The position numbers were made by a program, and so were the translations under genes. Of a stretch of 64,000 bases of DNA, positions 1 through 64,000 are shown in pieces (positions within the stretch are counted from its first letter, which is position 1; each line of letters opens with the position of its first letter). Under the pieces are notes generated by a model. The model worked only from the letters and a program-made list of their open reading frames with translations. It searched no databases and had not been told where the DNA came from. Location: the sequence record OR995200.1, one strand, 5' to 3'. This DNA is from Escherichia phage JY01.

Positions 1-447
1 AATATAACAAATTACGTTATATTTTTCTTTTGCCTTTTTGAACAACTCTTCTTTTGAAGAATCATGACCACACATTAATATTTCTGAGAAGGCACCAGGA
101 AAAAGAGCATTCAAATTAAATTGACGATTCAGCAGAGCGTCAATAGAATCACCCAGTGCTGTAACAGCTACAAAATTATAATCTTCTTTTAATTTGTTAA
201 TTACACACAGGGCATCTTTATACGGAGACAAGTAACGAATAAAATCTGAACGATTGTATTTTTCAATTAACTTGACACCAAGTTCTTCATCGCAATTAAA
301 GAGCTTACCAGGAGAAATAAATTTTTCGTCCTGAATCATTTTTAAAATATGTTCTAATGGAAGATTATATTTTTGGGCAAAATAAGGAAGACCTGATTGC
401 CAGCTTAAACATACACCATCAATATCAGTCAAAATAGTAGGCTTCAT
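1..447 (-). CDS. HAD-superfamily hydrolase-like protein, partial (C-terminus runs off the window start); occupies the T4 30.2 position
   Basis: Minus-strand ATG at 445-447 overlapping the stop of the next ORF; N-terminus MKPTILTDIDGVCLSW carries a DxDx(T/V) HAD motif I; open to position 1. Confidence 0.5.
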   Translation of the reverse strand, partial: MKPTILTDIDGVCLSWQSGLPYFAQKYNLPLEHILKMIQDEKFISPGKLFNCDEELGVKLIEKYNRSDFIRYLSPYKDALCVINKLKEDYNFVAVTALGDSIDALLNRQFNLNALFPGAFSEILMCGHDSSKEELFKKAKEKYNVICYI

Positions 448-908
448 AGAGAGTCTCTTAATAGGTTTAACACATCAATAAATTCAGCTTCGGTTAGTAT
501 TGTATCATCTTTTGTTAGACCACTAGCCATGCTGTGCTTCAAAACTTTTCCTTTCGAGGCTTGTAATGCATCACGAAAGCCCTTGTTTTGGATCGCTGCT
601 TCAAAATATGCATTTGTGTATAATTCTTTCCACGCTGAGGAGTATCTTGAAAACGGAACTCCAAGCCAAAAGAGGGTCCCACGGTCCTGAGCTCTTGCAT
701 AAGACCTTCCAGCTTGTTGGGCGGCAAGCCCGGATAACCCAAATATACGACGTTGTTGTTCAACATTTTTCACCTTGCATCCTTGGAGGAATCCTTCAAG
801 ACCTCCAAATTGGATACCATCCATAACAAAAGGCCATTGGGCGAAATTACTTAATGCACATGATGGCCACCTAAAATTGCTTCTAATCTCTAACTCAGAC
901 ATTTTCAA
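444..908 (-). CDS. 30.3: YbiA/NADAR (DUF1768)-like protein, T4 30.3-like
   Basis: 154-aa ORF; LSNF...W...PF..DG..F...E motif pattern typical of the YbiA/NADAR family as recalled; position matches T4 30.3. Confidence 0.55.
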   Translation of the reverse strand: MKMSELEIRSNFRWPSCALSNFAQWPFVMDGIQFGGLEGFLQGCKVKNVEQQRRIFGLSGLAAQQAGRSYARAQDRGTLFWLGVPFSRYSSAWKELYTNAYFEAAIQNKGFRDALQASKGKVLKHSMASGLTKDDTILTEAEFIDVLNLLRDSL

Positions 909-1101
909 TGCTTATAATTTCAACATCAGCCCAATGACCATAGCAAGGAAGACGAAATTCAACTGGCCAGTTAGGGTCCTTTTCTAATATAATAGACTCA
1001 ACTCGTGGTTCTTCATGTTCATCAGTATATGGATTTTTATCTGTTACTTTATATGTGACTTTAATGTATTGAATTCCAAAAATCTTATTAATTATATTCA
1101 T
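895..1101 (-). CDS. hypothetical protein (T4 30.4 position)
   Basis: 68-aa ORF, minus strand, start/stop overlaps with neighbours. Confidence 0.45.
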   Translation of the reverse strand: MNIINKIFGIQYIKVTYKVTDKNPYTDEHEEPRVESIILEKDPNWPVEFRLPCYGHWADVEIISIENV

Positions 1102-1295
1102 ACTAATTCCTTTAATCCGTAAATAGGAGATAATTCATCACCCATACGAAGGTCTTCATTTCCATCTACCCAGGAAACAATATAAGCTTCTTTTATTTGA
1201 ATACCACTCCATTTAAATGGAGGTAGAACCTTAGAAATTAATCCAGGTATACCAACTCCCTTTAATTCAACAGTTTGACCTAAAAAGAATTTCAT
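1098..1295 (-). CDS. hypothetical protein (T4 30.5 position)
   Basis: 65-aa ORF, ATGA-type overlap with upstream ORF. Confidence 0.45.
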   Translation of the reverse strand: MKFFLGQTVELKGVGIPGLISKVLPPFKWSGIQIKEAYIVSWVDGNEDLRMGDELSPIYGLKELV

Positions 1296-1582
1296 TAGAA
1301 CCTCATCTGAAAACCGTGCGATTTAACATTACCGCCGCCAATATCAGAAATATTAATTTCACGCGCAATTGAAGGGTCAATGTCAATTTCACGATTGAGT
1401 TTAGTGATAGCTAAAGTATCGCACCCATTTACAATACGGAACTCCAAAGGGCAGACTATATTAACGTAGTTTTTAATTGATTCACTGGTAGGTTGCAAAT
1501 GAGCAGGAAGGTCTTTAGGCGCCTTAGAGAAAACCACTTCACAGAAATTTTTGCGGGTGTCAAAATAAGTAGTCATAAACAT
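1295..1582 (-). CDS. hypothetical protein (T4 30.6 position)
   Basis: 95-aa ORF; start preceded on the mRNA by a UUCG-tetraloop hairpin (1600-1613). Confidence 0.5.
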   Translation of the reverse strand: MFMTTYFDTRKNFCEVVFSKAPKDLPAHLQPTSESIKNYVNIVCPLEFRIVNGCDTLAITKLNREIDIDPSIAREINISDIGGGNVKSHGFQMRF

Positions 1583-1623
1583 AGTATTTTCCTTAGTAAG
1601 GGGCCGAAGCCCCTCATTTTATT

Positions 1624-1989
1624 TTAAATATCAAATTCGTTAAGAACTACATCAAAGATTGCTTCAAGATGCTCAGGTTTAGCTCTGTTACTCAGAATAT
1701 GACGAATCCAAGTTTTAACCAGAAGCTTGCGATTAACACCATTCCAGCAAGGATGAGTCCCTAAATCGCGTTGACGAAAATCATCATCCAAAGCGATTTT
1801 GAAGTTGGAACCTTCCATTGTGATTGAAACCGTGATGCCATTTTCAAATCGCATATAAACGTAGTTAGGAGTCATATACTGTTCAATTTCGCATACTGAT
1901 CCATTTTGATGTTTCCAAAGGCAGATAGTATCAATAGAACCTGCAATACCGTTAGAAACATATTTACGTTCAAAGTTGATGTAGTTCAT
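1624..1989 (-). CDS. hypothetical protein (T4 30.7 position)
   Basis: 121-aa ORF downstream of an early promoter module at 2025-2055. Confidence 0.5.
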   Translation of the reverse strand: MNYINFERKYVSNGIAGSIDTICLWKHQNGSVCEIEQYMTPNYVYMRFENGITVSITMEGSNFKIALDDDFRQRDLGTHPCWNGVNRKLLVKTWIRHILSNRAKPEHLEAIFDVVLNEFDI

Positions 1990-2024
1990 TTTTATTCTCC
2001 AAGATGTTTAATTGCGGTACAGGT

Positions 2025-2055
2025 ATATAATATCATATCCTGTACCAAAGTAAAC
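2025..2055 (-). promoter_or_regulatory. T4-type early promoter module
   Basis: Minus strand reads GTTTAC (2050-2055) and a TATAAT-like -10 about 17 nt downstream. Confidence 0.5.
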
Positions 2056-2057
2056 AA

Positions 2058-2390
2058 TTATTTTACTACTTTCCAATGCTGCATGTCAAGTTTACCAACT
2101 TTTTTCATCTTCTCAATCAAACGTTCGGCACGTTGGCGAGCTGTAACATAATACCATTCACCTAATTCATTTTGTTCAATTTTTCCAACGATTACTGTAT
2201 TCAATTCATAAATCCAACCAGTAAAGAAATTATGAACTTGAATTGTAAAGGTGAAATCTGTTCCCATACCTTCTGTTGTTTCTACTTCAATAATATCACC
2301 TTCAACTGCCATTAAGAACCACATAGTTTCATCATATTTACCATTGAAGCATTTAGTTTTAACTGCAGCGTTCAGATTAATCGTTTTCAT
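2058..2390 (-). CDS. hypothetical protein (T4 30.8 position)
   Basis: 110-aa ORF downstream of an early promoter module at 2417-2447. Confidence 0.5.
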   Translation of the reverse strand: MKTINLNAAVKTKCFNGKYDETMWFLMAVEGDIIEVETTEGMGTDFTFTIQVHNFFTGWIYELNTVIVGKIEQNELGEWYYVTARQRAERLIEKMKKVGKLDMQHWKVVK

Positions 2391-2416
2391 TTTATTCTCC
2401 TTTGTTTGTGTAAGAT

Positions 2417-2447
2417 AATACTATCACAAAGGAACCATACTGTAAAC
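2417..2447 (-). promoter_or_regulatory. T4-type early promoter module
   Basis: GTTTAC at 2442-2447 on the minus strand with a -10 near 2417-2425. Confidence 0.5.
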
Positions 2448-2470
2448 AACTTTATGCAATCTTTGGAAAA

Positions 2471-2495
2471 TAAAAAAGGACTCCCGAAGGAGTCC
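2471..2495 (-). terminator. intrinsic terminator (hairpin plus U-tract)
   Basis: GGACUCC-UUCG-GGAGUCC hairpin followed by UUUUUU on the minus-strand transcript. Confidence 0.6.
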
Positions 2496-2500
2496 TCAAC

Positions 2501-2677
2501 TTATGCTTTCTGCTTACCAAAACGAGAAGCATCATCTCGAAGAACCGCACGTGCTCGGCGCATGATCTTCTCAACAGTTTGATTGATACGAGAGTTCGAC
2601 CCACGCTTGTAGCCAGCGCGTTTAGAATCACCAACTTTCTTTTCAACTGCTTTCTTTGCTTTAGCTTGTTTTGCCAT
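2501..2677 (-). CDS. small basic protein (T4 30.9 position)
   Basis: Lys/Arg-rich ORF; likely start MAKQAKAKK at 2677 (track ORF extends to 2719); hairpin plus U-tract terminator immediately downstream. Confidence 0.45.
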   Translation of the reverse strand: MAKQAKAKKAVEKKVGDSKRAGYKRGSNSRINQTVEKIMRRARAVLRDDASRFGKQKA

Positions 2678-2921
2678 TATAAATTCTCTTTTAAATGAAA
2701 ATGCAGGACTTATTGGCATTGCCTGCGCAAGCCCTCAAGGGGAACGTAGGTTTTTGGATATTTAACGACCAGGATAACCATAAACCCGTCATCATTCACA
2801 TTCAAGAGGTACACCGTAAAACTGCCGGGGTCTTAAAACTATAATGATTCGCAAATCATTAATCAGACAGTTCGACGGCTCCTCGATTTAGCTCACACTA
2901 AGGCAGTGAATCTCCAATAAA

Positions 2922-3170
2922 TTACTTCAATGTTACCACAAAGTGACGAACTGCTTTTCGCGCAGCAGAAGCCAAAGGCTTAGCATATTTAAGTTCATCT
3001 TTTTCCTGAAGCTCAGCAGCTAATGCAGTTTGAGTAGGATTCAGATGTTTGAAATAACGCAGGATTTCAAGAGCTTCGGCTTCAACATCAATAGATGCGC
3101 CATAGTTTTCGTGACCATTATTCCATGCGTTTCGTTGCAGTTCAAGAGCGTGTTGTAATTGTTTAATCAT
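2922..3170 (-). CDS. rIII: rIII lysis-inhibition accessory protein
   Basis: 82 aa, same size as T4 RIII, located immediately downstream of gene 31 as in T4. Confidence 0.75.
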   Translation of the reverse strand: MIKQLQHALELQRNAWNNGHENYGASIDVEAEALEILRYFKHLNPTQTALAAELQEKDELKYAKPLASAARKAVRHFVVTLK

Positions 3171-3317
3171 TTAAAAATTCTCGTTAGAGATTAAAACTCG
3201 GTAGTCACGTTCTTCTGAATTTCATCTTCTTTCGACAGATCTCTCAGTTGTAGACTACCACATAGAATTGTTCGGTTAACTTATTATTCCGACACCCAAT
3301 TCATATTATTATTTATA

Positions 3318-3653
3318 TCACTTATAAAGACACGGAATAGCTTTATAGTGACAAGTAACGAATTTTTGTTTAATTTCTTTTGGCTGCTTAAGACCCAGAG
3401 CTACAAAAGGATGCGGAACATTTCGAATTTGACCAACTGGAAGAGAAGTCAAATCACCAACTTCGCAGAAACCTTCAGGAACATCAGGACCGACAGAGTG
3501 AACTACACACAGTTCAGGAACTTCACCTTGAACACGTTTACCGATAATAAGTCCTGATTCTGTAACTTCTTCATCACCGGCTTGTGCAGGTTCAGAAACT
3601 AAAATAACATATTCACCGACAGCACGAATTGGTAGCTGTTGTACTTCAGACAT
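3318..3653 (-). CDS. 31: gp31 co-chaperonin (GroES analogue for capsid protein folding)
   Basis: 111 aa; sequence and size as recalled for T4 gp31; synteny rIII-31-cd. Confidence 0.9.
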
Positions 3654-3709
3654 CGTTTTTCCTTTTTGTTAACAGATGAATTAATAATAACAAATAATTC
3701 TTAAAGCAT

Positions 3710-4018
3710 TTATTTACCAATAAATTGGAGCAAATGCTCAACTTTCATACCATTAACGGAAATCAATTTGTCAATAGAAAAACCTCGCCATGCACCAAGC
3801 TCAACATCAAATACCGGAATCATGTCAGTAGATTCTTTCCGAGTAGATTCAGTCAATTTGCCAGTTTGCATGGTTGGCATAAAGTCCGCGTCGCGAGTAC
3901 CTTTCATAACACGAATAGTACCGTCAGACTTTTCAAAAACTACGTTTGAAACACCCATGGACAATTTAGTTTTCAAAATTTCACGAATTGCTACTTTCTG
4001 CTCAGTTGTCAGTTTCAT
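3710..4018 (-). CDS. hypothetical protein (31.1 position)
   Basis: 102-aa ORF between 31 and cd. Confidence 0.5.
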   Translation of the reverse strand: MKLTTEQKVAIREILKTKLSMGVSNVVFEKSDGTIRVMKGTRDADFMPTMQTGKLTESTRKESTDMIPVFDVELGAWRGFSIDKLISVNGMKVEHLLQFIGK

Positions 4019-4255
4019 TTATTTACCTATTACAGTTTTAATATGAGTTGTTCCACGTTCTTTAAGGGTGGAAAGTAATTTTTGGCATTTTTCTAAATCA
4101 GATTTCCAACTATATGGTCTATCAATACAAACCCATTCTGACTTATAATACTGCTTCCATTTAGAGAAAAAATATTTCTTATACTCTACAGCAAATGAAA
4201 TGTTCTCGTTGGAATAAGAACTAATTGCTGTGAGTTGTACCAAACGAAATTTCAT
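4019..4255 (-). CDS. hypothetical protein (31.2 position)
   Basis: 78-aa ORF, stop overlaps cd region. Confidence 0.5.
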   Translation of the reverse strand: MKFRLVQLTAISSYSNENISFAVEYKKYFFSKWKQYYKSEWVCIDRPYSWKSDLEKCQKLLSTLKERGTTHIKTVIGK

Positions 4256-4836
4256 TATTCACCACAGAATTCGTTGATATTTTCCCAGTTTAACTTATTC
4301 AAGTTTTTCTTAGGAACATTAAACACTTCAATACCTGCATTTCGCAGAATATCATCCCAGCCAGGTTTATTTTTATCATATGTTTCGCAATAAACCAGCT
4401 TTTTAATACCAGATTGAGCTATCGCTTTTGCACAATCTGGACAAGGAGAAAGTGTTACATACATAGTAGCACCTTCAATAGAAGAGCCATTTCGTGCAGC
4501 AAACAAAATCGCATTTAGTTCAGCATGAATTTCATTTTTAGACGACCATTCCGAGTGAGCGCTACGATGTTCTTTCGCCAAAACAAAACGATCAGTTGAA
4601 CCAAATGATACGCATTCAGGCTTATGGCCTTGAATGATAGTATGTTTAGGTTTATTCAGCAACCAACCTTGCTCAGCGGCATAATCACAACAGTTCACAC
4701 CACCAGCAGGGGAACCATTATATCCGGTAGAAATAATACGTCCATTCTTTTCAATTACTGCTCCTACCTTCCAGGAGCAACATTTTGATTCCTGCGATAC
4801 TAAATATGCAATTTGAAGTACTGTACTCGCTTTCAT
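4255..4836 (-). CDS. cd: dCMP deaminase
   Basis: 193 aa; cytidine/dCMP deaminase zinc motifs HAELNAI and SPCPDCAKAI; T4 position. Confidence 0.9.
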   Translation of the reverse strand: MKASTVLQIAYLVSQESKCCSWKVGAVIEKNGRIISTGYNGSPAGGVNCCDYAAEQGWLLNKPKHTIIQGHKPECVSFGSTDRFVLAKEHRSAHSEWSSKNEIHAELNAILFAARNGSSIEGATMYVTLSPCPDCAKAIAQSGIKKLVYCETYDKNKPGWDDILRNAGIEVFNVPKKNLNKLNWENINEFCGE

Positions 4837-5171
4837 TTCATAATCACCAGATAAGCAGATTTAACAGTTTCAACACGATAAATTTCGTGACGAAGTTTAG
4901 TTATACTTTTAATAACAGAACTAATTATATTCTGCCCATCTTTAAAGCGGTTTTTCTTATCAATGAAAATTGCACCAGCCATCTTTTTGTGAAGCTCAAC
5001 TGGATACTTCGTCACAATAATAGCATCATACACAGAAGGATGAATACTATTCACTAGAGTATCGTTCATTAAAGTTATTCTAATGAACTGTGCTGTTTCA
5101 GAGTCAAGCGCTCTATGATCGCCAGTATCATTTTCAAGACAATTATCAATTATATCAGTTAAATTCATCAT
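4833..5171 (-). CDS. hypothetical protein (cd.x)
   Basis: 112-aa ORF, overlapping start/stop with neighbours. Confidence 0.45.
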   Translation of the reverse strand: MMNLTDIIDNCLENDTGDHRALDSETAQFIRITLMNDTLVNSIHPSVYDAIIVTKYPVELHKKMAGAIFIDKKNRFKDGQNIISSVIKSITKLRHEIYRVETVKSAYLVIMK

Positions 5172-5404
5172 AGTACGCCATACACCCTTTGTGCTTCAAC
5201 TAATCCATCAAAATCCAATTTGAGATGTGTTATTTGGTCACCATCACCTGGATTCACAATTACTAATACCGAACGAGGAGTTTCGGTAATAACACGAACC
5301 GACGTTTCAGGAAATCGTTCAGAAACCTTATTTACCAATTCTTGAGCAAATAGTTTAACTTTTTCTTGGAATTCTTTAACAGTAATTGGTTTTTCGCTTA
5401 GCAT
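5168..5404 (-). CDS. hypothetical protein (cd.x)
   Basis: 78-aa ORF. Confidence 0.45.
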   Translation of the reverse strand: MLSEKPITVKEFQEKVKLFAQELVNKVSERFPETSVRVITETPRSVLVIVNPGDGDQITHLKLDFDGLVEAQRVYGVL

Positions 5405-5925
5405 GTTGATCCTAGCTCCTTACTTTCAACATTTTTAACTAATTTGACAGAAACTAATTCAGCATCTTGGGTAATCATTACCGGACCTTCTTCATGCTCT
5501 TCAAGATATTCTAGAGCTTTCTTTTTAGCTTCTTCCTTCGTATCAGTTTGAGCATAGATATAGAACATACAACCAGTAATACCTACTACTTTCCACTTAA
5601 TTTCTTTACCAGTTTTAATTTCAAATTTACTTACAGAATCATCTTTTTGAACTTCTTCGAAAAAAGAATATTCTAACATATAAGCAATTGAAAATAACGG
5701 GCTAACTTTATAGGATTCACCCATTACATCAACAGCTTTATACCAACAATCATCAATTTCACGTTTAATGCTAATAACATTTTTCGCAGGATCTATTTTT
5801 ACTTTAAATGAATTTTCCCCAATAAACTGGGCAATTCGTTTATTAGCCCCGCAAGTTTCATTAAAAATATCTTTATATCCAGCTTTAAAGCGATAAACCT
5901 TATCTTCTTCAAACCATTCGCTCAT
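5398..5925 (-). CDS. hypothetical protein (cd.x)
   Basis: 175-aa ORF downstream of an early promoter module at 5955-5985. Confidence 0.5.
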   Translation of the reverse strand: MSEWFEEDKVYRFKAGYKDIFNETCGANKRIAQFIGENSFKVKIDPAKNVISIKREIDDCWYKAVDVMGESYKVSPLFSIAYMLEYSFFEEVQKDDSVSKFEIKTGKEIKWKVVGITGCMFYIYAQTDTKEEAKKKALEYLEEHEEGPVMITQDAELVSVKLVKNVESKELGSTC

Positions 5926-5954
5926 TTCAATTTCCTCATTTGTTTTGGTAGAGC

Positions 5955-5985
5955 TATAATATCACAACTCTACCGTAAAGTAAAC
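5955..5985 (-). promoter_or_regulatory. T4-type early promoter module
   Basis: GTTTAC at 5980-5985 and a TATAAT-containing -10 at 5955-5963 (minus strand). Confidence 0.5.
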
Positions 5986-5987
5986 TA

Positions 5988-6263
5988 TTAAATTGCTTTG
6001 AATTCTGATGTCTGTGATTCAAAGCGAATGTCGCCTTTGATAACTAGCTCAGCATCAAGACCAAATACAACAATGATATGCGCGGAACCTGGATACAACG
6101 TAATGGCAATAGAATCCACCTGGTCTGGAAGCAAAGCGTTCAATACATGAGTCACTTGAGCGTGGATTCGAAGTTCAGCTGCATTATCAAGCTTTTCAAA
6201 CATGTTATTAGCGATAATTTGGCTAAACACTACTTCTACGATTTTAGAGTAAGTCGGAAACAT
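5988..6263 (-). CDS. hypothetical protein (cd.x)
   Basis: 91-aa ORF. Confidence 0.45.
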   Translation of the reverse strand: MFPTYSKIVEVVFSQIIANNMFEKLDNAAELRIHAQVTHVLNALLPDQVDSIAITLYPGSAHIIVVFGLDAELVIKGDIRFESQTSEFKAI

Positions 6264-6265
6264 AT

Positions 6266-6458
6266 TTACCTCACATAATTTTCTTCAAGCCAATCAATAA
6301 CATCTAAAGCGTTATCAAAAGTTGAACCATCTACTCTGTCTTCTGTTTCATAATCAAGAACATCTAAGCCTACTCTTCCATCAACAATAGGCCATAAACA
6401 AAATAGATATTTCTTTTCTTTTTCAATTTTATCACAAAGATGATAAATCTTTTCTAGG

Positions 6459-6466
<8 letters not shown>
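6266..6466 (-). CDS. hypothetical protein (cd.x)
   Basis: 66-aa ORF. Confidence 0.4.
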
Positions 6467-7874
<1,408 letters not shown>

Positions 7875-7878
<4 letters not shown>

Positions 7879-8111
7879 TTATTTTTCTCAACTAATGATT
7901 GAATATAATCATGCAGATCTTTAGACGCCTTAGCCCAATTATTTTGATATTCATTTTTAAGATTAGCACGAGATTGAGCTAATAAAACATCATTAGTTGG
8001 AGGTAAAGATTCTAACCGCTGAATCTGGCGTCCGTAAATCATTGCAGCCATCTCGGATTCATAAATCAATCCTTTGAGATGTTCAAATTGATGCCATGAA
8101 ATCATTTGCAT
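7875..8111 (-). CDS. hypothetical protein (pseT.2 position)
   Basis: 78-aa ORF. Confidence 0.45.
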
Positions 8112-8401
8112 TTATCCTCTTTTAACTCTTGACGATAATAACATATCATAGTTTTCTGATCATGTACATATCGTTTTACATCATTAAGCCAAATGCGAAA
8201 TTCCTGGGAATCTTCAAATGGCATACCGACCCAAGCTTTACCATCAATAACTTTAACTTGCCAAGATAGTTTAGCTTCGTCATATGACTTTATTTGTACA
8301 GGCCAATTAGGATGAACTGTTTCTTTCTTTACTTCTAGAGGCTTTGTAGAACAACCAACTAGAAGACCAATAGATAATATTACTGCTGATAGTTTAATCA
8401 T
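8102..8401 (-). CDS. predicted lipoprotein (pseT.3 position)
   Basis: 99 aa; N-terminal signal peptide with lipobox-like LLVGC. Confidence 0.45.
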   Translation of the reverse strand: MIKLSAVILSIGLLVGCSTKPLEVKKETVHPNWPVQIKSYDEAKLSWQVKVIDGKAWVGMPFEDSQEFRIWLNDVKRYVHDQKTMICYYRQELKEDKCK

Positions 8402-8751
8402 TTAGAAAGGTCCTGGATGTCTTCTGCGAACTTATTGAAGGAGTTGTTGATTTGTTTTTCAACCAATCCTGGCTTACGAGCCACCACATCCGCCTTCTTT
8501 GCGTCTTTGCGCAGCTTTTCATTTTCACGCTCAATAGCAGCAATTGCCTCACGATTTTTATTATTCATTGCATCAATATAATTATATTGATTTTTTAAAT
8601 CATTTAATGCTAAAGCGTTTTCATTGGCCGTTTTTGTAATTTCAGTAACTGATGTTTCTAATCTTTCTACCTTATTTTTTAAAATAATAGATGTTCCGCC
8701 AAATGCTATTACAAGTAATAGCAATCCAGCTGTAAAATTACTTACATGCAT
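8398..8751 (-). CDS. membrane-anchored coiled-coil protein
   Basis: 117 aa; hydrophobic N-terminal helix (LLLLVIAFGGTSIIL) followed by charged helical region. Confidence 0.45.
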   Translation of the reverse strand: MHVSNFTAGLLLLVIAFGGTSIILKNKVERLETSVTEITKTANENALALNDLKNQYNYIDAMNNKNREAIAAIERENEKLRKDAKKADVVARKPGLVEKQINNSFNKFAEDIQDLSK

Positions 8752-9248
8752 AAAGTTTTAATAACCTCTATAATATCGTCTTGAGAAAGACCATTAATTA
8801 AAATATGATGTTCAGCTGGAGATTTAGAAATTTTAAAGCATGCCTCAACATCTTCTGCCATATCCGATGCACTACGATTTGGATTACTAATTCCAAGACG
8901 ATGTTTTCCCGTCAAAGGATTAACGATGATATAGCATTTGCAGCTATTGATATGAACATTAGGCTGAGTCTGATTAATGAATACTTCGCACTCATACTTA
9001 GCGAGTTGATTTTCTAAAAAGACTTTCATCTCCTCAACCGCATCAGGAAGCATATCACGGGCTTGCTCAAGACGACGATTTCGATATTCTTTAATGGTCG
9101 TTTTCCGTTTGACTTGCTTAGCTAAATCTTTCTTAAGATCGGTGATATATCCAACTCGACGATTTCCTTTAAATACAGAAATCCCATCCGTAGTATCACC
9201 GTATGCTTCAACAACCATTTCAGTAGTAATAAGCTGCAAATCCATCAT
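8742..9248 (-). CDS. alc: Alc-like protein (blocks host transcription on cytosine-containing DNA)
   Basis: 168 aa (T4 Alc is 167 aa), located between the pseT cluster and gene 63 as in T4; early promoter module just upstream (9277-9306). Confidence 0.6.
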   Translation of the reverse strand: MMDLQLITTEMVVEAYGDTTDGISVFKGNRRVGYITDLKKDLAKQVKRKTTIKEYRNRRLEQARDMLPDAVEEMKVFLENQLAKYECEVFINQTQPNVHINSCKCYIIVNPLTGKHRLGISNPNRSASDMAEDVEACFKISKSPAEHHILINGLSQDDIIEVIKTLCM

Positions 9249-9276
9249 AAAGTCCTCATGTTATGTCAGTAAAACT

Positions 9277-9306
9277 ACTATAACACAACACGAGAGACTT
9301 GTAAAC
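9277..9306 (-). promoter_or_regulatory. early promoter upstream of alc
   Basis: GTTTAC at 9301-9306 with a TATAGT-type -10. Confidence 0.5.
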
Positions 9307-9309
9307 AGC

Positions 9310-10897
<1,588 letters not shown>

Positions 10898-10919
10898 AAT
10901 AAAATGGGCCTTGCGGCCC
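10898..10919 (-). terminator. GNRA-tetraloop hairpin with U-rich tail between nrdB and denA
   Basis: GGGCC-GCAA-GGCCC then AUUUUAUU, immediately before the denA ATG. Confidence 0.45.
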
Positions 10920-10924
10920 ACTCC

Positions 10925-12103
10925 TTAAAAGTATTTTTTAAAACTCATCATAACTTTATCATCAACATCATTATCAATCTGTGCAACAAGATAAGATGAC
11001 AGTTCTACTTCTTGTGGCGCGGATTGAACATTATCAGAATTAAGGTATTCACGAATCCAAGGATATGGATGTTTAACCGGAGCATCGGTAATTGGGCATG
11101 GAAGACCACACTGTTTCATACGAGATACAGTTAAATAATCAATAAAGCTCCACATGCTATTTGTATTTAATCCAGGAACATCGCCATCTTTAAATAAATG
11201 AACTGCCCAATCTTTTTCTTGGCGGTTAACTTCCATGAAAATATCAACTGCTTCTTGTTCACACTCTTGAGCAATTTTAACCCATTCATCACCATCAGTG
11301 CCAAGTTGGAGCTGACGAATAATATACTGGGTGCCTTTAAGGTGGAGTTGTTCGTCTCGAGCAATGAATTTCATAATCTTCGCATTACCTTCCATGATTT
11401 CCATATTTTTATGGAAGTTGAAAGTACATGCAAAGGATACATAAAAACGAATAGCTTCCAGGGCATTGATAACATGAAGGCAGAGATAAAGCGACTTCAT
11501 CAATGCATATTTACATTCTTCCACATGCATAAGACTATTTGAATATGCATCTAAATCATATTCATTTTCGGAAAAACATTTAAAAATTTCTTTTGCATTT
11601 TCCCATTCGCGCGTCTTAACCAGAACATCATCATAATAATGACCAATAGATTCAGCACGTTTCATGATAGCTTTATCTAATACAATCTCATCAAATACCT
11701 TTGACGGATCAGTATAAAGATTTCGCATAATATGAGTGTATGAACGACTGTGAATAGTTTCACTAAAAGTCCATGTAGCAACCCATGTATCAAGACTTGG
11801 GTCTGAAATTAACGACATAAGTACAGCAGACGGTGCACGACCCTGAATGCTATCTAGAAGTGATTGATACTTCAGGTTATTAGTAAAAATATCTTGCTGA
11901 TATTGAGGAAGCTTGTTAAATTGCGCAGCATCCATCATTAAGTTTACTTCTTCAGGACGCCAGAAAAATGATAATTGCTTTTCGGTTAAATCTTCAAAAA
12001 CTTTATGGCGTTGAATATCATAACGCGCAATACCAAGACCTGAACCAAAAAACATAGGTTCTTTTAAAACATCAACTGGATTTGTATTAAAAACTGTGCT
12101 CAT
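10925..12103 (-). CDS. nrdB: ribonucleotide reductase small subunit (intronless)
   Basis: 392-aa continuous ORF with no interruption; adjacent to nrdA. Confidence 0.9.
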   Translation of the reverse strand: MSTVFNTNPVDVLKEPMFFGSGLGIARYDIQRHKVFEDLTEKQLSFFWRPEEVNLMMDAAQFNKLPQYQQDIFTNNLKYQSLLDSIQGRAPSAVLMSLISDPSLDTWVATWTFSETIHSRSYTHIMRNLYTDPSKVFDEIVLDKAIMKRAESIGHYYDDVLVKTREWENAKEIFKCFSENEYDLDAYSNSLMHVEECKYALMKSLYLCLHVINALEAIRFYVSFACTFNFHKNMEIMEGNAKIMKFIARDEQLHLKGTQYIIRQLQLGTDGDEWVKIAQECEQEAVDIFMEVNRQEKDWAVHLFKDGDVPGLNTNSMWSFIDYLTVSRMKQCGLPCPITDAPVKHPYPWIREYLNSDNVQSAPQEVELSSYLVAQIDNDVDDKVMMSFKKYF

Positions 12104-12154
12104 AAATTTTCCACTTAGTTAATAGACAGTGACTCGTCCATGAGTCAAATTATA

Positions 12155-14419
12155 TCATAATTTACAGGATGAACAATCTTCAGCTTTTGGAGTTTCTATT
12201 TCATAATCATCAGTACCAGAACCATCACGGGTATTATGATAATAGAAATTTTTTCCGCCAAAATACCAAAAATACAAAAGGTCATCAATCATTATTGACA
12301 TTGGAACCTTTCCTTTTGGAAAAATCTGTGGGTCATAGTATGTATTCGCCGAAGCTGATTGACAAACCCATTTCAGCATAATAGCTACCTGCGTGAGATA
12401 AGGTTTATTACCTTTCTTAGCTAATTTCCATGTATAATCATAGAGGTCTATGTTATGCTCAATATTGGGCACGACTTGATTAAAGGAGCCCTCTTTTGAT
12501 TCTTTAACAGAGACTGGTCCACGTGGAGGCTCGATACCGTTTGTACTGTTAGAAACTTGGGAAGATGACTCACATGGCATAAGTGCTGATAATGTGCTAT
12601 TACGGATGCCAAAGAGCTTAAGGTCTTCCCGCAGCGACGACCAGTCACAAACGTATTTTGGAGCTGCGATTTGGTCAATCTTTTTATTGTACCAGTCGAT
12701 AGGTAATTCGCCTCGAGACCAACGAGTGTCTGAATAATATTCGCAAGGTCCTTTTTCTTTGGCGAGCTTAATGGATGCTTTAATGAGTCCATACTGTAAT
12801 CTCTCAAATAGTTCATGTGTTAAATCGTTAGCATCTTCATAAGAAGCAAAGTTACTTGCCAGCCAAGCTGCATAGTTGGTAACACCTACACCGAGGTTAC
12901 GACGCTTTTTAGCTTTTTCTGCTTCAGGAACTGGATATCCTTGGTAATCCAAAAGATTATCAAGAGCACGAACTTGGACTTCTGCCAATTCATTAATTTT
13001 ATCTTGGTCTTGCCAGTCAAAATTATCCAGTACGAATGCAGAGAGAGTACACAATCCAATTTCAGCATCGGGGCTATTCACATCATTTGTTGGAATAGCA
13101 ATTTCACAGCACAAGTTACTCTGACGAATAGGTGCTTTTTCACGAATAAACGGAGTATAGTTATTCGTATTATCAATGAACTGTACATAAATCCTTGCTG
13201 TTCCTGAACGTTCAGTCATGAGCAATTCAAATAGTTCACGGGCTTTAATACGTTTTTTACGAATATTAGGGTCTTTTTCTGCTGCTTCGTATAATTCACG
13301 GAAACGGTCTTGGTCTTTAAAATAAGAATAATAAAGCTCGCCACCCATTTCATGCGGACTGAACAAAGTAATGTAATCGTTCTTTCCGAATCGTTCCATC
13401 ATCAAATCATTCAGCTGAACACCATAATCCATATGACGAATACGGTTTTCTTCAACACCTTTGTTATTTTTTAGAACGAGAAGATTTTCAACTTCCAAAT
13501 GCCAAATAGGATAATAAGCAGTAGCAGCGCCGCCACGAATTCCACCCTGTGAGCATGATTTAACAGCAGTCTGAAAATGTTTCCAAAAAGGAATAACACC
13601 AGTATGGCGGACTTCACCCATGCCAATCTTAGAACCTTCGGCACGAATCATACCAACGTTAATACCAATTCCAGCGCGTTTAGAGATATATTCAACAATT
13701 GAAGCTGAAGCCTTATTAATAGACTTCAGCGAATCACCTGCCTCAATAACAACACATGAACTAAACTGTCGAGTCGGAGTACGACAACCAGCCATAATAG
13801 GAGTTGGTAATGAAATCTGTCGAGTAGATACTGCTTCATAAAAACGAATAACATGTTTTAATCTATCAACAGGTTCATCTTGATGCAGTGCCATTCCAAT
13901 AGTCATAAATGCAAACTGCGGAGTTTCATAAATTTGACCAGTGGTTTTATCTTTAACTAGATATTTTTCTTTTAATTGCATCGCACCGGAATAAGTAAAT
14001 TCCATATCCCGCTCGTGCTTAATTTTTGATTCTAAAAATGTAATTTCTTCTGCTGAATATTTTGACAATAATTCAGGGTCATATTTACCTTCATTTACAC
14101 AGTAAGAAATATGGTCAATAAATGAACGTGGTTCATACTGCCCATAAACATGCTTACGAAGAGCAAACATTAAACAGCGTGCAGCTACATATTGATAATC
14201 AGGTTCTTCAACCGAAATAGAATTCGCAGCGGCCTTAATGACAATAGTCTGAATATCATCAGTTGTCATTCCATCACGGAGATAAGATTTAATATTTTCA
14301 TATAATTCATAAGGATCTACTGATGTTCCTTCAGCTGCCCAAGATAAAACTTTAATAATTTTTTGTGGGTCAAAGCTCTGAGAAACACCACTACTTTTGA
14401 TAACATTAATTAATTGCAT
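12155..14419 (-). CDS. nrdA: ribonucleotide reductase large subunit
   Basis: 754 aa, same length as T4 NrdA; class I RNR catalytic subunit. Confidence 0.95.
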   Translation of the reverse strand: MQLINVIKSSGVSQSFDPQKIIKVLSWAAEGTSVDPYELYENIKSYLRDGMTTDDIQTIVIKAAANSISVEEPDYQYVAARCLMFALRKHVYGQYEPRSFIDHISYCVNEGKYDPELLSKYSAEEITFLESKIKHERDMEFTYSGAMQLKEKYLVKDKTTGQIYETPQFAFMTIGMALHQDEPVDRLKHVIRFYEAVSTRQISLPTPIMAGCRTPTRQFSSCVVIEAGDSLKSINKASASIVEYISKRAGIGINVGMIRAEGSKIGMGEVRHTGVIPFWKHFQTAVKSCSQGGIRGGAATAYYPIWHLEVENLLVLKNNKGVEENRIRHMDYGVQLNDLMMERFGKNDYITLFSPHEMGGELYYSYFKDQDRFRELYEAAEKDPNIRKKRIKARELFELLMTERSGTARIYVQFIDNTNNYTPFIREKAPIRQSNLCCEIAIPTNDVNSPDAEIGLCTLSAFVLDNFDWQDQDKINELAEVQVRALDNLLDYQGYPVPEAEKAKKRRNLGVGVTNYAAWLASNFASYEDANDLTHELFERLQYGLIKASIKLAKEKGPCEYYSDTRWSRGELPIDWYNKKIDQIAAPKYVCDWSSLREDLKLFGIRNSTLSALMPCESSSQVSNSTNGIEPPRGPVSVKESKEGSFNQVVPNIEHNIDLYDYTWKLAKKGNKPYLTQVAIMLKWVCQSASANTYYDPQIFPKGKVPMSIMIDDLLYFWYFGGKNFYYHNTRDGSGTDDYEIETPKAEDCSSCKL

Positions 14420-14736
14420 AAGTCCTCAACTTGAAAATCGTCTTTAAACAATCGGTTAACTATATGAGCTATTATATCACCATGACACGGCTTTGGTTTA
14501 CATGTGCATCCTAGCCTCATTCCACGTAAAGGCTCTAAATGTGCTTTAGTTATTTCTCCGGATTTAATTCGACGTATAAAATCTTTTTTGAATAATTCAA
14601 TGGCAGCCTCCCGGCTGCCAGCATCTTTACCGACGTAATTTCCCCAAAATGTACCACGGTGAATATTAACATCAAAGTCGGATTTATATTTATTCACTAC
14701 TCGGCATATACGGCCTGCGCGGTTGTAAGTGTTCAT
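14410..14736 (-). CDS. hypothetical Cys/His-motif protein (nrdA.1 position)
   Basis: 108-aa ORF with [13 protein letters not shown] motif; 5' end overlaps the preceding ORF by 47 nt. Confidence 0.5.
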
Positions 14737-14965
14737 ATTGTTCTTCCGTTAAAACAGTAATATCGTAGTAACAGTCAGAAGAAGTTTTAACTGTAGAAAT
14801 TTTATTATCAAAATACTCACGAGTCATTTTATGAGTATAATATTTTTTGCCATAAATGATAATAGGCTGATTTGGTCCTGGAACTTCTAACTCGCTTGGA
14901 TTAGGAAGTGTAAAAAGAACTACACCAGAAGTATCTTTAAATCGTAAAATCATATATCCTCGCAA
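14690..14965 (-). CDS. hypothetical protein (nrdA.2 position)
   Basis: 91-aa ORF between td and nrdA. Confidence 0.5.
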
Positions 14966-14973
14966 TAATAAAA

Positions 14974-15834
14974 TTACACCGCCATCTTTCCTTTAATAGG
15001 AGGATGTGATTCATAGTTGTTAAGAACAAAATTATGAGGCTTTGCAAATTGACTCAACCAAAATACCTGCGATTCTGTGTCCCATTCATCAAATTCATCT
15101 GGAAATTTTAATTGTAATTCGCATAAATCCATAGGTTCACGACATAAAATTTCTTTACATTGTTCTACGTGATTCATATAGATATGAGTATTACCACCAG
15201 AAAATATCAAATCTCCCGGAATAAGATTACACATCTTAGCTACAATATGAACTAACGTAGCATATGATGCAATATTAAATGGAAGACCGAGGAAAACATC
15301 TACCGAACGTTGATACCATTGAAGGTCAAGGTATCCATTACGCACATTAAACTGATAGAACATATGACAAGGCGGTAATGCCATATATTTAAGTTCAGCT
15401 GGATTCCACGCAGAAACAATTTGACGCCTATCATTTGGCAGTTTTTTAATACGATCAATAACTTCTATAATTTGATCTACACCGCCAAAATCACGCCACT
15501 GTTTTCCATAAATTGGACCAAGTTCACCGCTATGGTATCCTAAATCTTTTGCTTGATTTTCGTAATTTTCATCCCAGACTGTTTTGCCTTGAATTAATGA
15601 ATCATGTTGAATTAATCGCAAATCATTGACATTTGTGCTTCCTGATAAAAACCATATTAGCTCAGCAATGCATGCATTCCAGGCGAGCTTTTTAGTTGTT
15701 ACTGCAGGAAAACCTTTGGTTAAATCCCAACGCAATTTAGTACCGAACAAAGCAATTGTTCCTGTGCCCGTTCGGTCATCGGTTTCATAGCCATTTTCAA
15801 AAATGTCTTTAATTAAATCTTGGTATTGTTTCAT
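14974..15834 (-). CDS. td: thymidylate synthase (intronless)
   Basis: 286-aa continuous ORF, same length as T4 TS; no group I intron or I-TevI ORF interrupts it. Confidence 0.95.
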
Positions 15835-15879
15835 TTAGTACCTTATATAAATTATAATACATTTTATGAAGCTAAATAA

Positions 15880-16239
15880 TCAATACGGTTTAGCATCAAA
15901 TTTTCTCTCAATTTCAGGCGTGAAATATAATTCTTTACCGCGTTTGGAAAAGCGACCAATAATATGATAATTATTCTCATCAAACGTGATATTACCAATA
16001 TCCATAGCTTTCAACCAAATATCGATATTTCTATCCAGCTTTATGTCAAAATTCCAATACGGAGAACTATTACCGAAAATACTACAAGCGGATTCAGTGA
16101 AACAACTGCTATAAATCTTGTCTTTAGGAACTACTAATTGATAAACACCTTTAATAAACTGAGGACCTTGCCATTTTGGCTGTTTCGCGTCTTCTTCTAA
16201 TAGAATAGGGTAATAATTAAAATTCATATTTTCCGCCAC
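15880..16239 (-). CDS. hypothetical protein inserted between frd and td
   Basis: 119-aa ORF filling a gap where T4 frd and td abut; no nuclease motif recognised. Confidence 0.5.
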   Translation of the reverse strand: MAENMNFNYYPILLEEDAKQPKWQGPQFIKGVYQLVVPKDKIYSSCFTESACSIFGNSSPYWNFDIKLDRNIDIWLKAMDIGNITFDENNYHIIGRFSKRGKELYFTPEIERKFDAKPY

Positions 16240-16247
16240 GCGTTATT

Positions 16248-17070
<823 letters not shown>

Positions 17071-17086
<16 letters not shown>

Positions 17087-17430
17087 TGAAAGGGGCCAGA
17101 AGCAAATCCGCTATCTTTAATCATTTTAACTAAAGTTACCATTCCTCTGTTAACTGCTTGCGAGATTTCATCAAAAACTTCATCACTATCACCATAAAGA
17201 TCGCTAAAAAGTTCTAACACGTTCTTCTGAACTTTTAATTTACAGCCAACAAATTCGCCTACAGTAAATTCGTTTCCGCCAACTCCAGCGTAAAACGTAA
17301 TTACACCAGTTAATGGTCTTTCACTAGAACATAGGTCGTGTGATAAATTAATATAAGCCGTCCCGGGTGCAGTTTTAAGTTGGCAACGAATACTTACTCG
17401 AGCAATTCCAGCTACACGAATGTCAGACAT
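17071..17430 (-). CDS. hypothetical protein (frd.2 position)
   Basis: 119-aa ORF. Confidence 0.5.
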
Positions 17431-17440
17431 AATATTTTCC

Positions 17441-17683
17441 TCAAATAGACTTTTTCACAATTTTCCAATCAGCTTTAAACTGATCAACGTCAGAATGATA
17501 AATCCAGAATCCTGCGCTTTCTCCATCCTCATAAAGAGGGCATCTATCACATTCATCTTCCCATCCCATATCACGTAAAAGATGTTCAGCTTTTTCAACA
17601 AGTTCAGAATCTTTACCGATGATATTAAAATACCATTTACCTCTAACTTCCGAATCTTTGATGCTCTGACGTTGTAATCTCAT
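17441..17683 (-). CDS. hypothetical protein (frd.3 position)
   Basis: 80-aa ORF downstream of an early promoter module at 17791-17823. Confidence 0.5.
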   Translation of the reverse strand: MRLQRQSIKDSEVRGKWYFNIIGKDSELVEKAEHLLRDMGWEDECDRCPLYEDGESAGFWIYHSDVDQFKADWKIVKKSI

Positions 17684-17790
17684 TTTATTCTCCTTAGCAA
17701 GCTTTAATCAAAAGATATAAACAAACTAACATAACTGCTGCCATAATATAAGGTGCGAACATTTTCTTTTCTCCATTAGTTTTGATAGGG

Positions 17791-17823
17791 TAATAGTATC
17801 ACACTACTACCCTGCTGTAAACT
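17791..17823 (-). promoter_or_regulatory. T4-type early promoter module
   Basis: GTTTAC at 17818-17823 with conserved -10 and leader. Confidence 0.5.
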
Positions 17824-18256
17824 ACTTTTTGAAAGTTTTTCGCAAAAGTTCAATGATTCGATCTACATTGTTTTCGTCAACGATGCAGTGAATTTTTGTT
17901 ACGCCAGAAATCGTGTCTTCGCCTTCATCTTCAGAAATCGGTTCTTTATACTCGCGAAAGCAATAAAATTCGTCTTCGCAAATTTCTGAAAGTCTATCAC
18001 AAAAGTAAAAATGTTTTCCATTGGCGCATTCAATATGTTTTACTGCTTTAAATCCATTATTAAAGAAAACTTCTTTAACTTCAAACCATCCACCATTTTC
18101 TTTGATAATTTTAACTATCGATCCATTAGAACGTGGGCTATGACTAATAAATGCGTCAATGAGACTTGGAACAAGTTCATACTTTTTACCGATATACATT
18201 TTCTTTTCCTCATTTTTAACGGGGTTATTGATAGCCCCTTGATAATTATTGTTCAA
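17822..18256 (-). CDS. hypothetical Cys-rich protein
   Basis: 144-aa ORF; the true start may be the internal MYIGKKYEL. Confidence 0.4.
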
Positions 18257-18473
18257 TCAGTCCCATGTAAAACTCTGCGTCTTCGGCATCCATACCATCA
18301 CAGTATTCATTAGCCATAAAGCGTTCAAGAACTTCTAAAGGACCTTCAACAACAATTTGAATACTCCAAAATTTAGAATCTTGCACACTTGCGATGCTAA
18401 GTTCAGGATAACGATTACGAATAATCTCTTCAATATATTCAAAATCAACGATGTCAATATCAACTTTAGCCAT
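18246..18473 (-). CDS. hypothetical acidic protein
   Basis: 75 aa from MAKVDIDIV; the track ORF (to 18599) includes in-frame translation of the conserved promoter leader. Confidence 0.5.
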
Positions 18474-18512
18474 ATTATTTTCCTCTTTGATCATCAGCAG
18501 TATTGCCGATAG

Positions 18513-18545
18513 TTGTATAGTACCATGGAAGGACAAGGATGTAAA
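18513..18545 (-). promoter_or_regulatory. T4-type early promoter module
   Basis: GTTTAC at 18540-18545, -10 TATAGTACC, conserved leader CAACTATCGGC. Confidence 0.55.
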
Positions 18546-18571
18546 CCGTTTTGTGAAAAAATTTTTTGAAA

Positions 18572-18596
18572 TAAAAAAGGGGACCTCTAGGGTCCC
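18572..18596 (-). terminator. intrinsic terminator after gene 32
   Basis: Hairpin GGGGACCCUAGAGGUCCCC followed by UUUUUU on the minus-strand transcript. Confidence 0.65.
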
Positions 18597-18619
18597 CAAT
18601 TAATTAGTAATATAATCTA

Positions 18620-19528
18620 TTAAAGGTCATTCAAAAGGTCATCCAGGTCCGTGTCATCAGCACTAGATGAACTGCCAGAGCTTGAGCTCATAAAATCATC
18701 TTCAGTTTTTGTATTGAAGTCATCAACATTGAATGCATCCAAATCATCAGCAACTTTATCAGCTTTCTTAGCAGCAGTTGCAGCGGCACCGCCCATCACA
18801 GCAGTTCCCATAACTTGACCGAATTTAGTGCTCAGTTCTTCAAACGATTTGAATTTATCTTTAGAAGTCATTTCAGAAAGGTCAACCATTTGTTCGAACA
18901 GTTCTTTCTGGAAAGATTCATCGTCAATGTTTGGAATCGCAGATTGATTCAGGAATTTAGATTCATCGTAGTTACTAAATCCAGAAACCTGTTTAACTTT
19001 CAGTACAAAGTTAGCACCTTCCCACGGACAAGTTACATCAACTGGAGTTTCACCCATTTCAACATCAACTGCAATCATTGCATTGATTTTATCCCAGATT
19101 TTCTTACCGAAACGATATTTAAATACTTTACCTTCGTTTTCTGGAGCAGCTGGGTCTTTTACAACAAGAATGTTAGCCCAGTAAGAAGTTTTGCGTTTAA
19201 CAAGACTGTACTCTTTATTATCAGTGTTGTACAAATCATTTTTACTGATGTACTGACATACTGGACAAGAATCGTAATCACCGTGGGTAGATGAACACGT
19301 TTCAATATACCATTTGCCATTTTTCTTGAAACCATGATTTACAAGAATTGCGAATGGTGCTTGTTCATCATTTTTAGACGGAAGAAAACGAATTACTGCT
19401 TGACCGTTACCCGCATTGTCGAGTTTCAGTTTCCACTCGCCTTTATCTTCAGAAGAAAAACCACCTTTATTTCCAGCCAGTTTAGCCATTTGCGCGGCGA
19501 GTTCAGCAGTAGATTTACGTTTAAACAT
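18620..19528 (-). CDS. 32: gp32 single-stranded DNA-binding protein
   Basis: 302 aa; sequence as recalled for T4 gp32 including the acidic Ser-rich C-terminal tail. Confidence 0.97.
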
Positions 19529-19625
19529 TTTTATTTCCTTTTTAATTTAATTAACAGTTGGTGCTATGACGATGTATGACCTCATAGCTGGTCAGTGAGA
19601 TAATTATAATCTATTTATAATAAGC
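19529..19625 (-). promoter_or_regulatory. gene 32 5' leader (translational operator region) with upstream promoter-like elements
   Basis: AU-rich leader with UUAAAUUAA repeats before the ATG and a structured upstream segment, as known for gp32 autoregulation; MotA-box-like TTGCTTAT and TATAAT on the minus strand. Confidence 0.5.
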
Positions 19626-19627
19626 AA

Positions 19628-20281
19628 TTAATACTTGCAAGATTTCACAGTTTCAATAAAAACTTTTTTAGCTTCCTGTGAATCGATATTTAAAATTTTT
19701 CTATAAGCTTTTAACTTTATAGAATAATTATTCCAGACTAAATTATCAGTCTGTTCATCATGTTTATCAATTATATTTAAAAACGAATCAAGCAAGATAA
19801 ACGTCTCAAACGAAATTATGTTCGATTGCAGAAGTTTAAAAATATAACTTGATTGAACTTTTGGATTATATTCAAAAATTTCTTTAAAAGCAGAAACTTC
19901 AACTTTTTTACTAAAATAATAAATGTTGCGAATATCTTCTTCAAACTTAAATTTAATTTGCTTTAAGCGTCCGATATATTCACGATAAAACACAAGTGCA
20001 TCAGCGTCAGAGATGTCACCAATCCAAGCATCTTGGTTAGCAACCAAATTACTTATAAAGATTAAAGCAAGTTCCTTTAATTTATATTTTTCTGATAACT
20101 TCTGAAAAAAATACTTATCCCTTCGCTTTTGATAAGCGGCATCAGACACCCGCATGCACCAATTATACTTAATAACATCATACTTTCCATTCATATGTTG
20201 TTTTATCATTAAGTATAATTTATAAACTGATTTACCATCAATGTATCTTTCACCACCAGCAGGCATGCGGAGTTTAATCAT
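19628..20281 (-). CDS. 59: gp59 helicase loader
   Basis: 217 aa, same size as T4 gp59; synteny 32-59-33 with no segG between 32 and 59. Confidence 0.85.
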   Translation of the reverse strand: MIKLRMPAGGERYIDGKSVYKLYLMIKQHMNGKYDVIKYNWCMRVSDAAYQKRRDKYFFQKLSEKYKLKELALIFISNLVANQDAWIGDISDADALVFYREYIGRLKQIKFKFEEDIRNIYYFSKKVEVSAFKEIFEYNPKVQSSYIFKLLQSNIISFETFILLDSFLNIIDKHDEQTDNLVWNNYSIKLKAYRKILNIDSQEAKKVFIETVKSCKY

Positions 20282-20616
20282 AGCAGAAAATCTAATGTAT
20301 TAGTTTTTTCACAACGAACAACAGAAGGACGTAAAAGATTTTCGTCAATAGCTTCTGACTGAATTTTTTCAATTATACCCGAAGGAATAAATTTAGCAAA
20401 TTGAGTTTCAGGAATAGAATTTTCTTCTAAGAATGCTGTTGTAGCTTCAAGATAACTCATTCCAAACTCTTCTACCATTTTTTCAATAATAAATCCATTT
20501 TCTTGGCGGTCAAGAAGCTTTGCAATTTCATCCTTTTCTTTCTTAATTGAAAGTTCTTTTTCTGAAAGCCCGGCCTCATCGACCGGGCGAATATCATTTA
20601 GAGAAAACTGTGTCAT
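20278..20616 (-). CDS. 33: gp33 late-transcription co-activator
   Basis: 112 aa from MTQFSLND (track ORF starts 3 codons earlier); acidic; T4 position. Confidence 0.75.
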   Translation of the reverse strand: MTQFSLNDIRPVDEAGLSEKELSIKKEKDEIAKLLDRQENGFIIEKMVEEFGMSYLEATTAFLEENSIPETQFAKFIPSGIIEKIQSEAIDENLLRPSVVRCEKTNTLDFLL

Positions 20617-20863
20617 AAAGTTCAACTACCTCTTCAGTTTCAGCTTCAAACACATCACGATTATCTTTATGATACAAAGCTAATAGACGATTAAACATCT
20701 TGCCATCAACACCAAGTTCATCTTTGGCACGAATTCGAATATCTTTAATCAATTCATTATAACCGGAAATTTTCAGTTTATGATCAGATGCTTCTTTAAT
20801 AAATTTAGCCAAGTCTTCGCCATGGATAGCTTCATCAAATTCAACCATTTCTTTTTTAGCCAT
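20594..20863 (-). CDS. dsbA: DsbA double-stranded DNA-binding protein
   Basis: 89 aa, same size and position as T4 DsbA. Confidence 0.75.
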   Translation of the reverse strand: MAKKEMVEFDEAIHGEDLAKFIKEASDHKLKISGYNELIKDIRIRAKDELGVDGKMFNRLLALYHKDNRDVFEAETEEVVELYDTVFSK

Positions 20864-20871
20864 TATTCACC

Positions 20872-21789
20872 TCAAAATTCATTAATGCTATTAGTTAATT
20901 TAGAAAGACCCGCTTTTACAAAATATGAATAAATTTTGCCACGCGGTGGTAATTTATATGAATTATAGTAATTCACAATGTTTGAAGCAATATTATCAGG
21001 AATATAATCAAAATCAATTAGAACTAAATTTTCTTTATAACGATTATATTCAGATTCTGTGAGAAGCACCTTAGCTTGCTCACGGTCATTAGCAATAGCT
21101 TCAATGATTGAAGTTTTCATTGAAGGAGTTCGTTCACCTTCAACTTTGGTAAACCAAAAGTCAGATCGTACTTTAACTGAAGCAACGTTATCCTTTTTGT
21201 CGCCTTTAAGGATTTTAGTCATACAGTCAATTTCAGCAGAACCGCTTTTAATTTTAACCCATTTCTTGTGCATCGGTGACCATTGCTTAACATTTGGATA
21301 TTTGTGAAGTTGAGTAAAGTCACCATCAGATGAAATGATTAAAATCTTGTGTCCTTCTAAAGAGAACTTTTTAACAAGAACAGCAATGTGGTCATCTGCT
21401 TCATACTTATCGATATCCATAACAATGTATGGCATATAAGCTTTCAATTCATCTATAACTTTATGACTGGATTCAAAATAACCTTCCCAGTCCCAAGTAG
21501 ATTCTTCTCGTGCTTTTCCACGGTTTTTCTTATAATAATACGCGAAATCACGACGCCAATATCCAGATTTCGCATTATCAATACACAGTACAATTTTAGT
21601 GTATCCAAGAGTTTTTGCTTTTTTGACATTAAACTTAATTGAGTTCAATATCAAATGACGAACCATTGATAAATTAATTTTTTCTTTATCTGGAAAGTTT
21701 ACCAAAGCAGTTGAAAGCGCAATTTGACTAAAGTCAATAAAGCAAATTCCTTCTTTGTAATCTTCATCCAGCATCATTTCTAAATCCAT
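20872..21789 (-). CDS. rnh: RNase H (5'-3' exonuclease, FEN family)
   Basis: 305 aa from MDLEMMLDEDYKEG as recalled for T4 RNase H; track ORF has a 5-codon extension. Confidence 0.9.
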   Translation of the reverse strand: MDLEMMLDEDYKEGICFIDFSQIALSTALVNFPDKEKINLSMVRHLILNSIKFNVKKAKTLGYTKIVLCIDNAKSGYWRRDFAYYYKKNRGKAREESTWDWEGYFESSHKVIDELKAYMPYIVMDIDKYEADDHIAVLVKKFSLEGHKILIISSDGDFTQLHKYPNVKQWSPMHKKWVKIKSGSAEIDCMTKILKGDKKDNVASVKVRSDFWFTKVEGERTPSMKTSIIEAIANDREQAKVLLTESEYNRYKENLVLIDFDYIPDNIASNIVNYYNSYKLPPRGKIYSYFVKAGLSKLTNSINEF

Positions 21790-21816
21790 ATGAACCTCGT
21801 TCAATTAGTGAGATTT

Positions 21817-21848
21817 CTATTATATACCATCCAAATCTTAAAGTAAAC
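21817..21848 (-). promoter_or_regulatory. early promoter upstream of rnh
   Basis: GTTTAC at 21843-21848 with a -10 near 21817-21828. Confidence 0.45.
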
Positions 21849-21851
21849 AAG

Positions 21852-21859
21852 TATAAATA
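21852..21859 (+). promoter_or_regulatory. late promoter (TATAAATA) for gene 34
   Basis: Exact TATAAATA 35 nt upstream of the gene 34 ATG. Confidence 0.65.
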
Positions 21860-21893
21860 CTTATTATTGAAAACACAATAGGAGCCCGGGAGA

Positions 21894-24800
21894 ATGGCCG
21901 AGATTAAAAGAAAGTTCAGAGCAGAAGACGGTCTGGACGCAGGTGGTGATAAAATAATCAACGTAGCTTTAGCTGATCGTACCGTAGGAACTGACGGTGT
22001 AAACGTTGATTACTTAATTCAAGAAAACACAGTTCAACAATATGATCCAACTCGTGGATATTTAAAAGATTTTGTAATCATTTATGATAACCGCTTTTGG
22101 GCTGCTATAAATGATATTCCAAAACCAGCAGGAGCTTTTAATAGCGTACGATGGAGAGCGTTACGCACTGATGCAAACTGGACAACTGTTTCGTCAGGAC
22201 CTTATCAATTAAAATCAGGCGAATCGATTTCAGTTAACACCGCAGCGGGTAATGACATTACATTTACTTTGCCATCTTCTCCAATTGATGGTGATACTAT
22301 CGTTCTCCAAGATATTGGAGGAAAACCTGGAGTTAACCAGGTTTTAATTACAGCTCCGGTACAAAGCATTGTAAACTTTAGAGGTCAACAAGTACGCTCA
22401 GTACTAATGACTCATCCAAAATCACAGATAGTTTTAATTTTTAGTAATCGTCTGTGGCAAATGTATGTTGCTGATTATAGCAGAGAAGCGGCAGTTGTAA
22501 CACCGGCAAGTCTTTATCAAGCGCAATCAAACGATTTTATCGTGCGTAGATTTACTTCTGCTTCAGCAATTAATATTAAACTTCCAAGATTTGCTAATCA
22601 TGGCGATATTATTAATTTCGTTGATTTGGATAAATTAAATCCACTTTATCACACAATTGTTACCACATACGACGAAACGACTTCAGTACAAGAAGTTGGA
22701 ACTCATTCCATTGAAGGTCGTACATCTATTGATGGTTTCTTGATGTTTGATGATAATGAGAAATTGTGGAGATTGTTTGACGGGGATAGTAAAGCACGTT
22801 TACGCATTATAACGACTAATTCTAATATTCGTCCAAATGAAGAAGTCATGGTATTTGGCGCAAATAATGGAACAACCCAAACAATTGAACTTCAGCTTCC
22901 AACTGATATTTCTATCGGTGATACTGTTAAGATTTCCATGAATTATATGAGAAAAGGACAAACAGTTAAAATCAAAGCTGCCGGTGAAGATAAAATTGCT
23001 TCTTCAGTTCAATTGCTGCAATTTCCAAAACGTTCAGAATACCCACCTGAAACTAAATGGGTGACTGTTCAAGAATTAGTTTTTAATGGCGAAACCAATT
23101 ATGTTCCAGTTTTACAGCTTGCTTATATCGAAGATTCCGATGGAAAATATTGGGTTGTACAGCAAAACGTTCCAACTGTAGAAAGAGTAGACTCTTTAAA
23201 TAATTCTACTAGAGCAAGATTAGGCGTAATTGCTTTAGCTACACAGGCTCAAGCTAATGCTGATCTAGAAAATTCTCCACAAAAAGAATTGGCAATTACT
23301 CCAGAAACGTTAGCTAATCGTACTGCTACAGAAACTCGTAGAGGTATTGCAAGAATAGCAACAACTGCGCAAGTAAACCAGGATACCACATTCTCTTTTG
23401 CTGATGATATTATCATCACTCCTAAAAAGCTGAATGAAAGAACAGCTACTGAAACTCGCAGAGGTGTTGCTGAAATTGCTACGCAGCAAGAAACTAATGC
23501 AGGAACCGATGATACTACAATCATCACTCCTAAAAAGCTTCAAGCCCGCCAGGGTTCTGAGTCATTATCTGGTATTGTAACTTTTGTATCTACTGCAGGT
23601 GCTACTCCAGCTTCTAGCCGTGAATTAAATGGTACGAATGTTTATAATAAAAACACTAATAATTTAGTTGTTTCGCCAAAAGCTTTGGACCAGTATAAAG
23701 CTACGCCTACTCAACAGGGTGCAGTAATTTTAGCAGTTGAAAGTGAAGTAATTGCTGGTCAAAGTCAAGAAGGATGGGCAAATGCTGTTGTAACGCCAGA
23801 AACGTTACACAAAAAGACATCAACTGATGGAAGAATTGGATTAATTGAAATTGCTACGCAAAGTGAAGTTAATACAGGAACTGATTATACTCGTGCAGTC
23901 ACTCCTAAAACTTTAAATGACCGTAGAGCAACTGAAAGTTTAAGTGGTATAGCTGAAATTGCTACACAAGTTGAATTCGACGCAGGCGTCGACGATACTC
24001 GTATCTCTACACCATTAAAAATTAAAACTAGATTTAATAGTACTGATCGTACTTCTGTTGTTGCTCTATCTGGATTAGTTGAATCAGGAACTCTCTGGGA
24101 CCATTATACCCTTAATATTCTTGAAGCAAATGAGACACAACGTGGTACACTTCGTGTAGCTACACAAGTTGAAGCTGCTGCAGGAACATTAGATAATGTT
24201 TTAATAACTCCTAAAAAGCTTTTAGGTACTAAATCTACTGAAGCGCAAGAAGGTGTTATTAAAGTTGCAACACAAACCGAAACTGTTGCTGGAACATCGG
24301 CAAATACTGCTGTATCTCCAAAAAATTTAAAATGGATTGTGCAGAGTGAACCTACTTGGGCAGCTACTACTGCAGTAAGAGGCTTTGTTAAAACTTCATC
24401 TGGTTCAATTACATTCGTTGGTAATGATACAGCCGGTTCTACTCAGGACTTAGAGCTATACGAGAAAAATAGCTATGCAGTATCACCATACGAATTAAAC
24501 CGTGTATTAGCAAATTATTTGCCATTAAAAGCAAAAGCTGCAGATAGTAATTTATTGGATGGTCTAGATTCATCTCAGTTCATTCGTAGGGATATTGCGC
24601 AGACGGTTAATGGTTCACTAACCTTAACTCAACAAACGAATCTGAGTGCCCCTCTTGTATCATCTAGTACTGCTACGTTCGGTGGATCAGTTTCAGCAAA
24701 TAGTACATTAACTATTTCTAATACTGGAACAGCAACTCGATTGATTTTTGAGAAAGGACCTCAAACTGGAACAAACCCAGCCCAAACGATGACTGTTAGA

Positions 24801-25763
24801 GTGTGGGGAAATCAATTTAGTGGGGAATTAGATACAACACGTTCTACCGTATTTGAAGTTAGTGATGAAACATCTAGTCATTTTTATTCTCAGCGCAATA
24901 AAGCCGGAAATATAACATTTAATATCAACGGTACAGTAACACCGATAAATGTTAATGCTTCAGGAACATTGAATGCAAATGGCGTAGCAACATTTGGTAA
25001 TTCAGTCACTGCAACTGGTGAAATTATTTCTCGAAGCGCAAATGCTTTCCGTGCTATTAACGGAAATTACGGTTTCATTGTTCGCAATGATGGATCAGTA
25101 ACGAATTTTATGCTTACTGCATCGGGTGATCAGACTGGTGGATTTAATGGATTACGCCCATTAGCTATTAATAATGCATCTGGCCAAGTAACGATTGGTG
25201 AAAGCTTAATCATTGCCAAAGGTGCTACTATAAATTCAGGTGGTTTGACTGTTAACTCGAGAATTCGTTCTCAAGGTACTAAAACATCTGACTTATATAC
25301 ACGTGCGCCAACATCTGATACTGTAGGATTCTGGTCAATTGATATTAACGATTCAGCTACTTATAACCAGTTCCCAGGTTATTTTAAAATGGTTGAAAAA
25401 ACTAATGAAGTGACTGGTCTTCCATATTTAGAACGTGGCGAAGAAGTTAAATCTCCTGGTACACTGACTCAGTTTGGTAACACACTTGATTCGCTTTACC
25501 AAGATTGGATTACTTATCCAACAACGCCAGAAGCGCGTACCACTCGCTGGACACGTACATGGCAGAAAACCAAAAATTCTTGGTCAAGTTTTGTTCAGGT
25601 ATTTGATGGAGGTAACCCTCCTCAACCGTCTGATATCGGTGCTTTACCATCTGATAATGCTACAATGGGTAATCTTACTATTCGTGATTTCTTACGAATT
25701 GGTAATGTTCGCATTATTCCTGACCCAGTGAATAAAACTGTTAAATTTGAATGGGTTGAATAA
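21894..25763 (+). CDS. 34: gp34 long tail fibre proximal subunit
   Basis: 1289 aa (same as T4 gp34); internal repeats of the ...TATETRRG(I/V)A.IAT... type; TATAAATA late promoter upstream. Confidence 0.95.
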   Translation: MAEIKRKFRAEDGLDAGGDKIINVALADRTVGTDGVNVDYLIQENTVQQYDPTRGYLKDFVIIYDNRFWAAINDIPKPAGAFNSVRWRALRTDANWTTVSSGPYQLKSGESISVNTAAGNDITFTLPSSPIDGDTIVLQDIGGKPGVNQVLITAPVQSIVNFRGQQVRSVLMTHPKSQIVLIFSNRLWQMYVADYSREAAVVTPASLYQAQSNDFIVRRFTSASAINIKLPRFANHGDIINFVDLDKLNPLYHTIVTTYDETTSVQEVGTHSIEGRTSIDGFLMFDDNEKLWRLFDGDSKARLRIITTNSNIRPNEEVMVFGANNGTTQTIELQLPTDISIGDTVKISMNYMRKGQTVKIKAAGEDKIASSVQLLQFPKRSEYPPETKWVTVQELVFNGETNYVPVLQLAYIEDSDGKYWVVQQNVPTVERVDSLNNSTRARLGVIALATQAQANADLENSPQKELAITPETLANRTATETRRGIARIATTAQVNQDTTFSFADDIIITPKKLNERTATETRRGVAEIATQQETNAGTDDTTIITPKKLQARQGSESLSGIVTFVSTAGATPASSRELNGTNVYNKNTNNLVVSPKALDQYKATPTQQGAVILAVESEVIAGQSQEGWANAVVTPETLHKKTSTDGRIGLIEIATQSEVNTGTDYTRAVTPKTLNDRRATESLSGIAEIATQVEFDAGVDDTRISTPLKIKTRFNSTDRTSVVALSGLVESGTLWDHYTLNILEANETQRGTLRVATQVEAAAGTLDNVLITPKKLLGTKSTEAQEGVIKVATQTETVAGTSANTAVSPKNLKWIVQSEPTWAATTAVRGFVKTSSGSITFVGNDTAGSTQDLELYEKNSYAVSPYELNRVLANYLPLKAKAADSNLLDGLDSSQFIRRDIAQTVNGSLTLTQQTNLSAPLVSSSTATFGGSVSANSTLTISNTGTATRLIFEKGPQTGTNPAQTMTVRVWGNQFSGELDTTRSTVFEVSDETSSHFYSQRNKAGNITFNINGTVTPINVNASGTLNANGVATFGNSVTATGEIISRSANAFRAINGNYGFIVRNDGSVTNFMLTASGDQTGGFNGLRPLAINNASGQVTIGESLIIAKGATINSGGLTVNSRIRSQGTKTSDLYTRAPTSDTVGFWSIDINDSATYNQFPGYFKMVEKTNEVTGLPYLERGEEVKSPGTLTQFGNTLDSLYQDWITYPTTPEARTTRWTRTWQKTKNSWSSFVQVFDGGNPPQPSDIGALPSDNATMGNLTIRDFLRIGNVRIIPDPVNKTVKFEWVE

Positions 25764-25771
25764 GAGGTATT

Positions 25772-26887
25772 ATGGAAAAATTTATGGCAGAGTTTGGACA
25801 AGGATATGTCCAAACGCCATTTTTATCGGAAAGCAATTCAGTAAGATATAAAATAAGTATAGCGGGTTCTTGCCCGCTTTCTACCGCAGGACCATACGTT
25901 AAATTTCAAGATAATCCTGTAGGAAGTCAAACATTTAGTGCAGGTCTTCATTTAAGAGTTTTTGACCCTTCTACAGGAGCATTGGTTGATAGTAAGTCAT
26001 ATGTTTTTTCTACTTCAAATGATACAACATCTGCTGCCTTTGTTAGTTTCATGAATTCTTTTTCAAGCAATAGACTTGTTGCCATATTAACTAGCGGAAA
26101 GGTTAATTTTCCTCCTGAAGTAGTATCTTGGTTAAGAACGGCAGGAACATCTGCTTTTCCATCTGATTCTTTATTGTCAAGATTTGACGTATCATATGCT
26201 GCCTTTTACACTTCTTCTAAAAGAGCTATCGCACTAGAGCATGTTAAACTGAGTAACAGAAAAAGCACAGATGACTATCAAACTATATTAGATGTAGTAT
26301 TTGATAGTTTAGAAGATGTTGGAGCGACAGGATTTCCTAAAAGAACATATGAAAGCGTTGAGCAATTTATGTCAGCTGTTGGTGGAACTAATAACGAAAT
26401 TGCCCGTCTACCTACAGCATCTGCAATAAGTAAACTTTCTGACTATAATTTAATTCCTGGAGATGTTCTTTATCTTAAAGCACAACTATATGCTGACGCT
26501 GATTTATTAGCGTTGGGAACTACTAATATTTCAATTCGTTTTTATAATGCGTCGAATGGATATATTTCCTCGACACAAGCTGAGTTTACTGGACAGGCTG
26601 GGTCTTGGGAATTAAAGGAAGACTATGTAGTTGTTCCAGAAAATGCAGTTGGATTTACGATATATGCACAGAGAACTGCACAAGCGGGTCAAGGCGGTAT
26701 GAGAAATTTAAGCTTTTCTGAAGTGTCAAGAAATGGTGGCATTTCAAAACCTGCTGAGTTTGGCGTCAATGGTATTCGAGTTAATTATATCTGTGAATCT
26801 GCTTCACCTCCGGATATAATGGTACTTCCTACGCAAGCATCGTCTAAAACTGGTAAAGTGTTTGGACAGGAATTTAGAGAAGTTTAA
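25772..26887 (+). CDS. 35: gp35 long tail fibre hinge connector
   Basis: 371 aa, immediately after gene 34; hairpin plus T-tract terminator follows. Confidence 0.9.
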   Translation: MEKFMAEFGQGYVQTPFLSESNSVRYKISIAGSCPLSTAGPYVKFQDNPVGSQTFSAGLHLRVFDPSTGALVDSKSYVFSTSNDTTSAAFVSFMNSFSSNRLVAILTSGKVNFPPEVVSWLRTAGTSAFPSDSLLSRFDVSYAAFYTSSKRAIALEHVKLSNRKSTDDYQTILDVVFDSLEDVGATGFPKRTYESVEQFMSAVGGTNNEIARLPTASAISKLSDYNLIPGDVLYLKAQLYADADLLALGTTNISIRFYNASNGYISSTQAEFTGQAGSWELKEDYVVVPENAVGFTIYAQRTAQAGQGGMRNLSFSEVSRNGGISKPAEFGVNGIRVNYICESASPPDIMVLPTQASSKTGKVFGQEFREV

Positions 26888-26891
26888 ATTG

Positions 26892-26918
26892 AGGGAGCCT
26901 TCGGGTTCCCTTTTTCTT
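26892..26918 (+). terminator. intrinsic terminator after gene 35
   Basis: Hairpin GGGAGCC-UUCG-GGUUCCC followed by a T-run. Confidence 0.6.
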
Positions 26919-26926
26919 TATAAATA
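26919..26926 (+). promoter_or_regulatory. late promoter (TATAAATA) for gene 36
   Basis: Exact TATAAATA 24 nt upstream of the gene 36 ATG, just after the gene 35 terminator. Confidence 0.65.
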
Positions 26927-26949
26927 CTATTAAAATAAAGGGGCATACA

Positions 26950-27606
26950 ATGGCTGATTTAAAAGTAGGTTCAACAACTGGAGGCTCTGTCATTTGGCAT
27001 CAAGGAAATTTTCCATTGAATCCAGCCGGTGACGATGTACTCTATAAATCATTTAAAATATATTCAGAATACAATAAACCGCAAGCGGCTGATAACGATT
27101 TCGTTTCTAAAGCTAATGGTGGTACTTATTTAAATAAAGTAATTTTTAATAAAGGAATGACTGTTCCTGGTGCTGGGTCAGGTGACAACGGTATTTTTGC
27201 CGGTCCTGGTGATAATGCCACATATGATACTACAAATATGGATATTGTTTCATGGTATGGTATCGGCTTTAAATCATCACAAGGGGCAGCAGGTAGAACT
27301 GTAGTAATTAACACACGAAACGGAGATATTAGCTCAAAGGGTGTAATTGAAGCATCACAAATACGCGCAACTTCGTTATCACCAGTAAATAATTATGACC
27401 TTACGAGAAAAGATTATGTTGATGGGGCAATAAATATTGTTACAACAAATGCAAACTCTAGAGTATTACGCTCTGGAGACACTATGACAGGAAATTTAAC
27501 TGCGCCAAACCTTTTTTCACAGAATCCTGCATCTCAACCCTCGCATGTTCCGCGATTTGACCAAATCGTAATTAAGGATTCTGTTCAAGATTTCGGCTAT
27601 TATTAA
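26950..27606 (+). CDS. 36: gp36 long tail fibre distal connector
   Basis: 218 aa; TATAAATA late promoter at 26919-26926. Confidence 0.9.
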   Translation: MADLKVGSTTGGSVIWHQGNFPLNPAGDDVLYKSFKIYSEYNKPQAADNDFVSKANGGTYLNKVIFNKGMTVPGAGSGDNGIFAGPGDNATYDTTNMDIVSWYGIGFKSSQGAAGRTVVINTRNGDISSKGVIEASQIRATSLSPVNNYDLTRKDYVDGAINIVTTNANSRVLRSGDTMTGNLTAPNLFSQNPASQPSHVPRFDQIVIKDSVQDFGYY

Positions 27607-27614
27607 GAGGACTT

Positions 27615-31737
<4,123 letters not shown>

Positions 31738-31767
31738 TTTGAATAAATATCCTTAAAAGGAGGGTCT

Positions 31768-32424
31768 ATGTCAGCACCTAGAATATCATTTTCGCCCTCT
31801 GATATTCTATTTGGTGTTCTAGATCGCTTGTTCAAAGATAACGCTACCGGGAAAGTTCTTGCTTCCCGGATAGCTGTCGTAATTCTTTTGTTTATGATGG
31901 CGATTGTTTGGTATAGGGGAGATAGTTTCTTTGAGTACTATAAGCAATCAAAGTATGAAACATACAGTGAAATTATTGAAAAGGAAAGAAATGCACGCTT
32001 TGAATCTGTCGCCCTGGAACAACTCCAGATAGTTCATATATCATCTGAGGCAGACTTTAGTGCGGTGTATTCTTTCCGCCCTAAAAACTTAAACTATTTT
32101 GTTGATATTATAGCATATGAAGGAAAATTACCTTCAACAATAAGTGAAAAATCACTTGGAGGATATCCTGTTGATAAAACTATGGATGAATATGCAGTTC
32201 ATTTAAATGGACGTCATTATTATTCCAACTCAAAATTTGCTTTTTTACCAACTAAAAAGCCTACTCCCGAAATAAACTACATGTACAGTTGTCCATATTT
32301 TAATTTGGATAATATCTATGCTGGAACGATAACCATGTACTGGTATAGAAATGATCATATAAGTAATGACCGCCTTGAATCAATATGTGCTCAGGCGGCC
32401 AGAATATTAGGAAGGGCTAAATAA
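31768..32424 (+). CDS. t: holin T
   Basis: 218 aa; N-terminal TM segment (VVILLFMMAIVWY) and large periplasmic domain; matches T4 T as recalled. Confidence 0.95.
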   Translation: MSAPRISFSPSDILFGVLDRLFKDNATGKVLASRIAVVILLFMMAIVWYRGDSFFEYYKQSKYETYSEIIEKERNARFESVALEQLQIVHISSEADFSAVYSFRPKNLNYFVDIIAYEGKLPSTISEKSLGGYPVDKTMDEYAVHLNGRHYYSNSKFAFLPTKKPTPEINYMYSCPYFNLDNIYAGTITMYWYRNDHISNDRLESICAQAARILGRAK

Positions 32425-32697
32425 TTATTTGTTCGTATACATCTCTAGATATCGATATACACCCTCAAAACCCTCGTTGAATTCGTCGATGAGGGTTTTC
32501 TTATCTTCTTGAGTTAATTCAGAAACAATTTTACGGAATGAATTCTGATTTAATTTTCTACCTTCATGCGTTACTCCAATCTCATTCAGAAATGCAATAA
32601 AATTAGCACGATTTTCAACAATATCTTCTCTGGAAAATTTAATCAAAATAGACGCAACAGTAATAATTTCACGAACTGTATCAATGTTTTTATTCAT
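32425..32697 (-). CDS. asiA: anti-sigma70 factor AsiA
   Basis: 90 aa; sequence as recalled for T4 AsiA. Confidence 0.95.
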   Translation of the reverse strand: MNKNIDTVREIITVASILIKFSREDIVENRANFIAFLNEIGVTHEGRKLNQNSFRKIVSELTQEDKKTLIDEFNEGFEGVYRYLEMYTNK

Positions 32698-32709
32698 TAA
32701 CTATACCAC

Positions 32710-32862
32710 TCAATTAGTTGACTTTGTTATAATATCATCAGACGCTTGATTTGTAAACTGGTCTGTGTTATTTTCTTCAAAAATTTTTTCTACGAATTCC
32801 TTGAACGACTCGCGTTCCTGAGCTGCATTATGCTCGATTACCTTTTCAAGATTATGACTCAT
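32710..32862 (-). CDS. small acidic protein (asiA.1 position)
   Basis: 50-codon ORF missed by the 60-aa track cutoff; ATGA overlap with the upstream gene stop. Confidence 0.35.
   Translation of the reverse strand: MSHNLEKVIEHNAAQERESFKEFVEKIFEENNTDQFTNQASDDIITKSTN
32727..32759 (-). promoter_or_regulatory. early promoter upstream of asiA
   Basis: GTTTAC at 32754-32759 with a TATAAT-containing -10. Confidence 0.5.
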
Positions 32863-33137
32863 TCGAAATAATCTTCAATTTCGTAATCATGGACGTAAAT
32901 CATTATAGTTTTTAATACATCATCAATACTTTTTCCTGGAGCTGGAATTACGTAAAAATATCCTGCTTTTGAGAGGTCTTTATAAGTTCCAACCAAGAAA
33001 TCATTATTCTCGAGATGTAATTCTTCAACTAATTCATTAACAATTGAGTGGTATAAATTTGGTAGAAACTTATACAGCTTTTCTAGAATATCAATTTTGA
33101 TTGTGTATTGAACCACAGACTGAGAATCAATAATCAT
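32859..33137 (-). CDS. arn: Arn-like anti-restriction protein (DNA mimic, McrBC inhibitor)
   Basis: 92 aa, acidic; size and position between asiA and motA as T4 Arn. Confidence 0.6.
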   Translation of the reverse strand: MIIDSQSVVQYTIKIDILEKLYKFLPNLYHSIVNELVEELHLENNDFLVGTYKDLSKAGYFYVIPAPGKSIDDVLKTIMIYVHDYEIEDYFE

Positions 33138-33220
33138 AGACCTTCCCCTTATGTTTCTGTTTGCGATTAGATTCTTTAAACGCTTTCTTCTTATCCTTAT
33201 GAACAGAAGCTTTATTAAAA

Positions 33221-33439
33221 TTATGTTTTGCGACTAAATTGTTCATAATGCTGAATTACCTCTCTTAAACATTTGCATGTGAATGAGAACTTTTTAGCTA
33301 CACCACATTCAAATATATGTTCTCTTAAATCACGTGTATCAGTATATCCCATCTCAACAATAAAATGCCTTATTAGATTTTTATCTTTATCATTGAGAGA
33401 ATTAAAATAATCAGATTTTGAATTAATTTCCCTGGCCAA
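33221..33439 (-). CDS. hypothetical Cys-containing protein (arn.x)
   Basis: 72-aa ORF. Confidence 0.4.
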   Translation of the reverse strand: MAREINSKSDYFNSLNDKDKNLIRHFIVEMGYTDTRDLREHIFECGVAKKFSFTCKCLREVIQHYEQFSRKT

Positions 33440-33719
33440 ATTGAATCACCTTCAGTTGACGTTTTAATTCTTTTATCATTTCTTCGTTCATCGCAATATA
33501 AAGATCGCGTAAAGCAGGTTTTAGCATTCCATTTACCGGAGAACTAAATGGGCATACATAATCTTTTCCTACAAGCTTTTTGGTAAATTCCATATCACAA
33601 AATTTAAATGCTGGCTCATTCGCATAAATTCCCCAATTAGTTGACATCATTTTATTGGCATATTCCAGTGCCTGAATTTGATTCATAATTCCATCGATTT
33701 GAAACTTTTTAATATTCAT
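33423..33719 (-). CDS. hypothetical protein (arn.x)
   Basis: 98-aa ORF. Confidence 0.45.
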   Translation of the reverse strand: MNIKKFQIDGIMNQIQALEYANKMMSTNWGIYANEPAFKFCDMEFTKKLVGKDYVCPFSSPVNGMLKPALRDLYIAMNEEMIKELKRQLKVIQFGQGN

Positions 33720-34180
33720 TAGTAAAGGTCCTCAGAGTAAAGTTCTTTTTCACTACCACCACGTTCAATACGTACTTGTCCAGCGTAAGTTGCAATAATC
33801 ATTGCTTCTTCACGTGTCCAATAATTACTATATTGGTCAATAAACCCTTGGTCATCATCACAAACTTGTTGAGTAACTAATTGAGGTTTAACTACATCTA
33901 AAACTTCGGCCATATCTTTAGAATAATGACGAGCACCTGGAATAATAAGAGTTCGTCCATCTTTTAATTTAAAACGGTTGGCCGCGCAGACAATTCGTCG
34001 TTGATACTTTTGGTTTTCATCCCAATATGCAGTCTGCCAACATATTTCAGGAACTTCTTTTAGAATATCTTCTTCTGTGCATTTATAACCATGCGCTTTA
34101 AATTTTTCAGCAAGACTTTCTGGAGTTTCACGAGATAAAGGAACATTCAGCATTTTTAAACGATTGATAAATGGGTTCAT
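33719..34180 (-). CDS. hypothetical protein (arn.x)
   Basis: 153-aa ORF. Confidence 0.45.
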
Positions 34181-34506
34181 TTAAACCATCCTTTAATACG
34201 TTGCCACAAAGTTTTCTGTTGAGCTTTGTTAACACCAATTGAGCGAATAACTGGTTGAGATTCCTGGAATTCTTTATAATCGGCAAGGTAAATTTCGTAA
34301 GCTGCATCTGTAAAGGAACTTATCGCTGCCATGAAATTATTGCGAATACCTACTGGAGCATCTTTACTTTCACGAATAATCATGTATTTACCAGTCTTAA
34401 TCTTTACAATAGTTCCAAGATAAGCTCCATGGTACCAAATATCCCAACCCTCTTGAGTAGGTTCTGCACAACGACGAAGTTCATTGATAATTTCTAACTT
34501 GTTCAT
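34177..34506 (-). CDS. hypothetical protein (arn.x)
   Basis: 109-aa ORF. Confidence 0.45.
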
Positions 34507-34516
34507 TATTTATTCC

Positions 34517-35152
34517 TCACAGTTCAGATGCTACAGTGATTACTGCTTCAATGTTTTCTTCCGAGCGTTTAATGTCAAGATACACATTACCGTTTTTAGC
34601 GATTTTACATGACATTCCGATATCAGTAAATTTCTGAATATGATGTTCCATCATTTTGTATCCAAAAATTCGCATATTTCCATTGTTGTTAATTTCAAAA
34701 TTACGAATTCCGTGAGTGCGTTTTTCTAAAATAGCGAGATAGTTACTACGATAAGTTTCGACCTTTTTAAGAACAAATCCATTTTCATCTAAAAGTTTTA
34801 ACATGAGGTCTTTATCTTCTTCCATATCAGAAGTAATCTCACGAGCTTTACGAGTTGCTCGTTTTTTCAGTAGTTCCGGAGCATTTTCCTGTGCGTATAA
34901 AGTTGCTGCATTTGAAATAATATCCTGAGCTTCACCAGTAATGATTAATCCATCACCTGATTTCTCCACCAGGCCTTTTTTAATCAACACCCCAATATTA
35001 CTATTAACTACTGCGTTACCTAAATCTGGATGCACCTCACGAACTTCTGCAGCTGTAATGAAATCTTTCTTAGCAATAGTAATTAAAATCGCAGCAGTTT
35101 TTTCATTCAGAACATCGTTAGAAGCTTTGATGATGTAAGTTACTTTAGACAT
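34517..35152 (-). CDS. motA: MotA middle-transcription activator
   Basis: 211 aa; matches T4 MotA as recalled; early promoter module just upstream. Confidence 0.9.
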   Translation of the reverse strand: MSKVTYIIKASNDVLNEKTAAILITIAKKDFITAAEVREVHPDLGNAVVNSNIGVLIKKGLVEKSGDGLIITGEAQDIISNAATLYAQENAPELLKKRATRKAREITSDMEEDKDLMLKLLDENGFVLKKVETYRSNYLAILEKRTHGIRNFEINNNGNMRIFGYKMMEHHIQKFTDIGMSCKIAKNGNVYLDIKRSEENIEAVITVASEL

Positions 35153-35191
35153 TTTCTAATCTCCGTAATTCTGTATCAGTAGTTGATAGTT

Positions 35192-35223
35192 GTATAGTAC
35201 CACAGTATGCTTTGGTTGTAAAC
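35192..35223 (-). promoter_or_regulatory. early promoter upstream of motA
   Basis: GTTTAC at 35218-35223, -10 TATAGTACC, conserved leader. Confidence 0.55.
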
Positions 35224-35249
35224 CGTTTTGTGAAAAAAATTTTTGAAAT

Positions 35250-35276
35250 AAAAAAAGGGAGAGCCGAGGCTCTCCC
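35250..35276 (-). terminator. intrinsic terminator after gene 52 / motA.1
   Basis: Hairpin GGGAGAGCC-UCG-GCUCUCCC followed by UUUUUUU. Confidence 0.65.
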
Positions 35277-35282
35277 TAAAAA

Positions 35283-35432
35283 TTACTGCATGACTGTGAT
35301 AACTGTCATGATAACACGTTGAATGCCGAACGCAAGAAGACCTCCTGCTACGGCTGGAACAACACCTAAACCCGCCAGTAAAATGCTACCGGATACTAAT
35401 GCAGCGCTTGTAATACCTATGAATGGACTCAT
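35283..35432 (-). CDS. small hydrophobic membrane peptide
   Basis: 49-codon ORF (MSPFIGITSAALVSGSILLAGLG...); ATGA overlap with gene 52 stop; below track cutoff. Confidence 0.4.
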   Translation of the reverse strand: MSPFIGITSAALVSGSILLAGLGVVPAVAGGLLAFGIQRVIMTVITVMQ

Positions 35433-36757
35433 TTGATTTCCTCTAAATCTTTAGTGTATTCGGTAACTACATTAGTAGTTTTCCAATATTCGTTTTCTTC
35501 TTTCTTAGCTTTAGCTTCTTCAGCAAGTTTCTTTGCTTCGTCGGAAGTCATATGAAAAATATTCATTCCAACTAGTTTATCAACATAAGAAGAATACATA
35601 TCGATTTTCGAAAGTTCTTCGGTCAGTTCTTTGCGAGTTTTACCCTGCACAACGATTTCACCTGAAATTACTTTCTTAATGAAATGTGCCTTGGCAAAGG
35701 CTAAACGAAAAGCTGACTCAGTTTCTTTGATTTTGTTATCAATTCGTTTTTTGACATAAGTTTTACGAACTTCAACAAAGTCTTTAATTAAATCGACTAC
35801 GTTATCGTAAACTTGTAGTTTTCCTTTCTCATTAATAACCGTAATATTCTGAGAACGGCGCTCAATTAACCCAAAGTCTTTCATAATTTTTGCATGGCGT
35901 TCTTCTTCATTATCGCTCAAAGAATATTCTTTACGGAATTTAACTTTAAAGCCAAAACCATGCTCACCACAAGCATCATCCCATGTAATGAAGCCTTTAT
36001 CTTCAAGTGGGTCTAAGATTTTACTCACATAAGTTTCACGATCATACTTATACGGAATCTCAGTGATATGCATTTGAGTTCGTGAAGTAAACTTATATGT
36101 TCCACGAATTTCATATTGCCCATCAATCTCAACGACTTCACCACGAAATTCTGGGAATTCTACCTTCGGTTTAGTTACTTTCTTTCCTTGAAGAGCTTGT
36201 AATACAGCTTTCTTAACAGAAGAAACGCTATGAGGAAGAATGTAAGTTGCATAACCAGTTGCAATACCGGAAACGCCATTAAGAAGAACAGTAGGAATAA
36301 TAGGCAAATAGAAAGCAGGCGGAATGTGTTCTTTATCTTGATGTACCGGAGCATATTCAGTATCTTTATATACGTTATAGAAATTTTTACTTACACGAGC
36401 AAAAATATAACGACTTGCTGCTGCTTTTTGGACGGTACGAGAACCAAAGTTTCCTTGACCATCTAACAAAGGAAAGTTATTATTCCAAGTGTTAGCCATC
36501 AAAGCCCCCGCATCTTGTGCAGAGTTTTCACCATGATGATATCCAAGGTCAGCTACACCACCTGCAATAGAAGCAAGTTTGTGAAACTTATCTTTATTTC
36601 CTCGTGCTAAATCAAGGGCTCGAGCAATAACAAATCGTTGGACTGGCTTAAATCCGTCAATCATATTTGGAATGGCACGATTTTCAACCGTGTACATAGC
36701 ATAAGCCAATGCTTCATTATCAATGATACTTTTTAAATCGCGATTATTCAGTTGCAT
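35429..36757 (-). CDS. 52: DNA topoisomerase II medium subunit (GyrA-like)
   Basis: 442 aa, same size as T4 gp52; synteny motA-52-ac-stp-ndd. Confidence 0.9.
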   Translation of the reverse strand: MQLNNRDLKSIIDNEALAYAMYTVENRAIPNMIDGFKPVQRFVIARALDLARGNKDKFHKLASIAGGVADLGYHHGENSAQDAGALMANTWNNNFPLLDGQGNFGSRTVQKAAASRYIFARVSKNFYNVYKDTEYAPVHQDKEHIPPAFYLPIIPTVLLNGVSGIATGYATYILPHSVSSVKKAVLQALQGKKVTKPKVEFPEFRGEVVEIDGQYEIRGTYKFTSRTQMHITEIPYKYDRETYVSKILDPLEDKGFITWDDACGEHGFGFKVKFRKEYSLSDNEEERHAKIMKDFGLIERRSQNITVINEKGKLQVYDNVVDLIKDFVEVRKTYVKKRIDNKIKETESAFRLAFAKAHFIKKVISGEIVVQGKTRKELTEELSKIDMYSSYVDKLVGMNIFHMTSDEAKKLAEEAKAKKEENEYWKTTNVVTEYTKDLEEIK

Positions 36758-36761
36758 AAAT

Positions 36762-36902
36762 TTACCATACTAGTGAATGTAGTGCCATAATAACATCAGA
36801 AATGAAAAGCACGACTTGAATTAATCCGAACATTACTCCATAATATAGTGCTACTAATAAAGTAGCAAGGGCTAATGAATAGCCCAAGATTTTCTTAATC
36901 AT
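36762..36902 (-). CDS. small membrane peptide (52.1 position)
   Basis: 46-codon hydrophobic ORF; overlaps the next ORF by ATGATTAA. Confidence 0.35.
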   Translation of the reverse strand: MIKKILGYSLALATLLVALYYGVMFGLIQVVLFISDVIMALHSLVW

Positions 36903-37047
36903 TTTCATTTAATAGCCAAAACAATGATAAAATTGCTAATACGCCTTGAGCTGTTGCTTGTAAAAATACTGAAGTTTCTCCAGTTATTACTGTTCCGGCG
37001 AATAAAAAGGACCAGCAGAAAAAGGCTATACCATAAACAAATTTCAT
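36895..37047 (-). CDS. ac: Ac-like small membrane protein (acriflavine sensitivity)
   Basis: 50-codon hydrophobic ORF at the T4 ac position; assignment by position and size only. Confidence 0.45.
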   Translation of the reverse strand: MKFVYGIAFFCWSFLFAGTVITGETSVFLQATAQGVLAILSLFWLLNEND

Positions 37048-37054
37048 ATTTTCC

Positions 37055-37135
37055 TCACTGGCGTCCGAAGACGCCTTTAGTTTTAAAATTATTACGATAG
37101 AACTGCATCACATGTTCGTTATGGAAATTACTCAT
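37055..37135 (-). CDS. stp: Stp peptide (suppressor of three-prime phosphatase; modulates the host EcoprrI-PrrC system)
   Basis: 26-codon [29 protein letters not shown], as recalled for T4 Stp; start overlaps the ndd stop. Confidence 0.7.
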
Positions 37136-37593
37136 TAATATGCCTGCAAAACGAATTTAAAGTTATCAGCCAACATACGGTTCATTTCTTCAAGTGTTTG
37201 ATACTCAGAATGATGATTACGAGTAAACGCTAAAGCTAACTGTCCTTTTCCAAATCCCGTCGTCAGAGGTTTCATCTTAGAAGCAGGCAGATAAAACACT
37301 GTGTATGGAACATTGTTATTTGCAATAGTACGTGCAAGCTGAGACCGACGTTGACGAATATGACTTAGAACTGCACTGAATCCTTGCTTAGAACGCTGAT
37401 TACCTACATAAAATCGTGCTGACACACATGGATTACTAAATGGACGACCATCTAATTTACTTACTAAAAAGTAAAATCCAGGTTTAGATAAAATATCTTT
37501 ATGCGGAGTTCCCAAAAACCACTCACCACCCTTGATTGTACCAATAACAGTAGCACCTGCATCATTCAGATCAGTAACAGTCATATATTTCAT
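37135..37593 (-). CDS. ndd: Ndd nucleoid disruption protein
   Basis: 152 aa from [10 protein letters not shown], matching T4 Ndd as recalled; track ORF has a 26-codon extension. Confidence 0.85.
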
Positions 37594-37651
37594 ATTAATT
37601 TCCTCTAAATTATTTTCTACTCCAAGGCCGCATGAATACGCGGCCATTAAA

Positions 37652-37867
37652 TTAATCGTCGCAGTCGACACTCAATTCCCAAAACTCTTCTACGGTATAA
37701 GTTTCAGTATCATTTTCAATACAGAAACGTTCATTACTATTGTTTGCTAAAGTAGCGTTAACTGTCATTTTTTCGCTAGTGCTCTTAAGAGGTGAAATAC
37801 GAATTAACTGATCGCCGTTATCTAAACAAAAAATTTCACCAACTTTTAAATCTTTAAAGATTTTCAT
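37652..37867 (-). CDS. hypothetical protein (ndd.x)
   Basis: 71-aa ORF. Confidence 0.45.
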
Positions 37868-37982
37868 AATTCACCTCAAGGAGTATAAAATCCGAATGCA
37901 GTTGTTGACCATCCCATCCAATATGGAAAATTTGCACCAATGTAAAACATAAGAATATAAAACCAACCGCTCAACAAATTCA

Positions 37983-38201
37983 TCATTTTACACCATTCCA
38001 AATTGTTTCAACCACAGATTTTAAACCATTTTGATGAATATCAATTCCGACTACTGTCATCAAATAGATTCCAACTACAACTGAACCTAAGACAAAAATC
38101 AGCATAAAAATGAATAAAGCCGGAAAAATATTATCGAAAAACCATTCAATAAATGTAAAAGCACTGCGTTTACGCTTCATATTTTCCTCACATAAATCCA
38201 A
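37983..38201 (-). CDS. small membrane protein (ndd.x)
   Basis: 72 aa with a long hydrophobic segment (LFIFMLIFVLGSVVVGIYLM). Confidence 0.45.
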   Translation of the reverse strand: MDLCEENMKRKRSAFTFIEWFFDNIFPALFIFMLIFVLGSVVVGIYLMTVVGIDIHQNGLKSVVETIWNGVK

Positions 38202-38301
38202 AGTAAACGTTTAATACATCAATCATTAAAACGATTGGGAATATACTCAAAACTATTAGTATTATAACTACATTCCATATAGCTTTAACAATCTTTTTCA
38301 T
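38188..38301 (-). CDS. small membrane peptide (ndd.x)
   Basis: 37 aa from MKKIVKAIWNVVIILIV; the track ORF's N-terminus is translated promoter leader. Confidence 0.45.
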   Translation of the reverse strand: MKKIVKAIWNVVIILIVLSIFPIVLMIDVLNVYFGFM

Positions 38302-38325
38302 TTTCTGTTCCTCCGTAGTTGATAG

Positions 38326-38359
38326 GGTAATAGTACCACGGAAGAACAGTCTTGTAAAC
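38326..38359 (-). promoter_or_regulatory. T4-type early promoter module
   Basis: GTTTAC at 38354-38359 with conserved -10 and leader CAACTACGGAGG. Confidence 0.55.
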
Positions 38360-38543
38360 AACTTTTTAAAAATATTCGTAATAAATGTGAATACCAATCA
38401 CCACTGTTGAAACCTGTGCAACCCACCACGCACAAGCAATAAGTACAGAATTCAAAATTTTCATAATAACCTCATCACAAAAGTAAATGTTAAACAAATT
38501 AATGGAATACTAATTAACCAAACGAAACACCACCATAATGAAC

Positions 38544-38807
38544 TCATAGTTCAATCTCAGCAATTTTCATTTCATTACTATTAATAGCCGCTTTAAGACT
38601 ATCTGAAAGAATTACATCCCAGTGGTCATTCATATGACCATTAATTAAGCGTGTAATTTCTTCTGGAGTTGAAAAATAAGGCGTATCAGACTCCCAATGC
38701 GATAGTCCCAAGCGAGTATAAATCATACCTTCATCATCGCTAGAATATTCAACTGACACAAATTCATCAGTTATTTTATGTTTAGCGTAATAAAATTTAA
38801 ATTTCAT
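38544..38807 (-). CDS. hypothetical protein (ndd.x)
   Basis: 87 aa from MKFKFYYAKH; the track ORF's N-terminus is translated promoter leader. Confidence 0.5.
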   Translation of the reverse strand: MKFKFYYAKHKITDEFVSVEYSSDDEGMIYTRLGLSHWESDTPYFSTPEEITRLINGHMNDHWDVILSDSLKAAINSNEMKIAEIEL

Positions 38808-38832
38808 TTTCCGCTCCTCCGTAGTTGATAGT

Positions 38833-38865
38833 TGTATAGTACCACGGTCCTTGTGGTATGTAAAC
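38833..38865 (-). promoter_or_regulatory. T4-type early promoter module
   Basis: GTTTAC at 38860-38865, -10 TATAGTACC, conserved leader. Confidence 0.55.
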
Positions 38866-38881
38866 TGTTTTATGAAATTTT

Positions 38882-39439
38882 TTAAATAGAAAGATACCAT
38901 CCGTTGTAGTTGCTTTTTCTTACAACCTTACGAAGGTCTTCTCTATCACCGATGAATTTCGGAGTGTACTGGATGACACCTGGATGAATTTCTTTAGTGT
39001 TGAATATAATTATACAGTCAGCGACTTGATGATTTAGAATGGGCCCTAAATTTATTCCAGAACCATATGGATACTCTCCGCTGCATCCCGTTGTTACCGA
39101 AATCCAACGCGAGTCAGTTTGATGTGTTTTGACTTCTACACGAAGCCCGCAATATTTTGGATGCGCTAAAACATCCCATGCATACGTGTACGGATCATCG
39201 ACATTTTCTTGGCCTTTATTGACATATCCGCTTAGCCAATCTGCCACAAAAAACTCTGCGTACACCGCGATACGGCATCTTTCGATAACTTCTGCTTTAT
39301 CCTGGTTCGGGTTTTGTTTTAAAGAGTATCTTGCTGTATCAGCAATTTTGACCTTCATTTCACTAGTCAAGTCACTGTTCGATAGGGTAAATGTCGGAAT
39401 CTGAAATAGTCTCTGCAAACCCGGATTTGTTTTCTGCAT
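38882..39439 (-). CDS. denB: endonuclease IV (DenB-like)
   Basis: 185 aa, same size as T4 DenB, immediately upstream (in map order) of rIIB. Confidence 0.7.
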   Translation of the reverse strand: MQKTNPGLQRLFQIPTFTLSNSDLTSEMKVKIADTARYSLKQNPNQDKAEVIERCRIAVYAEFFVADWLSGYVNKGQENVDDPYTYAWDVLAHPKYCGLRVEVKTHQTDSRWISVTTGCSGEYPYGSGINLGPILNHQVADCIIIFNTKEIHPGVIQYTPKFIGDREDLRKVVRKSNYNGWYLSI

Positions 39440-39480
39440 TTAAACTTTCCTTTATGTCGGAATCATAATTTCTCTTAAAA

Positions 39481-39510
39481 CAAAAGGGCCGAAGCCCCTT
39501 ATTTTATTTG
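39481..39510. terminator. bidirectional terminator hairpin
   Basis: GGGCCGAAGCCC stem-loop flanked by A-run on one side and T-run on the other. Confidence 0.55.
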
Positions 39511-39698
39511 AATTGTGCAATTCTTTTTTCTAAACACTCTGCGTAAGATTTCATTGAGATGAACTGTGAAAGTAGAAGTTCTTGCTCAACTGCACTAACT
39601 GTTAGAAACTTTGTGCTTTCTAAAAATTTGCTCAGTGCATTAATTTTGAGCATTAATTGATCGTATTCTTCTTTTACTCGTGCTTGATAACCTAACAT
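39504..39698 (-). CDS. hypothetical protein (denB.1 position)
   Basis: 64-aa ORF flanked by tetraloop hairpins. Confidence 0.45.
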   Translation of the reverse strand: MLGYQARVKEEYDQLMLKINALSKFLESTKFLTVSAVEQELLLSQFISMKSYAECLEKRIAQFK

Positions 39699-39726
39699 AA
39701 TTTTCCTTAGTTAAGGGCCGAAGCCC

Positions 39727-40665
39727 TTATTTAAATTGTTCAGTAACGTCTTCAACTACTTCGTATTGGCAGGTACGCATTTTAGCGTCGTTGTAATCAA
39801 TCGGAATTGATACTACATCACGTGGATGTACTTTAACTTTTACAACTCGGCTGGTTGAACTGCCAAAGTGACGAATATAAGATTTAGAACACACATGCAG
39901 ACCACGAGAACAAGTTTGTGTATCATCATCATTCACACGAGTACGTGGCATTTTAACTACTTTACCCGGACTGTTATCAAAGGTGTTTGAGTGACAGTCA
40001 AAGTAGTTGTCACGAACTACTTTCCAAGCATAGAAGTAACCATCTTCGGTGATTTCAATATCGTTTGCTACCAAGAAATCAAAGAGTCGAGATACCGCTT
40101 TTTGGCTTGGGTTTTCCAGCAGATTTTCCAAGAACGGAAAATAAAATTCAAAGTTTTCGCCTTTTTCCATCGAGTCAAGAATACGATCAACCAAACCAGA
40201 CCGCAATTCAATATTTTGATAGAACAAGCTTCCACCTTCAATTCGAACATCACCGGAAATATATTTTTCAACAGCGCGACGAACATTAATTTTTTGTGCC
40301 GCTTCTTCCAACTTATCTGCTACAAGCAGATTAAGAATTTCCTGGAAGTTTGAATGAGTATTAGGAGTTGCGTTATAAGTTACACCGTCAACAGTAATTG
40401 AAATGAATTTTTTAGAAGCATTCCAAATAATATCAGATTTAGCAACTGGAGCAATAGCTACATCGCTATTAACTTTAACTGTAATATCACCGCTAATAGT
40501 AACTTTAGGGCGTTTAGCTTCTTCAGCATTTTTCAAAACACGACGGATTGTGTCAACCGATACATCCTTCCAATAAGCTAATTCCTGCTGAGTGTAATTA
40601 CCGCTTGAATACAATTTAACAATTTCAGCTTGTTCGTTTTTGGTCAGGCATTTAATATTGTACAT
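39727..40665 (-). CDS. rIIB: rIIB protein
   Basis: 312 aa, same as T4 rIIB, adjacent to rIIA. Confidence 0.9.
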   Translation of the reverse strand: MYNIKCLTKNEQAEIVKLYSSGNYTQQELAYWKDVSVDTIRRVLKNAEEAKRPKVTISGDITVKVNSDVAIAPVAKSDIIWNASKKFISITVDGVTYNATPNTHSNFQEILNLLVADKLEEAAQKINVRRAVEKYISGDVRIEGGSLFYQNIELRSGLVDRILDSMEKGENFEFYFPFLENLLENPSQKAVSRLFDFLVANDIEITEDGYFYAWKVVRDNYFDCHSNTFDNSPGKVVKMPRTRVNDDDTQTCSRGLHVCSKSYIRHFGSSTSRVVKVKVHPRDVVSIPIDYNDAKMRTCQYEVVEDVTEQFK

Positions 40666-40676
40666 AATTTTCCTTA

Positions 40677-42854
40677 TTAGGCCGCAAGGGCCTTCATAGT
40701 TTTAGCGATTTGGGAAACTTCATCATCACTCAAAGAGTTACGATAACCGATGAAGTCGGAAACAATACGGAATTTCTTGGTAAACTCAGCAACCATTTTA
40801 TCACTATTTTTTGAAGCATTACGTGATAATTCATCAAAGAGATTAGTTACTGTCCAGATATCATGACCGATGGTATCTTTTCCACCATTGAAATACACAC
40901 CGCGTAATGAACTAACCATATTACCAAGTCGTGTATATTCTTCAGAAACTTCATCTGTACTGAAGTACTTCATCATAAAATCTAGTTCAGGATACTTGAT
41001 AATTTTATCAATATATCGTTGAGCTGAACTTGAATAACCTACATACTTATCATAATCTACATCATCAAAAGCATCTACATATAAATCACGCAAAGCTTCA
41101 AAAATACATTGGCACTGACCGAGTTCTTTTACCTTTTTCTGTAAAAGCGGACGAATAACATAAAATTCATTAATGCCAATAAGATTAGCCATACGAATCA
41201 AAATATTCATAGATGGATGACAAAGTGATGTAGTACCATCCATAGAGAAAATATCAGAACGATGCATATACGCTACATAACCAGTAATTTCATCTGCTTC
41301 TGACGTAAGTGTAAATAGTTCCTCTTTTTCCCATCGTCCATCTTTAATTTCAAATTTAAATGCTGTAGCAGCTTTAGGACGAGGAGCTTTACTTTTAACT
41401 ACCTTTGGAATATAGCTTTTAACTAAAGCTTCAATTTCTGACAAATAATGAATGTTAACTTCATCACTTTCAAACATTGCCATAATATCAGGTAGTAAAT
41501 CAATCTGCGATTCTACTTCCGGATTAATAAACAGAAGACGCTCATTGTGATGAATATTTAAAGTGTTATTAAATTCACTATCATCTAACGCATGCGCTAA
41601 TCCACGGACAATATTAACACGATTTTTAATATTATCAATAACGATATTAATTTTTGTTGTATTAATACCAAACAGACGATAACTTGATGCAACGGCTGAA
41701 GTTTCATGGCTTTGCTTAATGCGTTTCAGTCGAGGGTCAAGATTTACTTCATACACAACTCCTGCATTGCATAACTTACTATCAGGTTCAAACATGCTCT
41801 GCATCTTTTTATATGACAGATTTTTAGTCGTGAATTTGACTGAATTACTAATCATATAATCTCGAGCAGAATACCCCATCTTCATCAATTCACGATATGT
41901 GTGACGAGGAGATGTAGATTCTTTAAATCGTTTTACATCTTCATTAAATGCTTTCTCACTGAGTTCTTTAACTCGTTCAATGATATTTTTACGAGTGCGA
42001 TCATCTAGTGAAAGAGCCTCGCGAGATGGAGCAATATCAAGTGAACCCATTGGAAACTTAATGTAATTCACTTCATTGCGAATGCTTAGCCAGTTACGGT
42101 CTCTAATAACACCATCGATAGGATAAACAATACCGCCATAGATAGCATATAATCCACCGCGATCAGGCCAGTATCTTTCTGGATTTACGCCATAATAATC
42201 ATCAAAATCCGGAAAATAATCAATTTCGCGGTCAAGACCATTAATGATAGCCAAATCTTTGAATGGTCGCATGATATAAGAAACTTCATAAGCAAAGTTT
42301 CTAAAGTCTTTTTCTTCAACTGGAACTACGATTTCAATACCAGTTTTATCATTTGGACCCATTTCTTTTACGAATGTAGGTTTAATTTGTGGACCATCGC
42401 CATCCATGTAAGCTACATAACCACGAATTTCACCTTTATGATACGAAGTAATACTAAACGTATCAGTATAACTAAACGGAGATTTAGAACCTAAACCAAA
42501 TCCGCCAATAAAGTCATTAGATTCAGCCTTAGATGAACTGAAATATGAATTATACAGCCCAGGAGAATTATCATCACCCTGAATATCAAAATCACTCATA
42601 CCCGGACCAAAATCTCGACAAACAAATCGTGGATCTAAACGTCCAGGAACTTGAATGATAAATTTTTCAGGATTTCCATTGAGAGCATGGGCATCAATCA
42701 TGTTGGTAATCAATTCACGAACAACTGCGCGAATTTTGTTTGTATACAAATCAGATGACAGAATTTTAAATACTTTAGGAGATGCTGCGATGCTAAATGC
42801 TTTTGATTTAGAACCATTGCCAAGAATTGTTTCTTTTTCAGTGGTGATAATCAT
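40677..42854 (-). CDS. rIIA: rIIA protein
   Basis: 725 aa, same as T4 rIIA; N-terminal ATPase-like region. Confidence 0.9.
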
Positions 42855-42864
42855 AATTTCCTCA

Positions 42865-43068
42865 TTAATTCATATTACGCTTAATAACTTCAGCAACTTC
42901 TAGTAGTTCATCTTTAGTTGCAGTGTCGGATTGAATTTTATCTCTAATATCTTTAAAGCGGTTTTTAAATTCTTCGGCTTCTCCCATATCGAAAAAGCGT
43001 TGAATGATTCTATATTCTCGATGAACTGCTTTATCAAAAAGTTCTAAATTTACTTTATATGATTTCAT
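42865..43068 (-). CDS. hypothetical protein (rIIA.1 position)
   Basis: 67-aa ORF downstream of an early promoter module at 43093-43123. Confidence 0.5.
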
Positions 43069-43092
43069 TTCAATATCCTCATTTGCCCAATT

Positions 43093-43123
43093 AATTATAC
43101 CACATCCTTGTGGTAAAGTAAAC
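43093..43123 (-). promoter_or_regulatory. T4-type early promoter module
   Basis: GTTTAC at 43118-43123 overlapping the gene 39 stop. Confidence 0.5.
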
Positions 43124-44943
43124 TACTGGCTCATCCATTCTTTACGAAGGTCAGCATTATCTCCCATGAGCATTTCAAAAAGATCTTTCCAGTTCTCAGG
43201 AAGTTTAACAACATCATATACTGGATTTTGAATCATCTCACGATATTCAGATTTTTCCAAAGAGCCAAGTCCCTTAATATAACGGATGCTATGTTTAGGT
43301 AGAGCATCTTTAGCACTCTCATATTCAGCGACTGTATAAAACCATTCTTGTTTTTTACCGACCTGGGCGATGATTACAGGAGTTTTGACAAAGCGAATTC
43401 GTCCTTGCTCAAACAATTCTGGCCAATTACTAAAAAATCCAAGAAGAGAAGGATAAATGCTTCCTAGACCATCATGGTCAGCATCAGTCATAATAGCAAT
43501 ATTATGATAATTCAAGTTTTCAGCTTTTTCACCAAGAACTAATCCAGTGATTGCGCAAATATCAAATAGTTCTTTGTTTTTAAGCATATCAGCATATGAC
43601 ATACCCCAACTGTTGAGAACTTTACCGCGCAATGGATAACCACCATGAAGTTCTTTATCACGAACATCAATAAGATATCCGATAGCAGAATCACCCTCAG
43701 TCAAGAAAAGAGTAGTATCAGCATCTTTACCGCAAAGATTCGCTTTGATATGTTTATGAACCTTTGCCTTAGAAGCCTTTTTAGCTGCTTTAGTTTCAGC
43801 TGCTTTTTCTGCTGCCAATTTACGAGCTAGTGCAGCTTCAATAATTGGCATCAGAATTGCTTCATTATTTAGAATAGCGCGTGAAATCTTTTTAGCGTCA
43901 AGTTGAATATGACTACGGATTTCACCAAATGGAGAAGTCAAACGCTCTTTAGTTTGAGAATCAAATCGCATGTTTTTCATATCACGAACAAACATAACGA
44001 TAGTCAAACATTCTTTAACACGTGCTTTAGTTACATCAATTTTGAACTTACGTTTGATTTGTGGAATAAGGTCTTCACAAATATCATCCATAACACAGTC
44101 AATGTGATGACCACCATTCTTAGTATGAATGTTATTGACGTATGTTAATTGACGAAAACCATCCGGTGAACGACCAACCGCAATAGAACAATTTTCTTGT
44201 TCTTGAACAATAGCATGCTCATCATATTGGCGTGCATATTTCTTAAAATTACCCTGAACCTTTTTACCGTTAAAGGTAAATTGAATATCAGGATAAACTA
44301 CTGCAAGTGTCTGGAGACGATCTAGTGTAATGTCAAGATAAACCTGAGATAGCTCATTAGTTTCAAATGACATAAAATCAGGAATGAAAGTAACACGAGT
44401 TCCTTTCCATTTTCCAGGAATATCTTCCCATGATTTATTTTCCATGCCATTTGAACAACGAACTACAATATTATTTTGACCGTCGCCAGTTTCACCGACA
44501 AACATAACAGAAAAAATGTTAGTTAAACTAGAGCCAACACCGTTCATACCGCCAGTGACGCGTTCTTTATCATCGCCGAAGTTACCACCTGCTTTTGGAA
44601 TAGTCCAGGCGGCAACAGGACCAGGAATTTCTTCACCAGTAGGTGTTTTAACCATCGCTTGTGGAATACCACGACCGTTATCTTCAACTGTTACTTGATT
44701 GTTTTTAATAGTAACGTTAATTTTATTTGCGAATTTAAACTTAGTACGAATACCTTCATCTACTGAGTTATCGATAATTTCATCAATAAGCTTAACAAGA
44801 CCAGGTACATACTGAACACTTTCCCATTTACCAAACAGAAAGCGCTCATGCATTTCATTAGCAGAAGAACCAATGTACATGCCGCTACGCTTTTTGATAT
44901 GTTCAATATCGCTCAGAATTTTAATTTCATTCTTAATCATCAC
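43123..44943 (-). CDS. 39: DNA topoisomerase II large subunit (GyrB-like), single fused ORF covering T4 genes 39 and 60
   Basis: 606-aa continuous ORF; N-terminal GHKL ATPase region and C-terminal Toprim region (LTEGDSAIGYL); no translational-bypass gap and no mobA. Confidence 0.9.
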   Translation of the reverse strand: MMIKNEIKILSDIEHIKKRSGMYIGSSANEMHERFLFGKWESVQYVPGLVKLIDEIIDNSVDEGIRTKFKFANKINVTIKNNQVTVEDNGRGIPQAMVKTPTGEEIPGPVAAWTIPKAGGNFGDDKERVTGGMNGVGSSLTNIFSVMFVGETGDGQNNIVVRCSNGMENKSWEDIPGKWKGTRVTFIPDFMSFETNELSQVYLDITLDRLQTLAVVYPDIQFTFNGKKVQGNFKKYARQYDEHAIVQEQENCSIAVGRSPDGFRQLTYVNNIHTKNGGHHIDCVMDDICEDLIPQIKRKFKIDVTKARVKECLTIVMFVRDMKNMRFDSQTKERLTSPFGEIRSHIQLDAKKISRAILNNEAILMPIIEAALARKLAAEKAAETKAAKKASKAKVHKHIKANLCGKDADTTLFLTEGDSAIGYLIDVRDKELHGGYPLRGKVLNSWGMSYADMLKNKELFDICAITGLVLGEKAENLNYHNIAIMTDADHDGLGSIYPSLLGFFSNWPELFEQGRIRFVKTPVIIAQVGKKQEWFYTVAEYESAKDALPKHSIRYIKGLGSLEKSEYREMIQNPVYDVVKLPENWKDLFEMLMGDNADLRKEWMSQ

Positions 44944-45009
44944 TTATCCTCGTTTGGTTTCGGGAATATTATACTCCGGTAATCATAAAGCTAAAGGCCC
45001 GAAGGCCTT

Positions 45010-45282
45010 TTATTTAAAACGGATAGTCGAATCCTTGAAGAATAGACCAGAACATACGGTTCCTTCTACTTTCTGCCCGGTAGGTCCAATAGCGCGAAAT
45101 CCAGTATGTTGGAAATCATTTTCAGAGCAACCGAACCAATTGTATCCAGTGATTTCAATATTAGTAAAACCGCTTGATGACAAAATTTTGGTTGCATTAT
45201 CAGCATCAGTACATCCTGCTAAAGACACTGCTAATACTAATGCTGCGATAGAACGATTAATATATTTCATAATTTCACTCAA
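45010..45282 (-). CDS. predicted lipoprotein
   Basis: 90 aa; signal peptide with lipobox LAGC. Confidence 0.5.
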   Translation of the reverse strand: MSEIMKYINRSIAALVLAVSLAGCTDADNATKILSSSGFTNIEITGYNWFGCSENDFQHTGFRAIGPTGQKVEGTVCSGLFFKDSTIRFK

Positions 45283-45646
45283 ATTTAATGGCTTGAAGAA
45301 GACTAATAATTCTCAAGCGACTTCTTTCATCTTTAACTGTAAAAGAAAGAGGGTCACCAGATTTCATAGTGATGATGCATCCAAAATCAAAATCTTCTGT
45401 AACTTCTTCGAAGAAGTCAAATTCTTCATCATAAATTAGAACATTACTCTGAAAGCTGTGAAGAATTTTTCCATCATTTCCAGATGCTGTACTAATCATT
45501 GTAACATTATGACCTTTCATATCTTCAACGATAAATTCGCTTGTAGATATTACTGCATTAATAGAACCGTTCCTATGAATAGCAGAAAATAGATATTTCT
45601 TTTCTTCACCTTCGCGAACACGATATTTCTTACCGATTTTAAACAT
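45275..45646 (-). CDS. hypothetical protein
   Basis: 123-aa ORF. Confidence 0.45.
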   Translation of the reverse strand: MFKIGKKYRVREGEEKKYLFSAIHRNGSINAVISTSEFIVEDMKGHNVTMISTASGNDGKILHSFQSNVLIYDEEFDFFEEVTEDFDFGCIITMKSGDPLSFTVKDERSRLRIISLLQAIKFE

Positions 45647-45648
45647 AA

Positions 45649-45825
45649 TTACCCTTTAAGTAAGTCGTAAAATCCACCATTCACATGCTTAGGAGCAGAA
45701 GGCCGACGAGTAGACAAACGATGACATTTAGGGCAAACATCATTTTCTCGTTCAGAAATCTTTTTAATTTTTTCATATTCATGCCCGCAATCTTCGGATT
45801 GGCATTTATAATCATACATTGGCAT
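45649..45825 (-). CDS. small zinc-ribbon protein
   Basis: 58-codon ORF MPMYDYKCQSEDCGHEY...CPKCH with two CxxC pairs; below track cutoff. Confidence 0.45.
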   Translation of the reverse strand: MPMYDYKCQSEDCGHEYEKIKKISERENDVCPKCHRLSTRRPSAPKHVNGGFYDLLKG

Positions 45826-45827
45826 AA

Positions 45828-46247
45828 TTATTCCTTAAAGTGTGCTTTCAACATCTGATACAAGGACCATGCCTGTTCATTATTTTCAATAGTAACTTTC
45901 ATGACTGGGAATTCTGTGAAATCTTCTATTTGTTCTTGCTCTTCCTGCTCTTGTTCTTCAGCTGCCTGATATGGATTTTCCACTTCATCAAAGAACCCAG
46001 CTTCGGTAGTAGAAAGCCAGATAAAGTTTTCGTCAAGGATATCACCATGTGTTGCATATCCAACTGTGCCAGTAGATGTCACAATTTTAGTAGGACGACC
46101 AAGATGGTCAACATCTAAAATTTTAAAAGGATGCATACCTAAACGGCGTGCATAGATTCCGTTATCAGTATGGTCTTTAATAAAATTTTCTTGAGCTTGT
46201 TTATTTTTAAATTGATACCATTTATTAACTTCAAATTTAATAGCCAT
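45828..46247 (-). CDS. hypothetical acidic protein
   Basis: 139 aa with an [10 protein letters not shown] acidic tract. Confidence 0.45.
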
Positions 46248-46462
46248 TAATAAATTTCCTTCCAGTAAGTTGTGCCATCTTCAGTAATTTCACGAAATAC
46301 ACCGTAAATTGGTTGTTTATCACCAACCTTTTCATACACATAAACCGAAGTCAAGTGAGTAAACTTGATGGTGTGTTCCTTTTGAACTACTACCAAATCT
46401 GGATCGAATAATACATCTTCAAATTCGTCATTAGTGCAATTCTGAACAATTTTACGTTTCAT
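46247..46462 (-). CDS. hypothetical protein
   Basis: 71-aa ORF. Confidence 0.4.
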
Positions 46463-46475
46463 TACAATTTCCTCA

Positions 46476-46757
46476 TTAATTGAACAGTGGAGCGATGCGT
46501 TTCAGAAGAGTAGCAGCACCTTTAGCGAATTTTACATCATGAAAAACAGTTTCTTCTTCCGTTACAACACGAACTTTAATGTTTTCACAATCCCAATTTT
46601 TACGAACAATCTTCAAAAGCTGCAGTAAATCTTTACATTCAGCAATATCGATAACACATCCACGAGAATCTTCCATTATCGCACGATAACCGTAAGCCAT
46701 ACCATAATCGTTGAAAGATTGCTCGATGATAATTAAGTTTTCCATTTTATTCTCCAA
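46476..46757 (-). CDS. hypothetical protein
   Basis: 93-aa ORF downstream of a palindromic promoter-like module. Confidence 0.45.
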   Translation of the reverse strand: MENKMENLIIIEQSFNDYGMAYGYRAIMEDSRGCVIDIAECKDLLQLLKIVRKNWDCENIKVRVVTEEETVFHDVKFAKGAATLLKRIAPLFN

Positions 46758-46852
46758 GTTATTTTCTGTATCAGTAGTTGATATTGATATAGTACCATAA
46801 TCAACTACTGATGTATATAGTTTTATGAAAAAATTTTAAACTTTATGCAAAT

Positions 46853-47272
46853 TTATGCTAAAGCTGCTTCGCACCATTTTTTAATTTGGAATTCAGGAAC
46901 TACCATGAACTGGCCTGCAAAAACAATATTGTAGAGCTTGACACCATCTTCTACCCAACGGTCCGAAATAAAACCAGCGACTTGATTCGTTGTCCATGGA
47001 GTTCCATCTGTTGCCGCCGCAATTGTGAATTTATGGTCTTTTACAACTAAAACTGAAGAACAAAGTTTCCATTTAAATGCGCTTTCTTCTGGCTCAATGA
47101 ACTGACTTGAGACATAACCAATGTTACCATCAGCGTCACGAACTTTAACCTCGTTACGACCAAAAACTGGATCACTTACAGAAAGAACTTCAACCAGCTT
47201 TCCTGCAACTTTAGAACGAGAAGCAACGGATACATATACGTAATCACCAGTAGAGAGATTTACAATATTCAT
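46853..47272 (-). CDS. paralog family member A (shared C-terminal domain)
   Basis: 139 aa; N-terminal ASRSKVAGKLVEV and C-terminal GFISDRWVEDGVKLYNIVFAGQF shared with the adjacent ORF. Confidence 0.55.
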   Translation of the reverse strand: MNIVNLSTGDYVYVSVASRSKVAGKLVEVLSVSDPVFGRNEVKVRDADGNIGYVSSQFIEPEESAFKWKLCSSVLVVKDHKFTIAAATDGTPWTTNQVAGFISDRWVEDGVKLYNIVFAGQFMVVPEFQIKKWCEAALA

Positions 47273-47281
47273 AATAATTCC

Positions 47282-47755
47282 TTAAGCTTTACGAGGAGAA
47301 GCATAACGAGTGATTTCAGATTCTTCAACAACCCGGAAGTCACCTAAGAATACGATATTGTAGAGCTTTTCACCATCTTCAACCCATTGGTCTGTGATGA
47401 AGCCACACATCCTATCAGTTTTACTTGGACCAGCGAAATCATCAATATAATCGAATTCTTCATCAGTTACAAATTCAACGCCTTTACACAACGCCCATTT
47501 AAATTGTGCATTAGACTCAGTGGATTCAACTTCTTCAACAGAAGCAAAATGAGAGCTAACACGAGTTTCCAGAAATTTAGGACTTACGTAAGCGTACTGA
47601 GTTTCAGTTTTTCCAGAACTAGGAATGATTCGAACTTTAACTTCTATAACACGACCAGTACCATTAGTACGAAGTCCTACCACTTCAACTAGACGACCTG
47701 CAGCTTTAGAACGAGATGCAGACGATACACGCTTAATTTCACCGATAGTAATCAT
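47282..47755 (-). CDS. paralog family member B
   Basis: 157 aa; ASRSKAAGRLVEV and GFITDQWVEDGEKLYNIVFLGDF motifs. Confidence 0.55.
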   Translation of the reverse strand: MITIGEIKRVSSASRSKAAGRLVEVVGLRTNGTGRVIEVKVRIIPSSGKTETQYAYVSPKFLETRVSSHFASVEEVESTESNAQFKWALCKGVEFVTDEEFDYIDDFAGPSKTDRMCGFITDQWVEDGEKLYNIVFLGDFRVVEESEITRYASPRKA

Positions 47756-47827
47756 AATTTTTCTCTCTTTATTGTTAAGATTTATTCTCCATGAGAGCCA
47801 TTATAACAGGCTCTCTATAAAGTAAAC

Positions 47828-48322
47828 TTAATTAAGGATATTAATTACTGCACTACGTGGAACTACACTAAAATCACCTGCATGAACAACGTTCAGAAGT
47901 TCAACACCGTCTTCAATCCACTGATCAGTTACCCATCCACTCACTGGACCTGCGAACGGACGTCGAATTGAAACAGCTTTACACAACAAATCAGTAGGCT
48001 CAATAGGCTTAACCAGAGTACCGTACATACAAGCGATATCCATATCAATACAGATGTCTTTAACGGGTTCTACTTCTTCAATCAACAGTTCAAAGTCGGT
48101 GCTTGGAAGGGCGGTAGTAGAAATTGTACCGTATGAATTTTTAATTTCTAAGAATAACCAAGAGCCTTCAACTTGTTTGATGAAGTTAACAATAGTGAAA
48201 CTATTACCTTGAGTGGCGCCTAAAATTTCACAAAACTTTTCATAAGCTCGCACTGAAGCACCATACCAGTTGATTTGCTTTTCGTCTTTCAGGATGTAAG
48301 TAGCTGTAGTACTGATATTCAT
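47828..48322 (-). CDS. paralog family member C (C-terminal domain only)
   Basis: 164 aa; C-terminal GWVTDQWIEDGVELLNVVHAGDF matches A and B. Confidence 0.55.
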   Translation of the reverse strand: MNISTTATYILKDEKQINWYGASVRAYEKFCEILGATQGNSFTIVNFIKQVEGSWLFLEIKNSYGTISTTALPSTDFELLIEEVEPVKDICIDMDIACMYGTLVKPIEPTDLLCKAVSIRRPFAGPVSGWVTDQWIEDGVELLNVVHAGDFSVVPRSAVINILN

Positions 48323-48334
48323 GATGTTTTCCCC

Positions 48335-48838
48335 TTAATCTAAGGTAATAAAGCCTTTTAATTCGGCATGTGACTTGCGGAACATTACTTGATGACCGCC
48401 AATGATAACTTGGTCATCAGGTACTTCGTATACAGCGAGATAAAATCCTTTAGAAGCTAATTCTTCACGCTCTTCTCGTGTGAACCATCTCATCATATCA
48501 TATTCGCTAGCGAAAGCAAAATGATAAAGAGCTATAAACCATCCTGGAATATAGTGATCTACGCCTACATATTCTTCTTTCTCAAAATTAGTATTAATTG
48601 CTATATTAGCATTTTTAACTAATAGTTTGTCTTCGTGCGGAAGAGGAATTCTTTTATTATCATTACTATGATGCATAAAATTAGGTCTGTCATAACCTAC
48701 GTGTAATAACCACTCTTCACTCCATGAATCTATTATACTCCTGTACGGAGTTATTTGAACACAAAGATCTCGACGTATTGTTATAGCATCTTCATAATTA
48801 AGAATACTAAATGATGATTCAACACGATAAATTTTCAT
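48335..48838 (-). CDS. hypothetical protein
   Basis: 167 aa from MKIYRVESS; the track ORF start lies inside the promoter module. Confidence 0.45.
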   Translation of the reverse strand: MKIYRVESSFSILNYEDAITIRRDLCVQITPYRSIIDSWSEEWLLHVGYDRPNFMHHSNDNKRIPLPHEDKLLVKNANIAINTNFEKEEYVGVDHYIPGWFIALYHFAFASEYDMMRWFTREEREELASKGFYLAVYEVPDDQVIIGGHQVMFRKSHAELKGFITLD

Positions 48839-48862
48839 TTTATTATCCTCAGTAGCTATGGT

Positions 48863-48895
48863 GTTATAATACCACAACTAACCGAGGAAGTAAAC
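48863..48895 (-). promoter_or_regulatory. T4-type early promoter module
   Basis: GTTTAC at 48890-48895 with a TATAAT-containing -10. Confidence 0.5.
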
Positions 48896-48901
48896 AACTT
48901 T

Positions 48902-49585
48902 TTATCGTTTTGTTGGAAGAGACAGAGGATCGCACTCTTCCTCTGACGGAGCATCTTCAAGACCCATAGCGTATCGCAAAGCATACTTCATCATCAGGAT
49001 GTCTTTCGCGCAGTCATGAATAGAATCATGTGCAACGAATCCATCTAAAGTTCCTTTTGGAAGAGGACACGTGGTCATATCACGAACAAGCAGAAGTGCT
49101 TCAATTCTGGTACGAATATCACGCTGATTCCAGAATTTACAAGGTTCTAACTTAAATGTATCAAGCTCATTCTCGGAAACGCCGTTAAGACGTTGAATAT
49201 CGCGAATGAGATCGACTAAAATTGGAAAATCAAACGACATTCCACGGCACCAACCTTGAGATTTCCAAGGATCGATATTATGCGCATTGATGTAATCATT
49301 AAATTTTGCAATACCATCGATAGTGCTTACATCTTCATCTGATGGCGCAATATTTTTTCGAGCTTCAGGAGATTGATTCTTCCACCATTCGATAGTGCTT
49401 TTAGTAAAAAGACGATGTCCTTTTTGACTTTTTAAGTCAAATTTAATTTTAATGCCACGTGAAACTAGTTCATCGAATGTTTCAACAACTTCCGGGTTAG
49501 GGTCAAAAGCAATTACAGCCAAATCAATAACAGCTGCTTTTTCACCGCTTCCCATCGTTTCAAAATCTATAATAAAATCAAACAT
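48902..49585 (-). CDS. dexA: exonuclease A (DnaQ-like 3'-5' exonuclease)
   Basis: 227 aa, same as T4 DexA; N-terminal FDFIIDFETMG exonuclease motif. Confidence 0.85.
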   Translation of the reverse strand: MFDFIIDFETMGSGEKAAVIDLAVIAFDPNPEVVETFDELVSRGIKIKFDLKSQKGHRLFTKSTIEWWKNQSPEARKNIAPSDEDVSTIDGIAKFNDYINAHNIDPWKSQGWCRGMSFDFPILVDLIRDIQRLNGVSENELDTFKLEPCKFWNQRDIRTRIEALLLVRDMTTCPLPKGTLDGFVAHDSIHDCAKDILMMKYALRYAMGLEDAPSEEECDPLSLPTKR

Positions 49586-49827
49586 TAAACTTTCCTCGCT
49601 AAATCGCGAATTTGACCTACAGTATAATCTTGGATATAAACTTTATTAATGGGCTCATCAATAAATTTTGCCATAGATTCAATATCTTTTTGCATCTCTT
49701 CAAGACTGTATACTATCTTTGAAGCTTTTTCACGAATAGTTACATTTTCAGGTCCTGGATTTTCTTCAATGACAGCTTTAACATTTGCCATAAGAGATTT
49801 AAACTGATACCAACTTAATTCAATCAT
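49585..49827 (-). CDS. hypothetical protein (dexA.x)
   Basis: 80-aa ORF. Confidence 0.45.
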   Translation of the reverse strand: MIELSWYQFKSLMANVKAVIEENPGPENVTIREKASKIVYSLEEMQKDIESMAKFIDEPINKVYIQDYTVGQIRDLARKV

Positions 49828-50080
49828 TAATAATCGCCTTATAAAGATGGCTAATTTCGCCTAAAACATAATCACTGATTGTAACAGTTTTCACTTCACC
49901 ACAAAAGAATTCTAACGCAATTAAATCTCGTTCAATTTCTTCTAATTGAAGCATTAACTTGCCAGATTCAATTTTTACATTTCTACGATTTTTACTATAA
50001 GCTATTTCATAAATTTCGCTCACATTATCTTGAAGCAGATAAAACTGGTCTTTAGTTATTTCCACGAATAGCTTCCTCAA
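49820..50080 (-). CDS. hypothetical protein (dexA.x)
   Basis: 86-aa ORF. Confidence 0.45.
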   Translation of the reverse strand: MRKLFVEITKDQFYLLQDNVSEIYEIAYSKNRRNVKIESGKLMLQLEEIERDLIALEFFCGEVKTVTISDYVLGEISHLYKAIIND

Positions 50081-50312
50081 ATTTAATTAGTAATTTACAG
50101 ACACTTTCATCTAGTGTAATTACCGTATCTGTATTACTGTGATATGATTGTTTTTCAATTCGTTTAATTGCTAATATAGTATCACTTATAAGATAAAGCT
50201 TATGAAGGAGCTCAGCTCCTGTTACCATAACATCGAGATTATCTTGCTTATTAGTATGCTTCCTTATACCATCTATTAGACGATTTAAATATTTTGAATT
50301 GATGTTAATCAT
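50052..50312 (-). CDS. hypothetical protein
   Basis: 86-aa ORF. Confidence 0.4.
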   Translation of the reverse strand: MININSKYLNRLIDGIRKHTNKQDNLDVMVTGAELLHKLYLISDTILAIKRIEKQSYHSNTDTVITLDESVCKLLIKFEEAIRGNN

Positions 50313-50318
50313 ATAGCC

Positions 50319-51638
50319 TCACACATAAAACACATCATAACGACCACGTGTTACACCAACATAAAGAAGCTGCTGAGCTAGTTCAGCATCTGCATAATGA
50401 ATACAAGGCGTATAAATGAAAGCACGGTCTACAGACATACCCTGGGCTTTATGGAATGTTGATGCAGGAAGTGCTTTCACTTTACTAAACTGTGATTTAG
50501 CATCCCAAAAATCACTCCACGGAGCCTTTCCGCCTTTATTCCAATTTTTATAAGTTTCTGCCGTTTTACCTAAAAACAGGTTAAACTTATATAGCTCTTC
50601 ATCAGATGAAATTATTTTAATCTTTTCACGATAATATTCATCATCGCCGTAAGTTTCTACTGTTAAATCCCAATGACGAATTAAGTATTCTCCAGGAACA
50701 CCACGAGCTTTAACAAACGTTGATGTATACTCTGCTTCTATAATACGAACTAATTGTCCGTTATTAAAAATAATTTCTGATACCGGTTTTCCGTCAATTT
50801 TATACGTTTTAATTAACGGTTCTTGCATTACAATAATTTCACCGACAATAAAATCTTTATCAGTTTCAAAAATCTTTTTACGAATAATGCTATTTAACTT
50901 GTCAACAGATTTATTCGTAAATGCCATTACGCGATTTTCAAACAAATCATCTAATGATTTTACGATTGAAAAATAATTTACCATAAAATCGCGTAAAGCG
51001 GTATCACCAGTAAATCCACGTACTCCATGCCCGTCAACAACTTTATCATAAATCCACTTACCGTTGCGAACATCAGTAGCTACATCAATAATAGGAGCAT
51101 TACTGCGTTTAACTTCAGTAAGTTCACACTGATAAAAATCTTTGTGTGTAAAGAATGGACTGATATAAGCAGTATTTTCTCCTGGATCAACAGGTCTAAT
51201 TTGCTTATTATCACCTATTCCAATTATAGTACACCACGGCGGGATAGTTGAAAGCAGAATTTTAAATAGCTTTCTATCATACATTGACACTTCATCGCAG
51301 ATTAATACTCTGCATTTAGCTAAATCTGGTACTTCTTTTTGTTCAAAAAGAACGTTTTCTTCATATGTTACCGGGTTAATTTTAAGAATGCTGTGAATAG
51401 TACTCGCTTCTTTCCCTGATAGTTTTGAAAGAATCTTTTTAGCTGCATGTGTAGGAGCTGCTAAAATAATACCAGTTTCACCCGTAGATATTAAAGCTTC
51501 AATGATGAATTTAGTAAGAGTAGTCTTACCGGTACCAGCAGGTCCATTAATAGTTACATGATGTTTCTTTTCTTTAATAGCCTTCATAACAATGTTAAAG
51601 GCATTTTTCTGGCCTTCGGTCAAATCATCAAATGTCAT
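50319..51638 (-). CDS. dda: Dda DNA helicase (SF1B)
   Basis: 439 aa, same as T4 Dda; Walker A GPAGTGKTT. Confidence 0.95.
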   Translation of the reverse strand: MTFDDLTEGQKNAFNIVMKAIKEKKHHVTINGPAGTGKTTLTKFIIEALISTGETGIILAAPTHAAKKILSKLSGKEASTIHSILKINPVTYEENVLFEQKEVPDLAKCRVLICDEVSMYDRKLFKILLSTIPPWCTIIGIGDNKQIRPVDPGENTAYISPFFTHKDFYQCELTEVKRSNAPIIDVATDVRNGKWIYDKVVDGHGVRGFTGDTALRDFMVNYFSIVKSLDDLFENRVMAFTNKSVDKLNSIIRKKIFETDKDFIVGEIIVMQEPLIKTYKIDGKPVSEIIFNNGQLVRIIEAEYTSTFVKARGVPGEYLIRHWDLTVETYGDDEYYREKIKIISSDEELYKFNLFLGKTAETYKNWNKGGKAPWSDFWDAKSQFSKVKALPASTFHKAQGMSVDRAFIYTPCIHYADAELAQQLLYVGVTRGRYDVFYV

Positions 51639-51946
51639 CGGAAAGTCCCTGCAATTGGAATACTAACAATACGCCCAGTATCTAGAATTCGTTGATATAA
51701 TCTTTGTGTATCTACATCAGGCTTAACATGTTTAACTTCTATTTTATTAAACCAAAACTTGCGTGGAGTCTCAACTAGTCTTGGAATTCCCATACCTAAA
51801 GCTAGTTTATATTGGTCTTTGAGAGTAGTAAAAACTCTATCAGCAATCTCTCTTTCAAAAAACACAGCAGGACGATGTTCATCAAGTGGAACTGGCGCCG
51901 TAAATCCGTCTTTGTCTCGGTAAACTATCGCATATACATAAACCAT
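51635..51946 (-). CDS. hypothetical protein (dda.1 position)
   Basis: 103-aa ORF. Confidence 0.45.
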   Translation of the reverse strand: MVYVYAIVYRDKDGFTAPVPLDEHRPAVFFEREIADRVFTTLKDQYKLALGMGIPRLVETPRKFWFNKIEVKHVKPDVDTQRLYQRILDTGRIVSIPIAGTFR

Positions 51947-51947
51947 A

Positions 51948-52694
51948 TTATCCTCGGATAAGTTTAAAAATTGAACAATTTAGCGGGTATCCTCTTTTCA
52001 GTTTAAGTTTATCAATAAAAGACAAGTTTTGATACCGCTCTACACCTTGAATAATTTTATCACACATGTCATATTGCATTTCTGCTTCTGACAACTTTTT
52101 CACAATTTTCCAATCCGAGCCTTTAAGAAGAACGTTCAGTTTAACAACTTCAGCGCCTTCTGCTATGCGAGAACCATCAATACGAGCTTTAAGTGCTATA
52201 ATCCTTAGCTTAATGTCAGAGGTCTGTTTTGATTTAGAAAGCTGAGAAATGTGTTCAATTCGATTTTCACGCTTTTTCTGTATAGCTTTAATTTGATTAT
52301 AAGTCTTTTTGATTTTAGCCCATTTCTTTTCATCTAAATTTAGTTTATGAACTTTTTTCGCAGATGAACGACCAATTCGCAAAGCAAATAAATCCCGTTT
52401 TTCAATCAACTCTTCTAAAGTATAATCAGAACGAAATGTATTATACTTTTTCTTTACTGCAATAACGTTCCCTTTAATGTATCCAATGTTATTATCAAAA
52501 CGTTCTAATGATAATTTCTCTCCTTCAATACGATTATCAAAAGGTTCTCCCGAGTAAGCACAAACTTTTTGATCTAAAATGTTCTTAATGTAATTGAAGT
52601 CTAAGTTAAAATCTTTAGAACGTCTTTTTGCAGATGCCTGAGTGTGCTCTAAACGACGTTTAATTTTACGAATTTGATTATTAGACAGTTTCAT
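51948..52694 (-). CDS. Srd-like basic protein
   Basis: 248 aa, highly basic; position between dda and modA as T4 srd; identity not verified. Confidence 0.4.
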   Translation of the reverse strand: MKLSNNQIRKIKRRLEHTQASAKRRSKDFNLDFNYIKNILDQKVCAYSGEPFDNRIEGEKLSLERFDNNIGYIKGNVIAVKKKYNTFRSDYTLEELIEKRDLFALRIGRSSAKKVHKLNLDEKKWAKIKKTYNQIKAIQKKRENRIEHISQLSKSKQTSDIKLRIIALKARIDGSRIAEGAEVVKLNVLLKGSDWKIVKKLSEAEMQYDMCDKIIQGVERYQNLSFIDKLKLKRGYPLNCSIFKLIRG

Positions 52695-52722
52695 ATTTTT
52701 CTCACATCTTACGGACGATTGA

Positions 52723-52758
52723 CTACTATACTATAACATTTTTACCTTAACTTGTAAA
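52723..52758 (-). promoter_or_regulatory. early promoter upstream of the srd-like gene
   Basis: GTTTAC at 52753-52758 with a TATAGT-type -10. Confidence 0.5.
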
Positions 52759-52815
52759 CAACTTTATGAAAAATGCTTTAAAACTTTCATGGTATAATGA
52801 ATCTAAGTCCTTCCA

Positions 52816-53418
52816 TTATAGATTAAATCCTTCAAAATCAAGAGTATAGATAGTGTATGTTGAATACTTTTTATACTCATATCTATCTGCAATTCTAAAT
52901 ACACTTCCAGCTGGTATCATTACTTCTTGTTCATCTGAAACTAATTCCATATTACGATAACGATGGCTATCCGGAAACTTAAAGTTTGGATTGTATTCTT
53001 TACAACGTAGAGCTTTTATAGCATACTCCTGGAAATTGAATACCATAGGAGCTTTGAATTCAAAAATAACCTGTGTGTTATACTCTAAACCGGAAGCAAA
53101 ATGTAGAGCTATATTTTTATCATATGAAGCTGATACGACTTTATCAAATGTAATAATATCAATTCCTTGATTTAACACCTGCTTAGTCTCAATTGGAACA
53201 CCTCTCCAAAGAGGTTTATCGTTTGGAACCAAACGAGATTTAATTATTTCATTTAACCAAGTATGGTCATCTGGTTTGTTGGTAATACAATGAATTAAAA
53301 GTTCAATTTCAGATAAATTAAACCCTTCAGAAAGTAATTCTTCACGAATAGAAGCACGCACCGATGCATCCATTGATTTTATTTTAAAATCTTTTAGTTG
53401 CATTACTGAGTATTTCAT
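52816..53418 (-). CDS. modA: ADP-ribosyltransferase ModA
   Basis: 200 aa; R-S-ExE ART motifs (LWRG..., ...SASY..., SDEQEVMIP); paired with modB. Confidence 0.7.
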   Translation of the reverse strand: MKYSVMQLKDFKIKSMDASVRASIREELLSEGFNLSEIELLIHCITNKPDDHTWLNEIIKSRLVPNDKPLWRGVPIETKQVLNQGIDIITFDKVVSASYDKNIALHFASGLEYNTQVIFEFKAPMVFNFQEYAIKALRCKEYNPNFKFPDSHRYRNMELVSDEQEVMIPAGSVFRIADRYEYKKYSTYTIYTLDFEGFNL

Positions 53419-54038
53419 TCAACTACCTCAATATCATAAACTTTAAATGTTCCAAATGAATCGTGTAATTTTTCTTTTGAAATAGAAGTTATTTTATACT
53501 TTCCAATTGGAATCATCCATTCTTGTTCACGCACAATCATCATTAAGTTATCAGTTCTTTCTGAATCTAACCCGTCAGTATCTTCATACGTGTACTTAAA
53601 CTCAGTATTAGGAGAAGAAAGTATAATATCGCTGATATGGTCAGAATAATTAAAAGCTTTATCAGTTTTTAAGCGAAAAATTATTTCAGTGAAATACTCA
53701 AAATAAGAAAAACCACATGCTGTGTGCAAACTAGTAGTAAATGAATCTACCCTGTTCGTTGAAAACACTTCTCCAACTTGTAAATCTTTAATAAGTTCTT
53801 TTGTCGATTTTGATATACCACGATATAATTGATAAGGCGATTTAGTTAAATGCTTTTTAATGATTTTATTCAATTGCCGATGAAGAGCTTCATTCTTTTT
53901 GGCTTCCATACATTGCCAAAGAACAGACTGCTCAAAGTCAGTAAATTTTTCACAGACTTTTTTATACATATCATATTGAAAATCAACGCTTTCAGCTTTT
54001 ATAGATAACTGTTCAACATCTGCAAGATTAATAATCAT
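53415..54038 (-). CDS. modB: ADP-ribosyltransferase ModB
   Basis: 207 aa; R-S-ExE motifs (LYRGIS, FSTNRV, REQEWMIP). Confidence 0.7.
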   Translation of the reverse strand: MIINLADVEQLSIKAESVDFQYDMYKKVCEKFTDFEQSVLWQCMEAKKNEALHRQLNKIIKKHLTKSPYQLYRGISKSTKELIKDLQVGEVFSTNRVDSFTTSLHTACGFSYFEYFTEIIFRLKTDKAFNYSDHISDIILSSPNTEFKYTYEDTDGLDSERTDNLMMIVREQEWMIPIGKYKITSISKEKLHDSFGTFKVYDIEVVE

Positions 54039-54105
54039 GATAGCCTCCGTATACTTCAGAAGCTATCATATCATCGTTAGAAAGGAAAGTAAACAACTTT
54101 TTGAA

Positions 54106-54288
54106 TTATTTTGCCCAGGGAGCCCAAGGCGGAGGGTCAAGATGGTATGAAGCTAGTTCTTCTAGAAGAGCATCTGGGGCTTCAATTCCATAATTCTGTA
54201 ATACTATACGGTATTCTTTCTTATAATCACTAGAATCATTCTGGATATTCGTAGAATGATTATCTTCTAACATCTCAAATAAATCCAT
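54106..54288 (-). CDS. hypothetical acidic protein
   Basis: 60-aa ORF. Confidence 0.35.
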   Translation of the reverse strand: MDLFEMLEDNHSTNIQNDSSDYKKEYRIVLQNYGIEAPDALLEELASYHLDPPPWAPWAK

Positions 54289-54296
54289 ACTAATTC

Positions 54297-54767
54297 CTAG
54301 CGATAAAAACCAAAGTAACGATTAGCTTCAATAATCTTTCTTTCTTCTTCGGACATTCTCCAGCGTAGTCCAACATCAAAATGAGCCCAGACCATCTTAA
54401 CAAATGCATTTATATCTTTAATATCTTCAATAATGAATGTTTTACTTTTAGAAGGTTGACTCGCTAATTTAACTTTATCGTCTTCAAACATGTCAAAAAG
54501 ACCATATTCATGAGCTCTTTTATAGCCTTTAATAGTTAAAGCTTCAGAAGAAGAAAACGGTGAATCAGTATTCTGCAAAATATCTTCAGTATGCTTTATA
54601 ATTAGAATAACATTTTCTGGATATTTTCTTTCTTTTATATCTTTAATTAAAATATCCGGATTTTCTGCTAAAGGAATAATTAATGAGCACTTTTTATCAA
54701 GTGTATTTACTGATTTACCTTCTTTGGACATAAATTCTATTGAATAATGTTTTGCTACTTCAATCAT
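54297..54767 (-). CDS. hypothetical protein
   Basis: 156-aa ORF. Confidence 0.45.
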
Positions 54768-54920
54768 GTGATTTCCTTTTGCCTACTAATGGACCGTCAG
54801 GAATTTTATTTTCCTGAATGTATTTTTCATTTTCTTCCATCATTTTACTGCCAATTTTAAGAAGCAAATCCAAAGCTTCATTTGCTTTAGCCTTTGCCTC
54901 TTCTAACGTCATATCTTTGG

Positions 54921-55124
54921 TCATGATTTATCACCATAGATGTCTCTCATCAATTTAAGCGCTGAGCGTTCTAATTTCTTTTCTTTCTCAGCACTAATCA
55001 TTGATTTCATCCATTCTTCTGACTCGTTCTGCATTTCTTTATTTGCTTGTTCAACCCAACCATCATCAATATACATTGAGTTTGGTCTATTGAACCATTC
55101 AAGCATTTTCTTTAGGACTTTCAT
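54921..55124 (-). CDS. hypothetical protein
   Basis: 67-aa ORF. Confidence 0.4.
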
Positions 55125-55605
55125 TCATTTTACCTAAAACAATAGTAGGAGCATCGTCAAATTTATGAATTTTTAGCAAATTTGGAGTTAATTTATTCCA
55201 TAAAGAAGTAATAAAATATGATAGCGCAATTTCTTCCGCAATTATGAATTTATTTCCCTTATCTCCCTTATCTATTTTCCAGTCATGTACTGAATCATAT
55301 GAATAGAAGGACAACGGTTTATTGTTATAAAATGCTTCACCAGCATCAATATAGTTAGATTTAGTAAATGCTTGAATTGACGTAAATGGAGAATTTTGTA
55401 CAGTTTCAATAATTCCGATCTTTTTAAGTTTTATTTCAACATCTTCTGGAACTGGCATTGAAATAAAATCTTCTACTAGATACATGCTATTGTCATATCT
55501 TTTGTCAATCATTACTGCTACAGTAATTGGAACATCCTTGACAAACACCGTACTAATACTATTGATAAACATTTCAAACAAAATTGCTTCCATAATTTTC
55601 CTCAA
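55099..55605 (-). CDS. hypothetical protein
   Basis: 168-aa ORF. Confidence 0.45.
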
Positions 55606-55940
55606 TCACAGGATGTAGATGAACAACTAGAATCACAAGAACTTCCACATGAATCGCCCGTCCATACATGAACAGGAACATTAGTATCATATGAATCAGA
55701 ACTAGACTGTGTATTCTGTGTGTTAGATGATGTAGGTACTGACCAGCGCCAAGGATTTTTATAATATTCTTGGGCTTCTTCATAAGTCATAGTAACTTCT
55801 TCAACTGTTCCATCTCCCATATAAACATACTCAACTACAGTTAAAGGAAGGTAGTCATTTGAAATAGGAACTACACCTTCTCCCGGAGTTGTAGAGAAAA
55901 AATCTGTAAAGAAATTTTTAAACCAATTAAAGATAAACAT
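55602..55940 (-). CDS. hypothetical protein with Cys/Ser-rich C-terminal tail
   Basis: 112 aa ending ...[20 protein letters not shown]. Confidence 0.45.
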
Positions 55941-56146
55941 TACAAAAAGCCTCTTTTGAATTCGACTTGCTTCTCACCATAATCATACCTAATCTCTGCA
56001 TTAAATTCAACAGAACCATCTGCGTACATCATAAATGAATGCACAACAACTTCTGTAGACCATGGCTGCAGTTCATATTTCTTCATTACATGTCGTGAAA
56101 TGATAATATCTAAATCTTCATTTGGTTTAATCCAACGATTTAACAT
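55940..56146 (-). CDS. hypothetical protein
   Basis: 68-aa ORF downstream of an early promoter module at 56171-56202. Confidence 0.45.
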   Translation of the reverse strand: MLNRWIKPNEDLDIIISRHVMKKYELQPWSTEVVVHSFMMYADGSVEFNAEIRYDYGEKQVEFKRGFL

Positions 56147-56170
56147 AGTGCTCTCCTCTATAAGATAATT

Positions 56171-56202
56171 CTATTATACCATACTCATTTTGATATGTAA
56201 AC
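56171..56202 (-). promoter_or_regulatory. T4-type early promoter module
   Basis: GTTTAC at 56197-56202 with a TATAAT-type -10. Confidence 0.5.
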
Positions 56203-56212
56203 CGGTAAAATG

Positions 56213-56236
56213 AAAAAAGGAACCCCGAAGGATTCC
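56213..56236 (-). terminator. intrinsic terminator after soc
   Basis: Hairpin GGAAUCC-UUCG-GGGUUCC followed by UUUUUU. Confidence 0.6.
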
Positions 56237-56244
56237 TTAAATTA

Positions 56245-56481
56245 TTAACCACCTATTTCTGTAGGTGTAAACATCGCAGCATTCTTAGTTTTCCAGTCAG
56301 CTGCATCAGAAACTACAGTAGAATATGCCGCCTTTTCAGAAGGAAAGGTCTGATAATGAGAATCTGCAATACGATGCTCGTTAGAATAGATTTCAAATGG
56401 AACAGAAACTTCCATACCTTTAACTTCTTTGCCTTCACCTGCTGGATGAGTAAAGGTCTTGATGTTAACGAAACCACCCAT
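56245..56481 (-). CDS. soc: small outer capsid protein Soc (divergent from T4)
   Basis: 78 aa; conserved Soc motifs VNIKTF and HYQTFPSEKAAYSTV; hairpin plus U-tract terminator downstream. Confidence 0.8.
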   Translation of the reverse strand: MGGFVNIKTFTHPAGEGKEVKGMEVSVPFEIYSNEHRIADSHYQTFPSEKAAYSTVVSDAADWKTKNAAMFTPTEIGG

Positions 56482-56662
56482 AATAAACTCCTTTATTGTT
56501 TAATTACAGGTGTATTTATAACTTATAATTTAGCGGCTTTCCAGAGTTGTTCAATAATCTCTTGGTCTATTTCTTTAGTTATTTCATTACGTAATAAAGC
56601 AGTAAGGGCTTTCGCCCTTTTCTTATTCAACTTTTTGAGTTGACGTTTATTTAAACGAGACA

Positions 56663-57181
56663 TTAATAACCTCGGTCTTGACGTGCGAAATTTTCAGCAT
56701 TTTTCAGGTAATAAAGTTTAAAGATTTCTTCTGCTGTAAGACCAAGACCTTGGAACATATTCAGAACGAAATGGAGAATATCAATCATTTCAAATTTAAT
56801 TTCCAGTTGGTCTTGTGGAGACAAATCAGTAATCAGAGTTTCACGACGTTCACCATGCTGCGACTTCCAAGGTTTCCATACAGCAGATGCATCTTTTTCA
56901 CCATTGCTCATACCACCAAGAGAAGTCAGAAGTTCGCGGAATTCATCATCAATATAATCTTTCTGATTACGCATCCAATCAACAACTTCACCTGCAGTAG
57001 CCAAATCATCAGGATGACGGTTATATTCAGGTTTATCTTTAGCTAAACGAACCTGTAAAGATTTCTGCATATCAAGCATAACTTGCAGCGGGTCTTTTTC
57101 ATCACCGAGAATATCCCAATATTCATTTTGAGCTTTATCAGCGCCTTCAATCAGTTGTGAACATTCGTTAAAGTAAGCCAT
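56663..57181 (-). CDS. 56: dCTP pyrophosphatase (MazG-like)
   Basis: 172 aa from MAYFNECSQ; track ORF has a 31-codon hydrophobic extension that is probably not translated. Confidence 0.8.
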   Translation of the reverse strand: MAYFNECSQLIEGADKAQNEYWDILGDEKDPLQVMLDMQKSLQVRLAKDKPEYNRHPDDLATAGEVVDWMRNQKDYIDDEFRELLTSLGGMSNGEKDASAVWKPWKSQHGERRETLITDLSPQDQLEIKFEMIDILHFVLNMFQGLGLTAEEIFKLYYLKNAENFARQDRGY

Positions 57182-57252
57182 TATTTTTCCTTTCAATTCA
57201 TGGGTTAGTAGATTAATTATACAATAAATATATAAAGCAATAAGGAGGACAT

Positions 57253-57453
57253 ATGGTACAAAAATTAATGGCACTTGTTAATGCCATCAAAGGTAATAAG
57301 AAACGTATAGCTTTTACTATTTCTGCTATGGTAGGAATTTTACTCTGGAACTTTATTTTATCACCAATTGCAATTGCACATGGTGTTAATATTCCAGTAG
57401 TTACTCTTGATACATTTGTAGATTTAGCATTTGCTTTAGTTGGGTTAATTTAA
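57253..57453 (+). CDS. small two-helix membrane protein (plus strand, late-type promoter)
   Basis: 66 aa with two hydrophobic segments; strong SD AAGGAGGA 5 nt upstream; TATAAA-type late-promoter-like sequence upstream; convergent with gene 61. Confidence 0.45.
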   Translation: MVQKLMALVNAIKGNKKRIAFTISAMVGILLWNFILSPIAIAHGVNIPVVTLDTFVDLAFALVGLI

Positions 57454-58478
57454 ATCTTAGCATATTTAGATAACCGCATTTTAGCCATCAACCCCTGGGC
57501 AATATTATTTTTCATATATTCCATAATTTGTTCAGGGGTTGCACCTTCCTTTCTAATCATATCATTAACATCTTTTGATTTCCAGGGAGATTTATCCCAA
57601 AACATAACCCTTTCTCCTGCATCAACTAATTTAGTCATTCGCTTAATAGTGTCAGGATGACGAGGTTCATTATCTAAGACCCACACACGCCTATCTTTAA
57701 ATGGAACAACTTCTAGGTCTAATTGACCACCCGTAATAGCTATACCATTTTCAATAAAAAGTGAATCTATAGGTCCTTCTAAAACATATACATCACCATC
57801 TTTAACTCGTTCGACTCCATATATTTTTGTTGCCTCAGGATAAGCTTTGATGGTGATATATTTTTGAGGAGCATCTTTCTTTAATGCACGCCCTTGAAAC
57901 GACTCGGCTTTTCCATTAGCATTATAAATTGGAATAACAAGACGAGGCTCAGAAATTTCCTTTTTGTATGTTCCCGGTGCTATGCTATTAACTAATTTAG
58001 GCCATTCGGTTGTAAACCAAAGATATTTCCATTTATCCTTTGGAATACAACGAGCTTTTACATATTTTATAATTGGATGGTCTTCCACCAGTTTATCTAA
58101 TCTAACACATGACTGAAGAGATTTAATTATTTTCTTCTCAGGATGTTTAGGAAGTTCTTTAGGTTTTTCTACTGGACGACTTTTACCTTTTTCTTTTCTT
58201 ATTTCAAAGATATACTCACGATATAAATCAGGTTCAAACTCCTTTAAATATATTCCGATTGGTGCATGATAGTTACAGTTATAACAATGAATATTTCCTT
58301 CATTATTATCACCGTAATACCATCCACGGGCTTTATTCTGGTCGGTTTTTGAATCTCCACAAACAGGGCATCTAAACCGTAATTTAAAAGTTGAACTATT
58401 ATTTACTTGTGTGAATTTAGGTAAATGAGCTAATGCACGATACGCAAACTCATTATCAATCCAAGGTATTGATGACAT
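57450..58478 (-). CDS. 61: DNA primase
   Basis: 342 aa, same as T4 gp61; N-terminal zinc ribbon CPVCGD...CYNC. Confidence 0.95.
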   Translation of the reverse strand: MSSIPWIDNEFAYRALAHLPKFTQVNNSSTFKLRFRCPVCGDSKTDQNKARGWYYGDNNEGNIHCYNCNYHAPIGIYLKEFEPDLYREYIFEIRKEKGKSRPVEKPKELPKHPEKKIIKSLQSCVRLDKLVEDHPIIKYVKARCIPKDKWKYLWFTTEWPKLVNSIAPGTYKKEISEPRLVIPIYNANGKAESFQGRALKKDAPQKYITIKAYPEATKIYGVERVKDGDVYVLEGPIDSLFIENGIAITGGQLDLEVVPFKDRRVWVLDNEPRHPDTIKRMTKLVDAGERVMFWDKSPWKSKDVNDMIRKEGATPEQIMEYMKNNIAQGLMAKMRLSKYAKI

Positions 58479-58480
58479 TT

Positions 58481-58645
58481 TTACTCTTCTTTTTCTTTAG
58501 ATTCCTCTTTTTTCTTTTTAGGAATCTGTTCAGGACCTTTATTTACTACAGCGCCCGACGTTGTTCCAGTAGAGATATTTTCAGGATTACCACCTGAATC
58601 TCCAGCTACCATATCTTCTTTAATAAATTCTTTATATGTTTTCAT
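58481..58645 (-). CDS. small hypothetical protein
   Basis: 54-codon ORF MKTYKEFIKED...; below track cutoff; start lies in the 49-bp repeat. Confidence 0.3.
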   Translation of the reverse strand: MKTYKEFIKEDMVAGDSGGNPENISTGTTSGAVVNKGPEQIPKKKKEESKEKEE

Positions 58646-58646
58646 A

Positions 58647-59003
58647 TTAACCTCTATTCATAAAAGCATTAAAAATTTGGTCATCAATAGATGGAATAGC
58701 AACCTTTTCGGCATCATTTAGCAAATCATTAATTTCATCAGATAGCATAACACATGTGCCTTTATTTCCTGTAATTGTTACTGCGCAATTACGAACGTTT
58801 TCTTTATCAAATTTTAGGTTAATATTTTCGTAGTGAAAATCCTTTAATGCCGAATATATCTTTAAAATGAAATTGTCTTTTACTACAATAAACCCAACCT
58901 CACTATTAAAACGTGGTTCATGGAAACTGTAATAAACCTTTTCATCTATAAAATCGTATGAAATTTTTTCCATTTTTAAATATGAAAATTCAGAACTATA
59001 CAT
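58647..59003 (-). CDS. hypothetical protein (61.x)
   Basis: 118 aa; C-terminus IDDQIFNAFMNRG shared with the next ORF. Confidence 0.5.
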   Translation of the reverse strand: MYSSEFSYLKMEKISYDFIDEKVYYSFHEPRFNSEVGFIVVKDNFILKIYSALKDFHYENINLKFDKENVRNCAVTITGNKGTCVMLSDEINDLLNDAEKVAIPSIDDQIFNAFMNRG

Positions 59004-59004
59004 A

Positions 59005-59646
59005 TTAACCTTTATTCATAAAAGCATTAAAAATTTGATCGTCAATAGAAACTTTTACTTTAGGCTGTTCTTCAAACGGTAATTCATATCCACATATTAC
59101 AATTTTGTGATCAATATCAAAATACACAGAAGAAATATGATTAATGATGTTTTCAGTAAAGTCTAAATCAACATCAATATCTTTTTGACCACAGCCCAAA
59201 GGATAAATAATGCGAGTAATTCGATTATCTTTAACAAATATTCCACCGACATACTCTGTGCTGCGTTTAAAGTTTACACGTTTCCTAAATGAAAAATATT
59301 CAGGCTCTCTATGAGCTCGGCTCATAGGACACAACGAGTAACTAGAATAAGAGATGTCAAATCCTACACCTTCAATATGAGCCAACGCGTCATGATTAAA
59401 CCAATTATAATCGTACGCCAAATCCATTATATTGTAATATGTGAAAGGCACCGGATTAACATCATGCGTTGTACCTTTAAAATCTGCCCAGGCAACGATT
59501 TCGTTATCTTTAACAATTACAAAAATTGTGCCAATAAGATATCCACGGTTATTTTCATCAGGCGTTATATTATAACATTGTGCACCAGGAAATTTACCGT
59601 ATTTAAACGGTGGATTTTTGTGCATATAATAAATCATATTATTCAC
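59005..59646 (-). CDS. hypothetical protein (61.x)
   Basis: 213 aa; C-terminus IDDQIFNAFMNKG. Confidence 0.5.
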   Translation of the reverse strand: MNNMIYYMHKNPPFKYGKFPGAQCYNITPDENNRGYLIGTIFVIVKDNEIVAWADFKGTTHDVNPVPFTYYNIMDLAYDYNWFNHDALAHIEGVGFDISYSSYSLCPMSRAHREPEYFSFRKRVNFKRSTEYVGGIFVKDNRITRIIYPLGCGQKDIDVDLDFTENIINHISSVYFDIDHKIVICGYELPFEEQPKVKVSIDDQIFNAFMNKG

Positions 59647-59932
59647 CTGTGATTTCGGTTACGATATCTTTGTTATTAAAGTTTTTATCGCAATACAAAA
59701 CATAATTATACTGCATTACACCACCAGACTTAAGCTGTTTTTGCACTTCAGCTTTCATTTCAGGACGATCGCGCTCAACAATATTCATAATATCCGCTTC
59801 AATTTGAGTTTCAACTTCAGTCTGATCCGCAGTCATAGACCATTCACACAAATCTTTATCATAACCTGCCATAGCAGGCTGAGCAGCACAAGAAGCTAAA
59901 GCAAAAATTGTAGCAAAAATAAATTTTTTCAT
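59639..59932 (-). CDS. sp: Spackle periplasmic superinfection-exclusion protein
   Basis: 97 aa with cleavable signal peptide MKKFIFATIFALASCAAQPAMA; matches T4 Sp as recalled. Confidence 0.8.
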   Translation of the reverse strand: MKKFIFATIFALASCAAQPAMAGYDKDLCEWSMTADQTEVETQIEADIMNIVERDRPEMKAEVQKQLKSGGVMQYNYVLYCDKNFNNKDIVTEITGE

Positions 59933-59992
59933 GATAATCTCCTCAGTAGTTTATGTTTATATAGTATCTCAATTTCCAACAAAAGTAAATAG

Positions 59993-60250
59993 TTATTTTA
60001 AAACTTCTGCATAATCACATGTTACAAACTGTTTCTCTAACTTAACGATCTTACGAAAATATCTTTTGCATTGACGAATCTGCCTCTTCGTAGGACGTAC
60101 AGCAAACTTAATAAATTCCACTCGACCAAATGGAGGGCTTTCTTCTGCTGGAATATCTAACACCAATTCCCACGTTTCTGCAATAAGTGCTTTGAATTGA
60201 GTATTTTTCCTGACGTTATACGGAGTAGGTTTAAATAAAACAATATGCAT
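59993..60250 (-). CDS. hypothetical basic protein (61.4 position)
   Basis: 85-aa ORF. Confidence 0.45.
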   Translation of the reverse strand: MHIVLFKPTPYNVRKNTQFKALIAETWELVLDIPAEESPPFGRVEFIKFAVRPTKRQIRQCKRYFRKIVKLEKQFVTCDYAEVLK

Positions 60251-60251
60251 A

Positions 60252-60434
60252 TTATCCTCGGCAATCTACTTCACATACTTTCTTGTCATCAATGAAAGCT
60301 TTAACTAATGCTTTATTAACTTCAGCATATTGAGTAGTAGCCCATTGAACGTCATCTTTCATCATTGTGGTTTCTTTAGTAAACATGCTTTCATTCTTAA
60401 ACCACCCCATAAAAACTACCTTTACCAATTCCAT
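60252..60434 (-). CDS. dmd: Dmd antitoxin (inhibitor of host RnlA/LsoA toxins)
   Basis: 60 aa MELVKVVFMGWFKNESMFTKE..., as recalled for T4 Dmd. Confidence 0.85.
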   Translation of the reverse strand: MELVKVVFMGWFKNESMFTKETTMMKDDVQWATTQYAEVNKALVKAFIDDKKVCEVDCRG

Positions 60435-60462
60435 AACAATCTCCTCATTTAACCAACAAGAC

Positions 60463-60493
60463 TACTATACCATAGTCTTGTCAGCTTGTAAAC
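60463..60493 (-). promoter_or_regulatory. early promoter upstream of dmd
   Basis: GTTTAC at 60488-60493 overlapping the gene 41 stop. Confidence 0.5.
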
Positions 60494-61920
60494 TAAAATT
60501 TTAATTCATTTGCCAAAGCATCTAACTGAGCTCGAGTGGATTCATTTCTTTGATAGCGATTCTGTTCAGCCTGAATCTGTTGTGAACCTGCTACTTCACT
60601 CACTTCAGTTGGAGTAGAATCTTGTTCAATTTCTACCCATTTTTGATTTCCTTTTTGAACACCCATCAAAAACTTATTCCACTTATTCTTATCACCATAT
60701 CGTGATTTGATTTGCTTAATGAGTTGTTGTTCAGCAGCTGCTAGCTCCTCGGTTTCAATGACCGCAAGCATAAAATCAGCTGTTGCTGGAAGACCAGCAG
60801 ATTCTGCAATATCACTCATGTTAACATCAGAAGAGTCCCAAGCTTGTTTACCGACCTGTGCTGCAGTCCAAAGAACAGTTTCGGTTTCAACAGCCAGAGC
60901 ACGTAATTCCTCTGCAATAGCTTTAACAGTTGTGTAACTATTTTCTGAATAAACTCTAATGCGACAAGATTTACAAATACCTAGATAGTCGACAATAATG
61001 ATCGTTGGAACAAAATTCTTTTTGAGCTTCAATTCATTCAAGAGAGACCTGAATGTATTAGCGTCTGCTCCACCAGTGGGATACTGTTTAACGATTAAAC
61101 GACCGAGAGTAGATTTCTCACGCCATTTTTCCATTTTTCCTTTATACTCGGCGTAAGAAATATGTCCATCATCAATATCGTCAAGAGAAACATCGAGCAT
61201 GTTAGCATCAATACGTTTAGCACAGACTTCTTCTGCCATTTCCATGGAGATATAAAGAACGTTATGACCAAGCTGTAAATAATCCGCTGCTAATGAACAA
61301 AGTCCTAATGATTTACCAACGTTAACGCCAGCCATTAAAACGTTCAGTGTTCCTGTCTCAGCTCCGCCTTTAGTAATTTTGTTTAGAATTCTGAGTTTAA
61401 ATGGAACTTTACGAGCTTTATTCATATAAGATAGCCAGCGTGCTTCGTAGTCATCCATCCAATCATGACCAACGTAGCTATCAAATGAAATTGATAATGC
61501 TTGACGCATGATATCAGGAATAGCACCTACATCTGGCATTTTCTTATTTCGTTTTTCCGGAGGAAGCTCAGCATTAGTTTGAATTTCGATTATTTTAGAC
61601 GTAGCATTAAACATCGCCCTTTGCTGAACATATTTTTCTGTTTCTTTTACTAACCAACTGTGGTCTTCTGGAGAATCGGCTAGTTTTGAAATAAGTGTTT
61701 TTACACCAGAATATTCTGTTTCAGTAAATGAACTATTTTCTAATGCAACATTTAACGCATTAATAGATGGAACGCTATGATACTCATTAACATGAGATTT
61801 AATTAATTTGAATGTATTTTTAGCTGGACCACTTTCAAAATATTCTGAATCCATATATGGCCAAACTTTTGAAAAATAAGCTTGATCAAATATAAGATGA
61901 GAAAGAATAATTTCTACCAC
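60493..61920 (-). CDS. 41: replicative DNA helicase
   Basis: 475 aa, same as T4 gp41; DnaB-family Walker A GVNVGKS. Confidence 0.95.
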   Translation of the reverse strand: MVEIILSHLIFDQAYFSKVWPYMDSEYFESGPAKNTFKLIKSHVNEYHSVPSINALNVALENSSFTETEYSGVKTLISKLADSPEDHSWLVKETEKYVQQRAMFNATSKIIEIQTNAELPPEKRNKKMPDVGAIPDIMRQALSISFDSYVGHDWMDDYEARWLSYMNKARKVPFKLRILNKITKGGAETGTLNVLMAGVNVGKSLGLCSLAADYLQLGHNVLYISMEMAEEVCAKRIDANMLDVSLDDIDDGHISYAEYKGKMEKWREKSTLGRLIVKQYPTGGADANTFRSLLNELKLKKNFVPTIIIVDYLGICKSCRIRVYSENSYTTVKAIAEELRALAVETETVLWTAAQVGKQAWDSSDVNMSDIAESAGLPATADFMLAVIETEELAAAEQQLIKQIKSRYGDKNKWNKFLMGVQKGNQKWVEIEQDSTPTEVSEVAGSQQIQAEQNRYQRNESTRAQLDALANELKF

Positions 61921-61929
61921 ACTTACTCC

Positions 61930-62274
61930 TTAAAAGAATTTAAATTTTTTCTTTGACCTTTTATTAAATGCATCTTGTAGTTGCATTGTAATACATTTTT
62001 CTACATGAGGAGCTAACTCAGCTTTTCTTTCTTGGTCAAGAACAGCAAAGTCCATTACGACTTTTCCATCAACCCAATCTAATTTTGTCACATACACAAT
62101 GTGTGTAGAACCATCTTCTAGTTTAATGACAATCTCCTGGATAACATTTTCCATGGCAGATTTAATTATCTTAAGAGATTCATTAAAAAGACGTTCTTTT
62201 CTTTCTTCTTCCCCCTCCGAAGAGGGGGATTCATCGATAATTTCTAGATCTAAGTCTAAATCATCTTTATTCAT
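61930..62274 (-). CDS. 40: gp40 head-vertex assembly chaperone
   Basis: 114 aa from MNKDDLDL (track ORF is 120 aa); position between 41 and uvsX. Confidence 0.55.
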   Translation of the reverse strand: MNKDDLDLDLEIIDESPSSEGEEERKERLFNESLKIIKSAMENVIQEIVIKLEDGSTHIVYVTKLDWVDGKVVMDFAVLDQERKAELAPHVEKCITMQLQDAFNKRSKKKFKFF

Positions 62275-63448
62275 TAAATTCTTCCATATCACTTAACTGT
62301 TCGAGGTCAGTTTCTAAATCAGCAGCTGATTTACTTTTACTTTCTGGAGATTTAAATTTTTCAACCTTTGAGTTAATCAATTCATCAACTTCAGCTTCAA
62401 CAATTTCATTACTATCAATAGCACCTAACTGATAAGCACGTTTAATAGCATCTCGGAATGGTTGATGCTTAAATAAAGGACCCCAGAATGTAGTGCAGTT
62501 AGTATCTTTTGCACGCCAAGATTTTTCTTCGCGAATCATCTCGCCGGTTTCTTCTTCAAGAAATTCACGAGCATACCAACCATTCTTAGGTTTTACTACA
62601 AATCCTAATTCTAGAGCCATATCTAACAATCCAGAATAAGGATCGATACCACCGTCAAATTTAACATCAATAAAGAATTTACTTTTTTCTTTAACGGTAC
62701 GAGATTTTTCTACATTTAGAACAAATTGATACCCCTGAAGATCAGAACCATCTTTAATCTGACGCTTACCGATAATGAATACAGTATCAGCCGAATACAT
62801 TACGCCTGTACCACCTGTCATCACGGTTTTACTAAACATTTCAATTGTTTCAATTGTATGGTTAACCGCAACACACGGAATATTTTTAATGCTAAAATAA
62901 GGAGTAACGATACGGAATAATGACTTCAGTGATTTAGCACGAGTCATATCTGCAACAGATTTTTCATTCAAGGCATCTTCCGTTTCTTTCTTAGAAGCCA
63001 TATTACCGATTGAGTCGATGAATACAATAACCTTTTCGCCACGCTCAATAGCTTCAAGCTGATTCACCATATCAATTTTCAGCTGTTCAACTGATTGAAT
63101 TGGCGTATGAATTACACGTTCCGGGTCAACTCCCATGGATCGCAAATAAGCTGGAGTAATACCAAATTCGCTATCATAGAATAGACAAACCGCGTCAGGA
63201 TATTTGTTCAAATATGCCGCAACCATAGTCAAAGACATATTTGATTTAAAGTGTTTAGAAGGCCCTGCGAAAATAGTTAAACCAGACTGCATACCGCCAT
63301 CAATCGCACCAGAAATAGCGATATTAAGCATTGGGATTTTTGTACGAATTACATCCTTTTCATTAAAGAATTTAGATGTAGTCAGTTCGGCAGTCATTTT
63401 AGAAGTGGAAGCTTTAATCAAACGGGATTTTAAATCTGCAATAGACAT
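62267..63448 (-). CDS. uvsX: UvsX recombinase (RecA-like)
   Basis: 393 aa; Walker A GPSKHFKS; T4 position. Confidence 0.95.
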   Translation of the reverse strand: MSIADLKSRLIKASTSKMTAELTTSKFFNEKDVIRTKIPMLNIAISGAIDGGMQSGLTIFAGPSKHFKSNMSLTMVAAYLNKYPDAVCLFYDSEFGITPAYLRSMGVDPERVIHTPIQSVEQLKIDMVNQLEAIERGEKVIVFIDSIGNMASKKETEDALNEKSVADMTRAKSLKSLFRIVTPYFSIKNIPCVAVNHTIETIEMFSKTVMTGGTGVMYSADTVFIIGKRQIKDGSDLQGYQFVLNVEKSRTVKEKSKFFIDVKFDGGIDPYSGLLDMALELGFVVKPKNGWYAREFLEEETGEMIREEKSWRAKDTNCTTFWGPLFKHQPFRDAIKRAYQLGAIDSNEIVEAEVDELINSKVEKFKSPESKSKSAADLETDLEQLSDMEEFNE

Positions 63449-63525
63449 TCATTTTTTCCATAGGCATCATTATATTTTCCTCACTGGTTAAAGATAGAGT
63501 AATTATAACACAATAAATTTAGGCA

Positions 63526-64000
63526 TTAATCAACTGCTATTGGATGAATAGCATTAAACTTATGAAACGCTTCTGATTTTTCTTTGCGCGAAACACACAT
63601 GCGAAGAACCTTTAATGGCTCGTCTTCTTCACCCAACGATTTTCTCTTTTCAATATTCGATGTTTTCCAACGAGCTTGCTCTGGAAACTCTCTATTGATT
63701 TGCTCAAGCGCTCTATTATGTTTAGAATTACTACGAATTGAACTACATCCGCCAGGAGCTTGTGCTTTTCCAGATACAACCAGATATTTGAACAGGGCCA
63801 AATGCGGATAACCTTGACTAATTAAATTGAGAAATGCATACATATCTTCGCATAAATCAATTTTTCCATACCCAATTTGTTCTGTCGTAAGTTTTCCGAG
63901 GTCATACCATGTATTCGTGAATCCATATGAATTTTCACGATAATTACCCCAAGATGAAGTAATTTTAAAAATAGGTAGACGAGCATGGCCATGATAATAC
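63526..64000 (-). CDS. gene at the T4 beta-glucosyltransferase locus (beta-gt or beta-alpha-gt), partial; N-terminus beyond window end
   Basis: Frame is open from the window end to the stop at 63526 (at least 157 codons); identity inferred from position next to uvsX only. Confidence 0.35.
   Translation of the reverse strand, partial: YYHGHARLPIFKITSSWGNYRENSYGFTNTWYDLGKLTTEQIGYGKIDLCEDMYAFLNLISQGYPHLALFKYLVVSGKAQAPGGCSSIRSNSKHNRALEQINREFPEQARWKTSNIEKRKSLGEEDEPLKVLRMCVSRKEKSEAFHKFNAIHPIAVD

Follow-up and report, generated by a model that had tools for sequence, protein, structure and literature searches.

The DNA analysed here is a window of 64,000 nucleotides, the first 3 kb of which are 97–98% identical to many Tequatrovirus genomes (megablast, 97.8% over 3 kb); as judged from the sequence, its source is a T4-like (Tequatrovirus) phage. 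We examined gene identity, NADAR fold and catalytic-residue conservation for one gene at the start of the window, the HAD fold and motifs of its neighbour, and the frequency with which the two are adjacent elsewhere. The following features lie at this end of the window:

444..902, minus strand: adfN (gene 30.3), 152 aa; ATG at 902-900, TGA stop at 446-444, coding part 447..902; putative orphan NADAR DNA ADP-ribosylglycohydrolase
444..908, minus strand: the version of adfN in the ORF list, 154 aa from a TTG, with two extra codons upstream of the ATG
539..766, minus strand: 30.3', a 75-aa ORF in another frame, wholly within adfN; T4 annotates an internal translation product, to which it is 96% identical
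895..1101, minus strand: gene 30.4, 68 aa, coding part 898..1101; its stop (897-895) and the adfN start share bases in ATGTCTGA
1..447, minus strand: gene 30.2, the first 149 of 278 codons, the rest lying beyond the window edge; 147 of 149 residues identical to the N-terminus of T4 gp30.2
444..447, minus strand: ATGA overlap of the 30.3 stop (446-444) and the 30.2 start (447-445); the same in T4, where 30.2 ends at 6311 and the 30.3 stop runs from 6308

The biological start of adfN is the ATG at 902 (MSELEIR...), in agreement with the T4 annotation; the residue numbering and the cloning primers of T4 adfN also fit this start (Johannesman, Carlson & LeRoux, Nat Commun 2025;16:1598). The protein is identical to T4 gp30.3 at 150 of 152 positions (99%), the two substitutions, P89S and I125M, both falling at sites that vary in the family alignment, and it matches Pfam PF08010 (Phage_30_3) with E=9.4e-70. 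It is the same gene as in T4, with the same length of 152 aa, the same C-terminal helix, the same E36, K43 and H123 and the same place between 30.4 and 30.2. No DarT toxin gene is adjacent, making AdfN here an orphan, and Pfam and PADLOC gave no ART match among the neighbours 30.2 and 30.4-30.8.

Terminator-like GC-rich hairpins with T runs were seen further into the window at 1599-1614 (plus strand), between 30.7 and 30.6, and at 2476-2497 (minus strand), downstream of 30.9, their count being no higher than in shuffled controls.

NADAR fold and catalytic residues of AdfN

The initial annotation had recognized the motif pattern of the YbiA/NADAR family in the 154-aa ORF and had proposed a comparison with NADAR/YbiA structures. 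The AF2 model of AdfN (pLDDT 92.7, pTM 0.88) consists of helices at residues 35-41, 47-54, 58-69, 89-105, 107-115 and 138-151 together with short strands, in keeping with the NADAR fold, whose alpha-helical core has two small beta-sheets at its sides. When this model was compared with the PDB by Foldseek, the first match was E. coli YbiA (2B3W; E=4.7e-5, TM 0.69), and ranks 1-3 were taken by three solved NADARs: 2B3W, 8BAU (P. nicotianae NADAR with ADPr) and 8BAT (the NADAR of G. lovleyi DarG1). All non-NADAR matches had E>1. A profile of the gp30.3 family also matched YbiA 2B3W (E=0.0067), which was the sole sequence-profile match in the PDB; a single-sequence phmmer search of PDB sequences with gp30.3 gave no matches.

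Curated models were less direct. The Pfam NADAR model PF08719 did not match AdfN of the window at E<=1, PF08010 alone being reported, and neither did the PADLOC defence-system models, which may include DarG. Because these models give no direct match, the NADAR membership of AdfN rests on the fold, on the profile match to the PDB and on the conserved residues, and the tie is one at the superfamily level. A family member that is 38% identical (P0083) matches both PF08010 and PF08719.

We aligned 57 gp30.3 homologues, with identities down to 35%. E36 and H123 were invariant and K43 was conserved in at least 90% of the sequences; the Glu and the Lys are the catalytic residues that touch ADP-ribose in NADARs. 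Read from the sequence, the three codons are:

797-795, minus strand: AdfN E36, GAA
776-774, minus strand: AdfN K43, AAG
536-534, minus strand: AdfN H123 (phage-type His), CAC

The motif pattern had thus been read correctly, since the catalytic residues are conserved and the fold matches NADAR structures. The last-strand residue distinguishes the subfamilies, being His in the phage gp30.3 NADARs, Glu in YbiA and Asp in DarG1 (Toxins 2024;16:208), and AdfN of the window belongs to the phage gp30.3 subfamily. YbiA itself, at TM 0.69, is only 18% identical to AdfN, carries Glu at the site of H123, and serves a housekeeping function related to riboflavin. AdfN of the window keeps its C-terminal helix (residues 138-151) intact, the protein ending in ...LNLLRDSL; the adfN allele of RB69 is frameshifted, lacks the last helix and is inactive (Nat Commun 2025;16:1598).

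Distant gp30.3 homologues (~38% identical) were also seen on jumbo-phage-like metagenome contigs (L007-L010, up to 308 kb), where only a few genes separate them from a NUDIX hydrolase gene and one of the Thg1 family. The context agrees with published remarks on phage NADARs being found together with other NAD/ADPr-processing genes and with RNA-repair genes.

Published function of AdfN against DarTG1

What is known of the enzymatic activity, the anti-DarTG1 role and the guanine specificity comes from published work on the T4 protein, which is 99% identical. The gene that makes T-even phages resistant to DarTG1 was mapped as 30.3 and renamed adfN, for 'anti-DarT factor NADAR' (Johannesman, Carlson & LeRoux, bioRxiv 2024; Nat Commun 2025;16:1598). 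Deletion mutants on DarTG-carrying hosts, an experiment that the initial annotation had suggested, are on record: loss of adfN from T4 or T2 reduces plating on DarTG1 by ~4 logs, and RB69 is rescued by ectopic AdfN (Nat Commun 2025;16:1598). The E36A and K43A mutants of T4 AdfN are inactive, purified AdfN alone removes ADP-ribose from DarT1-modified DNA in vitro, and AdfN is reported as necessary and sufficient against DarTG1 (Nat Commun 2025;16:1598).

A T4 transposon screen comparing control and DarTG1 hosts (HIDEN-SEQ) returned exactly two significant genes, 30.3 and 30.4 (bioRxiv 10.1101/2025.11.20.689424, Data S6). Insertions in 30.3 (28 sites) were lost on DarTG1 with a log2FC of -7.25 (padj 0), and on plain K-12 the gene tolerated insertions at 27 of its 28 sites, being essential only with DarTG1 (bioRxiv 10.1101/2025.11.20.689424).

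The activity is specific for the base. Of the two modified DNAs named for assay in the initial annotation, in vitro T4 gp30.3 hydrolyses guanine-ADPr and leaves thymidine-ADPr (Toxins 2024;16:208), so that the guanine part of the expectation stood and the thymidine part did not. Guanine-ADPr on RNA is a substrate as well (NAR 2025), and a list of cytidine-ADPr erasers does not have the phage and DarG1 NADAR families among them (Toxins 2026). In vivo, AdfN does not counter DarTG2, whose DarT2 makes thymidine-ADPr (Nat Commun 2025;16:1598); a later T4 screen assigned the anti-DarTG2 role to the macrodomain protein Tk.4/AdfM.

We explain these data by the following mechanism. On infection of a DarTG1 host, the DarT1 toxin ADP-ribosylates guanines of the phage DNA and blocks its replication. 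AdfN acts as an N-glycosidase, hydrolysing the bond between ADP-ribose and guanine by means of E36 and K43 together with H123, which is specific to the subfamily, and removal of the ADP-ribose restores replicable phage DNA. AdfN is, in effect, a copy of the DarG1 antitoxin that the phage carries as an orphan. It shares the NADAR core fold and the guanine-ADPr glycohydrolase chemistry with DarG1, for example that of G. lovleyi (8BAT). AdfN differs from DarG1 in being a bare core without the N-terminal extension, in having His where DarG1 has Asp in the last strand and in lacking an adjacent DarT; nor can it substitute for DarG1 in uninfected E. coli.

We conclude, with little room for doubt, that the gene at 447..902 (minus strand) is adfN, encoding a stand-alone NADAR-fold enzyme that reverses the DarT1-catalysed guanine ADP-ribosylation of phage DNA. 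We infer, by analogy with the T4 protein, that the allele carrying P89S and I125M acts like T4 AdfN. The suggestion that the ORF encodes a NADAR enzyme reversing host DarT-type DNA ADP-ribosylation is thereby borne out by published work on gp30.3/AdfN of T4.

Gene 30.2 encodes a predicted HAD-fold protein

The gene that follows adfN had been noted as a HAD-motif hydrolase. Three of its HAD motifs fall within the window:

426-418, minus strand: gp30.2 motif I, D8/D10 (T-D8-I-D10-G-V)
162-160, minus strand: gp30.2 motif II, T96, by alignment
54-52, minus strand: gp30.2 motif III, K132, by alignment

Motif IV (D150/D151) lies just past base 1, outside the window, and is present in T4 (YIDDL). Among 45 homologues D8, D10, G11 and K132 were invariant, and T96 and D150/D151 were at least 90% conserved. 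Pfam and NCBIfam scans, PF06941 included, matched neither the partial gp30.2 of the window nor full-length T4 gp30.2 (E<=10 for the full length), and the PADLOC models did not match gp30.2 either. Because the curated Pfam and NCBIfam models gave no match, we assigned gp30.2 to the HAD superfamily from its motifs and fold.

The AF2 model of a full-length homologue that is 99% identical to gp30.2 (P0105; pLDDT 92.9) gave 92 Foldseek matches in the PDB at E<=1e-3, and the 50 matches listed were all HAD-fold proteins or designs on a HAD scaffold. The best match was mouse cytosolic 5'(3')-deoxyribonucleotidase (2JAO, E=2.5e-7), followed by more deoxyribonucleotidases, with other HAD subfamilies near-equal to them in score. 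2JAO was also the best match of the gp30.2 profile in the PDB (E=0.0098). With the NT5C 5'(3')-deoxyribonucleotidases (2JAO, 2I7D, 1MH9) gp30.2 shares the HAD Rossmannoid core, a helical cap, here of the C1 type, and the DxDG form of motif I. It differs from them in that identity is ~17%, PF06941 is not matched and T4 gp30.2 has an additional, variable, aromatic-rich C-terminal tail. The HAD call was therefore right at the superfamily level, given four motifs and a predicted HAD fold, and our best guess at the subfamily, as far as modelling can tell, is a deoxyribonucleotidase-like protein. Some database records already name gp30.2 as a hydrolase or phosphatase of the HAD type; a literature search on the protein found no papers.

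The tail of T4 gp30.2 covers residues ~195-278 (L001, 5475-5730), beyond the window, and has many Pro, Asn, Tyr and Trp residues (…FPWNTTWRTPGFNPYNPYHPYQTHPFQTWNYIKPGG…). Its length differs greatly between homologues, some of which lack it, total protein lengths being 176-278 aa, and the model of the 220-aa homologue was of low confidence in the portion of the tail contained there.

An arrangement of another kind was seen in Vibrio phage nt-1 (HQ317393.2, 206037-206988; L003, 4001-4952), where a gp30.3 homologue (38% identical) is directly followed by an NT5C deoxyribonucleotidase (PF06941, E=4.4e-11). The pair is flanked by a-gt.4 and gene 47, a setting that has nothing to do with the gene 30 region of T4, and is a second, independent case of a NADAR gene beside a HAD gene, with no recurrence in 80 other loci. 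When gp30.2 was compared with the nt-1 NT5C protein by hhalign, the alignment was confined to the N-terminal half, at a probability of 88%.

Alternative explanations

The initial annotation had also pointed out that the phage encodes two ADP-ribosyltransferases, which is correct:

52819-53418, minus strand: modA, ADP-ribosyltransferase gene, ~52 kb from adfN
53418-54038, minus strand: modB, ADP-ribosyltransferase gene, ~52 kb from adfN

It is conceivable that gp30.3 edits or reverses ADP-ribosylation by the phage's own Alt, ModA and ModB, and not that by a host toxin. The presence of modA and modB would fit such a role, as would the early joint expression of NADAR genes and ARTs of T4-like phages noted in a comparative study. 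T4 alt, moreover, lies ~2.8 kb beyond 30.2, and its equivalent here would fall just outside the window. Alt, ModA and ModB, however, act on proteins and RNA according to record annotations: they modify arginines of proteins, ModB attaches RNA to proteins, and guanine in DNA is not known to be a target of theirs. The characterised NADARs, T4 gp30.3 among them, cleave the N-glycosidic bond of guanine-ADPr in DNA and RNA; thymidine-linked ADPr is not cleaved, nor is cytidine-linked ADPr by those of the phage type. The tolerance of 30.3 insertions on K-12, with a requirement only in the presence of DarTG1, also argues against a function in the phage's own modifications. The editing of phage-made modifications thus finds no support, and we regard it as extremely improbable. 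Another role suggested by homology is that of a YbiA-type housekeeping N-glycosidase clearing reactive intermediates of the riboflavin pathway, given that YbiA is the best structural match and that some source databases tag homologues as 'YbiA (DUF1768 family)'. Yet the gp30.3 clade has His in place of the Glu diagnostic of the YbiA family, its phenotype is DarTG1-specific, and the published phylogeny places gp30.3 nearest the DarG1 NADARs (Nat Commun 2025;16:1598); we give this role practically no chance.

The juxtaposition of adfN and 30.2 raises the possibility of a two-enzyme module, in which AdfN would set ADPr free or work on ADP-ribosylated nucleotides, and gp30.2 would remove phosphate from the product or the substrate; gp30.2 could then also be the T-even cofactor postulated in the AdfN paper (Nat Commun 2025;16:1598). 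The two genes overlap in ATGA, as translationally coupled genes typically do, and a scan for promoter-like and terminator-like sites, whose total did not exceed that for shuffled sequence, placed none on the minus strand between 30.4, 30.3 and 30.2; adfN and 30.2 are probably co-transcribed. Such overlaps are, however, routine in the early gene string of T4. We surveyed the adjacency with a gp30.2 profile in 80 IMG/VR loci, 4 phage records and 9 metagenome loci. All 13 of the T4/RB69-like IMG/VR loci that have a downstream flank carry gp30.2 directly after gp30.3, which would favour a module, as would the pairing in nt-1 of a gp30.3 homologue with a different HAD protein (NT5C) in another neighbourhood. 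The 66 distant IMG/VR loci (<=46% identity) speak against it: gp30.2 was adjacent in 1, lay 0.7-1.2 kb off in 6 and was missing from the fetched flank, which was up to 4 kb per side and shorter in some, in the other 59, and some of the loci without it are on contigs as large as T4-like genomes (160-180 kb). Nor was a gp30.2-family neighbour found beside the gp30.3 homologues of phiM9, Kikimora, RSP15 and the jumbo-phage contigs. In favour of a link, the gp30.3 and gp30.2 families are each present in ~1,450-1,510 phage records and have host distributions that run in parallel. The most direct evidence is functional: on DarTG1, where 30.3 insertions are lost, those in 30.2 (71 sites) were neutral (log2FC -0.12, padj 1.0; bioRxiv 10.1101/2025.11.20.689424, Data S6), from which it follows that AdfN does not need gp30.2 to work against DarTG1; and AdfN by itself strips ADPr from DNA in vitro (Nat Commun 2025;16:1598). 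A module of this kind is in our view very unlikely.

We therefore rejected both a conserved, general NADAR and HAD module, the adjacency being confined to close relatives and a few intermediate genera, and gp30.2 as the required missing cofactor of AdfN, in view of its neutrality in Data S6. The pairing that headed the initial annotation is real as an adjacency, but its HAD member is not needed against DarTG1 and the adjacency is not conserved beyond close relatives of T4. It has the look of synteny peculiar to one lineage, in a string of closely packed early genes, and gp30.2 most likely has a separate predicted function on nucleotides or sugar phosphates.

Gene 30.4 and the postulated T-even factor

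The reading of AdfN as an enzyme that reverses guanine ADP-ribosylation leaves one set of published observations to be accommodated. Uninfected E. coli is not saved from DarT1 by AdfN(T4), which rescues T5 and Bas25 only weakly; full activity is seen in T-even infections only, and a T-even factor was postulated (Nat Commun 2025;16:1598). A simple single-enzyme picture is incomplete because of this failure in uninfected cells and the weak effect for T5 and Bas25. The dependence on T-even infection does not come from DNA modification, as T4-GT7 is still protected (Nat Commun 2025;16:1598).

It is possible, though we consider it unlikely, that AdfN does not act alone and that an overlapping neighbour is the T-even factor, with gp30.4 left as the candidate. 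Gene 30.4 (21 sites) was the sole hit besides 30.3 in the HIDEN-SEQ screen on DarTG1 (log2FC -1.79, padj 0.014; bioRxiv 10.1101/2025.11.20.689424). All 14 T4/RB69-like loci have a homologue of it directly upstream of gp30.3 and no distant locus does, a range that coincides with where AdfN(T4) works, and the PADLOC models gave no match to gp30.4. As a low-probability lead, gp30.4 fits every stated constraint on the postulated factor. A simpler explanation for the partial depletion of 30.4 insertions is a polar or translational-coupling effect on adfN. In a weaker variant of the idea that AdfN does not act alone, gp30.2 would cooperate with it against some other ADP-ribosylating defence.

Implications

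Both the observation on this gene and its reading were correct and had already been published as AdfN. Since the function has been published for the near-identical T4 gene, the window adds just another natural adfN allele. AdfN has been described as the first case of a lytic phage carrying an antitoxin homologue as a counter-defence, and it marks DNA ADP-ribosylation as an active front of the conflict between phages and their hosts.

Follow-up and report, generated by a model that had tools for sequence, protein, structure and literature searches.

The 244-nt spacer between the genes rIII and 30.9 of Escherichia phage JY01 is a modular chain of conserved, non-coding RNA structures on the minus strand and not a loose leader. 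In the window, the whole stretch of 64,000 nucleotides of sequence record OR995200.1 that was analysed, the true non-coding spacer lies on the minus strand between the rIII stop and the 30.9 start (2678-2921) and is made up of the blocks A0, A, C and D, the first three of which have folds that are kept by compensatory mutations. A preliminary description had singled out positions 2720-2921 as free of open reading frames (ORFs) and relatively GC-rich, and both properties are confirmed. These 202 nt are the third-longest stretch in the 64 kb without an ORF of at least 50 aa, the longest of all touching the window edge, and their GC content is 0.436 against a window mean of 0.354 (sd 0.042), a level reached by 3% of 202-nt segments. 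The boundary of the interval moves from 2720 to 2678, since 30.9 begins at 2677. What had been missed is that the hairpin flagged in this interval is the tip of a 91-nt element which is portable between unrelated phages, that a ToxI-related unit takes up the 35-40 nt that follow rIII, and that separate cassettes make up the interval as a mosaic.

Across this region, identity to many Tequatrovirus (T4-type) genomes with an annotated rIII is 99.8%. On the minus strand, gene 31 (3318-3653) is followed by rIII (2922-3170), the gap, 30.9 (2501-2677), a strong terminator (2476-2497) and 30.8. The upstream neighbour of the spacer, the rIII coding sequence (82 aa), was assigned from the ORF list, the identity to T4-type genomes and the T4 annotation, and its stop codon, UAA (2922-2924), directly adjoins the first RNA module. 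In all relatives, the gene downstream is 30.9, which encodes a very basic protein of 58 aa from a family of unknown function (phrog_1427) and starts, as in the T4 annotation, with the ATG at 2677; the gene is mislabelled in many records. The transcription unit containing the spacer probably ends at the intrinsic terminator at 2476-2497, minus strand (GAGGACUCCUUCGGGAGUCCUU followed by a U-run), which was returned by a terminator scan and is annotated as a terminator in MK327936. The spacer corresponds to the T4 gap 130541-130784, which is devoid of any annotation in both T4 records. Most other GenBank records also lack an RNA or regulatory annotation in the spacer, and some auto-annotate spurious small coding sequences.

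No promoter or terminator is predicted inside the spacer. The terminator scan yielded only 2476-2497 and 2523-2539 and found in the spacer no GC-rich hairpin followed by a U-run that could act as an intrinsic terminator or attenuator, and a reading by eye located neither a T4 late-promoter box (TATAAATA) nor a good MotA box. The Rfam scan suggested in the preliminary description returned nothing: with the covariance models of release 15, positions 2678-2921 stay without a match at any E up to 10, a gathering-level scan of the whole 64-kb window gave no matches, and neither did the homologous modules in nine relatives and W70. Matches to Atu_C8 and Phe_leader in a scan of 2300-3400 are merely the 30.9 terminator. 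Apart from the ToxI-like part of relatives, nothing similar to the spacer was found in 72,556 plasmids and 5,426 complete E. coli genomes, so module A is no obvious mimic of a known host RNA. A literature search for T4 transcript-end maps or any report on the rIII-30.9 spacer found nothing usable.

The largest element of the spacer is module A (2799-2889, minus strand), a structured RNA of 91 nt and 25 bp that was delimited with RNAalifold, pair counts and a covariance model. Its lower part consists of three stacked helices of 4, 5 and 8 bp (GAGG/CCUC, GCCGU/ACGGU and GAACUGUC/GGCAGUUU) with single-base or 3-nt bulges between them, and it holds a conserved unpaired stretch, UAUAGUUUUAAGACCCC. 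The apical 8-bp stem (helix 3; 2842-2861, minus strand), supported by pair counts, is the hairpin of the preliminary description, which had been described correctly: UAAUGAUU-UGCG-AAUCAUUA in the minus-strand RNA, or TAATGATT-CGCA-AATCATTA on the plus strand (2842-2849 / 2854-2861). The further GC-rich inverted repeats mentioned there are real as well, and represent the lower stems of module A together with the hairpins of module D (CCC/GGG and GCAGG/CCUGC). Taken alone, the 8-bp hairpin is mildly unusual and constitutes weak evidence; a perfect hairpin of this length occurs in 1.8% of spacer shuffles, and 28 of them are found across the whole window. It is covariation that makes it real.

Structural covariation in relatives, the test that the preliminary description itself had proposed, is evident. 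In 20 distinct sequences, pairing of the flagged hairpin amounts to 100%, and 4 of its 8 pairs are compensatory. The fold of the entire module was derived with RNAalifold from 11 T4-like copies, which gave 25 pairs; across 20 distinct sequences from four phage lineages these are 98.2% paired, and 12 of the 25 have changed on both sides. None of 500 shuffles reaches the observed values, and slid controls are only 29-63% paired. In Kuravirus, for instance, the apical stem reads UAACAAUC-UAAG-GGUUGUUA, and in both W70 and Kuravirus the third helix is 2 bp longer, on both strands. All four lineages have retained the sequence of the GUA bulge and of the unpaired segments CUGAUUA and UAUAGUUUUA. Three G-U pairs are invariant, which makes the fold specific to the minus-strand (rIII-sense) RNA, and there is in addition one U-G/U-A pair. 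Searched with the covariance model, the window yields a single copy of module A (115.7 bits, E 2e-27); an apparent second copy at 62168-62251 (E 0.02) lies inside a 120-aa ORF and is a chance match. A K-turn or C/D-box reading of UGAUGA/CUGA was discarded because the geometry is unfit.

Module A is portable across unrelated phage families, with three groups of carriers beyond the T4-likes. A distant search recovered the same ~95 nt, at ~80% identity, in the non-T4-like Vequintavirinae W70 and A73, in Kuravirus 172-1 and XT32 and in phi92, and the Kuravirus type is also present on three metagenome or MAG contigs. In W70, the module lies downstream of a consensus-like sigma-70 promoter, and in W70 and A73 it ends 5 nt upstream of two tRNA genes, after which a T4 rnaD-like sequence follows. 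In Kuravirus 172-1 and XT32 it is situated a few bases after a stop codon and precedes an apparent intrinsic terminator and the terminase gene; in XT32, a ToxI-like unit occupies the intergenic gap next to that of module A. The phi92 copy comprises the whole T4-type spacer and the last 87 nt of rIII and lies inside the tRNA cluster, between 13-bp direct repeats, an arrangement that marks it as a recent transfer and a clear product of illegitimate recombination.

Since module A precedes 30.9, tRNAs or a terminator, depending on the phage, it is not a one-gene leader. A test for a riboswitch or gene-specific leader accordingly looked for a constant class of downstream gene and met none among the 30.9-type gene, the tRNA genes and the terminator with terminase. 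The preliminary description had offered a small RNA, a processing site or a regulatory leader as possible roles. Of this range, a functional structured minus-strand RNA is supported by the covariation, while a gene-specific leader is the least likely role for module A.

The surroundings of module A in other phages recall rnaC (species 1) and rnaD (species 2), small stable RNAs of T4 that likewise have no Rfam family and whose function is likewise obscure. In W70 and phi92 module A sits in a tRNA gene cluster, and in W70 it shares its operon with the rnaD-like sequence. The W70 module could accordingly be freed, as a small stable RNA, when the tRNAs are processed. However, module A has no sequence similarity to rnaC or rnaD, only chance words of 7-8 nt being shared, and homology was ruled out by sequence comparison. 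The window copy, moreover, lies between protein genes, 60 kb from the T4 tRNA cluster, and the window has no tRNA genes.

Directly after rIII, module A0 (2882-2922, minus strand) constitutes a single diverged ToxI-like unit, UUUAUUGGAGAUUCACUGCCUUAGUGUGAGCUAAAUCG, as suggested by positional orthology and a kept hairpin. The connection is most readily followed through relatives. In those of the Gaprivervirus type, the 40 nt after the rIII stop read AGGUGAUUCGCUACCUUAAGUGCGGCUAGAAAAUC. Used as a plasmid query, this unit matches 75 records, several times per record, and in the three plasmid records inspected the matches form tandem arrays of 36-nt units immediately before a ToxN/AbiQ toxin gene; pECA1039, the original ToxIN plasmid (AGGTGATTTGCTACCTTTAAGTGCAGCTAGAAATTC x5.6), is among these three. 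A covariance model built from bacterial ToxI only recovered the Gaprivervirus-type, phiTE and XT32 units with E values between 5e-8 and 9e-11; at the orthologous position, units of the Gaprivervirus type reach 48-61 bits (top 60.9, E 9e-11). The L028-type and Klebsiella-type units came out at E ~1e-3 and 5e-3, respectively. Judged by these matches, the relatives' unit next to rIII belongs to the ToxI lineage.

ToxI-like units extend to many other phages. A query of two ToxI repeats matched 200 GenBank phage records, 163 of them Klebsiella phages and the rest including Pectobacterium rV5-likes, Kuravirus and others. The Klebsiella phages among the matches listed have genomes of ~165-175 kb, with the match near the expected position of the rIII locus. 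Within the 200 phage records with ToxI-like units, only that of phiTE is annotated (as pseudo-ToxI), and in the papers that could be searched neither a wide presence of pseudo-ToxI in T4-like or other phages nor a T4-type derivative is mentioned.

The A0 unit of the window itself scores weakly, in searches of the 64 kb, with a model of 8 bacterial units (9.3 bits, E=4, rank 8) and with a model of 17 units (11.6 bits, E=1.6, rank 4 of 23). A weak match to the ToxI model recurs at exactly the A0 position in other T4-type loci. With a direct score that is not significant, the proposed link of the T4-type A0 to ToxI rests on its position between rIII and module A, on an identity of 26/33 with the Gaprivervirus-type unit and on the kept bulged hairpin. 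This core hairpin, UCAC-U-GC-CUUA-GU-GUGA at about 2893-2909, consists of 3 bp, a bulged U, 2 bp and a loop of 4-6 nt. It is 100% paired in 15 distinct units, four T4-type variants included, and three of its five pairs are compensatory, a value that 0 of 500 shuffles reach.

Tandem repetition, looked for at A0, was not found: there is one unit only, and the window search gave no adjoining match to the ToxI model. The bases after A0 (AAAUCGAGGAGCC) loosely resemble the start of a second repeat, but belong to module A. At its edges A0 has AAAU (3' end, GCUAAAUCG) and AAU (5' end, GUAAUUUAUU, overlapping the rIII stop), which would give a 35-nt unit. ToxN processes its RNA at the motif AA^AU, which is GAAAU for E. 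coli ToxN; neither edge is GAAAU. Other identities were considered for the modules and set aside. A0 resembles what we take to be a type I-F CRISPR repeat (UUCACUGCC...CUAA), but the repeat stem is unformed and relatives diverge away from it. Modules A, C and D were examined as copies of other antitoxin arrays (CptI, TenpI, Sok) and have no such matches in plasmids or E. coli genomes. A long-range helix across the whole spacer (UUUAUUGG/CCAAUAAG) in the minimum free energy (MFE) fold was rejected as well, as relatives without A0 keep module D and the helix competes with the covarying A0 hairpin.

The closest known counterpart of A0 is the pseudo-ToxI of the Pectobacterium phage phiTE, which soaks up the ToxN RNase of ToxIN, a type III toxin-antitoxin and abortive-infection system, by mimicking its antitoxin RNA, ToxI (Blower et al. 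2012, PMC3475682). Each is a short ToxI-related unit between phage genes, has other small RNA genes nearby and lacks an adjoining toxN. A0 has the same 5-bp bulged hairpin and the critical GCUA, and it is the positional orthologue of the ToxI-like units of relatives (Gaprivervirus-type phages and Klebsiella T4-likes). ToxI adopts an H-type pseudoknot with base triples (PMC5086642); the GCUA that is kept in the window corresponds to ToxI positions 26-29, and the changes C27G or U28A abolish ToxI activity against Pectobacterium ToxN (PMC3475682). In contrast to phiTE, with its 1.5 repeats, A0 is a single unit and too diverged to score significantly; it has GGAG in place of GGUG and, in its 3' half, an insertion and a deletion of 1 nt each. 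T4 is, furthermore, sensitive to the E. coli ToxIN tested.

The toxI locus has 5.5 repeats; in phiTE, the 1.5 repeats of the wild type do not protect, and only expanded arrays defeat ToxIN (PMC3475682). Plasmid-borne toxIN strongly restricts T2, T4 and T6, RB69 being less restricted, and the known counter-defence of T4 is a protein, TifA (PMC9391042). As T4, which has A0, is strongly restricted and RB69, which is without it, less so, A0 does not protect against that ToxIN. It is also not simply decaying, because it is identical at 30 of 30 positions between T4-type genomes despite a divergence of 54% (14 of 26) at rIII four-fold sites. The A0 unit of T4-type phages is probably an antitoxin mimic that is weak or has been retargeted, and it could be a seed for expansion. 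A phage pseudo-ToxI is known from one phage, phiTE. Module A and, in relatives, module B are candidates for new RNA families.

Module B is missing from the window, where the A/C junction (2797-2798) is an empty site in the alignment of 33 spacers. In relatives, this junction is occupied by a 137-nt structured RNA (module B) or by an insert of ~45-50 nt; RB69 has a short insert, and close T4 relatives with 99% identical flanks have an insertion of ~154 nt. Module B is a 137-nt kissing-loop RNA carried at the A/C site by many Klebsiella and Escherichia T4-likes; an apparent match in locus L047 is due to chance. Module C (2746-2798, minus strand), supported by pair counts against shuffles, forms a hairpin at about 2767-2790 with a conserved loop, GGUUAUC, and conserved flanks, UGAUG and CGUUAAAUAUCCAAAA. 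It is 88% paired, and its covariation score of 0.447 compares with 0.154 in shuffles, 0 of 500 of which reach it. Its stem switches between GAC/GUC, GUG/CAC and GUC/GAC around a fixed loop and within fixed flanks.

Module D (2678-2745, minus strand), delineated from the MFE fold and a by-eye alignment, is the 30.9 leader proper. The fold contains the hairpins D1, CCC(CUUGA)GGG at 2732-2742, and D2, GCAGG...CCUGC at 2703-2726, and a weak hairpin, UUUUC...GAGAA at 2684-2701, that in this predicted fold could pair with GAGA, the presumed ribosome-binding site of 30.9. By eye, relatives show compensatory variants, with ACUGG/CCAGU or GGGAGC/GCUCCC for GCAGG/CCUGC, and UUCC...GGAA for UUUUC...GAGAA. 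Module D stays beside 30.9 in most relatives, with a strongly diverged sequence in the distant ones.

The modular character of the spacer emerges from 34 IMG/VR loci with an rIII homologue. In 32 of them, with a full-length rIII (67-99% aa identity) and a 30.9 homologue, the arrangement is rIII, gap and 30.9, the gap measuring 120-416 nt; the remaining two, L036 and L037, are phi92-type and have only a 3' fragment of rIII. The spacer alignment is a mosaic of the blocks A0, A, B, C and D, each present, absent or reordered, with A0-A-C-D in the window. RB69-type phages lack A0, module A can be lost (L060, L009) and exists in truncated form in L060, L031 and L063, and in the L028 type module C is placed before the ToxI-like unit and B. 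Among T4-like phages, as such alignments indicate, the modules come and go and change their order as whole units. Mobile PeSL cassettes of T4-type phages, composed of an early promoter and a stem-loop, were reportedly described by Arbiol and colleagues in 2010, and like these the modules are short non-coding cassettes that shuffle between T4-type intergenic sites. Unlike PeSLs, the spacer has no predicted sigma-70 or early promoter, and its modules are longer, have covarying folds and include one that crosses phage families.

The modules are strongly conserved where they are present. Module A is identical in T4-type and RB69 genomes, and in pairs of genomes whose rIII four-fold sites are 42-55% different it retains 85-88 of 89 identical positions (96-99%). 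The same comparison gives 44-47 of 50 for C (about 92%) and 59-66 of 68 for D (about 89-97%). This conservation, far beyond that of rIII synonymous sites, points to purifying selection, recent exchange between phages, or both.

The explanation preferred here, tentatively and with a likelihood that falls a little short of even, is that A0 and A, free or excised, work as stable, decoy or protein-binding RNAs and that D acts on the translation of 30.9. The spacer would be the untranslated part of a minus-strand unit of gene 31, rIII and 30.9, and would constitute an array of non-coding RNA cassettes, each folding on its own and open to horizontal transfer. The RNA would be made within the rIII-30.9 message, with the modules folding during synthesis. 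A0 and A would then be RNAs in their own right, stable, protein-binding or serving as decoys in the manner of pseudo-ToxI, and not switches for a particular neighbour gene. Only module D would serve 30.9 directly, by folding around the presumed ribosome-binding site.

Alternatively, and somewhat less probably, the modules may be cis-acting mRNA elements, namely processing or stability determinants of the 31-rIII-30.9 message (RNase III-type sites, RNase E or RegB sites, or stabilisers of the rIII 3' end) that together with D set the translation of 30.9. Their intercistronic position with no promoter or terminator predicted inside agrees with this, as does the retention in most relatives of a module D that could pair with the presumed ribosome-binding site, and a portable processing site would suit any gene context. 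The early mRNA of phage T7 is processed at intercistronic RNase III hairpins. Like these, module A is irregular, about two helical turns long, internally bulged, intercistronic and independent of gene context, and its lower stem, an irregular duplex of ~17-19 bp, falls in the size class of phage RNase III sites; its shape alone is compatible with such a site. However, its apex is branched or extended, and its unpaired segments are strongly conserved in sequence: the loops and bulges kept across four lineages (CUGAUUA, UAUAGUUUUA and GUA) would be superfluous in a generic site for a double-strand RNase. RegB is known from T4-like phages. Its core motif, GGAG (PMC3014915), occurs twice, at the starts of A0 and A, but the two contexts misfit the extended RegB consensus GGAGRAYARAA, and the non-T4-like W70 and Kuravirus keep the same GGAGC. 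The W70 copy, in an operon of tRNA and small RNA genes, has no protein gene there to regulate.

A more specific version of the decoy idea regards the spacer as an RNA anti-defence island of exchangeable decoy RNAs, with A0 directed against ToxN-family RNases, A as a new class of decoy or antitoxin mimic against an RNA-binding defence protein and B as a third member. This is an unlikely proposal at present, in which the usefulness of module A would explain its spread to Vequintavirinae, Kuravirus and phi92-type phages.

It is more doubtful still that the modules are selfish or neutral debris, left behind by illegitimate recombination with other phages and with toxIN plasmids and persisting, without present function, thanks to an insertion-tolerant site. 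The presence or absence of modules among near-identical phages would fit such an origin, as would the phi92 copy with its 3' piece of rIII and 13-bp direct repeat, the degenerate look of A0 in a ToxIN-sensitive phage such as T4, and the ability of phiTE to acquire ToxI by recombination (PMC3475682). Debris is expected to decay, yet the folds are kept by compensatory changes and the modules are conserved above the level of synonymous sites, module A to the point of identity between T4-type and RB69 genomes.

A function at the level of DNA, whether as a hot spot of recombination, as a signal for replication or packaging or as a site bound by a protein, with cruciforms extruded from the inverted repeats, is highly improbable. 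Inverted repeats are by nature present on both strands, and the site is indeed a hot spot of insertion and deletion. The conserved G-U pairs, however, would be C-A mismatches in DNA or in the other strand, and in a shuffle comparison the plus strand folds no better than its shuffles (z -1.2, as against -2.0 for the minus strand). We know of no T4 origin that maps at the rIII-30.9 spacer.

The least probable reading, with hardly any likelihood left to it, is that the spacer encodes one or more small proteins, be it from the minus-strand 34-aa ORFs, the plus-strand 49-aa ORF or a 72-aa form of 30.9. ORFs of 34-49 aa do overlap the interval (2710-2814 and 2691-2795 on the minus strand, 2695-2844 on the plus strand), some GenBank records annotate 2710-2814 and the 72-aa extended 30.9 as coding sequences, and the PHROG profile of 30.9 takes in some of the upstream extension. 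None of these frames is intact in close relatives: all three short ORFs are frame-broken, truncated or start-less there while the nucleotide sequence stays conserved, and the extended 30.9 ORF (ending at 2719) is closed or frame-shifted. Searches with all small ORFs gave no family match in PHROG and a single sub-threshold match in Pfam (BA14K, E 0.028, 14.8 bits against a cut-off of 26). By this comparison of reading frames the spacer does not code for protein, and the small proteins that gene callers place between rIII and 30.9 are spurious.

T4 is a reference phage, and still its records leave this 244-bp gap without an RNA or regulatory annotation. If the modules are functional, T4-type phages would possess, in addition to the tRNA cluster, a third locus for small non-coding RNAs. 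Mimicry of a type III antitoxin RNA, so far shown experimentally in one Pectobacterium phage, would then be a widespread trait, and module A, as well as module B in relatives, would represent new RNA families with good covariation support.

The junction between modules A and C of the rIII-30.9 spacer, at 2797/2798 in the window, is an empty site for a further element, module B, which is found in relatives only. Module B is a GC-rich sequence of ∼137 nt present in one copy per genome at the rIII-30.9 locus of many T4-like phages (for example, at about 1870-2010 of the fetched relative locus L028 and within 1749-2145 of loci L014 and L024). Its fold comprises 42 pairs, 18 of them compensatory, with 98.8% pairing, and includes a GNRA-type hairpin and a covarying loop-loop (kissing) helix of 6 bp, CGAUGG/CCAUCG. 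Comparison with Rfam returned no matching family for module B, which appears to be a bona fide, novel structured RNA. In many relatives, its place at the junction is taken by an alternative insert of ∼45-50 nt, UAUUUUGUACUAUCACGCGUCAGAAAAAGGUUAUCUGUCUAAGUCGUGGUUGG, as in RB69 (L091, 8450-8513) and loci L004, L006, L009, L010, and L015.

Module A, the 91-nt structured RNA on one side of this junction, differs between the window and T4 (L001) by a single base at position 2826 (GGCAG vs GACAG), a structure-neutral exchange of a U-G pair for U-A. Two other long stretches of the window lack ORFs of 50-60 aa or more, 35153-35428 (276 nt) and 36758-37134 (377 nt), and tRNA and Rfam scans of the window gave no matches in either.

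A copy of the whole T4-type spacer lies within the tRNA cluster of phi92 (L067, 1463-1813). There it is followed by an ATG joined to the final 28 rIII codons, a small CDS annotated as ‘putative rIII’, and then by a second copy of the spacer's initial 13 nt, which forms the direct repeat TTTATTGGAGATT. The IMG/VR loci L036 and L037 have a similar appearance. Sequences resembling T4 rnaD (AAGTCGTCGGACTGATG...CACAGCAGAAACGGCGCACC) also adjoin tRNA genes in Vequintavirinae phages; the regions concerned are in W70 (L064, about 900-975) and phiTE (L073, about 575-690). In phiTE, pseudo-ToxI, the phage mimic of the ToxI RNA antitoxin, is directly followed by a sequence like the 3′ half of a tRNA, GGTTCGAACCC...CCACCA.

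Single ToxI-like units are found in 200 GenBank phage records, of which only phiTE carries an annotation of the unit. Klebsiella phages account for 163 of these records, with genomes of ∼165-175 kb among the matches listed; other carriers are Pectobacterium rV5-like phages, Kuravirus, Salmonella 7-11 and Kenya-K36, Vibrio JSF10/12, and Yersinia TG1. Units were located in XT32 (L074, 2620-2658), L028 (1826-1869), and phiTE (L073, 698-758). The phiTE unit is identical in sequence to the repeat that makes up toxI on a Lelliottia plasmid, and not to the pECA1039 repeat.

Gene 30.9 (window 2501-2677) encodes a basic protein of 58 aa that several phage records (GenBank matches H5, H10, H11, H14, and H18) name ‘1,4-alpha-glucan (glycogen) branching enzyme, GH-13-type’, evidently an annotation error that is spreading between records. 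Within the interval 2418-2497, the 30.9 terminator is directly followed by a site resembling a promoter (TTTACA-17-TAGTAT on the minus strand, 2446-2418), which precedes gene 30.8. Together, the terminator and this site presumably correspond to the terminator/early-promoter region described for the T4 genes upstream of gene 30.

Follow-up and report, generated by a model that had tools for sequence, protein, structure and literature searches.

The closest described counterparts of the locus studied here are the two-component spanins of phages lambda and T4. In both, an outer-membrane lipoprotein (lambda Rz1, T4 PseT.2) is bound to a type II inner-membrane protein (lambda Rz, T4 PseT.3), function depends on disulfides, and the membranes fuse after wall degradation; the published model holds that the subunits bind via their C-terminal parts within the peptidoglycan mesh, inert until removal of the wall frees fusion. 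In T4, according to Kongari et al. [quoted passage not shown] This pair can stand in for Rz/Rz1: pseT.3 together with pseT.2 restored lysis to a lambda Rz-am/Rz1-am lysogen, the PseT.2 mutants C87S, C98S and the double mutant were all lysis-defective, and the PseT.2 disulfide dimer appeared only with PseT.3 present (PMC6139136). The differences from lambda stressed in that study are the separate genes (embedded in lambda), the structured beta-alpha-beta o-spanin and the need for both Cys (PMC6139136). PseT.2 is larger than Rz1, a proline-rich and unstructured protein, and is itself predicted to be structured; all Cys of the T4 pair lie in the o-spanin. Also unlike lambda Rz/Rz1, the T4 spanins are early and lie away from the holin and endolysin.

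A second set of relevant proteins comprises T5 Llp, which masks the receptor FhuA, Cor-type proteins, and T4 Imm and Spackle, all of them small, early, envelope-located phage proteins, as are PseT.2 and gp39.1, the second protein considered below. Llp and Cor are lipoproteins, and PseT.2 and gp39.1 are predicted to be. PseT.2 is set apart from these exclusion proteins by its demonstrated lysis function, and gp39.1 from Llp and Cor by its conservation far beyond the host range of any single receptor.

We analysed a stretch of 64,000 nucleotides from Escherichia phage JY01 (OR995200.1), hereafter the window. It is a T-even (Tequatrovirus) genome segment: a search with its positions 6600-10500 matched 686 phage records, led by Shigella phage SfPhi01 (99.3% over 3.9 kb). 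The minus-strand ORF at 8102-8401 is almost certainly pseT.2, the outer-membrane lipoprotein subunit (o-spanin) of a T4-type two-component spanin. The features of its neighbourhood are as follows.

6656-7561, minus strand: pseT
7558-7878 and 7875-8111, minus strand: two small ORFs
8102-8401, minus strand: pseT.2, o-spanin precursor, 99 aa, ATG start (ORF; phrog_812 'Rz-like spanin', E 3.5e-43)
8108-8110, 8141-8143 and 8351-8353, minus strand: PseT.2 codons for Cys98, Cys87 and Cys17, respectively
8398-8751, minus strand: pseT.3, i-spanin, 117 aa (ORF; phrog_739 'Rz-like spanin', E 1.3e-37)
8680-8736, minus strand: predicted N-terminal membrane anchor of PseT.3, about residues 6-24 (hydrophobicity)
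8742-9248, minus strand: alc, inhibitor of host transcription (Pfam ALC, E 7.5e-92)
9277-9305, minus strand: sigma-70-like promoter match, TTTACA-17-TATAGT with an upstream TG (extended -10) (consensus scan, 10/12 matches)
9310-10470, minus strand: rnlA

The genes alc, pseT.3, pseT.2 and pseT.1 form a tightly overlapping run in which alc is the first gene. Read directly from the sequence, the TGA stop of PseT.3 overlaps the ATG of PseT.2 as ATGA, and because of this stop/start overlap translation of the two genes is predicted to be coupled. The T4 arrangement is the same, with an upstream 117-aa Cys-less i-spanin, the ATGA overlap and a site downstream of alc. The order alc, i-spanin, o-spanin and the 4-nt overlap are kept in Moonvirus, Roskildevirus, Mosigvirus and Tegunavirus, and the i-spanin/o-spanin pairing in these four and in Ceceduovirus, five other genera altogether; in Aeromonas phage Assk it is the overlapping pair that is kept, the gene upstream of it carrying no name.

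At the protein level the assignment has several independent lines. By tblastn the 99-aa PseT.2 matched 1173 phage records, with an identity of ≥99% in 350, and it is 100% identical to PseT.2 of RB14, to that of T4_ev240 and to many Tequatrovirus proteins. Many of the matching records are annotated 'outer membrane lipoprotein Rz1' or 'o-spanin', exact look-up led to a cluster whose names are 'pseT.2 ... BPT4' and 'outer membrane lipoprotein Rz1', and the UniProt name 'Spanin, outer lipoprotein subunit, T4 y13J' is cited in one record. (Entries of 74-77 aa within this cluster are PseT.1 sequences, a clustering artefact.) The partner is equally recognizable: the 90%-identity cluster of PseT.3 includes SPAN1_BPT4, 'Spanin, inner membrane subunit', and the protein has no Cys and consists of an N-terminal hydrophobic anchor followed by a helical or coiled-coil periplasmic domain, for which residues 24-88 gave sub-threshold Pfam matches to coiled-coil families. 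The alignment of i-spanins showed that the N-terminal anchor is kept, together with a conserved C-terminal VEKQIN motif.

The published antibodies allowed residue numbering to be compared. They were raised to PseT.2 residues 71-84 (WLNDVKRYVHDQKT) and PseT.3 residues 74-87 (ERENEKLRKDAKKA) (PMC6139136), and we found both epitopes at exactly these residues of the window ORFs, so that the numbering agrees with that study. T4 PseT.2 (y13J) has the same 99 aa and the same Cys17, Cys87 and Cys98; there is no difference at the protein level, although the phage itself is not T4. The published experiments, which used T4 proteins in a lambda lysis background and not phage JY01, were thus made with a PseT.2 of identical sequence. 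Every feature of a PseT.2-family o-spanin that can be read from sequence is present in the window: lipobox, +2 residue, adjacent i-spanin, homology and two periplasmic Cys. PseT.2 had no match in Pfam (E ≤ 0.01) or NCBIfam, hence none to a lambda Rz1 profile either; as far as such profiles can tell, it is a functional analogue of Rz1 without detectable sequence homology.

The earlier note on this DNA had drawn attention to 8102-8401 for its lipoprotein-type signal peptide (LLVGC), and this observation held up. The N-terminus reads MIKLSAVILSIGLLVGC and continues STKP..., with one Lys in the n-region, a hydrophobic core of mean Kyte-Doolittle value 2.7 over LSAVILSIGLLV, and the lipobox L-V-G-C ending in Cys17, which satisfies the PROSITE PS51257-type rule; residues 1-16 form the signal peptide, leaving a mature part of 83 aa. 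Since the +2 residue is Ser18 and not the Asp of the inner-membrane retention signal, the protein is predicted to be exported, lipid-modified at Cys17 and sorted to the outer membrane. The lipobox could be suspected of being a chance motif, here and in gp39.1, falling in an ordinary signal peptide or in a protein that is not exported at all, and we therefore looked at the specificity of the rule by applying it to all 326 window ORFs of ≥40 aa, with shuffled N-termini as the control. It matched 4 of the 326, against 1.0 ± 1.0 (maximum 4) after shuffling, and the matches included spurious antisense ORFs as well as the LASC of Spackle, which is not the cleavage site of that protein. With such false positives, and about one match per 326 ORFs expected from shuffles, the motif by itself is weak evidence. 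Conservation weighs against chance: Cys17 is invariant in an alignment of PseT.2 homologues from six genera (Tequatrovirus, Mosigvirus, Tegunavirus, Moonvirus, Roskildevirus and that of Aeromonas phage Assk), as are Cys87 and Cys98, and the lipobox Cys is conserved in the gp39.1 family too, with the Pfam lipid attachment site model LPAM_1 matching 8 of its 22 aligned homologues; moreover, spanin function needs an outer-membrane anchor. A chance origin of the two lipoboxes is accordingly so improbable that we give it almost no weight, and consider both lipoprotein calls solid because the lipobox Cys is conserved in both families.

Expression timing bears on what such a lipoprotein might do. In a T4 omics supplement (PMC9697503), pseT.2 is assigned to the early class for RNA and protein alike; the RNAs of pseT.3 and 39.1 are also early, but their proteins are classed as middle and late, respectively, the 39.1 product having been detected in T4 proteomics. 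The sigma-70-like sequence upstream of alc, a pattern match only, is a candidate early promoter for the unit containing the spanin genes, and is consistent with the early RNA class of both T4 genes. Searching upstream of pseT.3, we found no T4 late promoter TATAAATA on the minus strand between 3310 and 19612; one-mismatch matches occurred at the chance rate and are for that reason uninformative. The placing of both lipoprotein ORFs in early regions, as the earlier note had it, therefore agrees with the T4 RNA classes and, for the alc unit, with the promoter match. The spanin genes adjoin neither holin nor endolysin, and their expression is early, not late, by the T4 classes; this early placement, free of any lysis cassette, is unusual for lysis genes but already documented for T4, and early synthesis is compatible with the lysis model, in which spanins stay inert for as long as the wall is intact.

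The proposal that 8102-8401 encodes an early envelope lipoprotein for superinfection exclusion or receptor masking, in the manner of T5 Llp or Cor, drew on the properties just described, and these we can confirm: the lipoprotein signal, early RNA and early protein in T4, the sigma-70-like promoter at the head of the transcription unit and a position outside any lysis cassette. The function does not follow, however. A lambda phage lacking its spanins regains lysis when supplied with this identical protein and PseT.3, Cys87 and Cys98 both being required, and across genera the gene is always paired with an overlapping i-spanin gene. The PADLOC search gave no match, so that nothing ties PseT.2 to exclusion systems and such a function is unsupported, and the literature search gave no report of an exclusion phenotype. 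We regard exclusion or masking by PseT.2 as very improbable; as the o-spanin of a T-even phage it is not worth pursuing as an exclusion factor. A milder proposal would add a second role to the lysis function, in that the early spanin complex might also strengthen or tether the envelope, with effects on lysis inhibition or lysis from without, besides fusing membranes. It would make sense of early expression, in which these genes differ from the late Rz/Rz1, and the complex does physically join both membranes; yet early placement may merely reflect the organisation of the T4 genome, and spanins are inert until the wall is removed. Such a dual role seems to us nearly as improbable as exclusion.

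The preferred reading, a lysis o-spanin, would have PseT.2 act as follows. The precursor would be exported, lipid-modified at Cys17 and sorted to the outer membrane, steps predicted from its sequence, and its 83-aa periplasmic part would bind the C-terminal region of PseT.3, itself held in the inner membrane by its N-terminal transmembrane helix. Complexes would thus cross the periplasm through the peptidoglycan and build up harmlessly from early infection. Once holin and endolysin destroyed the wall, the complexes would be able to move and change shape, fusing inner and outer membranes as the last step of lysis, with Cys87 and Cys98 making the inter-subunit disulfides that this fusion step would need, as published for the identical protein. 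PseT.2 is, then, an already known protein and ordinary for a T-even phage; the correct label for 8102-8401 is T-even o-spanin, and, with T4 making its spanins early, a lipoprotein that is small and early does not necessarily serve exclusion.

Spackle, the established exclusion-type protein of the window, was correctly located by the earlier note:

59639-59932, minus strand: Spackle (gene 61.3), periplasmic inhibitor of gp5 tail lysozyme (Pfam T4_Spackle, E 3.5e-45; phrog_1586)

If the note also meant that Spackle bears a lipoprotein-type signal, that part fails: N-terminal sequencing has shown cleavage after residue 22 and release as a soluble periplasmic protein (PMC7650644), and processing does not take place at its LASC motif (residues 12-15). 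Spackle is thus cut by signal peptidase I and soluble, unlike the predicted lipoproteins PseT.2 and gp39.1.

The other ORF to which a lipoprotein signal had been attributed (LAGC, 45010-45282) is gene 39.1. The ORF is present, and its lipobox Cys is invariant in 22 homologues; its start was probably placed too far upstream. The relevant features are the following.

45010-45270, minus strand: gene 39.1, predicted 86-aa lipoprotein precursor from the ATG at 45270 (phrog_902, E 7e-38)
45052-45054, 45127-45129 and 45211-45213, minus strand: gp39.1 codons for Cys73, Cys48 and Cys20 (lipobox LAGC), respectively
44993-45010, minus strand: hairpin AAAGGCC-TTCG-GGCCTTT, beginning in the 39.1 stop codon (read from sequence)
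44968-44973: TATAAT, gene 39 promoter region

The longest version of the ORF, 45010-45282, starts at TTG. The ATG at 45270 is the likelier start, since it has a Shine-Dalgarno-like GAGTGA upstream and the homologues, including that of resequenced T4, are of 86 aa. The precursor so defined reads MKYINRSIAALVLAVSLAGC and continues TDADN..., with Thr at +2. The hairpin after the gene is identical in T4 and was absent from the terminator-scan output; it may possibly mark a transcript end, or stabilise the RNA, before the gene 39 promoter region.

T4 itself needs separate treatment, because its reference annotation tells otherwise. NC_000866 gives gp39.1 a length of 65 aa, with no signal peptide, and gp39.2 one of 45 aa; in alignment, this record has LINS replacing the lipobox, and one extra T creates a stop. 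This lipobox-less, frameshifted version occurs in only four of the 232 matching records, all of them old T4 records. Resequenced T4 genomes (MT984581, T4T HM137666, KJ477684-6 and others) differ from the reference here. Of these we translated two, MT984581 and HM137666; both have an 86-aa gp39.1 with LIGC, and the former also has a 58-aa gp39.2. The window protein is 98% identical to the 86-aa gp39.1 of resequenced T4. We considered and rejected a natural pseudogene in T4, the frameshift being confined to the four old records and resequenced T4 being intact. By comparison of these records, the truncated annotation probably reflects old sequencing errors, in which case T4 does encode the 39.1 lipoprotein, and the gene may have been overlooked in T4 owing to its truncated, signal-less 65-aa reference annotation.

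The gp39.1 family is large and widespread. In the alignment of 22 homologues two further Cys are invariant in addition to that of the lipobox. The mature domain, of about 62 aa, has the motif ITGY..F.CS..D...TGF.A...G..V.G.VCSG, and the protein belongs to phrog_902, whose function label is unknown; UniRef names some relatives 'Lipoprotein'. A profile search among 1.84 billion representatives found 2151 proteins at E ≤ 1e-3, of which 977 reached E ≤ 1e-10, a family of at least 2151 clusters at 50% identity. In most members a lipobox-like Cys precedes Thr or Ser; a smaller number carry a simple transmembrane anchor, which would place them in the inner membrane, and in a single case the anchor is prepilin-like. 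Tethering to a membrane, with the domain on the periplasmic side, is predicted throughout the family. By tblastn, gp39.1 matched 1063 phage records, among them phages of Escherichia, Klebsiella, Vibrio, Aeromonas, Burkholderia (BcepSauron) and Myxococcus (Mx1) and Pseudomonas jumbo phages; the mature domain also occurs in phages of Acinetobacter and Agrobacterium, with 45-55% identity between very different hosts. The family is thus represented in Straboviridae, jumbo phages, lambdoid-like contigs and an Acinetobacter integrated element.

Known profiles and structures gave few neighbours. Apart from LPAM_1 in the homologues, nothing matched in Pfam, NCBIfam or PADLOC, and a search of the gp39.1 profile against PDB sequences found nothing. 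AF2 modelled the mature domain with confidence (pLDDT 84-94) as one helix followed by four strands; Foldseek found no fold neighbour for the model in the PDB (best E 0.94), and in BFVD the model matched only the family, including the 'Lipoprotein' of phage PG7 and an Agrobacterium phage Atu_ph07 protein. The literature search returned nothing relevant on gp39.1, neither a phenotype nor a report of exclusion.

The positions of 39.1 in four settings were these:

T-evens: between gene 39 and 39.2
Metagenomic phage contig L010: after a Holliday-junction resolvase gene
Lambdoid-like contig L015: between exonuclease and VRR-NUC/NinB genes
Acinetobacter guillouiae integrated element L003: adjoining DnaQ-like exonuclease and integrase genes

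In the contexts examined, 39.1 sits among early or replication genes. It has no conserved partner gene: the upstream neighbours in L010, in contig L013 and in the window are mutually unrelated replication or recombination genes, which argues that 39.1 is not part of a two-gene module. A spanin role was rejected for it, with no i-spanin adjacent and no lysis genes nearby. The picture from sequence and context suggests a stand-alone early accessory gene whose product would hold a periplasmic domain close to a membrane.

For gp39.1, then, the exclusion proposal needs fuller weighing than for PseT.2. In its specific form gp39.1 would be an outer-membrane lipoprotein that masks one particular receptor, as Llp does FhuA, or otherwise mediates superinfection exclusion. 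This would suit the conserved lipobox, the +2 residue (mostly Thr or Ser across the family), the early RNA in T4, the absence of any link to lysis genes, and the situation of a stand-alone accessory gene that in unrelated phages lies among early or replication genes, and once by an integrase, places typical of exclusion genes. The breadth of the family is harder to reconcile with it, since a mature domain conserved at 45-55% identity in phages whose hosts share no phage receptor is unlikely to mask any single one; the members with a plain transmembrane anchor, the failure to match either a solved fold or a PADLOC system, and the literature search, which found no phenotype, also count against it. 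We consider this form of the proposal doubtful, and a conserved envelope target more likely than a specific receptor. We tentatively suggest, as a possibility still well short of an even chance, that gp39.1 acts on a conserved envelope component and so shields the cell during infection, for instance through generic exclusion or resistance to lysis from without. With much the same reserve it may be regarded as a generic early envelope effector, responsible for broad exclusion, for resistance to lysis from without or for inhibition of a conserved periplasmic host component.

Gene 39.1 is the sole lead worth following from the lipoprotein ORFs considered here. T-even phages, resequenced T4 included, encode a second conserved predicted lipoprotein, belonging to a family of thousands of clusters, and this makes 39.1 a cheap and concrete target for work on envelope biology.

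In the annotation of the T4 reference genome NC_000866 (our locus L002, 5398-5839), gp39.1 appears as a 65-aa protein without a signal peptide, and gp39.2 is likewise truncated, at 45 aa. We translated the gene 39.1 region of two resequenced T4 genomes, MT984581 and T4T (HM137666) (222-661 in each of the loci L017 and L018); both encode an intact 86-aa gp39.1 lipoprotein, and gp39.2 of MT984581 translates to 58 aa. The reference-type sequence reads LINS where the lipobox is expected and carries one additional T, and it is confined to 4 of the 232 records, all four of them old. On these sequence comparisons, the truncated 39.1 and 39.2 of the T4 reference are probably a legacy sequencing error.

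The surroundings of 39.1 (45010-45270, -) in the window include the following features:

43123-44943 (-), topoisomerase II large subunit, one ORF of 606 aa
44968-45010 (-), hairpin with a UUCG tetraloop (AAAGGCC-TTCG-GGCCTTT) plus a TATAAT box, identified from sequence
45275-45646 (-), ORF of 123 aa, phrog_622, unknown function

The 123-aa ORF, which weakly resembles GoF-type proteins (phrog_13003, E 1e-6) in their N-terminal portion, lies between 39.2 and 39.1; T4 lacks it, and the two genes are nearly adjacent there. T4 also differs in that its topoisomerase II large subunit is split between genes 39 and 60, accompanied by the inserted mobA and by translational bypassing in gene 60. The hairpin region is identical in T4. 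The hairpin begins within the stop codon of 39.1, and the TATAAT box comes next, ahead of gene 39; the hairpin was not among the terminators reported by the terminator scan.

The o-spanin gene pseT.2 belongs to a unit, alc-pseT.3-pseT.2-pseT.1 (7875-9248, -), in which stop and start codons overlap in an unbroken chain: by 10 nt, by ATGA, and then by either ATGA or 10 nt. Such overlaps suggest that translation is coupled over this entire early unit. The 90%-identity cluster of PseT.2 includes five sequences of only 74-77 aa (P0184, P0188, P0191, P0194 and P0196), which we rejected as PseT.2 variants; they are PseT.1, the product of the gene downstream, and were placed there by an artefact in how the protein collection was clustered.

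The motif LASC at residues 12-15 of Spackle (59639-59932, -) lies inside the signal peptide and fits the PROSITE-type lipobox rule. Nonetheless, Spackle is not a lipoprotein, and signal peptidase I cuts after residue 22 to give a soluble product (PMC7650644); it is thus a concrete false positive for lipoprotein calls made by motif alone.

Matches to the gp39.1 family in bacterial genomes were only of the integrated-element type, as exemplified in Acinetobacter guillouiae CIP 63.46 (locus L003):

L003 5986-6228, gp39.1-family lipoprotein gene in an integrated element

Within L003 1848-8259, one flank of this gene holds small ORFs and a primase/helicase-like gene of 907 aa; the opposite flank carries a DnaQ-like exonuclease and then a tyrosine integrase. 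Among the profile-search matches, P0073, P0088, P0098, P0103, P0106 and P0135 lack a lipobox and have another anchor, in some members a plain N-terminal transmembrane anchor and in P0135 a prepilin-like segment (GFTLVEMLIV). Since the lipobox has been swapped for other N-terminal anchors in these members, the gp39.1-family domain seems to need membrane tethering, though to no particular membrane.

Follow-up and report, generated by a model that had tools for sequence, protein, structure and literature searches.

The nrdB-denA junction

The window is a 64-kb stretch (64,000 nucleotides) of the genome of Escherichia phage JY01 (OR995200.1), a Tequatrovirus sequence in which four genes follow one another as in T4: nrdA, nrdB, denA, rnlA. 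Over the 1.8 kb around the nrdB-denA junction, identity is 99.9% with Shigella phage SfPhi01 and 93.6% with T4, in which nrdB is so annotated, and the junction itself is identical to that of T4. The elements that matter here all lie on the minus strand; listed from the end of nrdB to the start of denA, they are:

10925..12103, minus strand: nrdB, ribonucleotide reductase small subunit, 392 aa, intronless (ORF list and homologue annotation)
10921..10927, minus strand: UAAGGAG, the nrdB stop codon plus the Shine-Dalgarno sequence (SD) of denA, complementary over 7 nt to the 16S rRNA 3' end
10924-10921, minus strand: GGAG, part of this SD (sequence)
10905..10920, minus strand: hairpin U-GGGCC-GCAA-GGCCC-A, five G-C pairs plus a closing U-A pair (folding, covariation)
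10920; 10919-10915; 10914-10911; 10910-10906, minus strand: pieces of the hairpin, namely U, GGGCC, the GNRA tetraloop GCAA, and GGCCC
10898..10904, minus strand: UUUUAUU tail, purine-poor and without an SD, in T4-type phages a short U tract as well
10487..10897, minus strand: denA, endonuclease II (EndoII; GIY-YIG), 136 aa, with its AUG at 10897-10895

The 3' end of nrdB reads ...AAA UAC UUU UAA, with the UAA at 10927-10925 of the minus strand, and on the same strand AUUUUAUU occupies 10905-10898, between the GGCCC arm and the denA AUG. On linear mRNA, GGAG is 23 nt from the AUG, and the nrdB stop codon, only 5 nt from the hairpin stem, is 27 nt upstream of it. Looping out the 14-nt core leaves 9 nt between SD and AUG, or 7 nt if the U10920-A10905 pair is formed as well. 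A sequence-only reading of this DNA had described the same succession of stop codon, GGAG, GGGCC-GCAA-GGCCC and denA AUG, with alternative spacings of 23 nt and 9 nt; read on the minus strand, this anatomy is exact. The SD is fuller than the GGAG given there: UAAGGAG is a 7-nt match that takes in the stop codon.

Where does denA begin? Judged by conservation, its start is the AUG at 10897: the N-terminus MKEIATEY is conserved from this codon among homologues, and in the construct used for the crystallised EndoII (PDB 2WSH) MKEIATEY comes right after the tag. A start at the GUG at 10921-10919 would extend the protein to 144 aa and make the hairpin coding sequence; it gives the longest ORF and is the start annotated in RefSeq T4 (NC_000866.4, a 435-nt denA). 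The sequence-only reading had named a different denA start as a finding that would count against structure-dependent initiation, and this GUG, although annotated, is not conserved. Protein conservation and the crystallised protein both begin downstream of it, at MKEIA; an upstream in-frame start is present in only four of the 27 homologous junctions compared below, while in-frame stops occur in others; and the GUG would have no spacer, its first base being the last G of the SD. We regard a GUG start as exceedingly improbable.

Conservation across T4-like phages

Sixty-six loci with nrdB directly upstream of denA, taken from viral and metagenome collections and from GenBank phages, reduce to 27 distinct junctions. 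They cover nine genera (Tequatrovirus, Mosigvirus, Kagamiyamavirus, Gelderlandvirus, Winklervirus, Kanagawavirus, Marfavirus, Gaprivervirus and Muldoonvirus) and further types that appear to be CC31-like, Dhakavirus-like, Tegunavirus-like and Proteus-phage-like. In all 27 variants the order is the same: a stop codon overlapping an SD, a GC hairpin of 4-7 bp, a purine-poor tail of 6-10 nt, and the AUG. The SD-like run begins at the stop codon or no more than 1-2 nt from it in every variant, and the gap from SD to stem is -1 to 4 nt, usually 0-1. GGAG itself is present in only six variants. The loop is UUCG in 22 of them all; T4-type loops are GCAA or GUAA, and UUUG, UUAG and CUUGA occur once each, so that UUCG or GNRA loops make up 24 of the 27.

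The pairing strength of the sequences on the two sides of the hairpin differs sharply. Upstream, the duplex with the anti-SD has a median energy of -5.6 kcal/mol (range -9.0 to -2.9), while that of the tail has a median of +2.2 kcal/mol; in the window, the duplex of UAAGGAG with ACCUCCUUA has -8.5 kcal/mol and the tail +2.8. By these energies there is no SD between hairpin and AUG in any of the 27 variants, and because the anti-SD energy of the tail is never below -0.1 kcal/mol, denA has no alternative SD. The only exception is a 4-nt AAGG confined to T4-type phages; it spans the loop and the 3' arm at a distance of 11 nt from the AUG, where the hairpin buries it, and is not conserved elsewhere.

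Counted along the linear RNA, the aligned SD-AUG spacing is 20-26 nt; leaving the hairpin out of the count gives 3-11 nt (median 6). Chen et al. in 1994 and Ringquist et al. in 1992 reportedly found an optimum aligned spacing of ~5 nt and a loss of function beyond ~13-15 nt. The effective spacings of 3 and 11 nt that some variants have are borderline for a working site, which tells against a split site. In Winklervirus X20 the stem has 7 bp, the linear spacing is 26 nt and the effective spacing 8 nt, so it is the lengths of the flanks, not the total length, that are held constant.

Hairpin stability and covariation

RNA folding, a check named in the sequence-only reading, gives the expected hairpin in each sequence context tried (ViennaRNA), with a pair probability of ~1.0 in all variants. 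A 36-nt segment has a predicted energy of -16.4 kcal/mol (z = -3.96; none of 200 shuffles is equally stable), and a 44-nt segment -18.0 kcal/mol (z = -4.2); the 14-nt core accounts for -10.0 kcal/mol and the 16-mer for -11.6 kcal/mol.

The 27 distinct junctions, aligned with MAFFT, were also used to compute covariation. In this alignment 89% of the helix cells are paired, five of the seven stem pairs have changed on both sides, and one position is found as G-C, C-G, A-U and G-U. The covariation score is 0.44, against 0.19 ± 0.03 in shuffles, none of 500 of which attains 0.44; controls with the partner slid along the alignment score at most 0.26. By this comparative evidence, the structure of the hairpin is under selection, more than chance would give. 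In Rfam no family comes near its threshold, the best being L20_leader, whose 24.7 bits fall short of its gathering score of 58.7.

The minimum free energy (MFE) fold lengthens the stem across GGAG through G-U and A-U pairs between the purine-rich SD and the U-rich tail. The predicted probability that the SD is unpaired is 0.21 for the T4 type, with a median of 0.34 over the variants; the stem-extension pair 9-26 is unpaired in 13 of the 27. Such weak pairing of SD and tail could, if the folding model is right, mean mild repression.

Is the hairpin a terminator of nrdB?

The same hairpin had been read from the sequence as an intrinsic terminator for nrdB, and two GenBank records label it a terminator. 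The T4-type stem followed by UUUUAUU has d = +24.7 by a d'Aubenton-Carafa-type heuristic, which is within the range of the clear terminators of the window. A generic terminator scan omitted the site because it extends the stem via G-U pairs into the U run, and the site was scored separately. Across the variants, d exceeds 0 in only 10 of 27, and there is no U tract in Mosigvirus (d = -43) or in Serratia phages PS2 and Muldoon (d = -38, tail GUAAAGCU). Because the hairpin and the upstream SD persist in PS2, Muldoon and Mosigvirus, where the U tract is missing, termination would not be the conserved role of the element.

Transcription data from T4 point the same way. At 5 min, mean wild-type RNA-seq reads are 41,621 for nrdB (1,765 nt with its intron), 6,028 for denA (435 nt) and 23,842 for rnlA (1,125 nt) (PMC6024815, Table S1). 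Arithmetic on this table gives a denA/nrdB read density of 0.59 in the wild type and 0.59-0.93 over six conditions, or 0.39-0.62 over the same six when the nrdB intron is excluded. On these figures denA RNA is abundant. A search for a denA promoter inside nrdB turned up neither a TGCTT MotA box nor TATAAATA, nor any match to a late or early-type promoter, and a generic promoter scan at the junction did not rise above shuffles. Because nrdB contains no such promoter motif, all denA mRNA would have to read through the hairpin. A literature search found no T4 3'-end mapping at the U tract. The terminator claim thus keeps its U tract and its d of +24.7 in T4-type phages, but is set against the lack of a denA promoter, denA RNA at 0.59-0.93 of nrdB, and terminator-like U tracts in only 10 of 27 variants; termination at the hairpin would be leaky at best and lineage-specific, and is probably not the conserved function.

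Two further candidates were rejected. A terminator for an antisense transcript does not fit, since the sequence after the stem on the plus strand is CUCCUUAAAAG rather than a U tract. A stop codon with an SD-like sequence and a hairpin after it resembles a recoding signal; an NrdB-DenA fusion made by stop readthrough or frameshifting was dismissed on the lengths of the junctions, which are 30, 32, 33, 34 and 38 nt and put the two genes in differing relative frames.

Natural exceptions and rarity in the genome

Three phages depart from the conserved order. In Krischvirus MIZ4 the hairpin is followed by GAGGAAAGGAUA-AUG, a canonical SD after the hairpin, and in Citrobacter phage CkP1 by GAGG, 6 nt and AUG, again the canonical order; both junctions are longer and free of the constraint. 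In Yersinia phage fHe-Yen9-01 the whole junction is lost and replaced by a UUAUGA stop-start overlap, so the hairpin device must be dispensable. The gene it serves, denA, is non-essential in the laboratory. In more distant genera denA lies behind other genes, overlapping them or a few bases apart.

How unusual is the order SD, hairpin, start codon within one genome? A scan of the 64-kb window for all GC-rich hairpins, tetraloop hairpins among them, found the usual order to be stop, hairpin, SD, AUG, as in these examples:

1616-1597, minus strand: usual-order hairpin
39729-39712, minus strand: usual-order hairpin
37075-37060, minus strand: usual-order hairpin
40693-40679, minus strand: usual-order hairpin
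30929-30948, plus strand: usual-order hairpin

A scan of the same window directed at the order SD, GC hairpin, start codon returned denA as the only case.

Comparison with known systems

The closest parallels are the split sites of T4 genes 38 and 25, in which a hairpin between SD and AUG cuts the spacing from 22 to 5 nt and from 27 to 11 nt, respectively; mutations that destabilise these hairpins reduce initiation, and reporter and DMS data back the gene 25 structure (PMC3014915). The review by Uzan and Miller from which these data are taken (PMC3014915) does not mention denA. The T4 gene 37-38 junction reads UAAGGAG-A-GGGGC-UUCG-GCCCUUC-UAAAU-AUG and, as at denA, consists of a UAA fused to the SD, a GC stem with a stable tetraloop, a short AU-rich tail and the AUG. 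Counted likewise, denA goes from 23 to 7 nt where gene 38 goes from 22 to 5 nt, which places it between the two proven cases, and the predicted stabilities of the 44-nt segments are close (-16.7 kcal/mol for gene 38 vs -18.0 kcal/mol for denA). The Karamvirus-type (CC31-like) denA junction, UAAGGAGAGGGCCUUCGGGCCCUUCUGUUAUG, differs little in sequence from that of T4 gene 38, and the validated gene 38 site has the same predicted extension of the stem over the SD as denA. The two differ in their loops (UUCG in gene 38, GCAA in T4-type denA) and in their settings, gene 38 lying among late tail-fibre genes and denA among early/middle genes of nucleotide metabolism; the gene 38 site has mutational proof, whereas that of denA is known from sequence comparison. 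The phage of the window carries a T2-type gene 38, whose hairpin is followed by a normal SD.

Gene 25 resembles denA in that its SD, far upstream at 27 nt, is drawn to 11 nt by the intervening hairpin (PMC3014915). Its hairpin is, however, AU-rich and weak (-7.4 kcal/mol, z = -1.1), lies inside the coding sequence of gene 26, and is restricted to close T-even phages (PMC3014915), whereas that of denA lies between genes, is GC-rich and has been kept over many genera.

Two other classes of phage stem-loop share parts of this architecture. The intercistronic C(UUCG)G and GNRA hairpins of T4 have the GC stem, the stable tetraloop and the intergenic position, and T4-type denA adds a short U tract; in those found in the window the SD comes after the hairpin, whereas at denA it comes before, and conservation does not extend to the U tract. 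The mobE-internal terminator, a weak intrinsic one that belongs to the same nrd region, terminates only 30-50% of the time (PMC2790892). The PeSL cassettes of RB49 and phi1 also place an intergenic stem-loop, of the GGGG...CCCC type, ahead of an SD and start codon (PMC2839356), but each includes a strong sigma-70 promoter and they are found in hyperplastic regions, whereas the denA junction has no promoter and belongs to a conserved core operon; with no promoter-like match in or near the junction, identity with a PeSL cassette was rejected.

A probable split ribosome-binding site and its alternatives

The reading that we favour, and consider fairly probable, is that the nrdB-denA junction forms a split ribosome-binding site bridged by RNA structure, of the type of T4 genes 38 and 25. 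The junction has the sequence and folding features by which such a site would be recognised: a distant SD, a stable intervening hairpin, a looped spacing within the range of the precedents, no other SD at canonical distance (the buried AAGG of the T4 type apart), and conservation through compensatory changes. From its anatomy, conservation, covariation and spacing, and from the identity of its layout with that of gene 38, we infer that 30S subunits use the junction as a split site. Structure-dependent initiation of denA, as proposed in the sequence-only reading, thus has good comparative support from the order of the elements, the lack of a downstream SD, the spacing of 3-11 nt, the covariation and the gene 38 layout; the other half of that proposal, a terminator in the same element, holds up less well.

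How might such a site work? With no promoter of its own, denA would be read from transcripts running through nrdB, on which UAAGGAG, the sole SD, would be too distant from the AUG at 23 nt for initiation if the mRNA were linear. The 14-16-nt tetraloop hairpin would fold between them and leave SD and AUG at the foot of one helix, ~7-9 nt apart, where a 30S subunit could hold the SD and set the AUG in the P site. The nrdB stop codon is so close to the stem that every ribosome completing nrdB has to melt the hairpin, which the very stable tetraloop would let refold fast. Just-terminated ribosomes may be recaptured by UAAGGAG. De novo 30S binding and re-initiation by ribosomes terminating on nrdB are inseparable by comparative data, and we regard them as compatible. 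In T4-type phages, the hairpin with UUUUAUU is probably also a leaky terminator or a 3'-end protector of nrdB mRNA, as an add-on.

The hairpin could instead be chiefly an attenuator and 3'-end stabiliser of nrdB mRNA, the role usually ascribed to T4 intercistronic tetraloop hairpins, with denA translated mainly by re-initiation and the SD merely retaining ribosomes near the AUG, so that nothing needs to be bridged. The T4-type d of +24.7, the two terminator annotations, a denA read density of 0.59-0.93 of nrdB, consistent with a partial loss at the junction, and a stop codon that lies within the SD only 27 nt from the AUG all agree with this, as do fHe-Yen9-01, whose AUGA overlap is a classic coupling arrangement, and the distant phages in which denA overlaps its upstream gene. 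Yet a terminator-like tail is present in only 10 of 27 variants, PS2, Muldoon and Mosigvirus keep hairpin and SD without one, and other hairpins of the same genome precede a normal SD; an attenuator with re-initiation also leaves unexplained why the SD always abuts the stem, why no SD follows the hairpin and why the lengths of the flanks are conserved. We consider it unlikely. EndoII is a nuclease required in small amounts, and the hairpin might also be conceived as a negative element that limits a potentially harmful enzyme by keeping the SD distant from the AUG, by pairing it with the U-rich tail, or both. The extension of the MFE stem over GGAG (-16.4 vs -10 to -11.6 kcal/mol) and the low unpaired probability of the SD in several variants speak for repression, but the extension is not conserved (13 of 27 variants leave pair 9-26 unpaired), it is predicted likewise for the gene 38 site, which is functional, and with an SD 20-26 nt away the hairpin can only better the geometry; we judge a negative role decidedly improbable.

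Regulation by the phage's own endoribonuclease RegB or by RegA has less to recommend it. GGAG in the SD of an early gene is a target of RegB, and UUUUAUUAUGAAA agrees with the RegA SELEX consensus at 9 of 12 positions, so that GGAG might be a RegB site, or the AU-rich AUG region a RegA operator, presented by the hairpin for the shut-off of denA. Strong RegB sites, however, are GG*AGRAYARAA, A-rich on the 3' side, where the junction has UGGGCCG and a GC stem; for want of this A-rich context after GGAG a RegB site was rejected, and GGAG is found in only 6 of 27 variants. RegA sites, for their part, are unstructured and carry a 5' poly(A). RegB or RegA involvement is unlikely, and a hairpin whose purpose is to present either site very much so.

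Implications

Returning to the split site, a literature search found no test or mention of the denA junction, several older key T4 papers lying outside that search and a prior mention being possible. Compared with its two precedents, the junction reads as what would be a third split site of the gene 38/25 kind. One consequence is practical: gene callers and finders of ribosome-binding sites (RBSs) misplace the start or the RBS of denA, RefSeq T4 having a GUG in the hairpin and the Muldoon record an RBS in the stem, and terminator predictors call a terminator what RNA-seq (PMC6024815) suggests is a structure mostly read through.

A wider possibility, which we think quite unlikely, is that the junction is a three-way coupling device in which the output of EndoII is stoichiometrically tied to the translation of ribonucleotide reductase. 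A ribosome ending nrdB may block the terminator hairpin behind RNA polymerase, nrdB translation thereby setting the level of denA RNA, and the same ribosome may melt the bridge and hand a 30S subunit to an SD that becomes functional only once the tetraloop hairpin re-forms. If true, this would link host-DNA breakdown to dNTP synthesis.

The split SD sites of genes 38 and 25 are the only two cited as proven cases of RNA structures that enhance initiation in bacterial translation. The denA junction is conserved, with covariation, over many T4-like genera and comes with natural controls, one isolate without the junction and two lineages in the canonical order; it would, if the split-site reading is true, provide a clean system for studying how the 30S subunit makes room for a helix that separates the SD duplex from the P site. 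A third split site would also mean that this arrangement is a recurring phage design and not a curiosity.

Start codon and ribosome-binding site of denA

Comparative data and the crystallised EndoII (PDB 2WSH) indicate that T4 denA starts at the AUG and encodes 136 aa. The RefSeq annotation places the start at a GUG within the hairpin; this is probably a longest-ORF artefact. In Serratia phage Muldoon it is the ribosome-binding site that has been assigned to the hairpin, a demonstration that automated RBS prediction does not work at the nrdB-denA junction.

Annotated features of denA
T4 (L001), 2269-2703 = NC_000866.4 137517-137951: denA in RefSeq, GUG start within the hairpin (window equivalent 10921), 144 aa
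Muldoon (L087), 480-482: denA ribosome_binding_site, a 3-nt feature in the hairpin 3' arm

The nrdB-denA junction in relatives

Yersinia phage fHe-Yen9-01 has lost the entire junction by a precise deletion (about 1495-1505 of L028), so that the end of nrdB, ...UAC UUA UGA, overlaps the denA AUG (AUGA). Its relatives TG1 and phiR1-RT begin to match it only at about the denA start codon; in TG1 the junction hairpin is retained, and its 5-nt loop, CUUGA, is unusual. Citrobacter phage CkP1 (L094, 61-123) has remodelled the junction into the canonical order of hairpin, SD and AUG: an AGAGGG-UGUAUG-CCCUCU hairpin is followed by GAGG, 6 nt and an AUG, two codons earlier than the usual start. Upstream, the nrd genes of the window phage differ from those of T4, which has a group I intron in nrdB and mobE/nrdB.1 between nrdA and nrdB: here, in the nrdA-nrdB region (10925-14419), nrdB has no group I intron, and the spacer between the two genes is 51 nt (12104-12154), lacking mobE or nrdB.1.

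A gene for a DenA-like GIY-YIG endonuclease lies at about 1501-1866 (657-1022 in L081) on viral and metagenomic contigs (L054-L058 and L081-L084) that range in length from about 3 to 158 kb. Each copy contains four in-frame TAG codons at conserved positions and no in-frame TAA or TGA; these look like phages in which TAG is read as a sense codon.

Other hairpins and terminators in the window

Intercistronic hairpins, each with a canonical SD and AUG directly after
1597-1616, minus strand
30929-30948, plus strand
37060-37075, minus strand
39712-39729, minus strand
40679-40693, minus strand

Four of these five have a C(UUCG)G loop; all lack a U tract and have heuristic terminator scores of about -42 to -66. 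They seem to serve as structural punctuation from one cistron to the next, not as terminators. The plus-strand hairpin belongs to the gene 37-38 junction (30929-30960; T2-type gene 38), where it is followed by GAGG-UUUAU-AUG, whereas the T4 junction (L097, 1120-1152) is a split site, with UAAGGAG 5' of the hairpin. Both phages keep the hairpin, with different downstream genes and the SD at different positions.

Strong, bidirectional-looking terminators
18554-18597
35231-35277

These two share a near-identical 25-nt flank, TGAAAAAA(A)TTTTT(T)GAAATAAAAAA, but differ in their stems, and may represent a repeated terminator cassette.

A RegA operator-like match at the denA start

The denA start region, UUUUAUUAUGAAA (10889-10905), matches the RegA SELEX operator, AAUUGUUAUGUAA (as quoted by Uzan and Miller, PMC3014915), at 9 of 12 positions. 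Judging by this resemblance, it is possible that denA is repressed by RegA.

Follow-up and report, generated by a model that had tools for sequence, protein, structure and literature searches.

Predicted terminator and early-promoter junctions beside gene 32 and motA in a T4-type phage: a repeated cassette with variable spacers

Why do two intergenic segments of one phage genome, each lying between a different pair of genes, share a stretch of nearly the same sequence, and what is the role of the GC-rich hairpin that each of them carries? We addressed this question in a 64,000-nt window (the whole stretch of DNA analysed here, whose numbering is used throughout) by comparing the segment at 18505-18596 (locus A) with the one at 35184-35276 (locus B). 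A sequence-only reading had taken the two for copies of a repeated promoter/terminator cassette. All of the strings that it quoted are where it had put them, and the cassette interpretation is right: both the order of the elements on the minus strand and the membership of the two copies in a larger promoter family agree with it. The segments are very probably minus-strand transcription-unit junctions, at which a terminator is followed by a T4 early promoter, and they probably resemble each other through exchange within a cassette subfamily. Composites of this type are known in kind, from the T4 early promoters and from the promoter-early stem-loop (PeSL) cassettes of T4-type phages (Arbiol et al. 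2010, PMC2839356; Comeau et al. 2014, PMC4122927), and locus A is known in its specific identity; nothing at either locus lies outside known T4 biology.

The two junctions and the repeat they share

Over 1.5 kb around the finding, the sequence has 99.5% identity to Shigella phage Sf23, and it matches hundreds of Tequatrovirus records; judged from its sequence, the window is a T4-type phage genome of the Tequatrovirus group. The genes at both loci are on the minus strand. Locus A is flanked by the stop codon of gene 32 (18620-19528; a 302-aa ORF identified as the single-stranded DNA-binding protein from the annotation of matching records) and the ATG at 18473 of a 75-aa gene (18246-18473), whose orthologue is annotated as frd.3 in T4 and RB59. 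This frd.3-like gene is downstream of the locus A promoter, with the ribosome-binding site AAAGAGGAAA upstream of its ATG. Locus B separates the stop codon of its upstream unit, a motA.1-like gene for a small membrane protein of 49 aa (35283-35432), from the ATG at 35152 of motA (34517-35152; 211 aa), which encodes the activator of middle transcription, is downstream of the locus B promoter and has a ribosome-binding site that contains GGAG at 35161-35164.

Translation of these modules had also been held responsible for false N-terminal extensions in the list of open reading frames. This is true of frd.3: its mechanically called ORF (18246-18599) opens at a TTG within the hairpin and gains 42 residues before the real MAKVD start. 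It is not true of motA, whose ORF begins at the true ATG at 35152 and carries no such extension. Spurious plus-strand ORFs cross both modules (18451-18603 and 35212-35322), and both contain the peptide NRFVKK(F/I)FEIKKG, which is the translated repeat. The modules thus account for the false N-terminal extension of frd.3 and for the spurious plus-strand ORFs, which makes them useful in annotation.

In a repeat search, the match between 18508-18583 and 35185-35260 (86% identity over 76 nt) was the top direct-repeat family in the window. It includes three exact blocks, GATAGTTGTATAGTACCA (18 nt; 18508-18525 and 35185-35202), TGTAAACCGTTTTGTGAAAAAA (22 nt; 18540-18561 and 35217-35238) and TTTTTGAAATAAAAAA (16 nt; 18563-18578 and 35240-35255). 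The offset of 16677 nt is common to all three, so the copies are in register and free of gaps; the differences between them fall mostly within the 17-nt promoter spacer. In 30 first-order Markov simulations of the window, the longest exact repeat had a mean length of 16.5 nt and a maximum of 20 nt, which puts the 22-mer with its two collinear blocks far beyond chance. A coincidental match in AT-rich sequence, for which one might cite the 65% A+T content and the homopolymer runs, is rejected by the repeat search and these simulations and can practically be dismissed, as the blocks of 22, 18 and 16 nt share one offset and the same pair is also found in T4 and in hundreds of relatives.

Other direct repeats were seen elsewhere in the window. 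Families with a spacing of 108 nt occupy 23402-24305 on the plus strand, in an apparent long tail-fibre gene, and a 49-nt repeat (58643-58691 and 59001-59049; 94% identical, 358 nt apart) is found where two small tandem minus-strand genes appear to start.

Predicted early promoters and their spacer alleles

Both copies contain the same series of promoter elements. At locus A, an A/T-rich stretch, ATTTC-A6-T6-CACAAAACG (18547-18572; about -62 to -37), which resembles an UP element and may function as one, is followed by the -35 element GTTTACA (18540-18546), the signature of T4 early promoters. Next come the 17-nt spacer TCCTTGTCCTTCCATGG (18523-18539), which is the variable part and ends in the 3-nt TGn element, and the -10 hexamer TACTAT (18517-18522), extended by the TGG that precedes it. 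The conserved start region ACAACTATC (18508-18516) has a predicted start at the A at about 18510, judged from its spacing to the -10 element. At locus B, the motA promoter consists of the putative UP-like stretch ATTTC-A5-T7-CACAAAACG (35224-35249), the -35 element GTTTACA (35217-35223), the 17-nt spacer ACCAAAGCATACTGTGG (35200-35216) with a TGn element at its end, the -10 hexamer TACTAT (35194-35199) with TGG upstream, and ACAACTATC (35185-35193), where the start is predicted at about 35187.

T4 early promoters have an UP/-35/TGn/-10 architecture with GTTTAC at -36 to -31, and are used by the unmodified host polymerase at once after infection (Hinton 2010, PMC2988021; Nolan et al. 2006, PMC1524935). 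In sequence, both copies are promoters of this type: each has GTTTAC(A/T), a 17-nt spacer and TGG-TACTAT, and they are oriented toward frd.3 and motA, respectively. The likeness extends to the TGn extended -10, the TAnnnT hexamer, the A/T-rich upstream region and the location ahead of early genes, motA among them, and we found nothing that would set the two copies apart in kind. In both, the A5-6/T6-7 tracts occupy about -57 to -46, where the family consensus is also A/T-rich, and they are probably an UP element.

The window has 16 exact matches to GTTTAC-N18-TANNNT, all of them on the minus strand and each with a ribosome-binding site and an ATG 20-45 nt downstream. When these sites were aligned in register, the TG at -15/-14 was conserved, the upstream region was A/T-rich and the start region was weakly conserved. 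The combination of TACTAT with ACAACTATC defines a subfamily, to which loci A and B belong together with two further members, at 38359 and 38865. The -10 TACTAT and the -35 TTTACA agree with the Escherichia coli consensus at only 9 of 12 positions; a generic sigma-70 scan gave no overall enrichment (77 sites found, 68.5 expected).

The resemblance between the two loci exceeds what the promoter family has in common, as A and B share 73% identity over 95 nt (the family median is 42%) and agree at places where the family consensus is weak or different, for example in CACAAAACG and ACAACTATC. Among 14 Tequatrovirus genomes, locus A carries four unrelated spacer alleles between near-identical flanks. 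The allele of Pu-Krd-SF2 and the motA spacer agree at 17 of 18 positions, compared with a family mean of 6.9. This motA-like allele is common at locus A: 157 of 462 matching records, including UFV-AREG1, JB75 and a Hafnia phage, align through the spacer. Other alleles resemble the spacers of the two subfamily promoters in the ndd region: the window's own allele matches that of the 38359 promoter at 12-14 of 18 positions, and the pSe_SNUABM_01 allele matches that of the 38865 promoter at 13 of 18. Such a distribution of spacer alleles suggests that paralogous cassettes exchange sequence and that the conserved blocks serve them as homology arms. At the C/T site of ATTT[C/T]AAAA, a comparison of A with B within genomes gave no consistent signal of concerted evolution (A/B is T/T in T4, C/C in the window and C/T in both pSe_SNUABM_01 and Shinka).

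It could be argued that A and B have simply converged on the early-promoter consensus under selection for contacts with RNA polymerase, with neither shared descent nor exchange. GTTTAC, TG, TAnnnT and the A/T-rich upstream region are indeed common to 16 of 16 family members, and an extended consensus is known for T4 early promoters. Such convergence does not explain why A and B are so much closer to each other than the family median, or why they agree where the consensus is weak; nor does it explain why a spacer that is free of consensus should equal the motA spacer at 17 of 18 positions in many phages, or why other alleles should come so far above the family mean in their likeness to the ndd-region spacers. 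We therefore regard convergence as a very improbable explanation and exchange within one cassette subfamily as the better account of the resemblance.

Hairpins at the ends of the upstream transcription units

The GC-rich hairpins lie between the upstream genes and the promoters. At locus A, the predicted terminator hairpin GGGGACC-CTAGA-GGTCCCC (18579-18597), recognized from its fold, a terminator scan and its identity to the T4 gene-32 terminator, starts 22 nt past the gene 32 stop codon and is followed by a T6 tract (18573-18578). At locus B, the corresponding hairpin, GGGAGAGC-CTCG-GCTCTCCC (35257-35276), which was recognized from its fold, the terminator scan and the terminator annotation in related records, starts only 6 nt past the motA.1 stop codon and is followed by a T7 tract (35250-35256). 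Both hairpins still pair, as had been claimed: the folding check gave -14.3 kcal/mol for locus A (a 7-bp stem with 6 GC pairs and a 5-nt loop) and -20.8 kcal/mol for a 66-nt stretch at locus B (a stem of 8-9 bp with 6 GC pairs and a 4-nt loop). Compared with shuffled sequences, the locus B fold had z = -5.4; the locus A hairpin, with z = -1.6 against shuffles of its 66-nt context, is only mildly better than these and not exceptional. In a search of both strands of the region 17000-36500, locus B and locus A were, in this order, the best two terminator-like sites.

The description of each segment as ending in a GC hairpin plus T-tract holds for the presence of both elements and has to be restricted to one strand. 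It is on the minus, coding strand that the T6 and T7 tracts stand directly 3' of the stems, as expected of intrinsic terminators; on the plus strand, an A-tract precedes the hairpin at both loci. The hairpin RNAs quoted in the sequence-only reading were the antisense versions, and the actual transcripts read GGGGACCCUAGAGGUCCCC and GGGAGAGCCUCGGCUCUCCC. By analogy with known intrinsic terminators, we infer that both hairpins act as Rho-independent terminators in this phage. Other annotators have marked a terminator, or a terminator and a promoter, at these sites in related records, and five of six T4-like genomes have been predicted to carry a terminator after gene 32 (PMC2988021, PMC1524935). 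The T4 RefSeq record has no promoter or terminator features at either site, and no Rfam family reached its gathering threshold anywhere in the window.

A scan of the minus strand of the window for GC hairpins with T-tracts returned seven strong predicted terminators, of which four are then followed by an early promoter. These four composites are at 2497, 18597, 35277 and 56238, and GTTTAC begins 14-32 nt past the stem. Besides loci A and B, they comprise the composite at 2418-2497 (hairpin 2476-2497, GTTTAC 28 nt past the stem) and the one at 56173-56238 (hairpin 56217-56238, GTTTAC 14 nt past the stem), both on the minus strand. The window also contains a second family of hairpins, (A)GGGGC-CGAA/TTCG-GCCCC(T), with the loop in both orientations (1599-1614, 30931-30946, 39484-39499 and 39700-39737). 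In two cases, 39484-39499 and 39700-39737, the hairpin separates a minus-strand stop codon from the ribosome-binding site and ATG that come next; a T-tract accompanies only one of the two.

Differences between the stems of A and B had been read as compensatory changes, and hence as a sign of selection on structure. The first part of this argument fails. Similarity between the loci sets in at the T-tract rather than inside the stems, and the hairpins follow different upstream genes, so they cannot be shown to be homologous or to contain co-varied positions, and the two hairpins are ruled out as a pair of co-varying homologues. Selection on structure, which does not follow from A versus B, can instead be argued from the orthologues of gene 32. 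We collected 25 T4-like gene-32 loci, with gp32 identities to the query of 56-99%. A hairpin with a T-tract follows the gene 32 stop codon in all 25, and GTTTAC comes next in nearly all of them. The stems have 14 distinct sequences, with the pair type variable at six of the seven inner stem positions. Pairs were counted on a manual, loop-anchored alignment, as MAFFT put the hairpins with 5-nt loops out of register. In the 14 distinct hairpins, 98 of 98 inner stem positions are paired, compared with 62-63% after a 1-nt shift of the partner, a result that is partly due to construction, since each orthologue hairpin was chosen by folding that very sequence. The independent evidence for conservation of the structure is its constant position and the T-tract.

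Among the relatives, anything from about 11 to over 100 nt separates the hairpin from the -35 element, which indicates that terminator and promoter are adjacent modules and not one fixed device. An early promoter likewise precedes motA in all 12 loci examined, where the upstream hairpins differ. In other T4-like genera, long inverted repeats with arms of about 20 nt, such as GGCACATATAAGTTACATTA...TAATGTAACTTATATGTGCC, are inserted after the gene-32 terminator and ahead of the early promoter that follows it.

Within Tequatrovirus, the stems at both loci are unchanged while the loops flip. The locus A loop (window 18584-18592) is CTAGA in the window, T4 and most others, and TCTAG in Shinka, Pu-Krd-SF2 and IME340. 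At locus B (35265-35268), the window shares the loop CTCG with about half of the genomes; T4 and the others have CGAG, apart from one genome with CTTG. Since each flip alters two to five bases at once, one inversion of the hairpin is the best explanation for it. Taken together, these variants suggest a scheme to which we give about even credence: the UP/-35 and extended -10/start blocks that flank the spacer would act as homology arms for short-tract gene conversion, yielding a set of interchangeable promoter variants at one locus within the phage population, and the loop flips would imply strand switching at the hairpin or a cruciform.

Loop flips at both loci mean that the palindromes are active at the level of DNA, and this bears on the question of whether the hairpins terminate transcription at all. 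They might serve mainly as 3' stabilisers or processing barriers, or as cruciform targets for recombination, with read-through dominating over inefficient termination. The authors who described PeSLs wrote of terminators/attenuators and speculated about a DNA-binding recombination protein, and T4 transcript ends have often been viewed as the ends of stable RNA rather than as sites of termination. We consider this unlikely in view of the GC stem with its immediate U-tract, which is the signature of an intrinsic terminator, the service of the gene-32 hairpin as a terminator in vectors, and the finding that a PeSL stem-loop and the strong rrnB T1 terminator lowered lacZ expression to a similar degree.

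On the preferred reading of terminator plus early promoter, RNA polymerase leaving gene 32 (locus A) or gene 52/motA.1 (locus B) would meet a GC hairpin and six to seven U residues, and transcription would end there by Rho-independent termination. The early promoter directly downstream would be used by the unmodified host sigma-70 RNA polymerase right after infection, with transcription starting probably inside ACAACTATC, so that the locus A promoter would drive frd.3 and the locus B promoter motA. The two junctions would owe their likeness to membership in one cassette subfamily that trades sequence by homologous recombination or gene conversion. While the anatomy of the junctions, their place in the promoter family and their conservation are direct observations, termination, initiation and the UP-element role in this phage are deduced from the literature on T4. 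MotA is known to be made early, from an mRNA in which RegB cleaves the Shine-Dalgarno sequence (PMC2988021, PMC1524935). A limited literature search found no genome-wide maps of T4 5' or 3' ends.

PeSL cassettes, gene mobility and the gene-32 terminator as a cloning part

The published T4/PST consensus of PeSLs is TTTACW-N17-TAYWAT with a stem-loop just upstream (PMC2839356, PMC4122927), and both copies, with TTTACA-N17-TACTAT, fit it. They share with PeSLs the order of parts, in which a stem-loop terminator stands close upstream of an early promoter that is followed by a ribosome-binding site and an ATG, as well as repetition in the genome, here as four composites in 64 kb and a 16-promoter family. 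Also shared is the occurrence of indels between close relatives, represented here by an additional ORF at locus B in ASO78A-type phages and by the spacer alleles at locus A. Unlike typical PeSLs, A and B flank the conserved gene 32 and motA and not ORFans in hyperplastic regions, although the same papers allow some PeSLs in core regions, and the exchange at locus A is a swap of a 17-nt spacer rather than of an ORF. The parts of the two papers available to us report ORF exchange and contain neither spacer-level exchange nor loop flips, and the gene 32/frd.3 and motA sites are not named in those parts of their main text. The self-contained character of the cassettes, with a promoter before and a terminator behind that insulate neighbouring transcription, is also that of phage 'morons' (Hendrix et al. 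2000, via PMC2839356).

Two promoters of the TGG-TACTAT type in the ndd region, at 38330-38359 and 38836-38865, lie 506 bp apart in direct orientation, which is the geometry that has been proposed for PeSL mini-circles. The old T4 record X75802 annotates both sites as promoters.

In the ASO78A-type phages, an extra ORF of 75 aa is inserted between motA.1 and motA. It has the B cassette on one side and a second early promoter on the other, and the 23-nt direct repeat CTATCAAATAAATGAACTGAAAC follows each of the two -10 elements; motA in these phages has a different promoter and leader. An uncultivated genome, IMGVR_UViG_2974787500_000001, has degraded versions of both cassettes. Its locus B has lost 42 nt, from the T-tract through the -35 element, and at locus A the last codons of gene 32 and the hairpin are missing, with the upstream part of another early promoter in their place. 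This degradation may be real or may be an assembly artefact.

The direct repeats around the inserted ORF, the swapped spacer alleles and the published evidence for PeSL-mediated shuffling and mini-circles raise the possibility that the cassette is primarily a mobile recombination element for gene shuffling, with regulation as a secondary role. Both loci adjoin conserved core genes, gene 32 and motA, and the positions of terminator and promoter at these genes are kept across genera, which argues for a primarily regulatory role. No dedicated recombinase is known, and since A and B are direct repeats separated by 16.7 kb, recombination between them would remove essential genes. We thus view primary mobility as unlikely and prefer to see the cassettes as regulatory junctions that also exchange sequence.

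The specific identity of locus A is clear from T4 itself, in which the hairpin and its flanks are identical to those of the window; locus B is nearly identical. The hairpin and T-tract of locus A are also identical to the T4 gene 32 Rho-independent terminator, which is used in interposon-type cassettes and in SEVA/mini-Tn5 vectors. A vector paper describes this terminator, with its GGGACCC motif, as placed behind resistance genes in transposon vectors. Plasmid pCoo has aph(3')-IIIa between two inverted copies of a 117-bp T4 fragment, which spans the hairpin together with the end of gene 32 and the -35 element. The vector fragment ends at a HindIII site inside the spacer allele of T4 and is therefore devoid of the -10 element; the window differs in carrying another spacer allele, which has no HindIII site. 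The pCoo record, NC_007635, contains at 1028 and 3001 an engineered kanamycin-resistance cassette with the inverted 117-bp terminator fragments and a polylinker, which identifies the record as a marked derivative and not native pCoo.

As a discovery, the junctions carry little weight, being textbook T4 junctions of a kind that was named PeSL in 2010-2014, one of which includes a terminator in common use as a cloning part. They mark transcription-unit boundaries at gene 32/frd.3 and motA.1/motA. What the present analysis adds is modest and consists of population-level evidence for the exchange of 17-nt spacers and for the inversion of hairpin loops, which together support the view that conserved regulatory cassettes are substrates for recombination in T4-type phages.
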